Source: Dehalococcoidia bacterium
GTDB lineage: Bacteria; Chloroflexota; Dehalococcoidia; UBA2979
DNA length: 54,992 nucleotides
Direction: 5' to 3'
NCBI GenBank assembly: GCA_050486345.1
Contig: JBJHDC010000003.1
Location: 371 to 55,362 of the forward strand
The notes beneath the pieces were generated by a model, which was given only the letters and a program-made list of their open reading frames with translations, ran no database searches and had not been told where the DNA came from. The position numbers were made by a program, and so were the translations under genes. This document shows positions 1 through 54,992 of this stretch, one piece after another (the first letter of the stretch is position 1; each line of letters begins with the position of its first letter).

Positions 1-470
1 GCTCGCCCTCGTGCGGGCCTATCTGGTCACCCTGCGTGACTTCCTGGACGGCAAGCCGGTGACCTATCACGGGAGCGGCCTCGGTGCGGGTGTCAGTCGA
101 CGACGACGCCGATGCTGCGCGGAAGGCGCTGGCGGGTGCGTTGCTCCCGTACGTCATCGGTTGGCCGGGCGCCCCACCGGCCCGGCCGTTCCGCGCCGCG
201 TTCGAGCGCATGGGATTCGGCGCCGACCTCGCGGAGATCGATCAATTGCTCGACCGTGGCGCCACCCGTGAACAGGTCATCGAGGCGTTCCCCGAGCAGA
301 TGCTGCGGGGGCTCGGCTACTACGGCCCGGCCTCCGGCGCGATGGAGGCGGTCCAGCGTCTCGCCGCTGGCGCGGACACGATCGTTGTGCGGCTCGTGCC
401 ATCAGGCCCCGGCCTCGAGCCCATCCGCGCCATCCTCGATGCGTGCCAGCCAGCCGGTGGCAGCGGATAG
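1..470 (+). pseudogene. LLM-class (luciferase-like) F420/flavin-dependent oxidoreductase, 3' remnant with a frame switch and an apparent internal deletion near 60-95
   Basis: Frame 2 from the window edge reads LALVRAYLVTLRDFLDGKPVTYHGSGL. Frame 3 from 84 reads RVSVDDDADAARKALAGALLPYV...FERMGFGADLAEIDQLLDRGATREQVIEAFPEQMLRGLGYYGPASGAMEAVQRLAAGADTIVVRLVP. Both are typical LLM segments that are normally about 90 aa apart. Frame 3 has TGA at 60-62, so the two pieces cannot form one intact ORF. Confidence 0.5.
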
Positions 471-503
471 GAACGGAGTCGGGGGGACTCACTGCGTCGC
501 GCC

Positions 504-523
504 CGATATATACCTATATATCG
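504..523. promoter_or_regulatory. Perfect AT-rich palindrome CGATATATA-CC-TATATATCG in the intergenic region upstream of the MFS gene; candidate operator or promoter element
   Basis: 9-bp inverted repeat with a 2-nt spacer, read directly from the sequence. It is an AT-only core in an otherwise GC-rich spacer, about 155 nt upstream of the 677 start. Confidence 0.35.
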
Positions 524-676
524 AGTGAGCGTCGCCGCCGCGTCCGGCCGCGCGGCGGTGAGCACCCTCGTCGGAACGCCGCTTATCCCTCCTAGCCGCT
601 AACATGGCGCGGCCGCACGACGGACTGCTGGTGGCAAGTTCGAAGGGGAGGACAGCGCGTTGAGGGCGATTCAGCG

Positions 677-1933
677 ATGACACAAGAATCCCTCCCCGCT
701 GCGGCCGCCTCTTCCGACGCACTGACTGATAGCGCGGTCGATCACGAAGGCCGCAACAAGCTGGCTGCGGCGGTCGTCTCCGGGCACGCCGTCAAACATC
801 TCTACCTGTCCGCGATGCAATCGATCCTGCTCCCCGAGATCAGGATCGCGTACGGCCTGTCCGGCACGCAGCTGGGGACACTGGCGACGATGCGACAGGT
901 CTCCGGCTGGTCGATGACGATCGGGTCCGGGTACCTGGGGGACCGATTCAGCAGCCGAACCGGCCTCATCCTCGCCTGGTCTCTGGGCCTGCTGGGGCTC
1001 TCCTACTGGTTGATTGGGGCCTCGAACTCCTACGAGGTACTCCTGGTCGCGTTCTTCCTCGCTGGCCTTGGTCCTAGCGTCTACCACTCGCCGGCCATTG
1101 GTGCGCTCTCACGACGATTCCCGGACAAGCGGGCATTCGCGGTCTCCCTGCACGGGATGGGCGGCAGCGTGGGCGAGGTACTCGGCCCGCTGGTCGCCTC
1201 CGGCTTGCTCCTGGTCCTCACCTGGCAGGGCATCCTGCAACTGAGCCTGATCCCGGCTCTACTGAGCGCGGTCATCATCTGGCGCGTGATGGGCAACGTT
1301 GGGCTGACCGACAACGCCGCCAGCTCGCTCCAGACCTACCTCCGGGGCCTCGCCGCGCTCATTCGTCACCGGGCGCTGGCTCTGCTGGTGGTGATCACGG
1401 CGCTCCGCAGCATGGGACAGAGCGCGGTGATGATCTTCCTGCCGGTGTACCTGCGCGAGGACCTCGGCTACGGGGTGGTGACCGTTGCCGTGCTGCTTTC
1501 GATGGCGCAGGTGGCCGGCATCGGTTCGCAGCCGGTGATGGGCTATCTCTCCGATCGTATCGGCCACCAGCGAGTGCTCGTGCCGGCGATGGTGACCCTC
1601 GGCTTCACCATCGCCGCGCTGGCGTTCGCGGACGGCATGGTGCAGCTGGTCCTGATCATCGCGGTGCTCGGTGCCTTCCTCTACTCGCTCCACGCCATCT
1701 TCATCTCAGCCGCCATCACTGCGGCCGGTAGCGAGGCGCACTCTACGATCGTCTCGATCATCTACGGCGCCAGCATCCTGGGGGCTGTGTCCCCCATCGT
1801 GGCCGGCATGTTCGCGGACCACTTCGGCACGCAGAGCGTCTTCCTCTACGCGGCGGCCACCACCTTCGCAGCCACCCTGATCCTCGCCCTGATGAAGCTG
1901 CCGCACGTCAGATCCGAGGTCACTGCGCACTGA
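677..1933 (+). CDS. MFS transporter
   Basis: 418-aa ORF with about 12 hydrophobic segments. Has an MFS loop motif (GYLGDRFSSR) and a second-half motif (GYLSDRIGHQR). Confidence 0.9.
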   Translation: MTQESLPAAAASSDALTDSAVDHEGRNKLAAAVVSGHAVKHLYLSAMQSILLPEIRIAYGLSGTQLGTLATMRQVSGWSMTIGSGYLGDRFSSRTGLILAWSLGLLGLSYWLIGASNSYEVLLVAFFLAGLGPSVYHSPAIGALSRRFPDKRAFAVSLHGMGGSVGEVLGPLVASGLLLVLTWQGILQLSLIPALLSAVIIWRVMGNVGLTDNAASSLQTYLRGLAALIRHRALALLVVITALRSMGQSAVMIFLPVYLREDLGYGVVTVAVLLSMAQVAGIGSQPVMGYLSDRIGHQRVLVPAMVTLGFTIAALAFADGMVQLVLIIAVLGAFLYSLHAIFISAAITAAGSEAHSTIVSIIYGASILGAVSPIVAGMFADHFGTQSVFLYAAATTFAATLILALMKLPHVRSEVTAH

Positions 1934-2004
1934 TTGCCCCGTAGCACCCACCGCGCTCCTCGGGCGCACGCATCGGGTATGCTTCCGCCGCTACCTGCGA
2001 GGAG

Positions 2005-3984
2005 ATGCCTGTGCCTGCCATCGAGATCGAGATCACGCGGCGTGAACCCTACGCGGGCGGCGAGGAGTTCGGGGCGACCGGTGCCTATCAGCGGATCGAT
2101 GGGACGGTCACGTTTGCGGTCGATCCGAACCATGAGGCCAACCGCCCGATCGTGGACCTCGAACTCGCGCCCGTAGATGCGAGCGGTCGCGTGCGGTTCC
2201 GGTCGGACTTCGTGATCGTGACGCCGCAGGAACCGGCGCGCGGAAACGGCAGCCTGATCGTCGATGTGACCAACCGCGGACGGCACCGCGTGATCCCCAC
2301 GTTCAACCGGCAGGAGCAGCCTTCGCCGCGCGAGCTGCCGCCCGGTGACGGGTTTCTCTTCCACCACGGCTACTCGGTCGTCTCCATCGGCTGGCAATGG
2401 GATGTCCACCGCGACGATGGGCTGCTCGCCATCGACGCTCCGCTCGCTCAGGTAGACGGTCAGTCGGTGCGGGGGCAGGCGGTCGTGGAGATCCGTCCGA
2501 GCGCCGTCGAGCACACGCGCCTGCTGGCGAACCGCACCCACCGGCCGTATCCCGTTGCGGACCCGGACGATCCGTCCGCGCGCCTGCTGGTGCGTGCCTG
2601 GGAGGACGGACCCGAATCCGAGGTCCCGCGCGCTGCGTGGCGCTTCGCCTGCGAGACCGCCGACGGCGTAGTGCCCAGTGACCGACACATCTACTTCGAG
2701 GAGGGGTTCCAGCCGGGCAAGATCTACCGTGTCGTCTACACCGCAACCGAGGCGTGGGTCGTCGGCACCGGCCTGCTGGCCGTGCGCGAGATCGCATCCT
2801 TCCTGCGGACGCCTTCCGAGCTCAACCCGTGCGAGGCGGGGTTCGATCGAGCCTACGCGTGGGGGTTCTCGCAGACGGCCCGCCTGCTCCGTCACTTCAT
2901 CTACCTCGGGCTGAACCTCGACGAAGCGGGCCAGGTGGCGTTCGACGGGATGCTCGTCCACGTGGCCGGCGGGCGCCGAGGTGAGTTCAACCATCGTTTC
3001 GCACAGCCATCGCAGCAATCCGAGCCCGGGTTCGGGCAGATCTTCCCCTTCGCAGACGAGCCGCTCACCGACCCGCTGACCGGCCAGACCGCCGGTTTGC
3101 TGGATCGAACGCGAGCGCTGGGTGCCATGCCACGCATGATCTACACGAACAGCTCCGCCGAGTACTGGCGCGGCGATGGCGCTCTGGTTCACGTGGACCC
3201 GGCGGGCCAGCGTGACCTGGAACCGGCCCCGGAGACACGCATCTACCACTTCGCAGGCACGCAGCACAGCGCAGGCCTGCTGCCGCAGCATCGTGATGGA
3301 GTCGAGGGTGTGCGCGGGCGGTACGGCTCGAATGTGGTCGACTACCGCCCGCTGCTGCGCGCCGCGCTCCAGCACCTCGACTCCTGGGTGATGGATGGCG
3401 TGGAGCCGCCCCCCAGCCGCCACCCGAGGATCGACGACGGCACGGCCGTTGATCGTGTGAGAGTGCTGGATCGGCTCCCACTCCCCGGCTTCGCGACGCC
3501 GGATCCGGAGCGCCTGTGGGTGCTGCGCACCATCGACCTCGGCCCCGACGCCGACCATGGTATCGGCCGCTACCCGGTCGTGGAGGGAGCAACCTATGCC
3601 GCGCCAGTGTCGGACATCGATGACACCGGCAACGAGGTCGCCGGGATCCGCCTACCCGACCTGAGCGTCCCCGTCGCTACGCACCTCGGCTGGAATCCAC
3701 GCGACCCGGAGACCGGCGCGCCGGAGCAGATCATCCCCATGCTCGGCTCATCGCACTTCTTCGCGCCCACCCGCGCGAACCGCGAGGCAGCCGGCGACCC
3801 TCGCCCCTCGATCGAAGAACGGTACGCCTCACGGGAGGACTACCTCGCGCAGGTGCATGCCGCTGTGGACCGCCTGGTGACGGAGCGCTACCTGCTCCCC
3901 GAAGACATCGACATCGTTGTGCGGGCCTGCGCGGAGCGATATGACCTGGCCATGAGCGCTACGTTGGGCGCAGGCACAGAATAG
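2005..3984 (+). CDS. alpha/beta hydrolase-domain protein (uncharacterised family, about 650 aa)
   Basis: 659-aa ORF. The N-terminus, EITRREPYAGGEEFGATGAYQRIDGTVTFAVDPNHEANRPIVDLELAPVDASGRVRFRSDFVIVTPQEPARGNGSLIVDVTNRG, matches from memory the conserved start of the bacterial 'alpha/beta hydrolase domain-containing' family. GTG at 2011 is an alternative start, with GAGGAG 6 nt upstream. Confidence 0.75.
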   Translation: MPVPAIEIEITRREPYAGGEEFGATGAYQRIDGTVTFAVDPNHEANRPIVDLELAPVDASGRVRFRSDFVIVTPQEPARGNGSLIVDVTNRGRHRVIPTFNRQEQPSPRELPPGDGFLFHHGYSVVSIGWQWDVHRDDGLLAIDAPLAQVDGQSVRGQAVVEIRPSAVEHTRLLANRTHRPYPVADPDDPSARLLVRAWEDGPESEVPRAAWRFACETADGVVPSDRHIYFEEGFQPGKIYRVVYTATEAWVVGTGLLAVREIASFLRTPSELNPCEAGFDRAYAWGFSQTARLLRHFIYLGLNLDEAGQVAFDGMLVHVAGGRRGEFNHRFAQPSQQSEPGFGQIFPFADEPLTDPLTGQTAGLLDRTRALGAMPRMIYTNSSAEYWRGDGALVHVDPAGQRDLEPAPETRIYHFAGTQHSAGLLPQHRDGVEGVRGRYGSNVVDYRPLLRAALQHLDSWVMDGVEPPPSRHPRIDDGTAVDRVRVLDRLPLPGFATPDPERLWVLRTIDLGPDADHGIGRYPVVEGATYAAPVSDIDDTGNEVAGIRLPDLSVPVATHLGWNPRDPETGAPEQIIPMLGSSHFFAPTRANREAAGDPRPSIEERYASREDYLAQVHAAVDRLVTERYLLPEDIDIVVRACAERYDLAMSATLGAGTE

Positions 3985-4062
3985 GTAGCGATCGGCTAGG
4001 ACTGACGGCATCGGTTGGTGGTCACGTCACGCATCGAGGCCACGCGCAGTTGGGAGGCTCCG

Positions 4063-5523
4063 ATGACGAGCGATGCGGGAATCGCCAGTGAGATCGTCAC
4101 CTGGGACGCGCTCGAACTCTCTCGTGCGATTCGCGAGCGGCAGGTCTCGTGCATCGAGGTCATGGAGGCGTTCCTCGATCAGATCGCACTACACAACGGC
4201 ACCCATAACGCCATCGTCTCGCTGCGCGATCGCACGGAGCTGCTGGCAGAGGCTGCCGAGCGCGACCGCGATCTCGATCGTGGGGAGTATCGAGGGTGGA
4301 TGCACGGGTTCCCGCAGGCCCCCAAGGACCTGACCAGCACGGCGGGCATCAGGACCACCATGGGCTCGCGACTCTTCGCGGACCATGTCCCCGCCGAAGA
4401 CTCGATCCTCGTCGAGCGACTTCGTCGGGCAGGCTCGGTGCTGATTGGTAAGACCAACACGCCGGAGTTCGGGCTGGGGTCGCACACGTATAACGATGTC
4501 TTCGGAGTGACGCGAAACGCCCACGCGCCGGAGCGGACCGCCGGCGGGAGCAGTGGCGGCGCCGCGGTGGCGCTGGCGCTGCGCATGCTGCCCGTCGCCG
4601 ACGGCAGCGACGCGATGGGATCGCTCCGCAACCCCGCCGGCTACAACAACGTCCTCGGCTTCCGCCCCTCGTGGGGCCGCGTACCAGCAGGGCCCGCGGC
4701 AGACGTCTTCTACCAGCAGCTCAGTACAGAGGGCCCCATGGCGCGCAGCGTCGCAGACCTCGCGATGCTGCTCTCCACTCTCGCCGGGTATGACGACCGC
4801 GCCCCGCTCTCCAACACCCAGCCGTCCGATATCTTCGAGCGCCCGCTCGCCACGAACGTCCGCGGGCGACGCATCGCGTGGCTCGGTGACCTCGACGGCT
4901 ATCTCCCGATTGAGCCGGAGGTGATGGCACTCTGTCGCTCCGCGCTCGGAGCGATCGAGGACCTCGGCTGTGTCGTTGAGGAGGTCCTACTCGAAGTCCC
5001 CCTCGAGGGGATGTGGAGCGCCTGGACCACGCTCCGATCGTTGCTCCAGGCCGGGCGGTATCAGGAGCACTACGCCGATGCCGGCCGCCGGGCTCTGCTC
5101 AAGCCGGAGATCATCTGGGAGGTGGAGCGCGGGATGGCGCTCAGTGGGCTCGACTTCCACCAGGCCGCCCTCGATCGCAGCGCCTGGTACATGGCCGTTC
5201 GCGCGCTGTTCCAGCGATACGACTACTTCGCCCTCCCGTCCGCGCAGCTGCTGCCGTTCCCCGCCGAACTGGACTGGCCCCACGAGGTGGCGGGGCGGCC
5301 GATGGATACATACCACCGGTGGATGGAGGTGGTCGTCCCCGCCTCGCTCGCCGGTCTCCCGGCGATCAGCGTGCCCGCCGGATTCTCCGAGGACGGCCGC
5401 CCGATCGGCCTGCAACTCGTCGGCGCACCCAAGGATGATCTTTCCGTACTCGAGCTCGCCGCCGCGTATGAGTCGGCGACAGCGTGGGTGAGCCGCCGAC
5501 TCCCACCCGCGCTGACCGGTTGA
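4063..5523 (+). CDS. amidase (amidase-signature family)
   Basis: AS motifs are present: KD (APKDLTS), GGSSGGAAVALA and GSDAMGSLRNPAG. GGGAGG lies 6 nt upstream of ATG 4063. The ORF track starts at 4015. Confidence 0.9.
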   Translation: MTSDAGIASEIVTWDALELSRAIRERQVSCIEVMEAFLDQIALHNGTHNAIVSLRDRTELLAEAAERDRDLDRGEYRGWMHGFPQAPKDLTSTAGIRTTMGSRLFADHVPAEDSILVERLRRAGSVLIGKTNTPEFGLGSHTYNDVFGVTRNAHAPERTAGGSSGGAAVALALRMLPVADGSDAMGSLRNPAGYNNVLGFRPSWGRVPAGPAADVFYQQLSTEGPMARSVADLAMLLSTLAGYDDRAPLSNTQPSDIFERPLATNVRGRRIAWLGDLDGYLPIEPEVMALCRSALGAIEDLGCVVEEVLLEVPLEGMWSAWTTLRSLLQAGRYQEHYADAGRRALLKPEIIWEVERGMALSGLDFHQAALDRSAWYMAVRALFQRYDYFALPSAQLLPFPAELDWPHEVAGRPMDTYHRWMEVVVPASLAGLPAISVPAGFSEDGRPIGLQLVGAPKDDLSVLELAAAYESATAWVSRRLPPALTG

Positions 5524-5676
5524 TCTACGTAGGCGCTGAGCCGAGTTGCACCGTAGGGTGCGAAGAGGTCGGAGCGAGTAACGATGACGCAGGCACTGTC
5601 TGGCTGCGGGAGGTGGCGGTCACTGCCTTCTCATGGCGGGTATCATTGCCCCATTCCGCGCTGAAAGAAGGTTTCG

Positions 5677-6504
5677 ATGCCACAGACCAGCGGATATCCA
5701 CACCCCGAGCTACTCGAAACGACCGAGTGGCTCGCCGAACATCTCGATGACGCCGACCTCGTACTGCTCGATGCCCGGCGGCCCGAGGAGTATGCGGAAG
5801 GCCATATCCCGGGTGCACTCAACCTAGCGAATCCCGTCTTCAAGGCCGCCGGCTCCCTGGAGACCGGCTCCCCCGCGGAGTTCGCAGAGGTCGTCGGAGC
5901 GCTCGGCATCCGCCCGACGGATACCGTCATCTGCTACGACGCCGGCGGTCCGAGCGCGGCACGGCTCTGGTGGGCCTTCACCCGCTTCGGCCACGAGCAG
6001 ACGCGCTACCTGCATGGCGGGCTCACCAAGTGGGCGAGCGAGGGCCGCCCCCTCGAAACCGCCGCGGTGACGCGGACCCCGGTGGGCTACCAGCTCGGAC
6101 CGCAGCGCGAGGAGGTCGCCTGCACGCTCCCCCAGGCCATCGACCGTCTCGACAGCGACGACGTGGTGTTCTGGGACACGCGCTCTGAGGACGAGTTCAC
6201 TGGTGCCCGCGCGATGAACAACCCGGAGGACCGCGTCGGGCACATCCCGGGTGCGATCCACCTCGAATGGAGCGAGCTCGCCGACCCCGCGACGGGAATG
6301 TTCCGACCGGAAGAGGAGATGCGCGAGGTGCTCGCGGCGAAGGGCATCACGCCTGAGCGAGAGATCGTCACCTACTGACAGGGTGGCGGGCGTGCGTCGC
6401 ACGCCCTTCTGGCCCTGCGGCTCCTCGGCTACGGGCGGGTTCGCAACTTCGATAGCTCCTTCGGCGCCTGGGCGCAAGAGTCGGACGCATCGGTCGAGCG
6501 GTAG
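5677..6504 (+). CDS. two-domain rhodanese / thiosulfate-3-mercaptopyruvate sulfurtransferase with an in-frame TGA (6376-6378) at the catalytic Cys position; candidate selenoprotein or nonsense pseudogene
   Basis: The 233-aa ORF ends ...GITPEREIVTY-TGA. The same frame continues QGGGRASHALLALRLLGYGRVRNFDSSFGAWAQESDASVER-TAG (6502-6504). This is the rest of the rhodanese active-site loop (C-x-G-x-x-R-[ST]) and the C-terminal helix. The N-domain is the usual inactive rhodanese repeat (ICYDAGG). Confidence 0.6.
6379..6417 (+). promoter_or_regulatory. SECIS-like mRNA stem-loop immediately 3' of the in-frame TGA
   Basis: Upper helix GGGCGUG (6388-6394) pairs with CACGCCC (6400-6406) around the loop CGUCG. 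Lower helix CAGGG (6379-6383) pairs with CCCUG (6413-6417), separated by an internal loop. The apical loop lies 17-21 nt after the UGA and contains GU. Confidence 0.4.
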
Positions 6505-6978
6505 CCTCCGACTTCCGGTCGGTCTACCGACGTGATCCCTCGTATTACCTGCGTTGAGCCGGGAGGATCGATTGGCGCGGGTCAGCGGCGAGCTGCCCCC
6601 GGCGTGTGCGTACGAACTGCTCGTCGCTGAAGTGGTCGGCATAGGGAGAATGCGACAAACAGGACCCTCCGAGCATGGTGCGGAGACCGAGCCTCTACAC
6701 GTGCCGGCTGCCCTCGTCCGGCCGGCGGATGTTCTGCGTTACGCCCACCACCTCGCGCCCGACAACCATGGGTGCTGATCCGGTGGCAGGAGGGGCCTTG
6801 ATAGGCAGCCGATTCGCTCACTCGGCCACAGGGCCCCCATAATCGGTGCAGGGACCTGAAACGGATGCATGGCAGCCGCACGCGACTCCCCGAGCAGCGG
6901 ATACACCTGTCGTGGTCCGCGGCAGCGCAACGCGACGCATGCTGACTTTCGTACAGACGCCGAACGGGAGGCGCCTCA

Positions 6979-7893
6979 GTGGCTCGAGCGTGTTCCGGCA
7001 TCGTGCTCTGTGTATGTCTCCTCCTCTCCAGCACCCTGCAATCTGAAGCGCAGGAACCAGGTGCGCCGTCGTTCAGTGGGGCTCTACCCAGGTCCGGTGG
7101 CGTGGTGCTCATCACGCTGCATCACCCGATCGCCGTCACGACACTCGTCGACGATCTGGGTAAACGAGGGTGCGCTGCGGTCTCGCTGACCGTGAGCGAC
7201 CGAGGGATACTGGTGACCTACATCGCGGGCGCACCTGCGTTCGTCAATGTGCATTTCCCACAGCAACTTTCGGTTGTTCCGCTCATGGTGAGGTGCGCTT
7301 CCGCACCACCGGTCACACCCGCTTCGCATCTCCTGACCCTCGTGACCCCGGAGCACGGGCTCGATCCCACCTTTGTGCCGCGGGACCTCGTCGCGCTGCC
7401 GGCCCACCTCAGCCTCGCCTCGCCGATCTATCTCACGATGGAATCTGGCGAGGCGCTGGCGAGGATGCTGGACGCAGCGCAGAGCGCCGGACACCGGGTC
7501 GTGGTCCGTTCCGCCTACCGCTCCTACGCGGAGCAGCGGTCGACCTTCCAGCACTGGGTGAGCGTGATGGGCGAGGCTGAAGCGCAACGTCGTAGTGCGC
7601 GGCCCGGACACAGCGAACACCAGCTGGGCACCACGGTTGATCTCACCAGCGCAGCGGTGAACTGGGGGCTGACCACGGCGTTCGCCGAAACGCCAGAGGG
7701 GCAATGGATCGCGCAGAATGCCTGGCGTTTCGGATTCGTCGAGAGCTACCCGGCCGGTGCCGAGGCGACTACGGGATACCACTACGAGCCCTGGCACCTC
7801 CGCTACATCGGAGAGGCCCACGCGGAATGGCTGCGGCGATCCGGATTGACCCTCACTGAGTACCTGACGGCTCTGCACCAGGAGAGCGAATAA
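6979..7893 (+). CDS. secreted M15B (VanY-type) D-alanyl-D-alanine carboxypeptidase
   Basis: Signal peptide MARACSGIVLCVCLLLSSTLQSEAQE. Zn and catalytic motifs SAYRSYAEQ, HSEHQLGTTVDL and EPWHLRY are present. GGGAGG lies 8 nt upstream of GTG 6979. Confidence 0.9.
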   Translation: MARACSGIVLCVCLLLSSTLQSEAQEPGAPSFSGALPRSGGVVLITLHHPIAVTTLVDDLGKRGCAAVSLTVSDRGILVTYIAGAPAFVNVHFPQQLSVVPLMVRCASAPPVTPASHLLTLVTPEHGLDPTFVPRDLVALPAHLSLASPIYLTMESGEALARMLDAAQSAGHRVVVRSAYRSYAEQRSTFQHWVSVMGEAEAQRRSARPGHSEHQLGTTVDLTSAAVNWGLTTAFAETPEGQWIAQNAWRFGFVESYPAGAEATTGYHYEPWHLRYIGEAHAEWLRRSGLTLTEYLTALHQESE

Positions 7894-7956
7894 CGGTCGC
7901 CAGCTTCGGATCGATGTGATGCGCGCCAGCGTGTCTTCCGTTGCCGATTCAGGCCG

Positions 7957-9174
7957 TCAGGCCGCGCGCAGGCGCGGGAATGCGATCGCTGAGAGCGCCG
8001 CTCCGCCAAGCAGAATCGCGCCAGCGATGCTGTAGGCGGTCGGGATGCTGGCGGCGTCACCCACCGCTCCGAGGATCAGCGGTCCGATCCAGCCGAATCC
8101 GATCGCCATGTTCCACGCGCCCAGGGCACGGCCGCGCAGGCGGTCATCGACACTCGCCTGCAGCATGATCCACTCCAGAGCGTCCACCAGCGCCGCGCAC
8201 ATCCCGATCCCGGCGGCGATGCCGAGTGACACCACGTACGTCTGAGATGAGGCGAGTGCAATCAGCAGTGCCCCGAACGCTGCGAAGACACCAAGGAAGA
8301 GCAGGCCGTGGCGCAGTCGGTCGCCGTACGCCGCCAGGAAGAGCACTCCCACGACCGAGCCCACCCCGGCCGCACCGGATAGCCCCCCGAGCCCGACTGC
8401 TCCGACTCCAAGCACTCGATCGGAGAGCGCGGGGAGGAGCGCGACGTACGAGAACCCGAAGACCTCGACCACCACCATCAGCGCGATCAGCACGGCCACC
8501 GTTGGTACGCGCAGCACCAGCCGCAAGCCCTCGAACGTTTCGGAAAAGAACGAGGCCTGCGAGACATGCACCCGCTCCGCTGGCTCACGAGCGGAGCGGT
8601 AGACGAGCGCAGCGAGCATGAATGCGGCGGCGGCGAATACGAAGCCCCACGCAGCCCCGGCCATGCCGACGATGACCCCACCGCTGAGCGCGCCGATCGC
8701 GGCCACGGCGCGCTGTCCGGTGGAGACCAGCGCAATCGCGTTCGGACGTCGCGCCGCGCCAACGAGGTCGCCGGAGAGCGTATACAGCGGCGCGACGCTG
8801 AAGGTCATGCCGGTCCCGCTGACCGCGACGAGCACCAGGATCATCCATAAGGGAACGCCGTCGACCGCGACCAGACTCGCCACGCCGGTGATGGCGATGG
8901 CCTTGACCACGGCACTGGCAGCCAGCACACGCGGGCGCGGGTAGCGATCCGAAACCGCCCCGGCGATCGGCCCAAACACCACGTTCGGCGCCGACTGTGC
9001 GGCGATGGCCACCGCGGTCATGAACGCCGAGTCGGTCAGATCAAAGACGAACCACCCGATTGCAATCCGCTCGGTCCACTGGCCGAACGAATAGCAAACC
9101 GCGCCGAGCCAGATGCGTCGGAAATCGGGGATGGTGAAGGGCGCTGCGGCCCTGCTGAGGCGTCCGGAGGCCAC
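7957..9174 (-). CDS. MFS transporter (EntS/MFS_3-like)
   Basis: Multi-TM ORF and paralogue of 38368-39594 (FRRIWLGAVCYSFGQWTERIAIGWFVFDLTDSAF versus FGALWSSAVLQAGAQWMERVAAGWFIFEMTNSAF). The ORF track extends to 9357. I place the start at GTG 9174, which has GAGGGGG upstream. The start is uncertain. Confidence 0.8.
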   Translation of the reverse strand: MASGRLSRAAAPFTIPDFRRIWLGAVCYSFGQWTERIAIGWFVFDLTDSAFMTAVAIAAQSAPNVVFGPIAGAVSDRYPRPRVLAASAVVKAIAITGVASLVAVDGVPLWMILVLVAVSGTGMTFSVAPLYTLSGDLVGAARRPNAIALVSTGQRAVAAIGALSGGVIVGMAGAAWGFVFAAAAFMLAALVYRSAREPAERVHVSQASFFSETFEGLRLVLRVPTVAVLIALMVVVEVFGFSYVALLPALSDRVLGVGAVGLGGLSGAAGVGSVVGVLFLAAYGDRLRHGLLFLGVFAAFGALLIALASSQTYVVSLGIAAGIGMCAALVDALEWIMLQASVDDRLRGRALGAWNMAIGFGWIGPLILGAVGDAASIPTAYSIAGAILLGGAALSAIAFPRLRAA

Positions 9175-9512
9175 GACGACAGCCCCCTCGCTCTCGGACC
9201 ACGCCGGCAGAGTATCGGCCGCCGCGCCGTGGGCCTCGACCGCGATGCACCCGGCATGCTCGTCGCAGCCACCGCATGGTGCAACCGCTTCGCTGGGACA
9301 GCGCGCCTGGGCGCGGCAGAGCGATTTCTCGATGCTCGCGATGCTGGACCGGCGCATCTGTCGAGTGCGGCGCAGCGCCGCAGGTCACCTCCGGATAGTG
9401 GACCAAACCTTCGCACCAGCGCGGTGGGAACCATGGCCCCAGGGGATCGACGTATGTAATACCGTTCGAGGTACCACCGGTAGCCGAGGGGCTGGATTCC
9501 GAGGAGGCAACG

Positions 9513-10736
9513 ATGGCGGCGCTCGATGGGATGCGCGTGCTCGACATGACGCAGTACGAGGCGGGGACCTCGTGCACGCAGGCGCTGGCCTGGCTCGGGG
9601 CGGACGTGGTGAAGGTCGAACGCCCGCGCGTCGGCGATCCGGGCCGCGGGATCGAGCGCGGGGAGGACCACCGTCCGTACTTCCTGACATGGAACTCGAA
9701 CAAGCGTGGCATTGCGCTGGACCTGGAGCAGCCAGAGGGGCGGGAGCTGCTGCTGCGGATGCTGCCGCGCTTCGATGTCTTCGTAGAGAACTACGGACCC
9801 GGGGTGATCGAAAAGCTCGACCTTGGCTACGACGCGCTGCGAGCGGTGCACCCTCAGTTGATCTACGCGCGGCTCAAGGGCTTCGGCACCACAGGGCCGT
9901 ATGCCAACTACAAGTGCATGGACATGGTCGCGCAGGCAGCGGGCGGGTCGTTCTCTGTCACCGGGTACGAGGACACGCCGCCGACGCGACCGGGTTTCAC
10001 TGTGGGCGACGCGGGGACCGGGGTGCAGCTGGCGCTGGCGATCACGGCTGCCTACGTGCAGAAGCTGCGCACCGGGGAGGGCCAGGAGATCGAGATTTCG
10101 ATGCAGGAGGCGCTCACCTATTACATGCGCACGTCGATTGCGGTGCGCGGCGATTCAGGGCGTGGGGTCGCGCCGCGCATGGGCAACCGGGGGGATCCGC
10201 CCACGGATCTCTACCCCTGCAAGCCATTTGGGCCGAACGACTACGTGTACATCATGGTCGTCACCGAGCGGATGTGGCGGACACTGTGCACGCTGATCGG
10301 GCGCCCCGACCTGCCTGAGGATCCGCGATTCGCCACCCGCGAGGAGCGCATCGCGCATGGGCCTGAGTTGTACGCTGAGATCGAGGCGTGGACGAGGGAG
10401 CACACGAAGTACGAGGCGATGCAGGCCCTTGCGGAGGGCCTGCCTGCGGGCGCGGTGCTGGATACGCGCGATCTGTTCGAGGATCCGCACCTGGCGGCCC
10501 GCGGCTTCGTGCATGAGGTCGAGCATCCTACCGAGGGGCCAGTCCGCCTGCTCGGATGGCCGCCTCGGCTCTCGCGCAGCGAGGTGCCGATCGAGCCCGC
10601 GCCGCTGCTCGGCCAACACACCGCCGAGGTGTTGCAGTCCGAACTCGGTCTGTCGGAAGCAGAGGTGCGCTCGTTGCAGTCCTCGGGCGTCGTTGCGATG
10701 AGCGAGGTCGAGACAGCCGGGGGTAGGACAGCCTAG
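9513..10736 (+). CDS. family III CoA-transferase (CaiB/BaiF / formyl-CoA transferase-like)
   Basis: N-terminus LDGMRVLDMTQYEAGTSCTQALAWLGADVVKVERP and the internal segment GTGPYANYKCMDMVAQAAGG are typical of the family. GAGGAGG lies upstream of the ATG. Confidence 0.9.
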   Translation: MAALDGMRVLDMTQYEAGTSCTQALAWLGADVVKVERPRVGDPGRGIERGEDHRPYFLTWNSNKRGIALDLEQPEGRELLLRMLPRFDVFVENYGPGVIEKLDLGYDALRAVHPQLIYARLKGFGTTGPYANYKCMDMVAQAAGGSFSVTGYEDTPPTRPGFTVGDAGTGVQLALAITAAYVQKLRTGEGQEIEISMQEALTYYMRTSIAVRGDSGRGVAPRMGNRGDPPTDLYPCKPFGPNDYVYIMVVTERMWRTLCTLIGRPDLPEDPRFATREERIAHGPELYAEIEAWTREHTKYEAMQALAEGLPAGAVLDTRDLFEDPHLAARGFVHEVEHPTEGPVRLLGWPPRLSRSEVPIEPAPLLGQHTAEVLQSELGLSEAEVRSLQSSGVVAMSEVETAGGRTA

Positions 10737-10847
10737 CGGATAAGCATCACGCTTCAGTCCAGCCACATGCGGGGCAACTCGGGTGACGAATGGGAGCCGG
10801 GCTTGTGCCCGGCTCCCTCCGCACTCGGTCTCCGGTCGCAGCGCCGG

Positions 10848-13800
10848 TCAGTCGACTGTCACTCGCACCTGCATCGACTCGATCGCCCACGTCAGGAATT
10901 CAAGGCTATACCCGCTCGCCGAGCAGTCCGCCCATGCCAGCTTGTTCTGGAACGACTCACCGATGGGGATGATCTGGAAGCACCCGTGCGATTCGAGATC
11001 GTAGTCGCCGACGTCCCACAGCCGATTCGACGTGTTGTTGAACACCGCCGTCCCATCAACGAGGTCATCGAACGGCTTGATCAGCCGGATACCCTTGCGA
11101 CCCATCTGGCCTACCGAACCCGGTCTGCCGGGGTCGACGTTTAGCGTGTTCCACACGCTCTGTGACACACCGATCGGGCTGTGCACGATCTGCTCCGGGT
11201 CCGTCACGATGTGCCACACTGCAATTCCGCTGTCCGAGATGTCCTCGTCGAAGTACGGCGAGCCCATCCCTTCCTTCCGGTACTCAAGGATGTAGAACTC
11301 CTCCCCGTGCGGGTTGTCGTAGCGCGGCAGGATGTAGACCGTGTCGCCCTTTGGCGTCGGTTGCACGTTGAGGATCTGATCCTCGTCGACGATCACCGGG
11401 GTCACCCAGCCGAGCATGAGCTTGTGCCACGGGTCCAGGTGCGTCGTCGTACGACGGTTGTCCGCGAGTAGCCCCATGTCGTCCTGTTCGGTCGCCCAGT
11501 CGATGTTCGGCATGTACTGGTCGTCCGCCAGCATCCACACGTGCATCAGTTCGTGCGCGATCGTTGTGAACTGGTGCTTCTCGATCGACTCATCGAGGCT
11601 CGTGTACACCTTCGCCACGTACCGTGGGAGCTCCACTCCGTCGCGCACCATCGGCGTCGAGTAGTTCGGGTTGTCGTCGGTGCACGTAGCTCCGTACAGG
11701 GTCGCCATCGAGCTGCCGTTGCCGTTCTTGCGTGGAATCACGACCACGATTGCGAGCTCCTGGGGGTCCACTCGGCCGTCGCCGTTCGCGTCGAACACGC
11801 TGAAGTCCACGTCCTGTCCGGCGAGCGATACGGCTTCGGCAATCAGCAGATCGCCACCATTGTCGAAACCGTATGTGCAGCCGCCGGGGTGGTCGTAATA
11901 GAGGCCGGAGCCGAACTGCGCGTCATACCAGCCGGTGACGCCCGGTCCCGGGCCCTTCGAGATCGTGAATCGTCCACCAGAGTTCGCGCTGAAGTACGAC
12001 TGTACGTTGTTCGGCTGGAACGTCGTGAATCCACCTCCCGCGCTGCCGTGGCCGAACATCGCGGCCTCCACCTTCCCCTTCGGCAGGTCCGCCTGCGTCT
12101 TGCAGTCGGGGTCAGGGGTTGGCGCGCGGCCCGCAATGATGCTGTCGCGGTCACCGCAGAGGCCCGGGTCCCACAGGATCGCCAGGACGTTGCGCGTGCC
12201 GATCATCGGCTCGATGTGCGGGATGTAGTCGCCCTCCCAGTTAACGTGGCCGCCACCGAACTGTGGCGCCTCCGCCAGGTCAGGCGTGAACGCGGTCTCG
12301 CTCAGCACGGTGAGCGTCCGGTCGCCCACGTAGGCATCGCCGGCGCCCGACGATCCCCACCAGATCTCTGCCTCATGCGTGCCGGGCGTGAGTCCCTTCG
12401 CGTCGAACGTGAACGTCTTCACCTGCGCGCCCATCGAGCCATCGGTGAGCTCCACCAGGTCATCCGTGTACAGCCATCCGTCGACGGCCAGCACCGCGAA
12501 CACCGGCGAACCGCTGATCGTGCCCACCTCCGCGCTCAGTCGCACCGCAACCTCGCCGTTGCCCGTCTCCGGAATCGTGAACTGTGCCTTCATGTTGGGC
12601 ATCGGCTCCAACCCGTTCGTCGTCGTGGAAACACTGGGGCCCGAGGCTGCCGCCGTGAACGGATTCGCTGCCCGAGGTACGGCGGAGAGCGCGATGGTGC
12701 GATCACCTAGCCCCGCCGTGCCGCCGGACTCGGTCATCCACTGGAACTTGACGAAGTGCCACCCGGTCGCAAGGTCGTTTGCCCCGAACGTCGCCGATCG
12801 CGACTGGGGTGAACCACCCTTGGCGAACACCATGTCGCCGGGCGACAGCGGTTGACCGTCCACCAACGCTCGGAGGTAGATGCGCTTGCCGTTGGTGACG
12901 TACGTCTCCGCGCTCATCGTTGCCGTCAGATCCTGCCCCTGCCCGACGTAGATGAAGCCCCACATCGATGGGATATCTGTCCAGCTCGTGCTCGTGGTCT
13001 CCACGTTCAGCCCGCTTGCTGGGGTCTGCACGTTCAGGGCGCCGTTCAACGATGGTGCGGCGTGGCCCATCTGTACCAGAAGAGAGGCGTTGCGCATGTA
13101 GCCCGTCGCGCGCTCATCCATCCGCCAGCGCATCTCCACGGTGTGGATGCCCCGCGACACCTCGGTTGAGAACACGAACGACCGCACGCCGGCGTACTCG
13201 GTGACCGCGAATACGACGTCGCCCGGGTCGACCGGCTTCCCATCGACCACCGCCTGCAGGAACATGCGGCGGTTCGCCCCCGCCAGGTCGTCTTCGACGT
13301 ACGCTTCCGCGGAGAAGTGAATCGCGACATTCGTCCGATCCCGCGGTGCGACGAACGAGGCCGTCATCTGGCGGCCGGCCGGCGCCTCACGCGAGCCCCG
13401 CCAGATCACATCACCCTTGATGTTCACGAAGTTCTGCGAACGCGTCGTGAGCCACCCGTCGCCCGCACAGGCGCTTGATCCTGACTCGTGGCAGCGAGGT
13501 GTCCCCAGGGCATCCTCTACCCGAATCCCGAACCCCTCGAACGGCGCCGGGCGTTCTGCCGCCAGGTCGCCCAGGCGGTCAAAGTGCGAGCGGACGCGCT
13601 CGATGTCGCGCTGGTCAGGTGTTCGCCGTTCCCGGACTCGCTGCACCGCATTGGCCAGCGCCTCGGCTTCGCGAGCGAGTTCCGGGTCGTTCCGAAGCCA
13701 CTCGACCTCGAAATCTGCCAGCAGGTCATTCGCGGCCGCAAGGATGACGTGATCCTCCACCGCATCAAGGTGACTCCCCCGTTCGGGGCCCTGTCTCGGT

Positions 13801-13880
13801 TCCTGCGCCTGAGTGGTCAGAACGACTGCGAACGACGCCAGCAACACACTTGCGACGATCGTGAATGTACGGTGGAACAT
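10848..13880 (-). CDS. secreted multidomain protein with three tandem beta-rich repeats and a C-terminal M6 (immune inhibitor A-like) Zn-metalloprotease domain
   Basis: The signal peptide MFHRTFTIVASVLLASFAVVLTTQAQ starts at ATG 13880, with GGAGAG upstream. HELMH lies at 11541-11555 and is followed by ADDQY. The segment FDANGDGRVDPQELAIVVVIP is typical of the M6 domain. Confidence 0.8.
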   Translation of the reverse strand: MFHRTFTIVASVLLASFAVVLTTQAQEPRQGPERGSHLDAVEDHVILAAANDLLADFEVEWLRNDPELAREAEALANAVQRVRERRTPDQRDIERVRSHFDRLGDLAAERPAPFEGFGIRVEDALGTPRCHESGSSACAGDGWLTTRSQNFVNIKGDVIWRGSREAPAGRQMTASFVAPRDRTNVAIHFSAEAYVEDDLAGANRRMFLQAVVDGKPVDPGDVVFAVTEYAGVRSFVFSTEVSRGIHTVEMRWRMDERATGYMRNASLLVQMGHAAPSLNGALNVQTPASGLNVETTSTSWTDIPSMWGFIYVGQGQDLTATMSAETYVTNGKRIYLRALVDGQPLSPGDMVFAKGGSPQSRSATFGANDLATGWHFVKFQWMTESGGTAGLGDRTIALSAVPRAANPFTAAASGPSVSTTTNGLEPMPNMKAQFTIPETGNGEVAVRLSAEVGTISGSPVFAVLAVDGWLYTDDLVELTDGSMGAQVKTFTFDAKGLTPGTHEAEIWWGSSGAGDAYVGDRTLTVLSETAFTPDLAEAPQFGGGHVNWEGDYIPHIEPMIGTRNVLAILWDPGLCGDRDSIIAGRAPTPDPDCKTQADLPKGKVEAAMFGHGSAGGGFTTFQPNNVQSYFSANSGGRFTISKGPGPGVTGWYDAQFGSGLYYDHPGGCTYGFDNGGDLLIAEAVSLAGQDVDFSVFDANGDGRVDPQELAIVVVIPRKNGNGSSMATLYGATCTDDNPNYSTPMVRDGVELPRYVAKVYTSLDESIEKHQFTTIAHELMHVWMLADDQYMPNIDWATEQDDMGLLADNRRTTTHLDPWHKLMLGWVTPVIVDEDQILNVQPTPKGDTVYILPRYDNPHGEEFYILEYRKEGMGSPYFDEDISDSGIAVWHIVTDPEQIVHSPIGVSQSVWNTLNVDPGRPGSVGQMGRKGIRLIKPFDDLVDGTAVFNNTSNRLWDVGDYDLESHGCFQIIPIGESFQNKLAWADCSASGYSLEFLTWAIESMQVRVTVD
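12303..13451 (-). repeat. three tandem intragenic repeats of about 115-130 aa within the protease gene
   Basis: Three units share the pattern (M/L)TA..SAE.YV....(R/K)..L.A.VDG.P..PGD.VFA......F.F....L..G.H.V...W......G.(G)DR(T/S)L.V. The units begin MTASFVAP..., LTATMSAETYV... and MKAQFTIPETG.... Confidence 0.7.
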
Positions 13881-14033
13881 GGCTCTCTCCTCGTGAATAC
13901 GCGGTATCCCGCTACAGGAGAGACGAACGTCTGCCGGTTTTCTTACAGACATGCTCCATGCGTCCGGCGGCACGAGGAAACGACCGTGTTCGCGGCGAGG
14001 AGCCGCCGCGAAGCCTCTCCTTCGAGCAGAGCG

Positions 14034-15332
14034 CTATTCGAGCTGCGTCGCGACCGGTGACGCCCGCCGGATCGCGTCGCGCACAGCGAGGGCGATCAAG
14101 GGAACCGTCACGAGCGCGGCGAACAGGTTCAGCAGCGCGTAGGAACCGAGGCCGATCACCACCCCCGAGAGCACACCGGCACTGGCGCCTGCGGTCCCCA
14201 TCACCAGGTCAGCCGCCCCCTGGACCTGCGGGCGATCCTCGATCGGTACCGCCTCAGTGAGCAGGGTGGATCCGGCGATCAGCGTGCAGGACCAGCCCAG
14301 GCCTAACAGGAAGAGCCCGATTCCGAGCTGCGTCGACTCGTGGCCGGTCGCCGTGCCGGCGATCAGGAACGATGCCAGCAGCAGCAGACATCCGGCGAGG
14401 ATCACCGGGTGTCGTCCGTACCGGTCCGCGAGAATGCCAACCAGCGGCGAGGCGATGTACATCCCCGCGCTGTGCCCGCTGATGACGAGCCCGATGATCT
14501 GCAACGTGGCGTCGCCGTGGTGCAGGTGGACAGGGGTCATCGACATCACTCCGACCATCACGGCATGCCCCACCGCCATCGCGAACAGCCCGAGGCGCGC
14601 GCGGGGTACGGATGCGATGCCCGAGAGGACGGCGCGCACCGACTTCCGGGGTGGCCTGGGGGATGGTCCCGTCACACCGGCGATTCTGGCCACCTCGGCG
14701 CGGGCGGCGAGCAAGGGATCCGGTCGCAGCAGCACAGCGATCATCGCGGCGGCGACAGCGAAGGTGACGGCCATGAGCACGTAGGGTCCGGCGAACCGGG
14801 TCACGCCCGCCGCCTCCGCGAGATCACCCATCGGCTGGATCAGGTTAGGCCCGAGCACAGACCCGATGGTGGTTGCCCATACGACCATCGCCAGTGAGCG
14901 GCCTCGGCGCGCGGCAGTGGCGAGGTCTGCCGCCGCGTAGCGAGATTGCAACCCCGCGGCCGTACCGCCGCCGGAGAGCAGGAGGCCGGCGAGCACCACC
15001 GGCAGCAGGCGCAGCACAGCACCAGTGATGATCAACATCGCGCCGATGATGCCGACCGCGTACGCGAGCAGCAGCCCTCGACGGCGGCCGTGGACGTCCA
15101 TGACACGGGACACGGGTACCGCGATCAGCGCGGCGCCGATCACAGTGGAAGCGGCCCCGAGCCCGCTCAGCGACTCGCTCCCCACTTCCGCGATCAGCAA
15201 CGCCCCCATGGCGATCCCGGAGGCCACACCGACCCCACCAAGAATCTGCGCCGACGCGAGCACGCGGACGATCCGTCGCTGAGCGACTTCCAGGTCGATC
15301 GACGGCTGCGTATTCACCACCGCGGGGTCCAT
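14034..15332 (-). CDS. MFS transporter
   Basis: 432-aa ORF with 12 predicted TM segments. Has MFS loop motifs (VSRVMDVHGRRRG and GILADRYGRHP). Confidence 0.9.
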   Translation of the reverse strand: MDPAVVNTQPSIDLEVAQRRIVRVLASAQILGGVGVASGIAMGALLIAEVGSESLSGLGAASTVIGAALIAVPVSRVMDVHGRRRGLLLAYAVGIIGAMLIITGAVLRLLPVVLAGLLLSGGGTAAGLQSRYAAADLATAARRGRSLAMVVWATTIGSVLGPNLIQPMGDLAEAAGVTRFAGPYVLMAVTFAVAAAMIAVLLRPDPLLAARAEVARIAGVTGPSPRPPRKSVRAVLSGIASVPRARLGLFAMAVGHAVMVGVMSMTPVHLHHGDATLQIIGLVISGHSAGMYIASPLVGILADRYGRHPVILAGCLLLLASFLIAGTATGHESTQLGIGLFLLGLGWSCTLIAGSTLLTEAVPIEDRPQVQGAADLVMGTAGASAGVLSGVVIGLGSYALLNLFAALVTVPLIALAVRDAIRRASPVATQLE

Positions 15333-15822
15333 TCCCAGACGTGTGCGGACTGCAGAGGCAGTGCATTGTCACACGAGGCCTGTGCTGACGCATCGGCAAG
15401 CTCAGGTGTGGTGGTTTGGAGGCCGAAATCCCTCGTGGACGGGGGCGTACCGTAATGTCCCCGTTGCTGGCTCGCGTATGTGCACGCGAGAGATGGCGCG
15501 CGGGGGCCTCTTCGATGAATCTCTGGTCGTCTGTCGCACCCGTGGTGGAGGGGATGCTTCATTCGGCGAGCCGGCTGCCCGGGACGGTGGCAGCGTTGTC
15601 GCCAGACACGATGGGGGATGCGACCTCAGCTGACACGAGCAGTGCTGATGTCGCGTACGCTCGGTTCGCTGCGCTGCCGTTCCCGTCGTTCACCGCATCT
15701 CCTGGTGCACACGCGAATGCCAGAACCCGCTACCGTATTGGCGCGAGGAGCGGCTGACGTGAACACGCTCACGGTCTGGCTCGCTCCCCTGGCACCGAGT
15801 TTCACAGCGCGGAGGTTCTTTC

Positions 15823-17046
15823 ATGAGGCACAGTACGGATCGCATCCTCGTCTCGCACGCGGGCAACCTGCCCCGTCCCGATTCGCTCAATGAGCTGATC
15901 GACGGCGGACGCAACACGAGTTCGGCCGACCAGGCCGAGTACCACCGCCGCCTGCCCGAAGCGGTGAAGCACATCGTGGACCGTCAGATCGAGTACGGGA
16001 TCGATGTCGTCAACGACGGTGAGTACGTGAAGGCAGGAAGCTACGGCGGATACATCAACTCCCGCATCGCCGGCTTCGAGACGCGCCCCGTCGAGGGTGT
16101 CGACCCCTCTCAGACCCCCGGTACTGGTGCTCGCGAGCGCAACGACTTCCCTGGGACGTACCAGACGCACCTGTGGTACTCGGGGTCGGGTGGGCCGATT
16201 CGTCCCGGGTTCCTCGTTGACGGTGTGCGAACGGGTGCGGCTGCCGCCGCCGACCAGGCGAAGAACCAGAAGGTCGCCGTCGGGCCGATCACGTACACCG
16301 GCCACGACGCGATCCAGGCGGACATCGCCAACCTCAAGACGGCACTGGAGGGCACCGACGCCGAGGGCTACATCGCCTCGATCGGCCCGCTGAGCGTCGG
16401 CGCGCGCGCGCTCAACGAGCACTACCCAAACGATGATGACGTCCTCTTCGCCACCGCCGAGGCGCTGGGCGAAGAGTGGAAGGCGATCGCCGACGCCGGT
16501 CTCATCGTCCAGGTGGACGAACCGCAGCTCGCCACGAGCTACGAGTTCTACCCCGACTGGACCGTGGAAGAGACGCGGAAGTACCTAGAGCGCGCGATCG
16601 AGGCCATCAACCACGGCTTGCGCGACGTGCCCCGCGAGAACGTCCGCCTCCACTTCTGCTGGGGGAGCGGGCACCGTCCGCACACCACGGACCTTGAGCT
16701 CAAGCACTTTGCCGACATCATGGCCCGCGCGAAGGCGCAGATGATTTCCTTCGAGGCGGCCAACGTGCGCCACTCACACGAGTGGGACGTGTGGAAGGAC
16801 GTCCGGCTGGAGCCGGACACGATCCTCATGCCCGGCGTCCTCAGCCACGCCACGGACCTGGTGGAGCACCCGGAGCTGATCGCGGAGCGCCTCGAGCAGT
16901 ACGCCAGCGTCGTGGGGCGCGAGAACGTGCAGACGGGCACCGACTGCGGCATCGGCTCTCGAGTCGGACACGAAGAGGTCGTCTGGGCCAAGCTACAGGC
17001 GATGGCCGAAGGCGCGCGCATCGCCAGCGAGCGACTCTGGCGGTAA
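15823..17046 (+). CDS. cobalamin-independent methionine synthase C-terminal-like (Meth_synt_2 / MetE-like) Zn alkyltransferase family protein
   Basis: N-terminus RILVSHAGNLPRPDSL. Putative Zn ligands are retained: H-x-C (LHFCWG), E (SFEAANV) and C (GTDCGIG). It is a paralogue of 39925-41103. Confidence 0.85.
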   Translation: MRHSTDRILVSHAGNLPRPDSLNELIDGGRNTSSADQAEYHRRLPEAVKHIVDRQIEYGIDVVNDGEYVKAGSYGGYINSRIAGFETRPVEGVDPSQTPGTGARERNDFPGTYQTHLWYSGSGGPIRPGFLVDGVRTGAAAAADQAKNQKVAVGPITYTGHDAIQADIANLKTALEGTDAEGYIASIGPLSVGARALNEHYPNDDDVLFATAEALGEEWKAIADAGLIVQVDEPQLATSYEFYPDWTVEETRKYLERAIEAINHGLRDVPRENVRLHFCWGSGHRPHTTDLELKHFADIMARAKAQMISFEAANVRHSHEWDVWKDVRLEPDTILMPGVLSHATDLVEHPELIAERLEQYASVVGRENVQTGTDCGIGSRVGHEEVVWAKLQAMAEGARIASERLWR

Positions 17047-17267
17047 CCGAGCATCTGCTTCTCGCATAGCGGAGCGGGACAGCGAAGAGGAACGTATCGA
17101 GAGATGTGAAGCCAATGCTGACCGCGCATACCCGGCTCCTGATCGAACCACACCCGATCGTCGGGTGAGCCGGCGATATGCGCGGAACGGCGCGGCTTAC
17201 ACACCCCGCCCTTCTGGGAGCCAACACGATCGGCACGCGGGGTAGAGAAAGTCTCAGGACGTAGTGC

Positions 17268-17293
17268 CCCCTCCGCGAAGCGTCGCGGAGGGG
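17268..17293. other. strong GC hairpin in the 630-nt non-coding gap
   Basis: CCCCTCCGCGA-agcg-TCGCGGAGGGG, an 11-bp perfect stem with a 4-nt loop. No U-tract on either strand. Confidence 0.3.
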
Positions 17294-17478
17294 ATGCACC
17301 CACCACCAGCAGACCGAGGGTACGTCCAAACCTGATGCTCGCCGACGGATCCTGCTGATAGGAGGAGCGTCGGAACGAGACGGCTTCGCCTTAGCATCCC
17401 CGTCGGCCGCCCAACGACGTAGCGGCACACCCCCACCTCGACCGCGGCGAAGCGCTGTCGAGATGCAATATGGAGGTA

Positions 17479-17570
17479 TCGCGGACCTACCGTAGCCAGT
17501 GTCGCCCGAGTTCGAAGCCGCGTCCGGCAAGTGCCGTGCAGGTTCCGAGGCCAGAGTGTCGCGGACCTAC
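17479..17570 (+). repeat. 12-nt exact direct repeat TCGCGGACCTAC (17479-17490 and 17559-17570), 80 nt apart
   Basis: Read directly from the sequence. The flanks are partly similar as well (GT[A/G]TCGCGGACCTAC, and GCCAG(A)GTGTCGC recurs). Confidence 0.3.
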
Positions 17571-17677
17571 AGGAACTCTCAAGGGTGCTCGTGTGTCATG
17601 GAGCGGGAACGGGGTTCAGCCCGCGACCCTCTGTTTTGGAAGACCGCCAGTTCGACCGATTGTCCTGTCCCGACACC

Positions 17678-19213
17678 TCACTCCTGGTGCAACGCCTCGG
17701 CCGGGCGCACGCGCGATGCCTGGTAGGCCGGGAGGAATGTCGTGAGTAGTGACGCCCCGTATGCCACACCAATGATGATCAGGATGGTCGCCCACGGCAC
17801 CTAGTAGGTGACCCCTTCGAACTCCTCTGCAATGGCATCGACGACATAGAGCGAGAGACTGCTGCCGAGGAGCGTGCCCAGCAGAATCCCGAGCAGCGCC
17901 ACGAATGATGACTCGATCATGAACGAGGCCTGCACCATCTCGCGCTGGAATCCGAGCGCGCGCATCACGCCGATCTCCTGGCGCCGCTCAACCACCGACC
18001 GTGCGGCGATCACACCCAGCGCCGCGATGCCGACGACCAACACGAGGGCAACAAAGCCGGTGAGCAGGCTGTCCAGCATCACGTTCGCCGCGGCGATATC
18101 TCGAATCTCCTCCTCGAGCACTGTGACCTGCAGACCGTGTTCGACGAACGCTAGCCGGAGCGCACTGGCGGCCTGATCGGCATTCGCACCCTCGACGAGC
18201 GTGATCATGTGCATGAGCGGAGGTCATGGCTCAGTTCGTAGAGCCCAGAGCGTCTCTGAGGAGGTCATAACAGCACCTGCGTAGAAGGCGAAGGACTCGA
18301 ACACGCCGATGACCCGCAACTCACTGATCTCGCCTGTGATCGGATCCCCGACCTCCAGGGTCACCTCAGGGAGTACCTCGTCCTCGAGCACGAAGCCCTC
18401 GAAGAGGAACGGTGGCTCAAAGCCCCCCACCGAGAACGATGTGCGCGCGGGGACCAGCATGGCGCCCACGACGACCGTCCTGGGCTCACCCCGTAGCGCC
18501 TGCCAGACCTCGTCAGCCGACCCGTACTCAGGCGCACGCATGGAGAAGCCGTAGGTGACAGATTCTGTGAACCCGGTGTCCGCGCCCTGCAGGATGAAGT
18601 CGACGAAGGGCTGGTCTGTCCCACCGGCTCGTGCCTCAACCGCTGCCGGCGCGATGCTGCCAACGGCGCCGAACCCCAGCGTGCTGAGTTCTGGTGAGTC
18701 TGCGATCGCAGCTTCAAGGTCGCGGATGGGGTTGGAAGCACTCACGGTCGTGCGGATGTCAAAGCCACCAGAGAGGCGCTCGGTATCGTCGAACACGGAA
18801 CCGATAGCAGTGAGGATGAACGACATGACAACCAGCGTGAACACCACGAGCGAGAACATCGCGAGGGTCATGCCCGTTCGGAAGCGATTCCGCATCGGGT
18901 ACGACAGCGCCGTGCGGAGCAATGGCGGCAGACTCTTCACCCGTCCGAGGGTCGCGATGAGCCCGGTGAGTAGCAGATCCGAGTTGTACATCACCGCCCA
19001 GACGGCGCCGACCACGATCATGATCCCCGAGAGGAAGAACATCTCGATGCCCATCTCGGAGTCAGGGAGTCCGGGGAGCAGCGCCGAAAGCCATGACTCC
19101 GGTAGCAGCCACCAGGCGACCAGGCCATGGCCCGCGACGGTGTAGGCCAAGCGGTCAGGAATCCCAAACCAACGGGTGAGCAGCGGGACTCCGATGATGA
19201 GCAGGGAGACGCC
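17678..19213 (-). pseudogene. FtsX/MacB-type ABC transporter permease, N-terminally truncated, with internal in-frame stop codons
   Basis: One continuous frame reads ...SSETLWALRTEP-TGA(18224-18226)-PPLMHMITLVEGAN...RRQEIGVMRALGFQREMV...EEFEGVTY-TAG(17801-17803)-VPWATILIIIGVAYGASLLTTFLPAYQASRVRPAEALHQE-TGA(17678-17680). The FtsX-domain consensus runs across both stops. Upstream of 19213 there is no first FtsX half. Confidence 0.8.
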
Positions 19214-19527
19214 TCATCTCCACCGGGACGCAGGCGAGCACATGGGTGCTCGCGGTGCGCAGTCGCTGGGTGCTTCGACCTCACTCATCGCACCCGCTGA
19301 GCCGCGCGTGCTCACGACTCCGCGATTCATGGGACTTGCTTACCCGCAGCGCCACCCGGCGGTCTCGGGGCCGCGGCCATCGCGAAACACGGGGACCAAG
19401 GCCCCTCCCGGGTGGGACGTAACGCACGTTGCGAAACCACTAGCGCACCTTCACGCTGGTCGCCATGGTCGATGGGAAGTGCTGAATCCTCAGCAAACCA
19501 GTGGACATTCGATCAGAAGAGGCCGGG

Positions 19528-20499
19528 ATGCCACCAGTACCGACTGCCGTTGTCGCCCTCGGAGGCAATGCGCTCCTCCGCCGTGGAGAACCGCTTGAGG
19601 CCGCCACGCAGGGACGGGCGGCGCGCGAGGCAGCGCAGGTGCTTGCACAAGCATCGATGCACCACCGGCTCATCGTTACCCACGGGAACGGGCCCCAGGT
19701 GGGGCTCCTCGCGCTGATGAACGATGCCTACACCGAGACCGAGCCCTACCCGCTCGACGTGCTCGGTTCCGAAACCGTGGGACAGATCGGCTATGTCCTG
19801 GAGATGCAGCTCGACAACTTCATTGACCACCAGGACACCGTGGCCGTGATCACGCGAGTGGTTGTCGATGACCGTGACCCCGCTTTCAAGGCACCGACCA
19901 AGTTCATCGGCCCCGTCTACACCGAAGCCGCAGCGCACGCACTCGCGGAACAGCGTGGATGGACCGTGCGGCAGGACGGGGAGCACTGGCGCCGCGTCGT
20001 CCCTTCGCCGGAGCCGCAGCGCATCGTGCAACTCGGCGCGATCCGCTCGCTCGTGGACGCGGGATTCCTCGTGGTCTGCGCCGGCGGTGGCGGCGTCCCC
20101 GTCATCGAGGATGCCGATGGCCACCGGGGCGTCGAGGCCGTGATCGACAAGGACTACACCGCGGCGCTACTCGCCGCTGAGTTGGACGTCGATGTGCTGG
20201 TGCTCGCGACCGACGTTGACGCCGTGTACGCGGACTTCGGGACGCCCCGGCAGCGCGCCATTGTGCGCGCGACGCCGGCAGGGCTGCGTTCTGGCGAGTA
20301 TCCGCCCGGATCGATGGGACCCAAGGTCGAGGCCGTCTGCCGCTTCGTGGCACGAACCGGCGGACGGGCAGCAATCGGAAGCCTCGAGCAACTCTCGGGC
20401 TTGTTGGATGGAACCTCCGGCACACAGGTGCTGGCGGATGGTGAACCAGTCGTGTACGGAGCCCCTGGGGGCTCCGAGAATGTGGAGACTGATCGATGA
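19528..20499 (+). CDS. arcC: carbamate kinase
   Basis: N-terminus VVALGGNALLRRGE and the segments THGNGPQVG and CAGGGGVPV are present. GAAGAGG lies upstream of ATG 19528. There is an ATGA overlap with the next gene. Confidence 0.9.
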   Translation: MPPVPTAVVALGGNALLRRGEPLEAATQGRAAREAAQVLAQASMHHRLIVTHGNGPQVGLLALMNDAYTETEPYPLDVLGSETVGQIGYVLEMQLDNFIDHQDTVAVITRVVVDDRDPAFKAPTKFIGPVYTEAAAHALAEQRGWTVRQDGEHWRRVVPSPEPQRIVQLGAIRSLVDAGFLVVCAGGGGVPVIEDADGHRGVEAVIDKDYTAALLAAELDVDVLVLATDVDAVYADFGTPRQRAIVRATPAGLRSGEYPPGSMGPKVEAVCRFVARTGGRAAIGSLEQLSGLLDGTSGTQVLADGEPVVYGAPGGSENVETDR

Positions 20500-22070
20500 C
20501 CACCCCACCAGACACACCACCGGACGAAGCCCCGACCATTCAGAATCCCACCCCTAGGCAGGTATGGTTCCCGACCGCCTTCACTGTGCTGGCCGTGATC
20601 CTGGTCGTCGTTTGGGTCGCCTCATTCTTCATCCCGTCCGGGGTATACGAGATCGACCCCGAGACCGGTGGCCCGATTCCCGGGAGCTACCAGGAACTGC
20701 CCTCATGCGACAACGCAGCCGATGGCGAGAGCTGTGTCGACAAGTCATTCATGGCGCAGTTCTCCCGGCTCTGGAACGCACCGCCGCTCGGGCTCTACGG
20801 CGTTGAGGGCGCGGACGGCCAGGTGGGCCAGTGGGAGGAGGGGTTCCTCTACGGCGCTGCGCAGATCTTCCTCTTCGTCCTCGCGGTCGGCGCGTTCATC
20901 ACCGTCGCGATGAGGTCAGGGGCAATTCAGACCGGTATCGGCCGGCTGTCGATGCGTTTCAGCGGCAGCGGTCCGTTGATGATCATCGTGCTCATGCTCA
21001 TCTTCGCGCTCGGTGGCACCACCTACGGGATGTGGGAGGAGACGCTGGGCTTCTTCCCGCTATTGGTGCCGCTGGCGTTGGCGCTCGGCTATGACCGCAT
21101 CGTTGCGGTCGGGGTCATCTTCTTCGGGGCGGGCACCGGTGTCCTCGCCTCCACCGTGAACCCCTTCGCCACCGGCGTCGCATCTGATGCCGCCGGGATC
21201 GGCGTGGGTGATGGGATCGTGCTGCGTGTCCTGCTCTGGATCGTGCTCGTGGCCGTCGCGATCGGCTACGTGCTCTGGTACGCCCGACGCGTGAAGGCGG
21301 ACCCATCGAAGTCCATTGTCGGCATCTCGGCGGAGGACGCACGGGAAGCGCGTGGACTCGTTACGGACGTGCCAGCCCTCACTGGTCGGCACAAGGCGAT
21401 CCTCGCGATCTTCTTCATGGCGTTTGCGGTGATGATCTACGGCTTCATCCCCTGGGATGACGTGATGCTGAACGTCTTTGACGGATCCTGGCCGTTCTGG
21501 ACGTTTGCAGACTTCTACTTCACCGAGGCGTCGATGCTCTTCATCGTCGCAGCGGTCGCCATCGGCATCATCGCGGGCCTCGGGGAGGCGGGCACGGTCG
21601 ACACCATCGTCCGGGGTGCTGGTGAGTTCATCGGCGCGGCACTCATCATCGTCTTTGCGCGCGGGATCACCGTGATCATGAAGAACACTGGCATCACCGA
21701 CACCATCCTCAACTGGGGGGAAGACGCGGTGTCGGGAACCTCAGCGGGAACATTCGGCGTACTGGCACTCCTCGTAAACCTACCCCTCGCGTTCCTGGTG
21801 CCATCCTCCTCCGGGCATGCCGCCCTGGTGATGCCGATCCTGGCGCCACTAGCCGACTTCGCATCAGTCGATCGCTCGATTGCGGTGACGGCGTTCCAAT
21901 CCGCGTCTGGCCTGATCAACTACATCACCCCCACTGCGGCCGTCGTGATGGGTGGCCTGGTGCTGGCGAAGGTCCGCTACGACCACTACCTCCGCTTCGC
22001 ACTGCCGTTCGTCGCCATCGTGCTGGTGATCACCGCCGTGTTCATCGCCATCGGCAGTGCGGCTGCTTAG
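20496..22070 (+). CDS. YfcC/DcuC-superfamily membrane carrier (putative arginine/ornithine or basic amino acid antiporter)
   Basis: 524-aa polytopic membrane ORF with a YfcC-like N-terminus ([28 protein letters not shown]). It is embedded between arcC and arcA. Confidence 0.8.
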
Positions 22071-22089
22071 GGCTCCCTGGAGGAACCAC

Positions 22090-23313
22090 ATGCCATTCCA
22101 CGTCGATTCCGAGGTCGGAACACTCCGGAAGGTGATCGTGCACCGCCCGGGGCTGGAGCACCTCCGCCTCACACCGTCGAACGCCGAGGAGCTGCTGTTC
22201 GACGATGTCATCTGGGTCAAGCGCGCGAAGGAGGAACACGATGCCTTCTGCGAGGTCATGCGGGACCGCGGCGTCGAGGTGTTCTACGCGGAGGAACTGC
22301 TGACGGACGTCCTGGGTATTCCCGAGGCTCGAGACTGGGTCCTCGACCGGGTGCTGGACGAGCGCGATGTCGGCATCTACCTGGCGCGGTCGGCGGGCGA
22401 GTGGGGGCGCTCCGTATCCCCGGTCGAGGTCGCCGACTTCCTGATCGGCGGGATCATCAAGTCCGACATCCCGGATGGTGAGGGGCTGCTCTACGAAGCG
22501 AGCGGCCCCACGGACATGCTGCTGCCGCCGCTGCCGAACTTCATCTTCCAGCGTGATCCCAGTTGCTGGATCTACGACGGCGTCACCCTCAATCCCATGA
22601 CCAAGCGGGCCCGTCGCCCGGAGACGATCTTCATGCAGGCCATCTATCGATGGCACCCCATGTTCGTGGAGGAAGGGGGCGTGCGGGTCTGGCTGGGCGA
22701 CGTGGAACAGGACTGGAGCCGAACCACCATCGAAGGCGGCGACGTGATGCCCATCGGCAACGGGGCAGTCATGGTCGGCATGGGTGAGCGAACCTCGCCC
22801 CAGGCCGTGACCCAGCTGGCGCGCGCACTCTTCCAGGCCGGCTCCGCGCGCCTCGTGCTCGCGGTGCTTCTCCCGCGGATCCGCTCGTACATGCACCTCG
22901 ATACCGTGATGACCATGGTCGACCGCGACGCCGTCACCGTATTCCCGGAGGTGGTGGACGGCGCGCGCGTCTGGGCGGTGCGACCCGGCGATGACCCCGA
23001 GTTGCCGGTCGTCGAGCGGTTCCAGGGCGGGGTCATCGATGCTCTCAAGCACGCGCTCGATCTGCCCGAGGTCCGCGTCATCTCCACGGGAACCGATCCG
23101 TTTAGCAGTGAGCGCGAACAGTGGGATGACGGCAACAACGTGGTCTGCCTGGAGCCCGGGGTCGTTGTCGCGTACGACCGCAACGTCGACACGAACACGC
23201 GCCTGCGCAAAGCAGGCATCGAGGTCATCACGATCTCCGGCTCCGAACTCGGACGCGGGCGTGGAGGCTCTCACTGCCTCACCTGTCCCATCGAGCGCGA
23301 CGCCGCCTACTGA
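22090..23313 (+). CDS. arcA: arginine deiminase
   Basis: N-terminus [21 protein letters not shown]. The C-terminal catalytic motif is [21 protein letters not shown] lies upstream of ATG 22090. Confidence 0.95.
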
Positions 23314-23364
23314 CACTCGCCCGACCAGCACCCGCCCGACCACCACCCGCCCGAAAGGACCCCC

Positions 23365-24369
23365 ATGTTCAATCTGCGCAACCGCCACTTCCTCAAGGAG
23401 ATCGACTTCACGAAGCGTGAGCTCGAGTACCTGCTCACGCTCTCCGAGGCGCTCAAGATCGCGAAGCTCGCCGGCACCGAGGTGCCCCGCCTCCAACGCC
23501 GGGAGATCGCGCTGATCTTCGAGAAGACCTCCACCCGCACACGCTCAGCGTTCGAGGTCGCGGCGTATGACATGGGCGCGCACGTCACGTACATGGACCC
23601 CTCCGGCTCCCAGATGGGGCACAAGGAGTCGATCGCGGACACCGCGCGTGTCCTCGGTCGCATGTACGACGCCATCGAGTATCGCGGCGCGGCCCACGCG
23701 TCCGTCGAGGAGCTCGCGCACTACGCGGGCGTCCCCGTCTACAACGGGCTCACCGACGACTGGCATCCCACCCAGATGCTGGCCGACTTCCTCACGATGT
23801 ACGAGGCCAGCCGCAAGCCGTACGACGACATCGCCTACTGCTACATGGGCGACGCCCGCAGCAACATGGGCCGGTCGCTCCTGGTGATGGGCGCGATCAT
23901 GGGCTCGGACGTGCGTATCTGCGCGCCGCGCGACCTCTGGCCCCCCGAGGATGTGCAGCAGATTGCCCGGGACCGAGCCGCGGAGAGCGGCGCGCGCATC
24001 ATGTTGACCGAAGACCTCGAAGAGGCACTTCCCGGCGTGGACTTCGTGCACACGGATGTCTGGGTCTCGATGGGCGAATCGAAGGAGGTGTGGGATGAGC
24101 GCGTCCGCCTGCTGACGCCCTACCAGGTCAATGCCTCCGTCATGGAGCGGACCGGGAACCCGCGCGTGAAGTTCATGCACCCGCTGCCTGCATTCCACGA
24201 TAAGAACACCGTCCTCGGGCGCGAGATCATCGAACACACGGGCCTCGAATCAGGCCTCGAGGTGACCGACGAGGTCTTCGAGTCCGCACGCAGCATCGTC
24301 TTTGATCAGGCAGAGAACCGCCTGCACACGATCAAGGCTGTACTCGTCGCGACCCTCGGCGGGGTGTGA
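23365..24369 (+). CDS. arcB: catabolic-type ornithine carbamoyltransferase (HPLP variant of the HCLP motif)
   Basis: Motifs [13 protein letters not shown] and DVWVSMGE are present. From memory it resembles Pseudomonas ArcB along its whole length (...[11 protein letters not shown]..., ...[16 protein letters not shown]). Confidence 0.9.
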
Positions 24370-24533
24370 TGTGCGGTCGCGTCACCGCCGCGTTACCACC
24401 AGCACGCATCGGCACCGCTCCGTTTCGCGACTGGTGCACGGCAGAGCGGGCGGCAGCCGCGAGCGACCCACACGGACCGAATCCGTGTGTCCGGCCTACC
24501 TCTGCCGCTGTTGTGGGACGCGGAGATGGTGCC

Positions 24534-24932
24534 ATGAATGTGCCTCTGCCATGTCCCCGCGCGTTGCGCGGGGTGCTAGTGGCGGCGATGACCATCGTTG
24601 TCATGCTCGCGCTCGCCGGATGCACACAGAGCCAGACCCAGGTCCGCTCCACCGGCAATGCTGTTGGAAGCTCAGAGACCTACGAACACTCCCTCCCGGT
24701 ACCCGAACAAGCAGATCGCGTCGAGCTGCTCGTCGAACTGGAGGCGGCCAGCGGATCCGTGACGTGGACGCTCGTGGATCCTTTCGGCGAGGTGCGAGCG
24801 GAGCAATCCGAGGTCGAGGGGGAGTACGAGGGACACGAGACCTTTGAGTCGATCCCCGGTGATTGGCGGTTGGCGGTCACCTTCGAGGATCTCAGTGGTT
24901 CCTACGATTTCCGCCTCCGCGCCCGCTGGTAG
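24534..24932 (+). CDS. small lipoprotein, function unknown
   Basis: Lipobox LALAGC follows a hydrophobic signal (RGVLVAAMTIVVMLALAGC). GGAGA lies upstream of ATG 24534. Confidence 0.6.
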   Translation: MNVPLPCPRALRGVLVAAMTIVVMLALAGCTQSQTQVRSTGNAVGSSETYEHSLPVPEQADRVELLVELEAASGSVTWTLVDPFGEVRAEQSEVEGEYEGHETFESIPGDWRLAVTFEDLSGSYDFRLRARW

Positions 24933-25079
24933 CAGGACCATAGGTCCTCTCCCGCTCACACCCCCGAGCGCGCCGCGTGCTGACACGCCTACGGGACGGT
25001 CAGGAGAAACGGGGATGGCGAAGAGGGGAACGCCCAGCGCCTAACAGACTGGACGAACTGCGCAAGGGAGCAATGACCT

Positions 25080-25430
25080 ATGGCTGTAATCTCCATTTCC
25101 GGGCTCGCGAAGGAATTCGGATCCACCCGTGCGCTGGACGGCTTCGACCTCAACGTGGAGTCCGGCGAGGTACACGGTTTCCTCGGACCGAATGGCGCCG
25201 GTAAGTCCACTACCATCCGCATCCTCCTCGGCCTGTTGCGCCGCGATGCGGGTGAGGTGAGCCTGCTCGATGGGGACCCCTGGGACGATGCCGTTCAGTT
25301 ACACCGCCGGCTCGCGTACGTGCCGGACGATGTGCGGCTGTGGCCGAACCTCACTGGTGGTGAGGTGATCGACCTCTTCGGCATGTTGCGAGGTGACATG
25401 GACCTCGATCGGCGCGCGGAGATGATCGAG
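25080..25430 (+). pseudogene. ABC transporter ATP-binding protein (ABC-2/DrrA-like), 5' fragment truncated by an IS remnant
   Basis: Walker [10 protein letters not shown] and the typical N-terminus [31 protein letters not shown] are present. Homology stops at about ...[10 protein letters not shown]. The signature motif, Walker B and downstream regions are absent. Confidence 0.8.
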
Positions 25431-25450
25431 AGCACCAGGTCGGCCTGGGC

Positions 25451-25973
25451 CACGTCGACATCAAGAAGCTGTGGCGCATCCCTGAGGGCGGCGGCTGGCG
25501 TCTGCACGGGCGTGAGCAGGCCCGGACGCAGGCAGCGGGTCGGGAACGCCTACATCCACTCCGCGGTGGATAATCACTCCCGCCTCGCCCACAGCGAGGT
25601 GCTCGGGGACGAGCGACCCGAGACCGCCCTTGCCTTCTGGCCCCGTGCGCTGGACTGGTTCGCCCAGCGCGGCGCACCGGTGCAGCGGGCGCTCACCGAC
25701 AACGGGTCCGCGTACCGCAGCCACCTCTTCAACCAGCTCTGCGTGGCGCGGGACGTGAAGCGCCGCTTCGCCTGCCCCTACCGCCCGCAGACCAGCGCCA
25801 AGGTCGAACGCGTCAACCGCACGCTGCTCGAGGAGTGGGCCAGGCGTGCATCCACCACTTGAACGGGCAAGCACGTCCTGTTCCACGAGTGCAATCATCG
25901 CCGCGGCCACGCCGCACTCGGTGGATTGCCCTCGGTAGGCCGAGTTACCAATGTGCCACCTCAGTACAGCTAG
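25451..25973 (+). mobile_element. degraded IS481-family transposase fragment (DDE/integrase core, N-terminally truncated, one frameshift and one in-frame TGA)
   Basis: Frame 2 reads [21 protein letters not shown]. It shifts near 25530 to [22 protein letters not shown]...[10 protein letters not shown]...[26 protein letters not shown] at 25860-25862 is then followed in the same frame by [35 protein letters not shown]. Confidence 0.8.
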
Positions 25974-26109
25974 GCCGCCATATACCCGGCATATCTATCG
26001 ATGCGGATCTGTTAGGGCTACTGCCGCTGACGTTGCTCGGCCGATACCGGAATCTGACTACTGTTGTTCCTGCGGTGCCCCAGGCGGCACCCATCGAAGG
26101 GAGCACATC

Positions 26110-26283
26110 ATGCTCAGTTGGATTCTGCTCTTCCTGGTTCTTGCACTGGTCGCGGCAGCGCTCGGTTTCACCAGCATTGCCGGAGCTGCGATGGGGATCG
26201 CTCAGATTCTCTTCTTCGTCTTCCTGGTGCTGCTCGTCGTCTCGATCATCATGCACCTGGTTACCGGACGTAGAGTTATGTAG
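26110..26283 (+). CDS. UPF0391/DUF1328 small membrane protein
   Basis: 57-aa protein [56 protein letters not shown] matches the family pattern. GGGAG lies upstream. Confidence 0.8.
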
Positions 26284-26306
26284 CTTAACTTGGGATCGTT
26301 CGACCG

Positions 26307-26342
26307 ACAGCCACCCCCACGATCACTCGGGGCGGTGGCTGT
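26307..26342. terminator. hairpin between convergent genes (UPF0391 on + and RidA on -)
   Basis: ACAGCCACCCCC...GGGGCGGTGGCTGT: a 7-bp perfect stem plus a GC extension with a bulge. It sits between two stop codons. Confidence 0.5.
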
Positions 26343-26409
26343 TCCGATCTCAGCACCGCATGCCCCGCGCGCTCATATCGATCCCCCGCCACACGGCAGC
26401 GATGGCGTA

Positions 26410-26802
26410 TTAGACGACGGCAACCACTTCGATCTCGATGAGGTATTCGGGAACGGCGAGCGCCTGGACGCCGATTAGCGTGCTGGCGGGGAGAGCATCA
26501 GCCATGGCCTCGGTGCGTGCCTCACCCAGCGTGTCGCGGAGCGCCACATCGTAATTCACGATGTACGTCGTCATCTTGACGACATTCGTGAAGTCGGCAC
26601 CAACGGCCGCCAGTGCCACGCGGAGGTTCGCGAAAACCTGCCGCGCCTGAGCGGCAAAGTCACCCTCGCCAACGATGTTCCCATCCACGTCGACCGAGAC
26701 CTGGCCTGAGACATACACGGTCGTGCCGCCAGTCGCTCGAACGACGGGCGTGTAGGTCGGCGGTCGACGCAAGCCATCCGGGTAGATTCGCTCGAGTGTC
26801 AT
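26410..26802 (-). CDS. RidA/YjgF/L-PSP family enamine-imine deaminase
   Basis: VYVSGQVSVDVDGNIVGEGDFAAQARQVFANLRVALAAVGADFTNVVKMTTYI...IEIEVVA is typical of the family. The start is taken at ATG 26802, with GAGG upstream. The ORF track extends to 26814. Confidence 0.85.
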   Translation of the reverse strand: MTLERIYPDGLRRPPTYTPVVRATGGTTVYVSGQVSVDVDGNIVGEGDFAAQARQVFANLRVALAAVGADFTNVVKMTTYIVNYDVALRDTLGEARTEAMADALPASTLIGVQALAVPEYLIEIEVVAVV

Positions 26803-26868
26803 ATGGAGCCTCATTCCGATTCGATAATGATTGGACGGCTGGGTTGCTGAAGCCGCATCAGCGTATCG

Positions 26869-27645
26869 CTACGTCGCTCGCGCAGCACGGACCTCGGAGA
26901 GGAATTGCTCGGCGCCGAGCCTGAGCAGCCCAAGCGCTGAGATCGTGATGAAGTTCGCGCCGGCATCGATCAACTCGGCAACAGCACGAGGATCGCTCGG
27001 GGAGCTGCCGCCCGCACCAGCGTGTTTACCCGCCGCACGTACGCGTCCGATGACCTCGCGCATGACGCTGCGCACCTCCGCAATGGGCGCGTCCCCCATG
27101 CTCTGGCCCAGGTCGCTCGCGGCGCAGTGAATCGCGTCTACACCGGGCACCGCGAGCAGGTCATCGAGGTTAGCCACGGCCTCGAGCTCCTCGCACATGG
27201 GGATGACCAGCAGATGTTCATTGAGCCAGCGGCGTGTCTCGACGGCGGGCGCGTGTACGTTGAAGTCGTGCGCACGACCGCCCGCTGCGCCTCGGTGCCC
27301 CTGTGGGAAGTAACGGGCTGCCTGTGTGATCCGCTCCGCCTCCGCCGCGGTATTGACGTGCGGGACGATGATTCCCTGCACACCACGATCGAGGTAGCGC
27401 AGGATCGTCGAATCCTGGTGATCCGGAATCCGTGCGAGCGGAGTGATACCTGCTGCCTCAGCGGCACGAACCATCTGCTCGACCTGGTCGTAACTCATCG
27501 GACCGTGTTCACAGTCGAGGAATACGAAGTCGAAGCCGATGTGTGCCAGCAGTTCCACGATCTCCGGCGCGAATCCAGAGATGATCCCGCCGAACACCAC
27601 CTCGCCCTGAGCGAGCTTCTCTTTCGTTGTGTTGACCCGCATCAT
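26869..27645 (-). CDS. HpcH/HpaI-family 2-keto-3-deoxy-acid aldolase
   Basis: The segments FDFVFLDCEHGP, LARIP and GIIVPHVNTAAEA are typical of HpcH/HpaI/YfaU aldolases. Confidence 0.85.
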   Translation of the reverse strand: MMRVNTTKEKLAQGEVVFGGIISGFAPEIVELLAHIGFDFVFLDCEHGPMSYDQVEQMVRAAEAAGITPLARIPDHQDSTILRYLDRGVQGIIVPHVNTAAEAERITQAARYFPQGHRGAAGGRAHDFNVHAPAVETRRWLNEHLLVIPMCEELEAVANLDDLLAVPGVDAIHCAASDLGQSMGDAPIAEVRSVMREVIGRVRAAGKHAGAGGSSPSDPRAVAELIDAGANFITISALGLLRLGAEQFLSEVRAARAT

Positions 27646-27710
27646 CTCGCTCCAGCAGTAGTGATGGTCTCAGGAGTCGGACGACTGTATCACCAGCAGT
27701 TGTTGCGCCC

Positions 27711-28814
27711 CTACACCGGCTCGCCTTGAGGTTCCTCGGGCGCGGGGCTCGGTGGATCGTCGAGCGGCAGCTCCATCTGTGCGGGGTGGAATTCACCCAG
27801 CTGCTGCTTGCGCCACGGCACCAGAAGGTCGGTCGCGACCGTATGCACGATCATCGCGATCGGCAGTGCGATCAGCGCGCCGAGGATGCCCATCAGCGGG
27901 TACGCCACCATGATTGCACTGATGATCATGAGACCGGGCAGCTTCGTGCCGCGGCCGTGGATCATCGGCACAAGCACGTAGCTCTCGATCTGCTGAATCA
28001 CGAGGTAGAGCACTGCCACCGCGATCGCCATGCCGATGCCCTGCGTCAGTGCGACCACGAAGGCGGGGGCGAAAGCGAGCCACGGTCCGACGATCGGTAG
28101 TAGTTCGAAGAGAAACGCCAGCACCGCGAGCAGTGGCGCCAGCGGCACACCGATAATCGTGAGCCCGACATAGGTCATGATGCCCACTGCGAACATCGTC
28201 ACGATGGTTCCCACCGTGAACCGGCGCATCTTGCTACCGACGCGGTCGAGGAACGCTGCGGCTCCATCGCGTTGGTGCGGGGCAAACAGCGAGATCACGA
28301 AGCGGTACGCGTCGTTCTTGGTAATCGTGAAGAAGAGCGCGACCACGAGGACGGCCAGCGTGTAGAACATCACGTTGGCAACAACCAGGGCCTGGGCCGC
28401 GAGGTTGTCGACGACGTCCTCGATCATCTCTTCGGCGCGCACGAGCAGATCGTCCGCCGGCGGTAGGAAGGTGTCGGCGGCAATCTCCTCGTACCAGGTG
28501 CGGATCTCGGCGAGTTCATCGAGCTCCGCCATGACCTCATTGGCTACCTGTGGGATTGCGTACCAGAAGAAGCCAAAGAGCACCGCTGCCACCGCCGCAT
28601 ACAGGAGGAGCACGGAGGCTACCTTCGGAATCCGGTAGCGTTCCCCGAACTCAGCCACTGGTGCGAGTGCGATCCCGATGATTACGCCCAGAAAGATGAT
28701 CGCGAGCTCTGTCGCCACCGCGAGGGCGAGGAAGAGTACGGCGACAGCCAGTACGACGGCGATCCCGCCCAGTGCGATGCCGCGCGCGTAGATTCCGGCC
28801 CGTTGATCCAACAT
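27711..28814 (-). CDS. AI-2E family transporter (PerM/UPF0118)
   Basis: Polytopic membrane ORF with a C-terminal consensus-like segment VPMIHGRGTKLPGLMIISAIMVAYPLMGILGALIALPIA. ATG 28814 has GGAG upstream. The ORF track extends to 28868. Confidence 0.8.
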   Translation of the reverse strand: MLDQRAGIYARGIALGGIAVVLAVAVLFLALAVATELAIIFLGVIIGIALAPVAEFGERYRIPKVASVLLLYAAVAAVLFGFFWYAIPQVANEVMAELDELAEIRTWYEEIAADTFLPPADDLLVRAEEMIEDVVDNLAAQALVVANVMFYTLAVLVVALFFTITKNDAYRFVISLFAPHQRDGAAAFLDRVGSKMRRFTVGTIVTMFAVGIMTYVGLTIIGVPLAPLLAVLAFLFELLPIVGPWLAFAPAFVVALTQGIGMAIAVAVLYLVIQQIESYVLVPMIHGRGTKLPGLMIISAIMVAYPLMGILGALIALPIAMIVHTVATDLLVPWRKQQLGEFHPAQMELPLDDPPSPAPEEPQGEPV

Positions 28815-29117
28815 GATCTCCTGTTCAGGAACCCCCACGCGTCGCCGAAAGATGACGCGAGATGTCACGCCGAGCCATTCGGTTTCGCGTGTCCTGAAAC
28901 CTAGTTCAGCACATCATGTCCAATATTATGGTGACAGCGCTGCCTTCCCCGGAACTCCAGCCATCGATTACGTTGCAATCGAATCGAGATCGGGGCTACG
29001 GCTGGTCGGGGACCATCGGGAGCTCAGATCGCTCGCACTCCAGGTAGCGAAGCGTGCGGGTTCCTGCCATGCTACGCCCGATCTCCACCCGAAGACCGGA
29101 CCATCGGGAATGCTGCC

Positions 29118-30278
29118 ATGCCTTCGACGACCCCCGTTCTCATCGTGGGTGCTGGCCCGTTCGGCCTCTCTCTCGCCGCGTACCTCGACCACCTGGGCAT
29201 CAGCTACCGCATGCACGGTGTGCCCATGGCCTTCTGGCGTGACCACATGCCGCAGGGCATGCTGCTGCGATCGGCATGCGACTGGCACCTCGATCCCATC
29301 GGTGCAGCCACCATCGAGGCATATCTCGAGACCATTGGCCTGACCCCAGTGGACGTCGAACCACTCTCGCTGGGGTTCTACCTGCAGTACGCGGCGTGGT
29401 TCCAGGAGCAGAAAGCACTGACCGCGGATCCTCGCCTGGTAGGACGGCTGGACCGCGAGGAGGACGGCAGCTTCGTCGCGCTCCTCGATGACGGCGACAC
29501 CGTGACGGCGGACGCGGTCGTGCTCGCGATCGGGTTCCGTCACTTCGCACACGTCCCGGACGAAGTGCGTGACCTGTTCCCCACCGGCCGCTATTCACAC
29601 ACGGTGGACCTCGTGGATCTGGATACGCAGCGGGGCAAGCGCTGCCTGATCCTGGGTGGTCGCCAGAGCGCGTTCGAGTGGGCCGCACTGCTGCACGAGG
29701 CGGGCGCCGCCTCGGTCAATGTCTGCCACCGACATCCCAGCCCGGGATACGAGGAGGCCGACTGGGACTGGGTGCCCCCGCTGGTCGACGGCATGATCGG
29801 TAACCCGGCTTGGTACCGGAAACTCCCTGCAATCGAACAAGAAGCGATCAGTCGTCGCATGTGGGGCGAGGGGCGGCTGAAAGTGGAACCCTGGCTACAG
29901 TCCAGGGTAGAAGTCGATACGGTGCGCATCCATCCAGAGCGCACCATCTCAGCCTGTCGTGAACTCTCTGATGGCGCCCTCGAGGTCATGCTCGATGACG
30001 GCGAATCGCTCACCGTTGACCACGTCATCCTCGCGACCGGCTACGCGCCTGACGTGCGGCGGGTCCCGATGCTCGCCGCCGGGAACCTCCCTGACCAGAT
30101 CGAGATGCGCGCCAACGGCGTCCCGATGCTGGACCCGGGCTTTCAGACAAGCGTGCCCGGGCTCTACATGACCAGCATGCTCGCGGTCGCTGACTTCGGG
30201 CCGTTCTTCGCCTTCACGGTCTCCGTGAGAACCTCGGCCCACGTCATCGGCAATCATCTCCGAGGCACACTGGTGTAG
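29118..30278 (+). CDS. FAD/NAD(P)-binding oxidoreductase (flavin monooxygenase-like)
   Basis: N-terminal Rossmann motif PVLIVGAGPFGLSLAAYL and a second dinucleotide motif RCLILGGRQSAFEWA. Confidence 0.7.
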   Translation: MPSTTPVLIVGAGPFGLSLAAYLDHLGISYRMHGVPMAFWRDHMPQGMLLRSACDWHLDPIGAATIEAYLETIGLTPVDVEPLSLGFYLQYAAWFQEQKALTADPRLVGRLDREEDGSFVALLDDGDTVTADAVVLAIGFRHFAHVPDEVRDLFPTGRYSHTVDLVDLDTQRGKRCLILGGRQSAFEWAALLHEAGAASVNVCHRHPSPGYEEADWDWVPPLVDGMIGNPAWYRKLPAIEQEAISRRMWGEGRLKVEPWLQSRVEVDTVRIHPERTISACRELSDGALEVMLDDGESLTVDHVILATGYAPDVRRVPMLAAGNLPDQIEMRANGVPMLDPGFQTSVPGLYMTSMLAVADFGPFFAFTVSVRTSAHVIGNHLRGTLV

Positions 30279-30365
30279 CGGTTGCTGCTGTCGGAGCGCC
30301 ATGCCATCCAGGGACTGGCCTATACTCCGCCCGGTTCGCACAGGGGCTGGCTGAAAGGTAGCGAC

Positions 30366-31514
30366 GTGAAGATTGCGAAGATCGAGCAGTATTTCCCGCG
30401 TCCCCGGATGCGGCTGGTGAAGGTCACCACGGACGACGGCACCGTCGGCTGGGGCGAAACCACCCTGGAGGGCAAGCCGAAGAGCGTCCACGGCGCTGTC
30501 GAGGAGCTCGCCGACTATCTGGTCGGCAAGGACCCGCTGCGCATCGAACACCACTGGCAGCACATCTACCAGTCGGCGTTCTTCCGCGGTGGCCCGGTGC
30601 TGATGAGCGCGCTTTCGGGGCTCGACCAGGCACTGTGGGACATCGCCGGGAAGGTTCACGGTGTACCTGTCTATCAGCTCCTCGGCGGACCAGTGCGTGA
30701 TCGCGTGCGGGTCTACGCGCACTGGAACGTGAACGATCTGAGCGAGGCCGGCCAGGAGGCCTCACGGGAGCGCCTCGACTTCCTACAGCGGACGGGCGGT
30801 TATCAGGCCTTCAAGGCAGGCCCGGCACGCCACCTGAAGTGGCGAGCGCACGAGCCACCGGCGCAGATCGACCAGCTGGTGCGCTCCGCCTACCTGATGC
30901 GGGAGTGGCTCGGCCCCGAGGTCGAGATTTGCTTCGACTTCCACGGCCGCATGACGCCAGCGCTGGCCATCGAGGTCTGCCACGAACTGAAGGGGATGCG
31001 CCCGATGTTCGTCGAGGAGCCAGTGCCGCAGGAGAACGTGGACGCGCTGAAGATGATCAGCCAGGCCGTGCCTTTCCCAATCGCGACCGGCGAGCGTCTG
31101 CTCACCCGCTGGGAATTCCGCCGACTCTTCGAGATCCAGGCGTGCGCCTACATCCAGCCCGATGTCTCCCACACCGGCGGCATCAGCGAGCTCAAGCGCA
31201 TCGCGAACATGGCGGAGGTCTACTACATGCACATCATGCCGCACTGCGCGATCGGCCCGGTGGCGCTGGCGGCGAGCATGCACGTGGACGCGGCCGTGCC
31301 CAACTTCCTCATCCAGGAGAGCGTCGGCCCGCAGCAGCTCGAGGGCGCGGTGCATCTCGACTGGCAACTCAAGGACGGCTACTTCGAACTCTCCACGAAG
31401 CCCGGCCTCGGCGTCGAGGTGGACGAACGCGAGATTGCGAAGATGACGCAGTACACCGAGGAGCTCGGTGGCGAGCACTACTTCGATGACGATGGCAGCG
31501 TGGCGGCGTGGTGA
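30366..31514 (+). CDS. dgoD: D-galactonate dehydratase-like enolase-superfamily (mandelate racemase subgroup) sugar-acid dehydratase
   Basis: VKIAKIEQYFPRPRMRLVKVTTDDGTVGWGETTLEGKPKSVHGAVEELADYLVGKDPLRIEHHWQHIYQSAFFRGGPVLMSALSGLDQALWDIAGKVHGVPVYQLLGG closely parallels E. coli DgoD from memory. The GTG start is at 30366. Confidence 0.75.
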   Translation: MKIAKIEQYFPRPRMRLVKVTTDDGTVGWGETTLEGKPKSVHGAVEELADYLVGKDPLRIEHHWQHIYQSAFFRGGPVLMSALSGLDQALWDIAGKVHGVPVYQLLGGPVRDRVRVYAHWNVNDLSEAGQEASRERLDFLQRTGGYQAFKAGPARHLKWRAHEPPAQIDQLVRSAYLMREWLGPEVEICFDFHGRMTPALAIEVCHELKGMRPMFVEEPVPQENVDALKMISQAVPFPIATGERLLTRWEFRRLFEIQACAYIQPDVSHTGGISELKRIANMAEVYYMHIMPHCAIGPVALAASMHVDAAVPNFLIQESVGPQQLEGAVHLDWQLKDGYFELSTKPGLGVEVDEREIAKMTQYTEELGGEHYFDDDGSVAAW

Positions 31515-31637
31515 ATGTTGGGCGCTGCGTGCGCATCGTCAGGTGGCCCAACGGATCCCTGCTCCCGCGCGCCCGCAGGGCGCGGCCTTCGACAAGATCA
31601 GGATGAACGGGAGGAGGGATCCGGCATACAGCTGCCG

Positions 31638-32834
31638 CTACAGTAGGCTCCTCGCGGCGAGGTTCTGCATCAGCGCGCCCGCGCCGAACGTCCACAGCTC
31701 GATGGCATCGCAGCGGTCGACGCGGTTGATGAGGGTGCCAAGGCGGGGAGAGCCGATTACGACGTAGTCACCCTCGACGTGCGTGAAGCCCGTGCCACCC
31801 GGCGTGCGCGGCTGCGTTGGCGCGAACAGCGTGCCGGTGTAGAGCACCATACCGTCCGGGTACTGGTGGTGCTCACCCATGGCCTGCCGTACCAGCTCCT
31901 CCGGGTCACGGCTGATCTGGCTGAGGTCGCTACGACCCGACAGCGTGAAACCGTCCGGGCCGATCACCTCCAGCTGCACCTCGGCGGTTCGGACGTCATC
32001 CAGCGAGTAGGTCGCGTCGAAGAGACGGATGAATGGTCCGATGGCGGACGAAGCGTTGTTGTCCTTCGCCTTGCCAAGAAGCAGCGCCGACCGACCTTCC
32101 ATATCGCGCAGGTTGACGTCGTTGCCGAGCGTTGCCCCGACGATCACTCCGCGCGCGTTCACGGCGAGCACGACCTCGGGCTCCGGGTTGTTCCAGTCTG
32201 AGTCGCTGCGAATCCCGATGTCCGCCCCGTAGCCCACCGAGGCCATGGGCGGCGCCTTGGTGAAGATCTCGGCATGCGGGCCGATGCCGACCTCGAGGTA
32301 GGGCGACCAGAGATCCTGCCGCACGAGCTCCTGCTTGAGCTGCTCAGCCTCCGGCGAGCCGGGCCGCATACTCGCGATGTCCGCGCCGATGGTCGCGCTC
32401 AGCTGCTCGCGGACCTCCTCGGCGCGCGAGGGGTCGCCCTTCGCCTGCTCCTCGATGAGCCGCTCTAGCAGGCTCACCGCGAAGGTCACGCCCGCCGCCT
32501 TCACAGCCTGCAGGTCGACCGGCGCGAGCAGCCATGGCAGCTGCGGATCGCGCTCGTCGGCCACGGTGTTCGCGACGATCTCCTCGAGGGTTCCGAGCTG
32601 CTCACCGGGCGTCGCAGCGACCAGCCCAGGCGGGTCGGTCGCGTTCAGCAGCGCCGAGGAGGTGGGCGCCGCGCTGGTGATGTCGAAGACACCACCATCA
32701 CGGATTGCAACCACACTCGGGCCTCCGGGCGTCGAACCATCTTCAGGTCGCCACACCCGACCAACCAGCGTTCCGACGGTCCCGTCATCTGGCAGGATCG
32801 AGTACTGTTGCCACGGTCCTGCGTCCTGCACCAT
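31638..32834 (-). CDS. fumarylacetoacetate hydrolase (FAH) family protein
   Basis: Long-form FAH-family ORF with C-terminus ...HVEGDYVVIGSPRLGTLINRV. ATG 32834 has GGGAGA upstream. The ORF track extends to 32966. Confidence 0.75.
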   Translation of the reverse strand: MVQDAGPWQQYSILPDDGTVGTLVGRVWRPEDGSTPGGPSVVAIRDGGVFDITSAAPTSSALLNATDPPGLVAATPGEQLGTLEEIVANTVADERDPQLPWLLAPVDLQAVKAAGVTFAVSLLERLIEEQAKGDPSRAEEVREQLSATIGADIASMRPGSPEAEQLKQELVRQDLWSPYLEVGIGPHAEIFTKAPPMASVGYGADIGIRSDSDWNNPEPEVVLAVNARGVIVGATLGNDVNLRDMEGRSALLLGKAKDNNASSAIGPFIRLFDATYSLDDVRTAEVQLEVIGPDGFTLSGRSDLSQISRDPEELVRQAMGEHHQYPDGMVLYTGTLFAPTQPRTPGGTGFTHVEGDYVVIGSPRLGTLINRVDRCDAIELWTFGAGALMQNLAARSLL

Positions 32835-33076
32835 ATTCTCCCGTCGCCGACGCGATGTCCCTCGCCACCCGCTGCATGCCGGGGGCGTCTCGCGCCAATA
32901 CAGGTACCACATTCTCCGCGCACCGCGCAGTCCGAGCCGCGAGGTCGAGCCTGGCACCTGGAGCATGCCAGCACGCCCGCCACCCCACAGGCAATGGCTC
33001 GCCGTGGCCGCCCACTAACGGCGGCCGACGATCGAGCCTGATTGCCCTGAGTTGCTGGTTCGTCCGTGCTGGCTGG

Positions 33077-33754
33077 CTACCTGCCTGTCGCCGCCATCTC
33101 TTCCCATGGCACGTCCGCCGTCGTTGCCTCGTCGACGCGACCACCGGAACGCGTGAGGAGCAGCGCGACGACGACCACCCAGATCGGGAACGCGAGGAAC
33201 ATGACGATCCAGCCAACCGGGGGGAGCAGGAGCGGAACAGCGATGACGAGGCTGACCCACCCGAGCCAACGTGGAATCACGCGGCCGCGGAGCACCACGA
33301 GGCCCGTGGCTGCCACGAACAGGGCTGCCGTCAGCATGGAGCCGGTGAACCAGTAGTCTCCCAGGTAGTAGTACGCCTCTGCGGTCGATGCGGAGATCAC
33401 ATCCGCATCCAGGTGCGCTTCAAGATCCGTGCCGTACATGACGAGTTGTCCGATTGCGGTGACGACACCCGCGGCGAGCACGATTGGCGTCAGGCCACCG
33501 AGGCTCCCGTGGACCTCGTGCAGCCGGTTCCAGAGCGCGACGACGAAGACCAGGAAGAGTAGCGATCCGAGCATGAACGCGAAGATTGCGAGGCCTAGAG
33601 CAGACTCATCCTGGTAGTAGGCGAGGATCTCGTTCGCTGTGGGAGTTGCCGCTTCGGGGCGCATCGAATCGATCGTTAGCACACCCACGACCCAGAGCAC
33701 TACGGCTCCGACGCCGGCAAGCGGTAGCAGTCGTGTCCATCGAATCTCGCTCAT
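33077..33754 (-). CDS. hypothetical polytopic membrane protein
   Basis: 225-aa ORF with about 6 hydrophobic segments. It is divergent from the sensor kinase. I recognise no motif. Confidence 0.6.
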   Translation of the reverse strand: MSEIRWTRLLPLAGVGAVVLWVVGVLTIDSMRPEAATPTANEILAYYQDESALGLAIFAFMLGSLLFLVFVVALWNRLHEVHGSLGGLTPIVLAAGVVTAIGQLVMYGTDLEAHLDADVISASTAEAYYYLGDYWFTGSMLTAALFVAATGLVVLRGRVIPRWLGWVSLVIAVPLLLPPVGWIVMFLAFPIWVVVVALLLTRSGGRVDEATTADVPWEEMAATGR

Positions 33755-33960
33755 GATTGACCCCTTTCATCTCTCTAGCGCAGCACTGATTACCGAGACG
33801 GTAGGCGCGCGCCCTCGGCGTACCATCCGGGCTCCCACCAGACTTCGGGTTCAGTGCTATCCCTGAATCGCGCCCCTGTGCTTTGTGGGACACTTCCGCG
33901 ACATGACCGTGTATGCGGTCGATCTCGCTCACGATGCTGAGATGCTGAGGCGAACCAAAC

Positions 33961-36030
33961 GTGAACCGATCCGCGATGCTCGCGGGGGTGCTGGGCGCGA
34001 CTACGGTTGCCATCGCTGTCGCTGGACTGTGGCTGTCGTGGCTCACCCGCTCGACGCCGGTGCCACCTGAGATGGATCTGGCGAACCCGGTGCTCTTCCC
34101 CGGATGGCTCGCGTTCACAGCCGTCGGCGTCCTGCTCGCCACCCAACGATCGTCGAACGCCATCGGCTGGCTCTTGCTGGCGGTCGCGCTGCTCTGGCAG
34201 CTGCACGGACTGACCGGCGTCTACCGCATCGCCGCGCTGCTGGAGAATCCGGGCTGGCCCGGCGGGGCGTGGGCCGCCTGGGCATGGGACTGGACGTGGG
34301 CGCCCGGCATCCTCGCGGTCTTCCTGGTGCCGCTCTACTTCCCCACTGGCCGGCTGCCGTCACGCCGGTGGCTCCCCGTCACCGTGGCGCTTGTCGTCGG
34401 CGCGGCCCTGGTCGCCCTCTCAGTGGCACTGCGCTCAGGGCCGCTCCCAAACACACCTATGCTGCTGAATCCCGCAGCGATCGAGGGCTCCGCGTCATTC
34501 TTCGAGGGCCTTGAGGCTGCCGGGAACCTCCTCTTCGTCGTAGGCGTCCTCGGTGCCCTCGCGGTCCCAGCGATCCGGTACCGGCGCGCCGGGCCCATCG
34601 AGCGGCACCAGTTGAAGTGGTTCGCCGTTGCCGTTGTCCTGGTGTTCGTAACCTGGGTGGCGGCGGAGGTGCTCCAGGCGGCAGGCGCTCGTCCCACAGT
34701 GCTCGAGGCCCTTCGACTGTTGCCGCTGATCGCCTTCCCGGTGGCCATCGGAATCGCGATTCGCCAGTACCGGCTCTATGACATCGACGTCGTGCTGCAC
34801 CGCAGCATCATCTACGGAACCCTGGCGGCTGGCATCGGCGTCCTCTACCTGGTCGTGGTGGCCGGGCTTGGCAGTGCCGCGGGTGTCAGCTCGGGTGGGC
34901 GCGTCTGGTTGTCGGTACTCGCCACAGCACTCGCGGCAGTCGCCTTCGCGCCCCTCCGCATTCGACTCGACCGAGTGGCGAGCCGCATCGTCTACGGTGA
35001 ACGCCTGACCCCGTACGAGGGATTACGCTCGGTCATCGTCGGCTCCACCGGCTCCTCGGCTGATGCCGGCGCGCTGATGGAGATCGCTCGCACCGTCGTG
35101 CAGGCTGCATCAGCGAGCTCCAGCGAGGTGTGGGTGAGACTCGGATCAGAGCTGCGGCTCGGTGCGATGTGGCCCGATGATACGGAGCCCGCGGTGACCT
35201 CGATGGCGCTGCCGCAGCCAGAGGACCATCCCGCGGAGCTGGATACCGGTGCACGACTGTATCCCGTGCATCGCCATGGCCGGGTGCTGGGTGCGATCAC
35301 GGTGACGTTCCCCCGAGGCGAAACGCTGAGCGCAGCCGGGGACGCACTGCTGCGGGACATCGCCTCCGCGGCGTGGCTGATCCTCGATCATGCGCAGCTG
35401 GCAGGCGAGTTGCGCGCTTCGCACCAGCGCCTCGTCACCGCGCAGGACGCTGAGCGGCGGCGGGTGGAACGGGACCTGCACGACGGCGCCCAGCAGCGCC
35501 TCCTGGAGCTCGCGCTCACGCTGGGTCGAGCACGCGAAGAGGCGACGCGGAGGGACCACGAGCACACCGTCACAGCGCTCGACGAAGCAGGACAGCAGCT
35601 CCGCACAGCAATCACGGAGCTGCGCGATCTCGCACGTGGCATCTATCCGGAGATCCTCGGTTCGCGCGGGCTGGTTCCCGCTCTAGAGTCGCTAGCGGAG
35701 CGCGCTCCTCTGCCGGTGGTCATCGAGGCGACAGGCGCCCGCCGAGATGACCCACGAGCCGAGTCCACGGCCTACTTCGTCGCAGCCGAGGCGCTGACCA
35801 ACGTGATCAAGCACGCTCACGCCACGCAGGTGATTGTGACCGTGGAGCAGGACCAGCACTCGCTCCGGCTCTCGGTCGCTGACGATGGCGTAGGCGGTGC
35901 CGATCCCGACGGAACCGGGCTGCGTGGTCTCAGCGACCGGGTCGCAGCCCTTGGTGGCACGGTCCAGGTGTCCAGCGTCCCCGATCGCGGGACATGTATA
36001 CGAATCGAGCTCCCATGCGAATCGCACTAG
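33961..36030 (+). CDS. sensor histidine kinase (HisKA_3 / NarL-partner type) with a multi-TM N-terminal sensor
   Basis: H-box ERRRVERDLHDGAQQRL. The HATPase region reads ESTAYFVAAEALTNVIKHA...DDGVGGADPDGTGLRGLSDRVAALGGTVQVSS. The N-terminal half is polytopic. Confidence 0.9.
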   Translation: MNRSAMLAGVLGATTVAIAVAGLWLSWLTRSTPVPPEMDLANPVLFPGWLAFTAVGVLLATQRSSNAIGWLLLAVALLWQLHGLTGVYRIAALLENPGWPGGAWAAWAWDWTWAPGILAVFLVPLYFPTGRLPSRRWLPVTVALVVGAALVALSVALRSGPLPNTPMLLNPAAIEGSASFFEGLEAAGNLLFVVGVLGALAVPAIRYRRAGPIERHQLKWFAVAVVLVFVTWVAAEVLQAAGARPTVLEALRLLPLIAFPVAIGIAIRQYRLYDIDVVLHRSIIYGTLAAGIGVLYLVVVAGLGSAAGVSSGGRVWLSVLATALAAVAFAPLRIRLDRVASRIVYGERLTPYEGLRSVIVGSTGSSADAGALMEIARTVVQAASASSSEVWVRLGSELRLGAMWPDDTEPAVTSMALPQPEDHPAELDTGARLYPVHRHGRVLGAITVTFPRGETLSAAGDALLRDIASAAWLILDHAQLAGELRASHQRLVTAQDAERRRVERDLHDGAQQRLLELALTLGRAREEATRRDHEHTVTALDEAGQQLRTAITELRDLARGIYPEILGSRGLVPALESLAERAPLPVVIEATGARRDDPRAESTAYFVAAEALTNVIKHAHATQVIVTVEQDQHSLRLSVADDGVGGADPDGTGLRGLSDRVAALGGTVQVSSVPDRGTCIRIELPCESH

Positions 36031-36659
36031 CCGATGATGCCGTGCTCTTCCGCGAGGGCGTCGCGCGCCTGCTCACGGATGCAGGCTGCGAGGTCACAGC
36101 GCTGGCCGGCGATGCCGCGTCGCTCCTCGATGCCATCGCAATCGACCGCCCGGATGCCGTGATCGTTGACATTCGCATGCCACCCTCACACACGCTCGAA
36201 GGGCTCGATGCCGCCCGGACCATTCGGAGCCTGTATCCGGAGACCGGTGTGCTGGTGCTGTCTCAGTACATGGAGACGCGACACATCGTGGACCTGCTGG
36301 AGGCCGGCGGTGGAATGGGCTACCTCCTCAAGGAACGCGTGACCGACCCGGGCGACCTCGTCGACGCCGTACATCGCGTCGCCGCAGGGCAATCCGTGGT
36401 CGATCCCGAGATCATCGCGATGCTCGTCGGGCGTCGACGAAGCCACGATCCGCTGGCGCTCCTCAGTGAACGGGAACGCGAGGTCCTGGAGCTGATGGCG
36501 GAGGGCCGCTCCAATCAGGCGATCGCGCAACGCCTGGTGCTCACCACCAGGACCGTGGAATCGCATGTCCGCAGCATCTTCAACAAGCTTGGACTGGACA
36601 CCGTCGGCGACGACAACCGGCGCGTCCTCGCCGTGCTCGCCTACCTCCGAGCAGCCTGA
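36015..36659 (+). CDS. NarL/LuxR-family response regulator
   Basis: Receiver domain (MRIALADDAVLFREG..., DAVIVDIRMPP) plus a LuxR helix-turn-helix (LSEREREVLELMAEGRSNQAIAQRLVLTTRTVESHV). It overlaps the kinase stop by 16 nt. Confidence 0.9.
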   Translation: MRIALADDAVLFREGVARLLTDAGCEVTALAGDAASLLDAIAIDRPDAVIVDIRMPPSHTLEGLDAARTIRSLYPETGVLVLSQYMETRHIVDLLEAGGGMGYLLKERVTDPGDLVDAVHRVAAGQSVVDPEIIAMLVGRRRSHDPLALLSEREREVLELMAEGRSNQAIAQRLVLTTRTVESHVRSIFNKLGLDTVGDDNRRVLAVLAYLRAA

Positions 36660-36723
36660 ATCAGGGCGCGAGCTGGCGAGATCTCGTCGACGCCCGCGTG
36701 CTCGTGGATGAACTCGCGGCGTC

Positions 36724-37596
36724 CTATCCGCGCGTCAGGACCGTCTCATCGGCGATCCGGTTGAGTTTGCCCGGGTTCCGCATCGCGTAGATCCGGGTGA
36801 GCCGCCCGTCTGCGACCGTCACCGTGATGAGGGTGAGGACCTCACCGGGAACGTCCAGCAGTAACGCTGGTGCGCCGTTGATCCGCAGCGAGGTCACGCG
36901 GAAGCCGGTCGCGAGGCGGGCGAAGTTGCTCAGCACCGTGGCGACTCGTTCCGCACCCTCGAACGGCTGGCGGGCTGCCGCAGCCACACCGCCGCCGTCG
37001 CCAATCATCACCACGTCCGGAGCGAGTACCTCCATCAGCGCACCGATCTCTCCGGTGCGTGCTGCCGCGACAAATTTCTCGAGCACCTGCTCCTGCACCA
37101 CCGGGTCCACCTGCATCCGTGGCCGTCGGGCCGCGACATGCTCACGGGAGCGGTGTGCGATCTGGCGGACCGCTGCAGGTGTCCTCCCCACCGCCTCGGC
37201 AATTTCGCCGTACGGCACATCGAAGACCTCGCGCAGCACGAAGACTGCCCGCTGGATCGGGTCCAGGGTCTCGAGCACCGTGAGCATCGCAATGGAGACA
37301 CTCTCCGCGAGCTCGATGTCCTCCGCCACGTCAGGACTGGTCAGCAACGGCTCGGGGAGCCACTCGCCCACGTACTCCTCGCGTCGCCTCGCGAGCGTTC
37401 GCAGCAGGTTGAGCGACTGGCGGGTGGTGATGCGGACCAGGTAGGCACGCGGATCACGAACCTGGGTCTGGTCGACCGCGTCCCATCGCAGCCAGGTCTC
37501 CTGCACCACGTCTTCGGCGTCCGCCGCAGAACCGAGCATCTCGTAGGCCACGGTGAAGAGCAGGCTGCGATGGGTGACGAATGGGTCCTCGGTCAT
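36724..37596 (-). CDS. ECF RNA polymerase sigma factor, SigJ-like, with a C-terminal SnoaL-like extension
   Basis: Region 2 reads FVTHRSLLFTVAYEMLGSAADAEDVVQETWLRW. Region 4 reads VFVLREVFDVPYGEIAEAVGRTPAAVRQIAHRSREHV. A C-terminal tail of about 110 aa follows. Confidence 0.85.
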   Translation of the reverse strand: MTEDPFVTHRSLLFTVAYEMLGSAADAEDVVQETWLRWDAVDQTQVRDPRAYLVRITTRQSLNLLRTLARRREEYVGEWLPEPLLTSPDVAEDIELAESVSIAMLTVLETLDPIQRAVFVLREVFDVPYGEIAEAVGRTPAAVRQIAHRSREHVAARRPRMQVDPVVQEQVLEKFVAAARTGEIGALMEVLAPDVVMIGDGGGVAAAARQPFEGAERVATVLSNFARLATGFRVTSLRINGAPALLLDVPGEVLTLITVTVADGRLTRIYAMRNPGKLNRIADETVLTRG

Positions 37597-38207
37597 GCTG
37601 TCACGACCGCCCGCGATCCAGCTGCCCCTGATCCAGCCGCCGGTGCTGCGAGCGGTTGTAGTCCGCACGCAGCCGCGAATCCCTCCGATTCGATCCCGAA
37701 CGCCACGTTACTCCGCGCATAGAAGTTGGCCAGCGAGATGAATGCCGTCAGTTCGACGAGCGCCGGTGCTCCGAGCTGCTCGAGGAGGCGCGCTGACATC
37801 TCGTCAGTCACGGTGGGCGGCGTGTGGGTCATCGCCTCTGCATACGCCATCACATCACGCTCCAGATGCGTGAACACGTCCGAATCGCGCCAGCGGGACA
37901 CCTCGCGCGCTTTCGCCAGATCCAGGTGCTCGTTGTGCGCCTGGAAGTATCCGAAGTCAAGGCACCACGTGCAGCCGACCAGGGACGCGACCGCCATGTG
38001 CGCGAACGACTTCAGGCTCGGATCGCATGCATTCCACTTGCGCGCCTTCCCACCGATGGCGAAGTAGCCCTTGAGCACGGGCCGATTGTGCCAGTAGACG
38101 CTGAGGGGCTCTGGCACCCGGCCGAGCATCTTCTTGCTGAAGCGTTTCACGAGCGCACCGTAGATGCCCGTGATCTCAGCCCCGGGTACGCGAGTGTCAC
38201 TCATCAT
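37593..38207 (-). CDS. carboxymuconolactone decarboxylase (AhpD-like) family protein
   Basis: CxxC-type motif LVGCTWCLDFG sits in a CMD-like helix bundle. AGGAGG lies upstream of ATG 38207. The stop overlaps the sigma-factor start (ATGA). Confidence 0.8.
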   Translation of the reverse strand: MMSDTRVPGAEITGIYGALVKRFSKKMLGRVPEPLSVYWHNRPVLKGYFAIGGKARKWNACDPSLKSFAHMAVASLVGCTWCLDFGYFQAHNEHLDLAKAREVSRWRDSDVFTHLERDVMAYAEAMTHTPPTVTDEMSARLLEQLGAPALVELTAFISLANFYARSNVAFGIESEGFAAACGLQPLAAPAAGSGAAGSRAVVTA

Positions 38208-38367
38208 GTCACCTCCTGTCGGTGTTTCGCTGTCATCCATGGAGACACCGACGGCGCGCAGATTGTGACACTGGGACGGCGCGCCCTCGATCACAGCGAG
38301 CGCTCGGACTCGTCGACGGTACAGCGGTGGAGTGAGGCGACTGAGGCGGCGTCGAAGCGGTGCGGCG

Positions 38368-39594
38368 TCACGCTCGCCTGAGCTGCGACGCGACCAGCAG
38401 GCTGACCGCGCAGGTCAGGATGAGAATCCCGCCCGCTAGCCCGAAGGCGAACCCGACGGTCGTGGCATCTGCGATCGCACCGAGGGTCAGCGGGCCGACG
38501 ATCCAGCCGAATCCGATGGCAAGATTCCATGCCCCCAGCACGCGGCCGCGCAGGTGCTCGTCGACGGCTTGTTGTAGCAAGATCCATTCGATCGCATCGA
38601 TCAGCGCCGTGCAGCAGCCGATGGCGGCAGCAGCCGTGAGCGACACCACGTACCAGGGCGCAGAGCCGATCACGATCATCAGCGCCCCGAACGTTCCGAA
38701 GATGACAAGAAAGGTCAGTCCGAGCCTCATCCGATCCGCGTAGGCGGCGAGGAACAGGAGCCCGAGCACTGCTCCCACCGCCGTCGCCGCGTTCAGCCCT
38801 CCGAGTCCAGACGGCCCGACATCGACGACCCGATCCGCGATCGCGGGGAGGAGCGCGAAGAATGAGTAGCCAAAGATCTCGACGATCACCATGAGACCGA
38901 GCAAGACCGACACCATGGGCACTCTGCCCACCGTGATCAGGCCGCCCACTGTATCCGACAGCAAGGACGCACTGGCTCTCCGTGGAAGCGTGCGAGGCTC
39001 TTCGACGCGGCGGTAGAGCACCGCGGCGAACAGGCACGCCACCCCTGCAGTTGCGAGGGCCGCTGATGCTCCCAGCGTGCTGATCAACACGCCTCCGCCC
39101 AACGCACCCACGGCCGCAATTCCGCGTTGGCCGGTGGAGATCAGGCTGATCGCTCGCGCTCGATGCCGGACACCACCCAGATCGCCCGCCAGCGTGTGCA
39201 GGGACGCAAAGTGGAGTGACTGAGCCACGCCGGTGCCAGCCAGCAGTGCGAACACCACGATGAGTGATGTCCCACCCAGCACGACGAACGCCGCCAGGAG
39301 GATCGTGATGAACGCCCGCAGGCCCGCCGTGATGGACAGCACTCCAGGTCGAGGCGAGCGGTCCGATATGGCACCGGCGATCGGACCGACGAACAGCCCC
39401 GGGCCCATCTGCACCGACACTGCAGCGGACGTTAGGAATGCCGAGTTCGTCATCTCAAAAATGAACCACCCGGCAGCGACACGCTCCATCCACTGCGCGC
39501 CGGCCTGGAGTACGGCGCTCGACCAGAGCGCACCGAAGCCACGCAGCGCGAAGACCTCACCGATCTGTCGAGCAGGAAGCGCGCCGACAGCCAT
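38368..39594 (-). CDS. MFS transporter (EntS/MFS_3-like), paralogue of 7957-9174
   Basis: The start is MAVGALPARQIGEVFALRGFGALW at ATG 39594. The 899-aa track ORF (to 41067) is an antisense read-through of the MetE-like gene. Confidence 0.85.
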   Translation of the reverse strand: MAVGALPARQIGEVFALRGFGALWSSAVLQAGAQWMERVAAGWFIFEMTNSAFLTSAAVSVQMGPGLFVGPIAGAISDRSPRPGVLSITAGLRAFITILLAAFVVLGGTSLIVVFALLAGTGVAQSLHFASLHTLAGDLGGVRHRARAISLISTGQRGIAAVGALGGGVLISTLGASAALATAGVACLFAAVLYRRVEEPRTLPRRASASLLSDTVGGLITVGRVPMVSVLLGLMVIVEIFGYSFFALLPAIADRVVDVGPSGLGGLNAATAVGAVLGLLFLAAYADRMRLGLTFLVIFGTFGALMIVIGSAPWYVVSLTAAAAIGCCTALIDAIEWILLQQAVDEHLRGRVLGAWNLAIGFGWIVGPLTLGAIADATTVGFAFGLAGGILILTCAVSLLVASQLRRA

Positions 39595-39924
39595 GAATCC
39601 TCGCTTGCGGAGTTCTGATCCGTTCGTGAGGAACAAACGTAACCGCTCATGACGACGGCGATGTGACCGCTGGCTTTCGTCTTTCAATCCAGGAGATATA
39701 CGTTCTGTCTCACGTCCTGCGTTCGCGACGGTTGCCAAACCCGCCGAGCACTTGCCAGGACCGCGTACCTGCTGATAACCAGTGTCATCGTGTAACCGCG
39801 CGATCCTCGGCGGCTGTCCGAGCCGACCGAGAGACGCACGGTACGTTCGCACGATGCGCAGCCCCAGGTGACAGCGCACCGAAACAGCGACCCGGGACGA
39901 TGCAGGAACGAGGGAACGATTCAG

Positions 39925-41103
39925 ATGAAGCGAAGCGACGAGCGGATCCTGACCACGCATGCCGGGAGCCTGATCCGGCCTGACCTGTTGCTGGACTACG
40001 CAGTGAAGCGGGGCGACGGAGAGACGATCGACGAGAGCGCCTACGAAACGGATCTCTCCGCGGCGGTGTCCGAGGTTGTACGGCAGCAGGCCGAGGCCGG
40101 CGTGGACATCGTGGACGACGGGGAGTTCTCGAAGTCGAGCTGGGGCACCTACATCAATGAACGGGTAACCGGCTTCCAGCCCCAGGCGGGCCGCCCTCTG
40201 CCAATCAACTACCTCGGCCGCGATGTGGAGCGGTACCCGGGCTTCTTCGCAGACTCTCCCTGGGGTGGGGGTACCTCGAGGATGCCCCGTCAGGCGATGA
40301 GCGTTGACGTGTGCGTGGAGCCGATCACCTACATCGGCCACGACCGCCTCGCCCGCGACATCGAGAACATGAAACGCGCCGTGGAGGCTGCGCCACAGGT
40401 CGAAGAGGCGTTCCTCGCGGTGGTCGCTCCTGCCAGCGCCGCCTTTAATGCGTTCAACGAGTACTACGGGACCGAGGAAGAGTACGTCTACGCTCTCGCA
40501 GAGGCGCTGCGGGAAGAGTACCTGGCGATCACGAACGCCGGTCTGATCGTGCAGATCGACGACGCGGTGCTGGCGAACGTGTACGACCACATGATGCAGG
40601 AGGGCGGACGCGAACGGTTCGACAAGTGGGCATGGCTCCGCATTGAAGCGTTGAATCACGCGCTGCGGGATATCCCGGAAGATCGCGTCCGCTACCACCT
40701 CTGCTACGGCAGCTGGCACGCGCCGCACACTGCTGACGCTCCCTTCGAGGACATGATCGACCTGGTGCTGGCCGTGAAGGCGCAGGCGTATTCGATCGAA
40801 GCAGCCAATGTGCGCCACGAGCATGACTGGCGCGTGTGGGAGGACGTGAAGCTTCCGGAGGGGAAGATCCTCATCCCCGGCGTGGTCACGCACCACACCC
40901 TGAGCGTAGAGCATCCTCGACTCGTCGCGGACCGGCTGATCCGCTATGCGAACGTGGTCGGACGCGAGAACGTCATTGGCGGTACCGACTGCGGCTTCGC
41001 CCAGGGAATTGGTGTGGAGCGCGTCCACCCGGAGATCCAGTGGGCGAAGCTGGAGAGCCTCGCTCAAGGCGCGCGCCTTGCCAGCGCGGAACTCTGGGCA
41101 TAG
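39925..41103 (+). CDS. MetE C-terminal-like (Meth_synt_2) Zn alkyltransferase family protein, paralogue of 15823-17046
   Basis: MKRSDERILTTHAGSLIRPD starts at ATG 39925. Putative Zn ligands are YHLCYG, SIEAANV and GGTDCGF. Confidence 0.85.
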   Translation: MKRSDERILTTHAGSLIRPDLLLDYAVKRGDGETIDESAYETDLSAAVSEVVRQQAEAGVDIVDDGEFSKSSWGTYINERVTGFQPQAGRPLPINYLGRDVERYPGFFADSPWGGGTSRMPRQAMSVDVCVEPITYIGHDRLARDIENMKRAVEAAPQVEEAFLAVVAPASAAFNAFNEYYGTEEEYVYALAEALREEYLAITNAGLIVQIDDAVLANVYDHMMQEGGRERFDKWAWLRIEALNHALRDIPEDRVRYHLCYGSWHAPHTADAPFEDMIDLVLAVKAQAYSIEAANVRHEHDWRVWEDVKLPEGKILIPGVVTHHTLSVEHPRLVADRLIRYANVVGRENVIGGTDCGFAQGIGVERVHPEIQWAKLESLAQGARLASAELWA

Positions 41104-41138
41104 CCACCAACACCTGATAACCGCCGCAAACCGCGATC

Positions 41139-41176
41139 ATCGAGAGGCATCGGGGGAAGTCCCGATGCCTCTCGAT
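41139..41176 (+). terminator. rho-independent terminator after the MetE-like gene
   Basis: Perfect 16-bp stem ATCGAGAGGCATCGGG-ggaagt-CCCGATGCCTCTCGAT followed by TCGTTTGT. Confidence 0.75.
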
Positions 41177-41512
41177 TCGTTTGTCGAGCCATCGAGGTGT
41201 CCGCAGCGAGCGGCACTCATGTACGAAGTTCAGCCCAACGTCCCGTTGAACGCACGCTCCGGAGACCACGACCCGCCTGGCAAGGGCGGAGTGATGGAAC
41301 GGAAACGTTGCCGTCATCCGCAACCCCTATCGTCACGATCGATGAGCGGACATCGGTTCCGCCGGGCGCCGTTATTGGCCTGAACCAGGCCAACTCCTGC
41401 GAGCGATACGCCCTGAAGCGCACGACCACGTCCGAGCCGAATCCACGGCTCAACGGTCGAGGGTGTCCGGACGCGCGCCGTCTCGGACATTCGCCACAGG
41501 GAAGGACAGACT

Positions 41513-43087
41513 GTGTTCAAGATTCCTGACGTTGACGAAGTGGTAGCCGTTGCGGCGCAACTTGGCATCACGCTCTCCGCTGATGAGGCTGCGGCGTACC
41601 AGGAAAACGTCGCCGCCCAGCTAAAGATGATGGATGACTTCGTGCAGTCGCGGCTGGAGGAGACCCGACCACCCATGCTCTCGCCGTCGCGCGCCCCCGG
41701 GTATCGCCCCAGCGCGGACGAGGATCCACTCAACGCGTGGACCTGGAAGTGCCGCATCGAAGGCGAAGCGAGCGGACTACTGGCCGGAAAGACGGTGTCA
41801 TACAAGGACCACGTCGCGGTAGCCGGCATGCCGATGAGCATCGGCGCGTTTGCACTCGAAGGCTTCGTCCCTGATTTCGATGCCACGATCGTGACGCGCG
41901 TGCTCGCGGCAGGTGGCACCGTTGTGGGCAAGAACGTCATGAACGGCCTCGCCGGTGGGTTCGGCGCTGGCGGTGGCATCGGAGACTACGGGCGCACGCT
42001 CAACCCCCACGACCACGAGTACGTGACGGGGGGCTCATCCGCCGGGTCGGCCGCAGCCGTGACCGCTGGTGAAGTCGACATCTCGTTCGGTGGTGACCAG
42101 GGCGGGTCGATCCGCATTCCTGCTGCCTGGTCCGGTAACGTCGGCTTGAAACCAACCTTCGGTCTCATCTCGCACTTCGGCGTTGGGTTCGGCACCGATC
42201 AAAGTATCGACTACACCGGACCGATGACGCGCACCGTCGAGGACTGCGCGGCGGCGTTGCAGGCAACGGCCGGGTACGACGGCTACGACCCGCGCCAGGG
42301 CCGAGACGTCCCCGATTCACTCGAGGTCATGTCACTGCTCGACCGCGGCGTCCAGGGCATCCGCATCGGTGTGCTCGACGAAGGATTTGAGGGCGCTGAG
42401 TCTGACGTCAGCGACATCGTGATGAGCGCCGTCGACAAACTCGCTTCGGCCGGTGCGCTGGTGAGCCGGGTCTCGGTCCCGGAGCACTCCACCGTAGGCG
42501 TCGTACAACAAGCGATGATGCCGGAGGGGAGCCGCGCCATCATGGAGACCGGGTTCTTCGGAGCCTTCACCAAGACGTACTACCCAGCAGCGTGGATCAC
42601 CGCAGTGAACAAGCTGTGGGCTCACCAGGCGGATCTGCTGGCGCCGCGCACCAAGTCGGGCATGATCGCCGCGGAGTTCTCTCGCAAGACGTACTACGGC
42701 CAGGTGTACGCAAAGGCACAGAACGTCCGCGCTGGCTTTGTACGCGCGTTCGATGCTGCCCTTGCGGATGTCGATGTCCTGGTGATGCCCACGACACTCC
42801 ACAAGCCGTTCCGTTACCAGCCACCCGCAACCCGGCTGGAAGCCCTCGAAGAGAACTTCAACATGATGAAGCGGGCGGGCGCGACGAACACGATGCCCTA
42901 CAACTTCACGGGCCACCCCGCGCTGGCGGTGCCGGCCGGGAAGTCAGGGAACCTCCCGGTCAGCATGCAACTCGTTGGACGCTACTTCGAGGATCCGCTG
43001 CTGTTGCAGGTCGCCGCCGCGTATCAGCACGCGGTCGACTGGGACAGCATCGTCGGCGTCGGCAGTCGAGTCGCCGTGCCGGCGTAG
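41513..43087 (+). CDS. AmdA-like (enantioselective/aliphatic) amidase, AS family, with an N-terminal helical extension
   Basis: Motifs SYKDHVAVAG, GGSSAGSAAAV and GGDQGGSIRIPAA are present. At about 520 aa, with a 60-70 aa N-terminal extension, it parallels Rhodococcus AmdA from memory. Confidence 0.9.
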   Translation: MFKIPDVDEVVAVAAQLGITLSADEAAAYQENVAAQLKMMDDFVQSRLEETRPPMLSPSRAPGYRPSADEDPLNAWTWKCRIEGEASGLLAGKTVSYKDHVAVAGMPMSIGAFALEGFVPDFDATIVTRVLAAGGTVVGKNVMNGLAGGFGAGGGIGDYGRTLNPHDHEYVTGGSSAGSAAAVTAGEVDISFGGDQGGSIRIPAAWSGNVGLKPTFGLISHFGVGFGTDQSIDYTGPMTRTVEDCAAALQATAGYDGYDPRQGRDVPDSLEVMSLLDRGVQGIRIGVLDEGFEGAESDVSDIVMSAVDKLASAGALVSRVSVPEHSTVGVVQQAMMPEGSRAIMETGFFGAFTKTYYPAAWITAVNKLWAHQADLLAPRTKSGMIAAEFSRKTYYGQVYAKAQNVRAGFVRAFDAALADVDVLVMPTTLHKPFRYQPPATRLEALEENFNMMKRAGATNTMPYNFTGHPALAVPAGKSGNLPVSMQLVGRYFEDPLLLQVAAAYQHAVDWDSIVGVGSRVAVPA

Positions 43088-43133
43088 CCCCACGCGTCAT
43101 CAGCAATCCGCAGACACCTCAAGGAGTTTCACC

Positions 43134-44705
43134 ATGTACTTGATGCCTACCCCACAAGAGATCTCGGAGATCGCAGCATCGATCGGCGCGAACGTAGGAG
43201 AGGAGGAGGCCGAGCAGTACCGCCCGTACCTCCTCGATGTCCTCCGTCTCGTGGATCAGTTTGTGCAGTCACGGACCGAGGAATCACCACCGCCGATGCT
43301 ATACCCGGAGCGCGGCCCCGGGTATAGACCAAGCCTCAGTGAAGACACGTACAAGGCGTGGCTGTGGAAGTGTGCGATTGGCGGCGGTGATACCGGACTG
43401 CTCGCTGGTAAGACCGTGTCCTTCAAGGACCACATCAGCGTCGCCGGCATCCCGCAGGCTTTCACCTCACAGGCCCTCGAAGGATTCATCCCGGACGTCG
43501 ATGCCACTGTGGTCACTCGGGTCCTCGCGGCCGGGGGCAAGGTCGTCGGGAAGCACATGATGAACGGCTTCGTGGGCGACTACGGGATGCCCGCCAACCC
43601 GCACAACCCTGCCCATACCCCGGGCGGCTCCTCGTCCGGGTCCGGCGCAGCACTCGCTGCCGGGGAGGTCGATATCTCATTCGGTGGAGACCAGGGCGGT
43701 TCCGTTCGCATCCCGGCAGCCTACTGCGGCGTTGTGGGCCTCAAGCCTACGTTCAGCCTCATCTCTCACTTTGGAGCAGGCTTCGGTGCTGAGATGACGG
43801 TCGACCACATCGGCCCGATGGCGCGCCGGGTCGAGGACGTCGCCGCGGCTCTGCAGGCAGTGGCCGGGTACGATCCGCTCGATCCTCGTCAGCGACGCGA
43901 AGTCCCGGAGACGCTCGATGCCATGAGCGGCCTCGACGGTGGCGTGAAGGGGCTGCGTATCGGCGTCCTGGACGAGGGCTTCGCGGAGCCGATCGATCCG
44001 CAGGTGGCAGACACCACCATGGAAGCGATACGTGTCCTGGAGCGGGCGGGCGCGGAGGTGACCACCGTTTCCGTCCCAGAGCACGCGCAGGTCACCGCTG
44101 CCTACCAGACCCTGACCCTGGAGGGGCCGCTGGCACTGTTCGATGCGGGTTTCTATGGAGCTGGATACAAGGGCTACTATCCGCAATCCACCATCACCGC
44201 GGTGAGTCGCCTGTGGCACGATCACACGGATCTCCTGCCGGCACGCAGCAAGCTCAACCTCATCGCTGGGGAGCTGGTTCGCCGCACGTACCACGGCGGG
44301 GCCTATGCAAAGGCGCAGAACGCCAGGGCTGGGTTCGTTGCGGCGTTCGACCGAGCCCTGGCTGAGGTGGATGTGCTGGCACTGCCAACCACCAGGTCAG
44401 TTGCTCCAGCGGTGGAACCCGTACCAACGGATCCTCGGCAGTTCATTGACGAGAACCTGGGCAGGAACTGGATCCTGATGCCCGGCGCATACAACACCAT
44501 GCCGACGAACTACACCGGACATCCGGCGTTGGCGGTTCCCTGCGGAAAGGTGGGCGGACTCCCCGCCAGCCTGCAGCTGGTCGGTCGGCACTTCGAGGAT
44601 GCGCTGTTGCTGCAAGCGGCATACGCGTTCCAGCAGTCGGTCGACTGGGAGACATACACCTCCGTGGGGACACCCGTCGGGGAACCAGTAGGAGCGCTAG
44701 TCTAG
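43134..44705 (+). CDS. AmdA-like amidase, AS family, tandem paralogue of 41513-43087
   Basis: Motifs SFKDHISVAG, GGSSSGSGAAL and GGDQGGSVRIPAA are present. AAGGAG lies 7 nt upstream of ATG 43134. The ORF track starts at 42975. Confidence 0.9.
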   Translation: MYLMPTPQEISEIAASIGANVGEEEAEQYRPYLLDVLRLVDQFVQSRTEESPPPMLYPERGPGYRPSLSEDTYKAWLWKCAIGGGDTGLLAGKTVSFKDHISVAGIPQAFTSQALEGFIPDVDATVVTRVLAAGGKVVGKHMMNGFVGDYGMPANPHNPAHTPGGSSSGSGAALAAGEVDISFGGDQGGSVRIPAAYCGVVGLKPTFSLISHFGAGFGAEMTVDHIGPMARRVEDVAAALQAVAGYDPLDPRQRREVPETLDAMSGLDGGVKGLRIGVLDEGFAEPIDPQVADTTMEAIRVLERAGAEVTTVSVPEHAQVTAAYQTLTLEGPLALFDAGFYGAGYKGYYPQSTITAVSRLWHDHTDLLPARSKLNLIAGELVRRTYHGGAYAKAQNARAGFVAAFDRALAEVDVLALPTTRSVAPAVEPVPTDPRQFIDENLGRNWILMPGAYNTMPTNYTGHPALAVPCGKVGGLPASLQLVGRHFEDALLLQAAYAFQQSVDWETYTSVGTPVGEPVGALV

Positions 44706-44726
44706 GACATCAACCTCACACAGGAT

Positions 44727-44768
44727 GCGCGCCGTCGCTGCCCAACTCCTCCGGCGGCGACGGCGCGC
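44727..44768 (+). terminator. GC-rich hairpin after the plus-strand amidase pair
   Basis: GCGCGCCGTCGC (44727-44738) pairs with GCGACGGCGCGC (44757-44768), a 12-bp perfect stem, followed by TTCACGTTGT. Confidence 0.55.
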
Positions 44769-44895
44769 TTCACGTTGTCACGCTGGTCACGCACCCGTTC
44801 AACCCCGGCAGGAGCACGCCCCACCCGATTGGTTTCGTCCTGACGGATGATGATCGAGTGCCATTACCGCGGGCGCGTGTGGCGATGAATGAAAC

Positions 44896-44939
44896 AAACA
44901 GATAGCGGCCCCCGGTACTCCGGGGACCGCTATCTGTTT
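44896..44939. terminator. bidirectional terminator hairpin after the minus-strand amidase operon
   Basis: AAACAGATAGCGGCCCCCGG-tact-CCGGGGACCGCTATCTGTTT has 20-nt arms with one mismatch and A/T tracts on both sides. It lies 28 nt beyond the 44967 stop. Confidence 0.75.
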
Positions 44940-44966
44940 GCCGTCGGTTCGAGCTGCGAGCCCGAG

Positions 44967-46385
44967 CTAGTTTGCGACTGCCTCGGTAGTAGCGAACACG
45001 GGTGGCAACTGCAGGTGCCAGTCCGTCATCTGCTGGTATGCGTCCCCGACAAGAAACAGCGTCGAGTCAGCGAAGGGCTTGCCTACGATCTGAAGCGACA
45101 GAGGCAGGCCATCGCTCGAGAACCCCATCGGAACGCAGAGCGCCGGAAGACCGACGTTGTTCCAGAAGCTCGTGTAGCTGGGAAGCTTGAAGAACGACTC
45201 GGCATTCAGGCCCTCCACCGGAGGCGCTCCATTCCCCGAAGCGGGCGTGAGGAGCACGTCCACCTCGGACATCACTTGCGCCACCTCACGCTTGGCCATG
45301 GAGCGTAGGCGCTGCGTCTGGACGTACTCCCAACCGGTACACAGGGCGCCGCCAATCAGGATGTCCTTCGTGTGGATCCCGTAGAGTTCGCGCCGGCCTC
45401 GGAGGTCGAGGCGGTGATACGCGAAGGATTCGGCACGCGCAGCAACCTGGCTCGCGGCCTGGATCTCCTGGTAGTGCGGGATCGACACCTCAACCACGCG
45501 CGCGCCCGCAGCCTCCAACTCAGCGACTGCTGCCTCGAAGACGTCGCGGACGGCTGGATCTTCAGCAGGGTGGCCGAAGTGGTGTTCACGCTCTACACCG
45601 ATGACCAGGCCCGCGAGCGAGCCATCGAGCGCGGCGACATAGTCCGGTACGTCCACTTCAACCGACGTGAGGTCTGCGGGATCGTGCCCCGCCATCACGC
45701 CGAGCATGATGGCGCAGTCCCGCGCTGAACGGGCTAGCGGCCCGATGTGGTCTCGGCTGTACCCCAGCGCGACGCACCCCGACTTCGGCACGAGGCCGAA
45801 CGTCTGCTTCATCCCCGAGACGCCGCAATACGCGGCCGGGATGCGCACCGAACCGCCGGTGTCGGTCCCCAGGCCGCCAAGGAACAGCCCTGCGGCAATC
45901 CCGGAACCCGTACCCGAGCTCGATCCACCCGGCCAGCGATCGGTGTTCCACGGATTTCGCGGGACCGGGAATGGCTTGCTCGCATCCGGCATACCGATCG
46001 CGAACTCCATCGTGGAGGTCTTCCCGATGATGACCGCGCCAGCCTCCCGCAGGCGAGCAACCACTGGTGCATCAGCGCCCGAACCCCACCAGGGATCGAG
46101 CACCTCGCTCTGCGCGGTGGTGGGGGCATCCTTCGTGGCGATGATGTCCTTCACCCCCAGCGGGATGCCATGCAGTGGTCCGCGATCGATGCCCGCAGCC
46201 AACTCCTGGTCCGCAACCCGGGCCGCAGCGAGTGCGGGAAGGTCCATCCGGGTGAGGTACACGCCGAGGATCGGATCCAGATGGTCGGCTCGCTCAAGCA
46301 TCGTTTCCACGAGCTCAACGCTCGTGAGTGTGCCCGCGCGGATCGCGGCCGCCGCATCTGTGATGGTGAGTGGCAGATCGGTCAC
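44967..46385 (-). CDS. GatA-like amidase (AS family), type I paralogue
   Basis: Start VTDLPLTITDAAAAIRAGTLTS. Motifs GVKDIIATKDAPTTAQS, GGSSSGTGSG and GTDTGGSVRIPAAYCG are present. The GTG start overlaps the upstream stop (GTGA). Confidence 0.9.
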   Translation of the reverse strand: MTDLPLTITDAAAAIRAGTLTSVELVETMLERADHLDPILGVYLTRMDLPALAAARVADQELAAGIDRGPLHGIPLGVKDIIATKDAPTTAQSEVLDPWWGSGADAPVVARLREAGAVIIGKTSTMEFAIGMPDASKPFPVPRNPWNTDRWPGGSSSGTGSGIAAGLFLGGLGTDTGGSVRIPAAYCGVSGMKQTFGLVPKSGCVALGYSRDHIGPLARSARDCAIMLGVMAGHDPADLTSVEVDVPDYVAALDGSLAGLVIGVEREHHFGHPAEDPAVRDVFEAAVAELEAAGARVVEVSIPHYQEIQAASQVAARAESFAYHRLDLRGRRELYGIHTKDILIGGALCTGWEYVQTQRLRSMAKREVAQVMSEVDVLLTPASGNGAPPVEGLNAESFFKLPSYTSFWNNVGLPALCVPMGFSSDGLPLSLQIVGKPFADSTLFLVGDAYQQMTDWHLQLPPVFATTEAVAN

Positions 46386-47791
46386 ACGAGCACCTCCGTT
46401 GCGAGCGACGGCACCCGGAGGTGCCATTCCGTGAGCTGCTGGTAGGCATCACCGATTCGAAGCGCCATTGCGTCCTGGAACGGAGCGGCGGCTACCTGGA
46501 GCGACAGGGGCAGCCCGTCGCCAGTGAATCCCATCGGCGCTGCCAACGCGGGGTACCCGATCAGGTTCCAGTAGCGCGTGAAGTTGGGCGCGAAAAACGA
46601 GGACTCCGACGTGAGGCCCTCGAGCGGAAGCGCTCCGGCACCGGAGGTCGGCGAGACGACTGCATCGAGGTTCGAGAAGAGCTCACTCACCTTGCGGCGG
46701 ATCACGGTCCGTGCGCGCTGCGCCTGAACGTATTCAAACCCCATCACCGCACCACCGAGCTCCAGCATGTGAGCAGTGTATTTCCCGAAGAGCTCCCGGC
46801 GGTGGCGCATGTCGAGCATGTGGTAGGACAACGCTTCGACACGGCTCGTCAGGTTCATCCCGGCCAGTGCAGCCTCGAACTCGGGCAGCTCCACCTCCAC
46901 CAGGGTCGCACCCGCCTCTTCAAGCACGACGAGCGCGGCCTCGAAGACCTCCGCCAGCGCCGGGTCATTGTTCGGGTGGTGCAGGTGGTGGATGCGATCC
47001 ACGCCGATCCGCAGGCCTTCGAGTGACCCGGTGAGGGCATCCGTATAGGCGGGAATCTCTACCTCCGCAGAAGTCAGGTCGGAGGAATCGTGGCCCGCAA
47101 GGACCTCCAGCATGAGGGCGCAGTCGCGAGCGCTGCGCGCCATCGGGCCGATGTGATCCAGGCTGTACCCGACTGGCGTGCACCCGGACTTGGGAACCAA
47201 TCCGAACGTGGGCTTGATGCCGGTTATGCCACAGTAGGCAGACGGGATGCGGATCGAGCCTCCGGTATCTGTCCCGAGCCCTCCATAGAAGAGCCCCGTC
47301 GCAACACCTGAAGCGGTTCCAGAGCTAGAACCGCCGGTCCAGCGCTCAACGTTCCACGGGTTCTTCGGGACGGGGAATGGCTTCTCCGGATCCGGGTTCC
47401 CGCAGGCGAATTCCATGGTCGTCGTCTTGCCAGTGAGCACAGCGCCTGCCTCGCGGAGGCGCTGAGTCACGGGCGCATCAACGTTCTCACCCCAGGACGG
47501 GTCCAGTACCAACGACTGAGCGGTCGTCGGCGCGTCCTTCGTTGCGATGATGTCCTTGATGCCCAGGGGGATCCCGTGCAGCGGTCCACGGTCGTACCCC
47601 TCGGCGAGTTCGGCATCCGCACGGCGGGCCGCGGCGAGTGCCGCCTCATCTCCACGGTGGAGATACACCCCAAGGGCGGGGTCGACGGTGTCTGCCTGGG
47701 CAAGCATCGCCGATGTCAGTGCGACACTCGTCGTATCACCACGCCTGAGTGCTGCGGCTGCGTCGGAGATTGTGCGTGGGAGCTCTGTCAT
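46382..47791 (-). CDS. GatA-like amidase (AS family), type I paralogue
   Basis: Start MTELPRTISDAAAALRRGDTTS. Motifs GIKDIIATKDAPTTAQS, GGSSSGTASG and GTDTGGSIRIPSAYCG are present. ATGA overlap with the upstream gene. Confidence 0.9.
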   Translation of the reverse strand: MTELPRTISDAAAALRRGDTTSVALTSAMLAQADTVDPALGVYLHRGDEAALAAARRADAELAEGYDRGPLHGIPLGIKDIIATKDAPTTAQSLVLDPSWGENVDAPVTQRLREAGAVLTGKTTTMEFACGNPDPEKPFPVPKNPWNVERWTGGSSSGTASGVATGLFYGGLGTDTGGSIRIPSAYCGITGIKPTFGLVPKSGCTPVGYSLDHIGPMARSARDCALMLEVLAGHDSSDLTSAEVEIPAYTDALTGSLEGLRIGVDRIHHLHHPNNDPALAEVFEAALVVLEEAGATLVEVELPEFEAALAGMNLTSRVEALSYHMLDMRHRRELFGKYTAHMLELGGAVMGFEYVQAQRARTVIRRKVSELFSNLDAVVSPTSGAGALPLEGLTSESSFFAPNFTRYWNLIGYPALAAPMGFTGDGLPLSLQVAAAPFQDAMALRIGDAYQQLTEWHLRVPSLATEVLV

Positions 47792-49194
47792 GCTGCCACC
47801 TCCAGGCTGACCGGCGGCACTTCCAGGTGCCAGGTCGTTGTCAGCTGGTAGGCATGAGCAGTGCGAAGCACCGTGGACTCCGCAAACGGCTTCCCGGCAA
47901 TCTGCATCGCGAGGGGCATGTGCGTCTCGTTGCTAAACCCGCACGGCACCGTAAGTGCCGGCTGTCCGGTGACGTTGAACGGGAACGTGAAGATTGGACT
48001 CAACACCAACATGTCCGGCGACATGTCCGCAATCAGGCCAGCCGGTGCCGGAGCGGTGGGGGTGACCAGCACATCCAGGTCGACCATCGCTCGGGCCATC
48101 TCCTTCCGCCAGTAGGTGCGGAAGCGCTGGGCCTGAACGTAGTCGCTGCCGGTGTAGAACGCCCCCCGCGTCAGGGTCGTGCGGGCGAATAGCCCGTAGT
48201 CATCCCGCCGCGTCTGCAGGTCTCCGAGATGGTACGCAAGCGACTCGCAGTGCATGGTGATCAACCCGGCAATCTGCGCCTTCTCTGCGTGCGGAATGAA
48301 GATCTCCTTGACGGTCGCTCCCGCATCGCGCAGGTGGCCAACCGCCGTCATCACCGCTTCTTTCACCTCGTCCGTCGCTGACTCGAACCAGAAATTCATC
48401 GGCAGGCCAATACGGAGGCCCTCCACGCCGGTATCGATCGAATCCAGGTACGCCTCAGTGGGGACATCCGCGGCGAACGGATCCGTCTCGTCGTATCCCG
48501 CAATGACGCTGAGCATGGCGGCGCAGTCCCAGGCGCTCCTCGCGTGGGGTCCGATGTGGTCAAGGCTGTACCCGAGCGGAACGCAACCGGACTTGGGGAC
48601 GCGACCGAACGTGGCCTTGAGCGACGTATGCCCGTTTGCGGCCCCGGGCGCGCGAATCGAACCACCGGTGTCGGTACCGAAGCCGCAATATGCCATTCCC
48701 GCGGAAACGGCGATGCCAGTGCCCGAGCTCGAACCAGCAGGGCTGCGCTCGGGATCCCACGGGTTGCGGGGCATCGGCCACCCCTTCTCGACATCGGGCA
48801 GGCCACAGGCGAACTCGCTGAGGACCGTCTTCCCCAGGTGCACGGCGCCAGCCTCGCGCATCCGAGCTACCACCGGCGCGTCCCAACCAGTGCCCCATTC
48901 CTGATCGAATGCCAGACTGTTGGCAGTGGTGGGTGCATCTCTGGTGGCGATGATGTCCTTCGTGCAGTAGGGAATCCCTTGCATCGGGCCAAGGTCGATA
49001 CCCGCGGCGAACTGGGCATCCGCCGCTGCCGCCTCGGCGAGCGCAGAGTCCTCAGTGACTGCGAGAAACGCACCCAGCTGTGGATTCAGCGCCTCGATTC
49101 TCGCAAGCATCTCTTCGGTGATCTGCGTGCTGGTAAGTGAGCCACCCCGAAGCGCCGCAGCGGCTTCCTGGATAGTCAGTGGGAGATCGGTCAT
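47788..49194 (-). CDS. GatA-like amidase (AS family), type II paralogue
   Basis: Start MTDLPLTIQEAAAALRGGSLTS. Motifs CTKDIIATRDAPTTANS, AGSSSGTGIAVSAG and GTDTGGSIRAPG are present. Confidence 0.9.
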   Translation of the reverse strand: MTDLPLTIQEAAAALRGGSLTSTQITEEMLARIEALNPQLGAFLAVTEDSALAEAAAADAQFAAGIDLGPMQGIPYCTKDIIATRDAPTTANSLAFDQEWGTGWDAPVVARMREAGAVHLGKTVLSEFACGLPDVEKGWPMPRNPWDPERSPAGSSSGTGIAVSAGMAYCGFGTDTGGSIRAPGAANGHTSLKATFGRVPKSGCVPLGYSLDHIGPHARSAWDCAAMLSVIAGYDETDPFAADVPTEAYLDSIDTGVEGLRIGLPMNFWFESATDEVKEAVMTAVGHLRDAGATVKEIFIPHAEKAQIAGLITMHCESLAYHLGDLQTRRDDYGLFARTTLTRGAFYTGSDYVQAQRFRTYWRKEMARAMVDLDVLVTPTAPAPAGLIADMSPDMLVLSPIFTFPFNVTGQPALTVPCGFSNETHMPLAMQIAGKPFAESTVLRTAHAYQLTTTWHLEVPPVSLEVAA

Positions 49195-49236
49195 TGGTAT
49201 CTCGATTCTGATCCGGCACCGGTAGTGCGTTCATAG

Positions 49237-50649
49237 TCAGGCAGGAATGGCAGCCGCGATGGGCGAAACCTCCAGGTGCCACGAGGTCTGCCGCTGGTAT
49301 GCATCCGCGACCTTGAACACGGTGGCTTCAGCAAACGGCTTCCCGACGATCTGCATCGACAGCGGAAGATGTGTCTCTGCACTGAAGCCACAGGGGATTG
49401 CCATCGCCGGTTGACCAGTCATGTTCCATTGCCCCGTGAAGCCGGGTCCGAGCATGTGCGTCCCCGTGTCGATCTCGTCACGCAGCGGGGCCGGTCCCGG
49501 CGAGGTCGGCGTCACCAGCACATCAACTGTGCGCATCACCTGCGCGACGGCACGCTGGAAATACGTACGGAATCGTTGTGCCTGCACATAGTCACTGCCT
49601 GTGAATAGCGCTCCGCGTGTAATCGCCTCTCGTGCGAACTGCCCGTAGTCCGACCAGCGTGAGATCAGGTCCTCGCGGTGAATCGCGAAGGCGTCACACG
49701 CCCAGGTGATCGAGTTCGCTTCCTTCGCCTCTGCCGCGTGTGGAATTGCGACCTCAACAACCTCGGCCCCTGCCTCCCGAAGGACATCGAGTGCACGGAG
49801 TACCGCTGCCTTCGTCTCTGGCTCTGGTCCGGGATTCTCGAAGAAATACTCAATGGGCACGCCAATCCGGAGGCCACTGACATCACCATCGAGCGCTGCA
49901 AGGTAGTCATCGACTGGAACCTGTGCCGCGAACGGGTCGGACTCGTCGTAGCCGGCGAGCACCGAAAGCATTGCCGCGCAGTCCCATGCGCTGCGAGCGT
50001 GCGGGCCGATGTTGTCGAGACTGAATCCCAGCGCCACACAACCCGATTTCGGTACCCGTCCGAACGTCGCCTTGATCCCAGAGTGCCCGTTCATCGACGC
50101 CGGGCCCCTGATTGAACCACCCGTATCTGTCCCCAATCCTGCGAGGGCGAGACCCGCCGACACAGCGATCCCGGTACCGGAACTGGAACCCGCGGCGCTG
50201 CGCTCCAGGTCCCACGGATTCTTCGGAGTCAGGAACCGCTTCGTCGCGTCCGGCAAACCGCAGGCGAACTCGCTGAGAATTGTCTTCCCCAGGAGCACCG
50301 CACCGGCAGCACGCAGACGTGCAACCACCGGGGCGTCGTAACCTTCTCCCCATGCGGGATCGAGCACCACGCTGTTTGCCGTGGTTGGCGCATCTCTCGT
50401 TGCAATGATGTCCTTCACGCAATACGGGATGCCTTGAAGCGGTCCGAGGTCCACGCCTGCCGCGAACCGTGAATCAGCCTCAGCTGCCTCAGCGAGCGCC
50501 GTTTCCGCCGTCACAGTGATGAACGCACCCAGCGTTTCGTTGAGCGCGCCGATCCGCCCAAGGTACTCGCGGGTCAACTCGACGCTGGTGAGGTCACCGT
50601 TGCGAAGTGCCGCAGATGCCTCCTGGATTGTGAGTGGAAGATCACTCAT
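49237..50649 (-). CDS. GatA-like amidase (AS family), type II paralogue
   Basis: Start MSDLPLTIQEASAALRNGDLTS at ATG 50649, with GGAG upstream. Motifs CVKDIIATRDAPTTANS, AGSSSGTGIAVSAG and GTDTGGSIRGPA are present. Confidence 0.9.
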   Translation of the reverse strand: MSDLPLTIQEASAALRNGDLTSVELTREYLGRIGALNETLGAFITVTAETALAEAAEADSRFAAGVDLGPLQGIPYCVKDIIATRDAPTTANSVVLDPAWGEGYDAPVVARLRAAGAVLLGKTILSEFACGLPDATKRFLTPKNPWDLERSAAGSSSGTGIAVSAGLALAGLGTDTGGSIRGPASMNGHSGIKATFGRVPKSGCVALGFSLDNIGPHARSAWDCAAMLSVLAGYDESDPFAAQVPVDDYLAALDGDVSGLRIGVPIEYFFENPGPEPETKAAVLRALDVLREAGAEVVEVAIPHAAEAKEANSITWACDAFAIHREDLISRWSDYGQFAREAITRGALFTGSDYVQAQRFRTYFQRAVAQVMRTVDVLVTPTSPGPAPLRDEIDTGTHMLGPGFTGQWNMTGQPAMAIPCGFSAETHLPLSMQIVGKPFAEATVFKVADAYQRQTSWHLEVSPIAAAIPA

Positions 50650-50701
50650 TGCTGTCTCCTCTAGTCCTTGCCTGCGTCCGACCATGTCGACCGGAACGTC
50701 T

Positions 50702-50890
50702 CTACACCTCGGCTGAGAAGATGAGTGCAGGCTCTTCGTAGCGAGTCTCAGGGAGATAGAGGGAGTCAGCTCCTTCCCGCATCTTCGGGTAGATCCGCTT
50801 GTACATCTCGATCTCTTCTTCGCTCAGGTCTAACCCGGCGATCTCGAGCAACACCCGAACCTGTCGATCAATCTCTGCTTCGCTCAGCAC
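50702..50890 (-). CDS. 62-aa helical protein, GatC/AtzG-like candidate small subunit for the downstream amidases
   Basis: The GTG start has AAGGAG 7 nt upstream. The sequence is (M)LSEAEIDRQVRVLLEIAGLDLSEEEIEMYKRIYPKMREGADSLYLPETRYEEPALIFSAEV. It aligns with the N-terminal extension of the AmdA-like amidases (IGANVGEEEAEQYRPYL). Confidence 0.65.
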   Translation of the reverse strand: MLSEAEIDRQVRVLLEIAGLDLSEEEIEMYKRIYPKMREGADSLYLPETRYEEPALIFSAEV

Positions 50891-50942
50891 TGAAATCTCC
50901 TTCTTCCTGCCCGTTCAGCGGCAATCTTCCTCGTTGCATTGA

Positions 50943-50969
50943 GGGGAGCAGGGCAATGCCCTGCTCCCC
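50943..50969 (-). terminator. GC hairpin between the SBP gene and the small ORF/amidase operon (terminator or attenuator)
   Basis: GGGGAGCAGGGC-aat-GCCCTGCTCCCC, a 12-bp perfect stem. It lies 10 nt after the SBP stop on the minus strand and has no clear U-tract. Confidence 0.45.
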
Positions 50970-50978
50970 AACCGCGCA

Positions 50979-52655
50979 CTAGTCGTCAGCCACCCACACC
51001 TCGGTGAGATCCTGTGACCATGACTGCGCCATTACGAATCCACGAACATTCGGTGCGAGGACGCGGAAATTGAGGTCATGTGCGGTAATGATGAATGGGG
51101 CATCATTCGTCATCGTCGACTGCGCTTGCCTCAGCAACGCGAACTGCTCCTCCAGGTCGAAAGTCGAACGCGCCTGCACGAATAGGTCATCAAACTCGGG
51201 ACTGCTGTAACCGGAAGCGTTGCAGCATCCTCCCGGCGGGATCGCTCCCGTGGTGTAGAACTGCAGACCGAACGTCGTTGGCCCCGTAGAACCGAGCGAG
51301 ATGTGGATCGCGTCGTAATCAGACCACGCGGGGTCACCAAAACCAGCTCGATAAGCCGTAATGATGTTGTTCCACTCGTAGGCCTGGAGTCGTACTTCCA
51401 CCCCGATTGCTGCCAGATCCTGCTGCATCTTCTCGTTCATCGGACCAGGCCACATGTTCCCGGAACCGCCAGGCGGGTACGCGATGGTCATCGTGAACCC
51501 ATCCGGGTACCCGGCGTCTGCGAGAAGCTCACGCGCAAGATCCGGGTCGTACCGATAACCTTCGAACTCTGGATCGAACCACTGATGTCCCGGCGGCACG
51601 TACTGAGCAGCGGGAATACAGAGTCCGCTCAACAGCGCATCGCACAAGCCTTCGCGATCCATCGCGTAGTTCAGCGCCTGCCTGACACGGATGTCATCGA
51701 ACGGCTCCTTGTACGTGTTGAGCTGGTAGGTGATGACATGCGGGTAAGGGTTAAGCAGGATGTTGAAGCCCTGCGCCTCAAGCTGAGCGTACGAATCCGG
51801 CGGCGGTACTTCTGCCCAGTCAATCTGACCACTCTGGAGTGCTGCCAGGCGCGTGGCTGGTTCCGGCATGGGATAGAGGATGAGTCGATCGAGCTTCGGG
51901 CGCCCTCCCCAGTACTCCTCGTTCGCCTCCAGCTCCATCACCTGGCCATCGACATACCGGGTGATGCGGAACGGCCCCGTGCCGGATGCATGCTGAGCGT
52001 ACTCATCGTTGCCGTACTGCATGACAATCGTTGGGCTCGGGATATGGAGTCTGACGAACTCATAGGGCATGAACGACCATACTTCGTAGGTCGTCACCTC
52101 TACTGTGAAGTCATCGATCTTGGCGTAGCTTTCGATCAGATTCACAGTGGCGCTGTTCGCGGACGCACTGATCGGATCGTAATACTCGAAATCACGATTG
52201 TGTATACGATCGAGCTGGAACACGACGGCGTCCGCGTTGAAGTCACTACCGTCATGGAACTTCACACCCTGGCGAAGGTTCAGGGTCCAGGTGAGCTCAT
52301 CGTCGCTGATTGACCATGACTCAGCGAGGCCCGGCCCTGGAACAGCCGCGGAATCAGCGGCGTTCTTCAGGTCCCAGTTGAAGAGAGCGTCGTACACCTG
52401 ATACCCAACGAAACGACCACCCTCGCCACCTTCGGTGGGAGGGGTGTTCGGAATCGGCACGTTCCCGGCGGACATTCCGATACGAAGCGTTCCACCGGAC
52501 CCAGAATCGTCCGTCGCTGCCCCGTTGTCGCCCCCAGAGGTGGGCGGAGCGGTGGCAGTCCCACCATTTCCGCTCCCGGCAGTATCCGAGCTGCCACAGG
52601 CAACCAGCGCTAGCGCGAGGAACGCAGCGAGCCCTAGTAGACTCAACCGTTTCAT
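50979..52655 (-). CDS. ABC transporter substrate-binding lipoprotein, family 5 (peptide/nickel/opine type)
   Basis: Lipoprotein signal MKRLSLLGLAAFLALALVACGSS starts at ATG 52655. The family-5 SBP core includes ...LRIGMSAGNVPIPNT... and WNLRQGVKFHDGSDFNADAVVF. No cognate permease or ATPase genes are adjacent. Confidence 0.85.
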   Translation of the reverse strand: MKRLSLLGLAAFLALALVACGSSDTAGSGNGGTATAPPTSGGDNGAATDDSGSGGTLRIGMSAGNVPIPNTPPTEGGEGGRFVGYQVYDALFNWDLKNAADSAAVPGPGLAESWSISDDELTWTLNLRQGVKFHDGSDFNADAVVFQLDRIHNRDFEYYDPISASANSATVNLIESYAKIDDFTVEVTTYEVWSFMPYEFVRLHIPSPTIVMQYGNDEYAQHASGTGPFRITRYVDGQVMELEANEEYWGGRPKLDRLILYPMPEPATRLAALQSGQIDWAEVPPPDSYAQLEAQGFNILLNPYPHVITYQLNTYKEPFDDIRVRQALNYAMDREGLCDALLSGLCIPAAQYVPPGHQWFDPEFEGYRYDPDLARELLADAGYPDGFTMTIAYPPGGSGNMWPGPMNEKMQQDLAAIGVEVRLQAYEWNNIITAYRAGFGDPAWSDYDAIHISLGSTGPTTFGLQFYTTGAIPPGGCCNASGYSSPEFDDLFVQARSTFDLEEQFALLRQAQSTMTNDAPFIITAHDLNFRVLAPNVRGFVMAQSWSQDLTEVWVADD

Positions 52656-52662
52656 CGGATGT

Positions 52663-52764
52663 AATCGATCGATTCGGGACGTGACCACGCGTATCCTCGC
52701 CTCCATTGAACTGTTTCGAGTGAACACAATCGAAACTAGAGGCGTCGCGTGATCGATCGGTCAC
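52663..52764. promoter_or_regulatory. cluster of palindromes upstream of the SBP gene; candidate operator sites
   Basis: Three elements: AATCGATCGATT (52663-52674, a perfect 12-bp palindrome); GTTTCGA-n10-TCGAAAC (52713-52736); and GTGATCGATCGGTCAC (52749-52764, a near-palindrome sharing the GATCGATCG core). Confidence 0.35.
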
Positions 52765-52928
52765 GGAGCAATGAAGATTGCGGGTCGCTCGGGCTACTCG
52801 CCAATCTCACTTCTGCATGCAAACGGTTGCAGGATTACTTCAGGTAGCCCTTTGGTTGTTCGCTGTTGCTATTCATGGGGCTCCTCATTACGGAGGGCCG
52901 ACAGCAAGCATCGAAGCGCCTTGGGACA

Positions 52929-54647
52929 TTACTGAGGTATCGGTGGCCGCGGATCGGACCCACGCGGGGGATCCTCCTCGTCATCGCGAGGGTCAGGTTC
53001 GCGCGGCGGTTCCGGCTCTCGCGTTGGTGCGGGTGTTGGCGTGGCGGTGACTGTCGCCGTCGGTGTGGCCGTGGGCGTAATCGTCGGGGTTACGACGGGG
53101 GTCGGCGTCGGTGACGGGCTCGGTGTGGGACTGGGTGACGGACTAGGGGTTGCGGGCGGCGTAGGCGCCGGCGTGGGCGGCGAGGGAGGAGCGATGCCCG
53201 GTGCGGGCGTGGGCGCTGCTGGCGGACTCGATGGATCCGCGAAGCCATTCGAGGGCCCCGTGGGCTGGCCCCCCGAACCTGATGGCTGGGTGAATCCGCC
53301 GATGGTTGGCGTCGGTGAGGGGGAGAAGCTCGGGTCCAGGAACCCTCCGATGGTCGGAGTGGGGACCACGGGTGTCTCGCCAACGGGCGTCTCAGTCGCT
53401 GGAGTTGGCGTCGTTGTGGTGATGCCGATCGGTGCGAGGTCCCCGCTCGGCGGGGAGACGGCGCCGCCACCGCCCGCATCCGCCCCGGCGCCCCATGGAA
53501 ACAGCCCAAGGAAGAACGCGGCGACCAGCGCGCCAAGGTACGGCACCATGCCATCCCACTGCCCGTGATGGCCCTCAGAACCTGCGGTATCGACCGTCCA
53601 GGCCCCGGCATCCTGTGGCGCAGCTCCGTCATCGGCGGCCTGCGTGCCAGCGAGGTCCAGACCGACAGCGGCAAGTGGCAGCGTCCCGCCGCTCACGGCC
53701 CTCGGCGCTCCACCACCGTGAATCACACGCGAAAGCCCGGGGATCCGCGCGAGCCCAGACGCGGCCCCTGTCGTCAGTGGCGCAAGACCACCCGTCGCGG
53801 TTCCGGCACCGGTGACTCCACCCGCTCCACCGGCCGTACCTGCTGCAGGGCTACCACGAGCTACCCAGCCAACGATGCGCCGGAAGAGTCTGGCACGGCG
53901 TCGCTGACGACGGTCACGCACACTTCGGATCGCGGTGCGCACGACGAAGGCGAATCCGAGGACCGCGATGAGCATCGCGGCGGCAGGCAGTAGGGCCCAG
54001 GAACCGAGAGCCCGTCCCTCCCTGAGCTCACGTGCGATCAGCCCGCTCATCAGCACCGCGATCCCGACACTCAGCAGCAGAGAGAGCGCGACCAGCACCC
54101 ACCACGTCGCGCCTGCGGTTGACCGGCGCGCGTGCCGCCGCCGGCGTTCCCACGGGGCGGTGTCCTGCAGGCGACCTGTCGCAACCTGACGCAGTACCAC
54201 CAACGGGACCGCGTCGAGGAGCGGCGGTCGTGGCGACGCACGTTCACCCTTCCATGGCCAATGCAGTCCCGAGATCCGCGCGGAGACCCGCTGGCCAGAC
54301 GCCGTTCGCGCGAACAGCGCCCAGCCCTGCCCGACCACGATCGCCGAGGCGAGCGTCAGCATCGCGAGGCGGAGCCACTGCAGGGATTCGAGGTCGCCGC
54401 GTACCTCGACCGCCCCACGGATACCGACCACCAACGCAACGATCGCGAGCAGTCCAAGCGGGAACAGGAGGTAGGTGAGCCGGCTCATGAGCGGCACGCG
54501 TGCCACCACCGGCTCTGAGGCTGCCCAGTCAGGTCGCCATTCGGTTGCTTGGCCGTCCGTCCGCCAGCGATGCATGAGGTCATCAGCAGTCAGGCCCTCG
54601 AAGGCCAGGCCGTCTGTGCGGGGATACCCAGGCGAGGGGGCGTTCAT
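52929..54647 (-). CDS. polytopic membrane protein with an Arg-rich loop and a long Pro/Thr/Ser-rich C-terminal tail
   Basis: 572-aa ORF with at least 5 hydrophobic segments. It has an RDRRQRRRARLFRR loop. The C-terminal roughly 190 aa are PT-rich, with PTPTIGGF repeated twice and the tail ending in an acidic/Pro stretch. Confidence 0.6.
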   Translation of the reverse strand: MNAPSPGYPRTDGLAFEGLTADDLMHRWRTDGQATEWRPDWAASEPVVARVPLMSRLTYLLFPLGLLAIVALVVGIRGAVEVRGDLESLQWLRLAMLTLASAIVVGQGWALFARTASGQRVSARISGLHWPWKGERASPRPPLLDAVPLVVLRQVATGRLQDTAPWERRRRHARRSTAGATWWVLVALSLLLSVGIAVLMSGLIARELREGRALGSWALLPAAAMLIAVLGFAFVVRTAIRSVRDRRQRRRARLFRRIVGWVARGSPAAGTAGGAGGVTGAGTATGGLAPLTTGAASGLARIPGLSRVIHGGGAPRAVSGGTLPLAAVGLDLAGTQAADDGAAPQDAGAWTVDTAGSEGHHGQWDGMVPYLGALVAAFFLGLFPWGAGADAGGGGAVSPPSGDLAPIGITTTTPTPATETPVGETPVVPTPTIGGFLDPSFSPSPTPTIGGFTQPSGSGGQPTGPSNGFADPSSPPAAPTPAPGIAPPSPPTPAPTPPATPSPSPSPTPSPSPTPTPVVTPTITPTATPTATVTATPTPAPTREPEPPREPDPRDDEEDPPRGSDPRPPIPQ

Positions 54648-54656
54648 CGCGGTCCT

Positions 54657-54992
54657 CTAGATCTCCGGCTCGTCGAACTCGTCCTCATTCGCCACCGCCT
54701 GCGCGTGCGAGGACAGGAATCTGTAGTCGGTCTCATCTGACTGCGCCGCAGTCTCTCTCGGTCGGCTGGCCTCGCTCAGGTCGACAAGGGTCGACGGTTC
54801 GTCGTCAGGCCCGACCTCATACGAAGAAACCATGGCACTCCTCAATTCGACCGCGAGGTATCCAGCCTCTGCGTCGTCCGACGGTGGATCGAACGACTTG
54901 GCGAGGGGCTCAATGATGTCGGCCTTGTTCATCCCCGAGACGTCCCCCGGTGACTCACCTGCCAGTTCGTCGTTCGGCGTCCCATCCAGTGG
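54657..54992 (-). CDS. highly acidic small protein (partial, or an ATG start at 54932), function unknown
   Basis: The 91-aa track ORF is rich in D and E. The frame stays open upstream to the window edge (PLDGTPNDELAGESPGDVSG-MNKADII...). Its stop is 9 nt from the next gene's start. Confidence 0.45.
   Translation of the reverse strand, partial: PLDGTPNDELAGESPGDVSGMNKADIIEPLAKSFDPPSDDAEAGYLAVELRSAMVSSYEVGPDDEPSTLVDLSEASRPRETAAQSDETDYRFLSSHAQAVANEDEFDEPEI

Follow-up and report, generated by a model that had tools for sequence, protein, structure and literature searches.

A Dehalococcoidia gene predicted to encode a two-domain rhodanese-type sulfurtransferase with selenocysteine in place of the catalytic cysteine

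The window analysed here (the whole stretch of Dehalococcoidia DNA, 54,992 nucleotides, referred to as 55 kb) carries an open reading frame that starts with ATG at 5677 and reaches an in-frame TGA at 6376-6378 after the residues ...EREIVTY (Table 1). Past the TGA the frame runs on unbroken as QGGGRASHALLALRLLGYGRVRNFDSSFGAWAQESDASVER, 41 rhodanese codons, up to a TAG at 6502-6504. Codons 1-233, the last of which encodes the invariant Tyr233, comprise the non-catalytic, N-terminal rhodanese domain together with the greater part of the catalytic one. What is left of the active-site loop falls in the 41-codon tail (6379-6501), as does the end of the rhodanese domain with its conserved ...RNFD.S...W...ER.

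Table 1. Features of the predicted selenoprotein gene, with positions in the window
Feature	Position	Strand	Description or basis
Full predicted selenoprotein CDS	5677..6504	+	275 codons, predicted Sec as residue 234, then TAG; two-domain rhodanese sulfurtransferase; by translation
First 233 codons	5677..6375	+	Annotated by gene callers as a truncated protein of 233 aa
UGA codon, predicted Sec (U234)	6376..6378	+	Replaces the catalytic Cys; active-site loop U-Q-G-G-G-R-A
C-terminal 41 codons	6379..6501	+	Translated only with UGA recoding; tail kept in all homologues
Candidate bacterial SECIS inside the CDS	6379..6417	+	Single-sequence fold, covariation, synonymous resampling, Sec-versus-Cys comparison
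True stop TAG	6502..6504	+	Translation of the frame

Domain analysis of the 275-aa product matched Pfam PF00581 in two stretches (E = 8.5e-42), the best stretch for the N-terminal rhodanese domain being aa 15-121. The top NCBIfam match was PRK11493, a full-length model for 3-mercaptopyruvate sulfurtransferase; its 118 bits fall short of the 250-bit cutoff. Two-domain rhodaneses in the PDB matched the product nearly from end to end (E = 2e-39 to 6e-27), with residues 6-266 of the product aligned to 1UAR, 19-274 to 1E0C and 2-267 to the SseA chain 3HZU. The product comprises two tandem SseA/COG2897-type rhodanese domains, and in the C-terminal one the predicted selenocysteine (Sec) takes the catalytic position. 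The column of the TGA holds the catalytic Cys in solved rhodaneses (e.g., 1UAR, ...vvyCRiaerssH) and a Cys in full-length protein homologues (P0009, P0015, P0017, P0045 and others). An earlier, sequence-only reading of this DNA had claimed that the ORF stops at a TGA in the catalytic-Cys column and that 41 further rhodanese codons follow in frame; the alignment to 1UAR and the Cys homologues confirmed the former, and translation to the TAG the latter.

Orthologues were counted as the best 80 species-representative genome matches plus 12 further TGA loci from metagenomes. On the question of Cys or TGA at this column, raised by the same reading, TGA was found in 77 of the 80 best-matching species genomes and TGC in three, with 12 additional TGA forms among the metagenome loci. 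All stop-containing genome orthologues had TGA (77/77) and none had TAA or TAG. The remaining homologues analysed carried TGC or TGT, with Cys encoded in L003, L016, L021 and 33 metagenome loci. The 80 genomes belong to Dehalococcoidia/Chloroflexota, Binatia, Longimicrobiales, Acidobacteriota, Entotheonella and one deltaproteobacterium. Members of the family share the motif U-[QGH]-[GA]-G, which is U-Q-G-G in the window gene, and the downstream frame continues for about 40-47 rhodanese codons in 76 of the 77 TGA genes (93 in L077), ending in a mixture of TAG, TGA and TAA as true stops. Both the TGA and the hairpin described below are kept in the closest relatives, L083 (87% identity) and L081/L082 (74%), where nearby synonymous sites differ, and identities among the TGA-form proteins fall as low as about 37-45%. 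Since the tail differs from that of L081 by 20 synonymous and 7 non-synonymous codon changes (differences by codon position 8/2/22), it evolves as coding sequence, still under purifying selection. Public annotation does not follow the frame this far: many homologues (42-87% identity) are annotated as 231-241 aa, with no more than 83-85% of the query covered; the database entry P0001 finishes at Tyr233, as do dozens of homologues, and all 15 truncated proteins in the alignment stop exactly after this residue.

These comparisons bear on the alternative already raised in the sequence-only reading, a TGC-to-TGA nonsense mutation in a recently inactivated pseudogene whose downstream frame would have yet to decay. 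Such a mutation needs one C-to-A change, and at least one clearly damaged gene lies in the window, a chimera (25080-25862) that joins fragments of an ABC ATPase and an integrase. However, the same-codon TGA across the 77 species genomes and 12 metagenome loci, never replaced by TAA or TAG and common to relatives at 87% and 74% identity, effectively excludes it together with the selected tail and the conserved, covarying hairpin; the divergence of the TGA-form proteins likewise speaks against one recent clonal lineage, and we regard a nonsense mutation as extremely improbable. An error of sequencing or assembly might be suspected in what appears to be a metagenome-type contig, but the same codon recurs in independent assemblies from many projects and technologies, and the probability of such an error is negligible.

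The RNA directly downstream of the UGA is predicted to fold into a stem-loop, as had been proposed from the sequence, and the proposed helix coordinates match the RNAfold structure. A lower helix pairs 6379-6384 with 6412-6417 and an upper helix pairs 6388-6395 with 6399-6406 (GGGCGUGC/GCACGCCC), around an apical loop GUC (6396-6398) that lies 17 nt past the UGA and is closed by a C-G pair; a pentaloop CGUCG arises when this pair is left unpaired. RNAfold gave -29.9 kcal/mol for 6370-6430, with z = -1.85 relative to dinucleotide shuffles, 10 of 200 of which folded equally well, and because the single-sequence z-score is only -1.85 the weight of the hairpin evidence comes from comparative data. 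A count of perfect hairpins with stems of at least 8 bp and loops of 3-9 nt gave about 22 distinct ones in the 55-kb window, from which we estimate a chance of about 1% for such a hairpin 16-37 nt after a given codon. When synonymous codons of the same peptide were resampled, the window hairpin was the more stable (local hairpin, p = 0.017; 48 nt, p = 0.03). No Rfam family reached its gathering score for the hairpin or anywhere in the window, and at E <= 10 the region 6340-6460 gave a single chance match (Acido-1; 9.8 bits). Bacterial SECIS elements are defined by structure and are diverse, so the absent Rfam match does not bear on function. [quoted passage not shown] Compared with these published values, the window hairpin lies within range throughout, with its GUC loop, 8-bp stem, 17-nt spacing and local energy of -16.1 kcal/mol.

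Co-variation of the hairpin among relatives, a check proposed in the sequence-only reading, was seen as compensatory base-pair changes. Pair 21-35 occurs as CG (51) and GC (24), pair 20-36 as UA (37), GC (11) and CG (8), and pair 24-32 as UA (61), GU (6) and AU (4). The covariation score of 0.242, compared to 0.125 for shuffles, was reached by none of 500 shuffles, slid registers scored at most 0.115, and the identical stem was recovered independently by RNAalifold. Synonymous resampling across loci gave p < 0.05 in 52%. Sec and Cys forms differ sharply in pairing: all six core pairs are present in 65% of Sec forms (n = 92) and at least five in 88%, compared to 0% and 6%, respectively, of Cys forms (n = 33), and no Cys gene forms the full helix. 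The residues R-A-A-H are encoded by CGT-GCG-GCG-CAC in 61 of the 61 Sec genes with the motif and by mixed codons in Cys genes, counts of this kind being of non-independent events in phylogenetically related Sec genes. Where Cys forms sit within the Sec clade (L085, L003, L102/L105 and L016/L021/L091), these frozen codons are lost. Cys homologues with the identical QGGxRAAH peptide use other codons and do not form the helix, which together with the covariation rules out the idea that the hairpin is a by-product of the G-R-A-S-H-A codons. The hairpin is, on these comparisons, specific to TGA forms and under selection beyond the protein sequence. Residues +4 and +9 are coupled as Gly-GGG with Ala-GCC, Ile-AUC with Gly-GGA, or Ala-GCG with Ala-GCG. 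Because the putative SECIS overlies the codons of the active-site loop (G-G-x-R-A-x-H-x), RNA pairing appears to freeze synonymous sites there and to couple amino acids +4 and +9.

Every public gene call ends at the TGA, and a G+C-rich hairpin past a stop codon may look like a terminator stem. Translation might on these grounds be supposed to terminate genuinely, leaving a functional 233-aa product that lacks the active site or one part of a split two-part protein, with the conserved downstream region and hairpin acting as a terminator or attenuator, or as a small ORF of its own. We consider this very unlikely. At every locus the 41 codons are in frame with the upstream ORF and encode the rest of the catalytic loop and domain, and they evolve as coding sequence; the tail has neither a start codon of its own nor a ribosome-binding site directly after the TGA, no T-run follows the hairpin, and the Cys forms have no helix.

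A search of the 55-kb window for selA, selB, selC and selD (tRNA search, Rfam, and Pfam scans of about 40 ORFs) found none of them. The Pfam matches of these ORFs included transporters, seven amidases, an arginine deiminase cluster, a two-component system and a sigma factor. As further selenoprotein candidates in the window, pairs of ORFs with one in-frame stop codon between them were also listed; apart from the rhodanese gene, all were adjacent or overlapping genes or non-coding frames. A reassigned genetic code is out, as TGA terminates 14 of 36 predicted window genes in the normal way and is the true stop of many orthologues. In two relatives a tRNA-Sec detected by ARAGORN lies near the orthologue, at 1.2 kb (L057) and 4 kb (L032), with a match to Rfam RF01852 at 73 bits against the cutoff of 47. 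Neither selA nor selB was found among the genes neighbouring these two tRNAs, which include an MFS transporter, a CoA-transferase, an enoyl-CoA hydratase, a CmcJ-like oxidoreductase and an MJ0158-like PLP enzyme with a score below cutoff. Dehalococcoidia have been reported among the selenoprotein-richest bacteria (PMC13326102), and from the relatives and this literature we infer that the organism is capable of decoding Sec. The ORFs within 5 kb on either side of 79 Sec loci were clustered in search of a conserved operon partner; no family occurred in more than 14 loci and none was consistently adjacent. Gene context gives no clue to function.

Downstream structures can in general stimulate stop-codon read-through, a possibility that would extend to this hairpin, and the genes of the window include no Sec machinery. 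The UGA could accordingly be read by near-cognate insertion of Trp or Cys, or the gene could be a Sec gene left stranded after loss of the machinery. Either alternative nevertheless seems improbable: the site is that of the catalytic Cys, as is classic for a Sec/Cys pair, the SelB-type bSECIS model describes the hairpin exactly, down to the small G-first loop, a tRNA-Sec adjoins the orthologue in two genomes and Dehalococcoidia are rich in selenoproteins. Ongoing use is argued by the helix and tail, which are intact in the window and its two closest relatives despite many synonymous differences.

Gene 5677-6504 very probably encodes a 275-residue two-domain rhodanese-type sulfurtransferase in which the catalytic Cys is replaced by Sec through the UGA at 6376-6378. 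The original proposal of a candidate selenocysteine sulfurtransferase is supported by the conserved TGA, the selected tail, the covarying TGA-specific hairpin and the tRNA-Sec in relatives. By analogy with the established bacterial Sec pathway, the hairpin at 6379-6417 directly 3' of the UGA would act as a bacterial SECIS, its upper stem being G+C-rich and 8 bp long and its apical loop, C-[GUC]-G, small with G first. It would bind SelB-GTP-Sec-tRNASec and present the complex to a ribosome paused at the UGA; Sec would be inserted and the 41 further codons translated to the TAG at 6502. In the resulting enzyme, the sulfane sulfur being transferred would be bound to selenium as an Enz-Se-S- intermediate, where a cysteine persulfide is usual. 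We infer both the actual insertion of Sec in this organism and this chemistry. To our knowledge, selenium has not been demonstrated experimentally in any member of the rhodanese-related selenoprotein family, which has apparently had no biochemical study.

A Sec-containing 'rhodanese-related sulfurtransferase' (COG2897/cd01449, UxxG) is a catalogued predicted family (PMC1088965; PMC2398784; PMC13188914). It was first reported in 2005 from three sequences of the Sargasso Sea metagenome (PMC1088965), and the GOS data set of 2008 held 8 Sec compared to 3,367 Cys sequences (PMC2398784). The window gene is a further member of this predicted family known since 2005; the selenoprotein call is correct and the kind is not new, and none of these results overturns current understanding. 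It shares with the family the SseA/COG2897-like two-domain architecture, Sec in place of the catalytic Cys, the U-x-x-G motif (U-Q-G-G) and a SECIS-like hairpin directly downstream with G in its small apical loop. The published representatives are AACY01016424 and MCY3690685.1, and the probable assignment of the window gene to form 4, and not to the single-domain form 2, was made by domain architecture. When 10 NCBI-sourced homologues were looked up in clusters, HJM89667.1, annotated as a truncated protein of 237 aa, was the sole entry obtained, and no published accession was tied to the gene. Whereas the published counts are tiny and marine, Sec is here the majority form (in 77 of the 80 best genomes), mostly in Dehalococcoidia and Binatia.

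Cys-containing two-domain rhodaneses (Thermus thermophilus 1UAR, Azotobacter vinelandii RhdA 1E0C, SseA 3HZU and E. coli SseA 1URH) and thiosulfate or 3-mercaptopyruvate sulfurtransferases have the same fold and domain order; in them, too, six loop residues come after the catalytic one, the last two being Arg and a small residue. The loop U-Q-G-G-G-R-A would be RhdA-like, the RhdA loop being presumably C-Q-T-H-H-R-S. The window gene differs from these Cys enzymes in its predicted selenium nucleophile, its Gly-rich loop and the RNA element within the loop-coding region. The SelB-bound SECIS of E. coli fdhF and fdnG is also a stem-loop immediately 3' of the UGA and within the ORF, with U (or G) after a G in its small apical loop. 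The upper stem in the window begins about 9-10 nt past the UGA, similar to the 11 nt at which the minimal fdhF element follows its UGA. In contrast, the window hairpin has no sequence similarity to these elements and no Rfam match, its loop is a triloop or pentaloop (C-GUC-G), and no counterpart of the bulged U17 of fdhF is evident in its predicted structure.

Because public gene calls cut the protein at residue 233 and lose the active site (as in P0001 and, for a relative, HJM89667.1), a functional sulfurtransferase goes unnoticed when metabolism is inferred from such MAGs, and with it one marker of selenium dependence. The family is widespread and predominantly of the Sec form in Dehalococcoidia and Binatia. 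With Sec in 77 of the 80 best species genomes and Cys forms nested at least four times, the Sec form may even be ancestral and prevailing across uncultured Dehalococcoidia, Binatia and neighbouring phyla, with the SECIS dictating residues of the active-site loop, a reading that we hold only tentatively and think unlikely as a whole. If true, the +4/+9 loop residues would be limited by RNA to Gly...Ala, Ile...Gly or Ala...Ala, the RNA structure dictating loop amino acids because the SECIS is written over catalytic-loop codons. A bolder version would make the enzyme a carrier of selenium or sulfane sulfur that feeds selenophosphate synthesis, and not a generic detoxifying rhodanese. The clean, covariation-supported SECIS consensus could be the starting point of an RNA or protein model for annotating such genes automatically, and the repeated replacement of Sec by Cys, in which the frozen codons relax, is a natural experiment that could reveal how far an RNA signal within a gene limits the active-site sequence of the enzyme.

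The two-domain rhodanese ORF opens with ATG at 5677 and runs to the TGA at 6376-6378, directly after ...EREIVTY, and its frame stays open through QGGGRASHALLALRLLGYGRVRNFDSSFGAWAQESDASVER up to the TAG at 6502-6504, just as the sequence-only reading had described. With Cys substituted for the in-frame TGA, the 275-aa product matched PF00581 over two stretches (Pfam; E = 8.5e-42), which by profile makes it a two-domain rhodanese. The top NCBIfam match was a full-length 3-mercaptopyruvate sulfurtransferase model, with a score under that model's cutoff. The product aligned over nearly its full length to the solved rhodaneses 1UAR, 1E0C, 3HZU and 1URH, whose catalytic Cys falls at the TGA, where that reading had placed it. 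Its proposal of a selenocysteine (Sec) sulfurtransferase with a bacterial SECIS (bSECIS) is supported by the comparative codon, tail and hairpin evidence, and the gene very probably encodes such a protein.

When proteins were searched with the Cys-substituted product, many homologues (42-87% identity) came up that are annotated as 231-241 aa and span just 83-85% of the query. The invariant Tyr233 was the last residue in all 15 shortened homologues put into the alignment. DNA was taken for the best 80 matches among species-representative genomes, for the most part Dehalococcoidia or Chloroflexota MAGs, with the remainder from Binatia, Longimicrobiales, Acidobacteriota, Entotheonella and one deltaproteobacterium. 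Whether orthologues carry Cys or TGA in the catalytic column was thereby answered: TGA was present at 77 of these best 80 loci and TGC at three, with no TAA or TAG. Recognisable rhodanese sequence continued in frame for ~40-47 further codons at 76 of the 77 TGA loci and for 93 codons at the other (L077), and the true stops varied (TAG, TGA, TAA). The closest relatives retrieved (loci L083, 87%, and L081/L082, 74%) kept both the TGA and the same upper helix, with changes at nearby synonymous sites. Compared with L081, the window's tail of 41 codons showed 8, 2 and 22 differences at codon positions 1, 2 and 3, with 20 synonymous vs 7 non-synonymous codon changes, a pattern that carries the signature of translated sequence. 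These codon and tail results rule out the TGC to TGA nonsense mutation that had been put forward as the competing explanation, as well as an assembly error; a functional 233-aa truncated protein is ruled out by the conserved downstream frame and the coding-like tail substitutions. A reassigned genetic code was also rejected because TGA is the ordinary stop of 14 of the 36 predicted window genes.

The closest full-length homologue, P0005 (locus L084, 3402-4232; 56% identity), has GAC (Asp) as its catalytic codon, reading TAT GAC CAT at the window's TAC TGA CAG, and the hairpin is absent from L084. This protein may represent a derivative that has lost catalytic activity, or there may be a one-base shift near the former TGA.

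The hairpin proposed to follow the UGA directly was recovered, with a lower helix at 6379-6384/6412-6417, an upper helix at 6388-6395/6399-6406 and the loop GUC at 6396-6398. Its region has an energy of -29.9 kcal/mol over 61 nt (z = -1.85), only a moderate single-sequence statistic given a local G+C of 65-68%. Across the window, ~22 distinct perfect hairpins of >= 8 bp were counted, and the chance that one would fall at the proper spacing from any one codon is estimated at ~1%. The bSECIS model specifies an apical loop of 3-9 nt above a stem of 4-16 bp, a G among the two leading loop nucleotides (usually N1-G-[G/U]-N-N2, with N1/N2 paired), a UGA-to-loop distance of 16-37 nt and an MFE <= -7.5 kcal/mol (PMC13188914). 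The window agrees with all four constraints (C-G-U-C-G, 8-bp stem, 17 nt from the UGA, -16 kcal/mol locally).

Covariation was scored in A2, a nucleotide alignment of 80 genes with the TGA, spanning 6 nt upstream to 53 nt downstream of it, in which no gaps were needed. The upper helix showed compensatory changes: pair 21-35 was C-G in 51 genes, G-C in 24 and unpaired in just 3; pair 20-36 was U-A (37), G-C (11) or C-G (8), and pair 24-32 was U-A (61), G-U (6) or A-U (4). The covariation score was 0.242 vs 0.125 for column shuffles, none of 500 reaching the observed value, and structures slid by 1-3 columns scored <= 0.115. RNAalifold independently gave the same six-pair stem with the loop C-GGC-G. 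Six Sec-form loci (L096-L098, L062, L008, L025), inspected over 66 nt from the TGA, lacked the consensus helix and had a hairpin moved a few nt 3', with a GUC loop in L096, L098 and L062 and a four-nucleotide G-first loop in L008 and L025; these sequences suggest SECIS turnover within the rhodanese family.

Because the element sits in coding sequence, we asked whether the peptide alone could account for the hairpin. Codons were redrawn by each gene's own usage, and the real hairpin was stabler than its synonymous resamples (window p = 0.017; p < 0.05 at 52% of loci). A second scan with Cys-form seeds yielded 33 Cys and 12 additional Sec genes. All six core pairs were complete in 65% of Sec genes vs 0% of Cys genes, and at least five in 88% vs 6%. 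Where R-A-A-H follows the catalytic residue, it was encoded by CGT-GCG-GCG-CAC in 61/61 Sec genes; the nine Cys genes with R-A-A-H varied in their codons for Arg (CGC, CGA, CGG, CGT), Ala (GCG, GCC, GCA) and His (CAC, CAT). In a neighbour-joining tree, the Sec clade contained four or more nested Cys lineages (L003, L085, L016/L021/L091, L102/L105), with at least six Sec/Cys state changes by Fitch parsimony. The frozen codons were relaxed in these nested Cys genes, as in L085 (GGGCGCGCCGCCCACGGC) vs its Sec neighbours L005/L006 (GGGCGTGCGGCGCACGCC). Resampling, the Sec/Cys contrast and the frozen codons thus show that the hairpin is no mere by-product of the loop codons, one of the outcomes by which the sequence-only reading would have been overturned, and mark it, from sequence comparison, as an RNA element under selection and linked to the UGA. 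Since the RNA pairing overlaps catalytic-loop codons, amino acids +4 and +9 covary: Ile(AUC)...Gly(GGN) occurred in 58 genes, Ala(GCG)...Ala(GCN) in 15 and Gly(GGG)...Ala(GCC) in nine. Cys genes having Ile at +4 carried Ala(GCC) at +9.

Within the window there were no tRNA genes, no Rfam families at gathering score and no sel genes among the ~40 ORFs scanned. Relatives gave positive evidence of Sec decoding. In L032, a Dehalococcoidia MAG, ARAGORN detected a tRNA-SeC(UCA) (6626-6718, minus strand) 4 kb away from the orthologue, and in L057, a Binatia MAG, one (8734-8825, plus strand) at a distance of 1.2 kb. Both were confirmed as RF01852 (Rfam; 73 bits, cutoff 47), and selA or selB was not found beside either. 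An MJ0158-like PLP enzyme (TIGR03576, under cutoff) lies 2.4 kb from the L057 tRNA. Dehalococcoidia MAGs with 46-49 selenoprotein genes apiece have been reported (PMC13326102). Standard bacterial Sec insertion is the best-supported reading for the window gene. By analogy with established bacterial selenoproteins and rhodaneses, SelB-GTP-Sec-tRNASec would bind the apical part of the hairpin with the ribosome on the UGA at 6376-6378, residue 234 would become Sec, translation would end at TAG 6502, and the enzyme would transfer sulfur through an Enz-Se-S- intermediate. The gene is flanked by an amidase on one side and a VanY-type peptidase on the other; no neighbour gene is conserved across 79 loci, and gene context points to no physiological acceptor or donor.

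In 2005, a Sec rhodanese-related sulfurtransferase was one of 15 selenoprotein families newly described from the Sargasso Sea (COG2897, SECIS shown in a figure, 3 sequences; PMC1088965). It recurred in the 2008 GOS data (cd01449, 8 Sec vs 3,367 Cys sequences; PMC2398784), and rhodanese-like forms bearing the UxxG motif appear under predicted families in reviews of 2022 and 2026 (PMC9312934, PMC13188914). The window gene is alike in architecture, Sec position and UxxG motif, and we file it as a further member of this known family, matched to published representatives by architecture and motif rather than by alignment. The predominance of Sec forms in genomes of Dehalococcoidia and Binatia, a clean SECIS consensus and the coupling of active-site residues through RNA may go somewhat beyond these catalogue entries; they are refinements and no new kind of system. 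The main value is that a systematic mis-annotation is corrected and that an uncharacterised family of selenoenzymes gains a well-supported SECIS alignment.

Other features of the window
Feature	Position	Strand	Remarks
Amidase PF01425	4015-5523		one of seven paralogues in the window
Amidase PF01425 block (six, contiguous, 41513-50685)	41513-43087, 42975-44705, 44967-46427, 46382-47791, 47788-49194, 49237-50685		first two overlap by 113 nt
Family-5 solute-binding protein	50979-52727		after amidase block
Arginine deiminase pathway cluster	19501-24369	+	amino-acid (carbamate) kinase, DcuC-type carrier, arginine deiminase, ornithine carbamoyltransferase
Large ORF	10848-13973	-	1041 aa
Large ORF	52929-54647	-	572 aa
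Large ORF	18224-19150	-	308 aa
Meth_synt_2-matching paralogue	15823-17046	+	~410 aa
Meth_synt_2-matching paralogue	39868-41103	+	~410 aa

The three large ORFs had no Pfam match at E <= 1e-6; base composition, computed for those of 1041 and 308 aa, was coding-like in both. In a single 260-aa ORF at 25080-25862 (plus strand), a truncated ATPase domain of an ABC transporter (aa 19-115, covering positions 1-80 of the 137-position profile) is fused to an rve integrase core (aa 155-236). The ORF resembles the remnant of an insertion sequence or a chimeric gene, and may be what the sequence-only reading took for damaged genes elsewhere in the window. The two Meth_synt_2 paralogues match the catalytic domain alone of cobalamin-independent methionine synthase, and the second is antisense to the upstream half of an 899-aa ORF (38368-41067), probably an MFS transporter gene with an over-extended call.

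Follow-up and report, generated by a model that had tools for sequence, protein, structure and literature searches.

The 62-aa open reading frame (ORF) located in front of four tandem amidase genes in the analysed window, a stretch of 54,992 nucleotides from a Dehalococcoidia bacterium, is predicted to encode a non-catalytic 'belt' subunit of the GatC/AtzG type for the GatA-clade amidases behind it. We consider this assignment probable, based on remote homology, the predicted fold and a strictly conserved gene linkage. The locus is a variant of the known AtzG-AtzE and GatC-GatA kind.

The operon is located on the minus strand, and its order was as originally predicted: a solute-binding lipoprotein, a 12-bp hairpin, the 62-aa ORF and four full-length AS amidases of the types II-II-I-I. 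No other genes are included. The DppA/HbpA-like family-5 solute-binding lipoprotein (SBP; 50979–52655; PF00496, E = 3.1e-89) has HbpA and DppA as its nearest solved relatives. Its longest ORF spans 50979–52727 on the minus strand, but the likeliest start is the ATG at 52655, from which the N-terminus reads MKRLSLLGLAAFLALALVAC with the lipobox LVAC. Ten nucleotides past the SBP stop codon there is a G+C hairpin (50943–50969, minus strand) with a 12-bp stem and a 3-nt loop, GGGGAGCAGGGC-ATT-GCCCTGCTCCCC, which lacks a U-tract and was not flagged in a terminator scan. A strong hairpin of different sequence occupies the equivalent position in four loci of relatives where an SBP gene is followed by the small gene (L004, L010, L020 and L024). 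The small gene itself (50702–50890, minus strand) encodes an acidic protein and starts with GTG; the strong ribosome-binding site ascribed to it was indeed present as GAAGGAG, 6 nt upstream of the start codon. It is followed by amidase A (type II, 470 aa; 49237–50649; PF01425, E = 1.5e-101), amidase B (type II, 468 aa; 47788–49194; 65% identical to A), amidase C (type I, 469 aa; 46382–47791) and amidase D (type I, 472 aa; 44967–46385), all on the minus strand. The ORF of amidase A reaches 50685, with the ATG at 50649 as the likelier start (MSDLPLT, GAGGAG upstream), and that of amidase D reaches 46427, with the GTG at 46385 as the likelier start (VTDLPLT, GGAGG upstream). The start and stop codon overlaps that had been noted between the amidase genes were found as described: at 47788–47791 (ATGA) the ATG of amidase C lies on the stop codon of B, and at 46382–46385 (GTGA) the GTG of amidase D lies on the stop codon of C. 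Between the end of the operon and a convergent plus-strand amidase gene, an intrinsic-terminator-like 20-bp hairpin is followed by TTTCATTC (44895–44940, minus strand). A sigma-70 scan of positions 44600–53100 returned no promoter, an Rfam search of the window gave no match, and a search of the window for further copies of the small gene gave none, so that there is a single small gene for four amidases.

All four amidases matched PF01425 across 419–421 residues (E = 1e-95 to 1e-105), and their full-length AS domain and Ser-cisSer-Lys triad place them in this family. The motifs that had been quoted for the two types are present, and none of the enzymes looks dead, since Lys (KD), the cis-Ser (GSSSG) and the nucleophile Ser (GGS(I/V)R) are retained in all four. 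Together with the PF01425 genes at 4015–5523, 41513–43087 and approximately 43134–44705, the window holds seven AS amidases, in agreement with the earlier count. Orthologues in the nearest relative, L009, were identified for amidase B (L009_15876, 74% identity), amidase C (L009_17237, 67%) and amidase D (L009_18643, 74%). Since each window paralogue has its own L009 orthologue, the A/B and C/D duplications are, as judged from these sequence relationships, older than the divergence from L009. The proposed scenario of tandem duplication stands with one refinement, namely that the split between types II and I is old and common to Dehalococcoidia loci. The solved structures nearest to type II (amidase A) were six GatA chains, followed by AtzE, while those nearest to type I (amidase D) were six GatA chains, with AtzE ranked twelfth. 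Both types are thus closest to the sole solved AS enzymes known to need a small subunit.

The 62-aa ORF is a genuine, conserved gene under purifying selection, with dN/dS values of 0.08 relative to L004 and 0.14 relative to L009 at a dS of 1.2–1.6. Its profile retrieved approximately 290 clusters (50% identity) of relatives, and loci carrying the small gene were located by a genome scan with a 10-sequence family alignment. Searches of Pfam, NCBIfam and, by phmmer, the PDB with the single small-ORF sequence gave nothing meaningful, and neither did hmmsearch of the PDB with the 10- and 117-sequence family profiles; matches to MsrA_helical (0.12), an NHLP-clan leader family of NCBIfam (0.048) and EF-hand repeat proteins were set aside as noise. 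When the 117 family members were scanned against Pfam, no family was matched by more than five of them. By sequence models, the small ORF is therefore placed in a separate unannotated family, outside both the Pfam AtzG-like family and GatC. This family is invisible to annotation: it has no Pfam or NCBIfam model, and its genes are labelled 'hypothetical protein' or left uncalled. The longer profile matches were also inspected for natural fusions of the small protein with an amidase, and none was found; P0048, P0079 and P0088 carry a C-terminal domain of another kind, and P0047 is an artefact of repeat translation.

As anticipated, the small ORF is conserved beside amidases in relatives. In all 36 readable contexts the small gene abuts a co-oriented GatA-clade amidase gene, upstream or downstream of it and often overlapping, and none of the loci examined carried the small gene without an amidase. 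In each of the 30 Chloroflexota-type loci a type II amidase gene lies directly behind the small gene; the distance from the small-gene stop codon to the amidase start is -4 to +67 nt in 29 of them and 135 nt in L010, a fragmented locus. The two genes overlap or are at most 7 nt apart in 15 loci, and in one relative a single small gene is followed by no fewer than eight tandem amidase genes. Six more distant contexts (the second cluster of L014, L037/L038, L039, L040, L041/L042 and Nonomuraea L044) have the small gene directly downstream of a GatA-clade amidase gene, and in four of these the amidase resembles type I most closely. In Nonomuraea gerenzanensis, a cultivable species, an amidase gene followed by the small gene is located at approximately 5119106–5120785 of NZ_LT559118.1. 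The occurrence of the small family beside GatA-like amidases thus extends over Chloroflexota and at least one cultured actinomycete.

Conceivably, the small protein could partner only the adjacent type II lineage (amidase A, perhaps B), leaving amidases C and D, of type I, to act alone. The invariable position of type II directly behind the small gene would fit such a division, as would the finding that type I amidases are present in only about one-third of the 30 Chloroflexota-type loci, always further downstream, and that the two types are merely 48–54% identical. However, the distant small genes of L037–L039, L041 and Nonomuraea L044 are paired with type-I-like amidases (54–57% identity to C and D), which indicates that type-I-like enzymes do use such a partner elsewhere. 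Furthermore, type I resembles GatA no less than type II does, and translational coupling ties amidases C and D into the operon. We therefore regard a partnership restricted to type II as unlikely, and propose instead that the single small subunit may serve all four paralogues of both types. However, if all four amidases formed obligate complexes with it at a strict 1:1 ratio, the small ORF would have to be translated far more strongly.

A search of the 55-kb window for Opp/Dpp permease and ATPase genes found none, as had been stated. The description of the SBP as an orphan holds for this locus and a few others, but not for the relatives in general, where a complete Dpp-type ABC transporter is usually encoded in front. 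In most of them, DppD-(SBP)-DppB-DppC-DppF genes are located directly ahead of the small gene (L001, L009, L011, L013, L014, L016, L018, L019, L021–L023, L032 and others), which in many loci lies right behind dppF. The SBP of the window is 70% identical to the SBP within the Dpp operon of L009. The missing permease and ATPase genes are therefore a local peculiarity.

An AlphaFold2 model of the small protein (pLDDT 94.1) displayed helices at residues 4–18 and 24–43, followed by an extended tail, and these two N-terminal helices with the extended segment could be superposed on GatC and AtzG. When this model was compared with 350,542 PDB chains using Foldseek, ranks 1–9 were all occupied by GatC or AtzG (3h0l_C, 3kfu_G, 3kfu_J, 9a62_B, 2f2a_C, 2df4_C, 2dqn_C, 4wj3_C and AtzG 6c62_C; TMq 0.58–0.68), with AtzG 6c62_C reaching a TMq of 0.68 and a TMt of 0.65 over 60 columns. 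Since the single E-values were 0.4–1.1, the structural argument is one of rank enrichment. In hhalign comparisons, the family profile matched 67 AtzG-like sequences end to end over 65 colinear columns (Prob 62%, E = 7.6e-5), with a score of 27.7 as compared to a mean of 10.5 (sd 2.8, maximum 21.0) for 100 column shuffles and ∼9 for reversed alignments. The match to five GatC sequences from solved structures (Prob 48%, E = 1.8e-4) covered GatC residues 5–52 and scored 27.1, the shuffles reaching 9.6 ± 2.1 with a maximum of 16.6. Both real scores were thus 6–8 sd above the shuffles. The hhalign probabilities of kinship with AtzG and GatC (48–62%) are moderate; a shallow 16-sequence AtzG alignment gave just 37%, and comparisons of the small-family profile with single sequences (AtzG and the N-termini of the plus-strand amidases) were not significant. 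The profile and Foldseek comparisons suggested with the original prediction hence recovered both families. Its assignment of the 62-aa protein as GatC/AtzG-like is borne out by profile-profile comparison, predicted fold and amidase linkage, but not by a match to any Pfam, NCBIfam or PDB sequence model.

Such a likeness might be coincidental if the small protein were an unrelated helical protein, for example a Dpp accessory factor, a regulator or an NHLP-type RiPP precursor. This would be compatible with the absence of a sequence match to GatC or AtzG in Pfam, NCBIfam and the PDB, with the weak match to the NHLP-clan leader family and with the position of the small gene after dppF in many loci. 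However, a chance resemblance does not agree with the uniform identity of the nine best structural matches or with the margin of the profile scores over shuffles. In addition, the linkage tracks the amidase and not the transporter, as is evident from small gene-amidase pairs without nearby Dpp genes (L037, L044, L015 and L026–L029) and from the occurrence of both gene orders, and RiPP maturation genes are absent from the operon. We therefore consider a coincidence highly improbable and retain the GatC/AtzG-type reading.

The AtzG-AtzE pair of the Pseudomonas sp. ADP 1-carboxybiuret hydrolase (PDB 6C62; PF13318) resembles the present locus in that the gene for a small, ∼65-aa, non-catalytic helical protein is coupled to, and directly upstream of, the gene for a GatA-derived hydrolytic amidase. 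AtzG and AtzE form an obligate heterotetramer and AtzE is insoluble without AtzG, while atzG-atzE-atzH clusters were reported to be associated with ABC transporters and further amidases (PMC6219798). The predicted fold of the small protein superposes on AtzG, and the end-to-end profile match pairs the most conserved tails of the two families, EEPALIF in the small family and ELAEIYR in AtzG. In contrast to AtzG, which matched PF13318 at 7.9e-9 as a control, the small ORF showed no match to PF13318 at E ≤ 1, nor was PF13318 among the 25 Pfam families with the most frequent matches to the 117 family members. Likewise, the four amidases scored 241–297 bits, whereas the cut-offs for the AtzE family are 426–461 (TIGR02715 / NF006631), and AtzH (NTF2-like), AtzD and AtzF are absent at the locus, which thus does not belong to the AtzDGEHF clusters. 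While AtzG-AtzE occurs in Proteobacteria, the small family is found in Chloroflexota and Actinomycetota, where the amidases headed by one small gene are of two types and number from 1 to 8 or more in tandem; some family members are instead encoded downstream of the amidase.

With respect to GatC of the GatCAB complex (PDB 2DF4, 3H0L, 3KFU, 4WJ3), the family profile matched the two N-terminal helices and the loop, including LARL.LS.EE and VEP. Eight of the nine top Foldseek matches were GatC chains, and the partner enzymes are closest to GatA. However, GatC has ∼95–100 residues as opposed to 62 in the small protein, and it is the C-terminal part of GatC, missing from the small protein, that contacts GatB in GatCAB structures. 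The locus also differs from GatCAB in lacking a PF02686 match, a GatA equivalog and, within the window, a GatB gene, and its genomic context is one of uptake and catabolism instead of translation. The idea that the small ORF and an amidase are a true GatC-GatA pair, working in a tRNA-dependent amidotransferase whose GatB gene is located elsewhere, could be based on the GatA chains as nearest solved relatives and on the match to GatC residues 5–52. Its probability is negligible, as the amidases scored 269–288 bits against the GatA equivalog model with its cut-off of 481, the C-terminal ∼40 residues of GatC are absent from the 62-aa protein, no GatB was found within the window, and the pair recurs within Dpp-type uptake operons with paralogues numbering from 1 to 8 or more.

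A third point of comparison is the amidase of Rhodococcus sp. N-771 (RhAmidase; 3A1K; PRK07235 type), a type to which the two plus-strand amidases of the window belong (NF005565, 456–485 bits). In predicted models, the first ∼55 residues of these plus-strand enzymes share the helix-helix-extended topology of the small protein, and the Foldseek top 10 for this extension contained RhAmidase 3a1k, five GatC chains and AtzG; the model was built from two sequences only and had a pLDDT of 76. Against the GatC profile the extension scored 21.4, the shuffles giving 10.2 ± 2.0, while its sequence likeness to the small family was weak (hhalign score 16.1; HMM E = 0.015–0.22). The N-terminal extension of the plus-strand enzymes looks like the same element provided in cis, according to these models, with the difference that it is covalently fused whereas the small family is encoded by a separate gene. 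A literature search for other GatC-like amidase partners returned only AtzG and yeast GatF. Together, these comparisons indicate that the small family is a second small-partner family for GatA-type amidases, besides AtzG.

In the mechanism that we propose for the predicted belt subunit, translation would begin with the small protein, whose ribosome-binding site is the strongest in the operon. The pair of N-terminal helices and the extended, invariant RYEEPALIF tail of this protein would then wrap the nascent amidase, thereby keeping it soluble and assembled. Because the small protein lacks the GatB-holding C-terminal part of GatC, the complex should be a plain hydrolase rather than a tRNA-dependent amidotransferase. 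Within a Dpp-type uptake system, the operon would be responsible for catabolism: the lipoprotein SBP presumably binds a small nitrogen compound that is peptide-like or bears an amide, and after import this compound would be de-amidated by the tandem amidase paralogues, whose divergence would widen the substrate range. How the transcript is organised and how the operon is tied to transport are less firm in this particular genome, given the hairpin that separates the SBP gene from the small gene and the lack of permease genes in the window.

More tentatively, and with somewhat less than even confidence, all GatA-clade amidases may have a structural need for a GatC-like element, supplied in trans or in cis. 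In the Chloroflexota, one trans subunit would then be the common hub of whole arrays, each comprising 4 to 8 or more paralogues of the two types. The trans suppliers may then include GatC, AtzG, the small family and perhaps the Streptomyces 'hypothetical proteins' of L045 and L046, while the RhAmidase-type N-terminal domain may be a supplier in cis. If true, this would be a one-to-many economy of small subunits that has not been described for this enzyme family.

In profile space the small family is located between GatC and AtzG, scoring 27 against either of them, whereas AtzG scored only 13 against GatC. It thereby helps to trace how the transamidosome core gave rise, repeatedly, to catabolic hydrolases. 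AS amidases are a frequent target of mining for biocatalysis and bioremediation and are routinely expressed alone, and the precedent of AtzE demonstrates that an overlooked 68-aa ORF can decide whether an amidase is soluble. For the Dehalococcoidia-related bacteria, Dpp-type operons in which one small gene precedes 4 to 8 or more tandem amidases suggest that organic nitrogen is scavenged by diversified paralogues.

The arrangement described in the original prediction is present in full on the minus strand, where it spans 44895-52655, downstream hairpin included. It opens with a gene for a family-5 solute-binding protein (SBP; PF00496, 3.1e-89), which would carry a lipoprotein signal if the ATG at 52655 is used, and a perfect 12-bp G+C hairpin (50943-50969) lies 10 nt past the SBP stop codon. 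This is followed by a 62-codon ORF (50702-50890) with a GTG start 6 nt after GAAGGAG and, 3′ of this small ORF, by four full-length amidase signature (AS) genes, here called A to D (PF01425, E 1e-95 to 1e-105); the operon ends in a 20-bp hairpin and a T-rich tail (44895-44940). Homology places the probable starts of amidases A and D at 50649 and 46385, respectively, and the gene overlaps ATGA (47788-47791) and GTGA (46382-46385) are real. Three additional PF01425 genes (4015-5523, 41513-43087 and ~43134-44705) bring the AS amidases in the window to seven, and no Opp/Dpp permease or ATPase gene was found across the 55 kb. The upstream neighbour of the SBP gene (52929-54647, minus strand) encodes a membrane protein of 572 aa whose long C-terminal tail is rich in Pro, Thr and Ala.

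The 62-aa ORF, present in one copy in the window, is a real and conserved gene. Public data contain ten close homologues with 48-92% identity, among which the C-terminal half is nearly invariant (YPxMRxGADSLYxPExRYEEPALIFSA), and a profile built from these ten matches 290 clusters (50%-identity representatives), nearly all of 56-100 aa. Comparison with the two closest relatives, loci L004 and L009, gave dN/dS values of 0.08 and 0.14 at a dS of 1.2-1.6, showing that the frame is under purifying selection as a protein. Three of the profile hits (P0048, P0079 and P0088; 133-135 aa) are two-domain proteins, with the small family as the N-terminal half and a conserved C-terminal part of ~65 aa that ends in FGVMLAGGE(R/H). 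One further hit, P0047 (339 aa), was rejected as a false positive arising from repeat translation.

Searches of Pfam, NCBIfam and PDB sequences with the ORF or family profiles gave no match, and no Pfam family was matched by more than five of the 117 family members scanned; the control AtzG of pADP-1 does match PF13318. The proposed likeness to GatC and AtzG was nevertheless borne out by two profile-profile tests and by the predicted structure. Aligned with 67 AtzG-like proteins, the 117-sequence family gave 62% probability (E 7.6e-5) over 65 colinear columns, end to end, with a score of 27.7 as compared to 10.5 ± 2.8 (maximum 21.0) in 100 column shuffles and ~9 for reversed alignments. Against five GatC sequences from solved structures, the result was 48% (E 1.8e-4) with a score of 27.1 (shuffles 9.6 ± 2.1, maximum 16.6), residues 7-54 of the small protein aligning on GatC residues 5-52. 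Since AtzG and GatC score only 13.0 against each other in the same test, the family is intermediate between them in profile space. An AlphaFold2 model from the family alignment (pLDDT 94.1) has helices at 4-18 and 24-43 and then an extended tail. When this model was compared with 350,542 PDB chains using Foldseek, ranks 1-9 were all GatC (3h0l_C, 3kfu_G, 3kfu_J, 9a62_B, 2f2a_C, 2df4_C, 2dqn_C and 4wj3_C) or AtzG (6c62_C; TMq 0.68, TMt 0.65). Taken singly, these hits have weak E-values (0.4-1.1), which a non-globular chain of 62 residues would be expected to give, but chance would not plausibly produce such an enrichment of ranks for the model.

Two types of amidase, with the motifs originally quoted, are arranged as II-II-I-I, and each of the four retains the Lys, cis-Ser and nucleophile Ser. 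Identity is 65% between A and B, 61% between C and D, and 48-54% between types. Among solved structures, six GatA chains (best 1.9e-80) come closest to type II, followed by AtzE, and six GatA chains likewise lead the list for type I, so that both types are nearest to solved enzymes known to need a GatC/AtzG-like partner. They score 269-288 bits with the GatA equivalog model (cut-off 481) and 241-297 bits with the AtzE models (cut-offs 426-461); judged by sequence, they are GatA-clade hydrolases of their own. In a neighbour-joining tree each paralogue pairs with its own L009 orthologue (A with L004 and L009_12878, B with L009_15876, C with L009_17237 and D with L009_18643), and the II/I split sits at the base of all Chloroflexota loci. 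The tree thus upholds a history of tandem duplication, with an old II/I duplication and then a lineage-specific duplication of each type.

A scan of one genome per species yielded 28 loci, almost all in Chloroflexota MAGs (Dehalococcoidia, Tepidiformaceae and 'Chloroflexia'), with one each in Acidimicrobiia and Gemmatimonadota. In loci where the small gene comes first, the next gene encodes a type II amidase in each of the 30 readable cases. It starts -4 to +67 nt from the stop of the small gene in 29 of them; in L010, which is fragmented, the distance is 135 nt. The two genes overlap or are ≤7 nt apart in 15 loci. The commonest operon is DppD-(SBP)-DppB-DppC-DppF-small-amidase II, and roughly one in three loci has amidase I in addition. 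The permease-less passage from SBP to small gene recurs in L004, L010, L020 and L024, each with a strong hairpin of different sequence directly after the SBP stop, which suggests that the SBP message carries a conserved stem-loop at its 3′ end; this may act as a stabiliser or partial terminator. The closest relative, the Tepidiformaceae MAG locus L009 (small protein 79% identical, amidases 66-75%), has a single small gene that precedes no fewer than eight tandem amidases, and the window probably stems from a related member of Chloroflexota. Its segment 10001-20186 (JBPPMX010000205.1) reads DppD-SBP-DppB-DppC-DppF, small gene and amidases, of which three resemble A, two B, one C and two D, the last cut by the locus end.

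Distant family members show the reversed order, with the small gene directly after an amidase, overlapping or a few nt apart. Among the six such cases (the second cluster of L014, L037/L038, L039, L040, L041/L042 and L044 of Nonomuraea gerenzanensis), four have an amidase that most resembles type I. The L014 cluster (16568-19833, minus strand) is a second, divergent module on the contig of a 'Chloroflexia' MAG and comprises two amidase genes, a 40%-identical small gene that overlaps the stop codon of the amidase gene before it, and two SBP genes. In N. gerenzanensis, a cultured actinomycete, the amidase shares 56% identity with C/D, and the family HMM finds the small protein at E 4.6e-25; at L044:2983-4662 (NZ_LT559118.1) a type-I-like amidase gene is followed after 27 nt by a 66-aa family member, at the site of which the PLSDB table has no feature. 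This pair is a possible experimental model. The 62-aa ORF is thus conserved beside amidases in both gene orders and, among readable loci, no small gene was seen without an amidase; from this persistence through changes of gene order we conclude that the linkage tracks the amidase and not the transporter. Two Streptomyces plasmids encode 'hypothetical proteins' of 68 and 74 aa (L045:2808-3014, NZ_CP109451; L046:2790-3014, NZ_CP139046) whose ORFs run 14 nt into the start of an amidase gene; that amidase shares 39% identity with amidase A. These proteins fall outside the small family and match AtzG/GatC HMMs weakly (E 0.08-0.4); they are candidates for a further, divergent family of GatC-like partners.

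By analogy with AtzG-AtzE, the explanation that best fits the 62-aa protein is a non-catalytic belt of the GatC type. We infer that it would bind the amidases via its two helices and invariant tail and would be needed by them; a GatB-type partner is not expected, because the protein lacks the C-terminal third of GatC. As HbpA and DppA are the closest solved relatives of the SBP, and Dpp genes occur in related loci, small peptide-like or amide-bearing compounds would be taken up and then de-amidated by the paralogous amidases. Whether one small subunit serves all four paralogues, as originally proposed, is a candidate reading: the window has only one small gene, and partners of this kind occur with both amidase types somewhere in the family, but in Chloroflexota it is invariably a type II amidase that is conserved beside the small gene.

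The two convergent, plus-strand PRK07235/RhAmidase-type amidases have an N-terminal extension of ~55 residues (41513-41680 and 43134-43300), modelled with the same helix-helix-tail topology (pLDDT 76, two-sequence alignment). RhAmidase 3a1k heads its Foldseek top ten, which also includes five GatC chains as well as AtzG; against the GatC profile the extension scores 21.4 (shuffles 10.2 ± 2.0). With the small-family HMM on the six-frame window, the extension-bearing genes rank second and third. The window may therefore hold a GatC-like element both in trans and cis-fused. Elsewhere on the plus strand are an arginine deiminase pathway cluster (19501-24369; amino-acid (carbamate) kinase, DcuC-family carrier, arginine deiminase and ornithine carbamoyltransferase) and an ORF joining a truncated ABC ATPase domain to an rve integrase core (25080-25862), probably an IS insertion in an ABC transporter gene. 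Two plus-strand paralogues of ~410 aa (15823-17046 and 39868-41103) match only the cobalamin-independent methionine synthase catalytic domain (PF01717); their neighbours, MFS transporters, a family III CoA-transferase and an enolase-superfamily gene, suggest a paralogue-rich, catabolic region. On the minus strand, a 1041-aa protein (10848-13973) has a single EF-hand as its only Pfam match.

AtzG and AtzE form an obligate heterotetramer, in which AtzE is insoluble without AtzG, and GatCA is the presumed source of the complex (PMC6219798). The locus is proposed to work as AtzG-AtzE does, and as the GatC-GatA core of GatCAB, but it differs from the former in falling outside PF13318 and the AtzE equivalog and in lacking AtzH, and from the latter in falling outside GatC and the GatA equivalog and in lacking GatB. 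In our literature search, AtzG was the only GatC-like partner of hydrolytic amidases found described. What is new here is a distinct small-protein family without annotation, a different host range, the embedding of small gene and amidases in Dpp-type operons, and the one-to-many ratio of small gene to amidases. The concept was foreshadowed by AtzG, yet these findings should be useful, and somewhat unexpected, to workers on AS amidases and small proteins.
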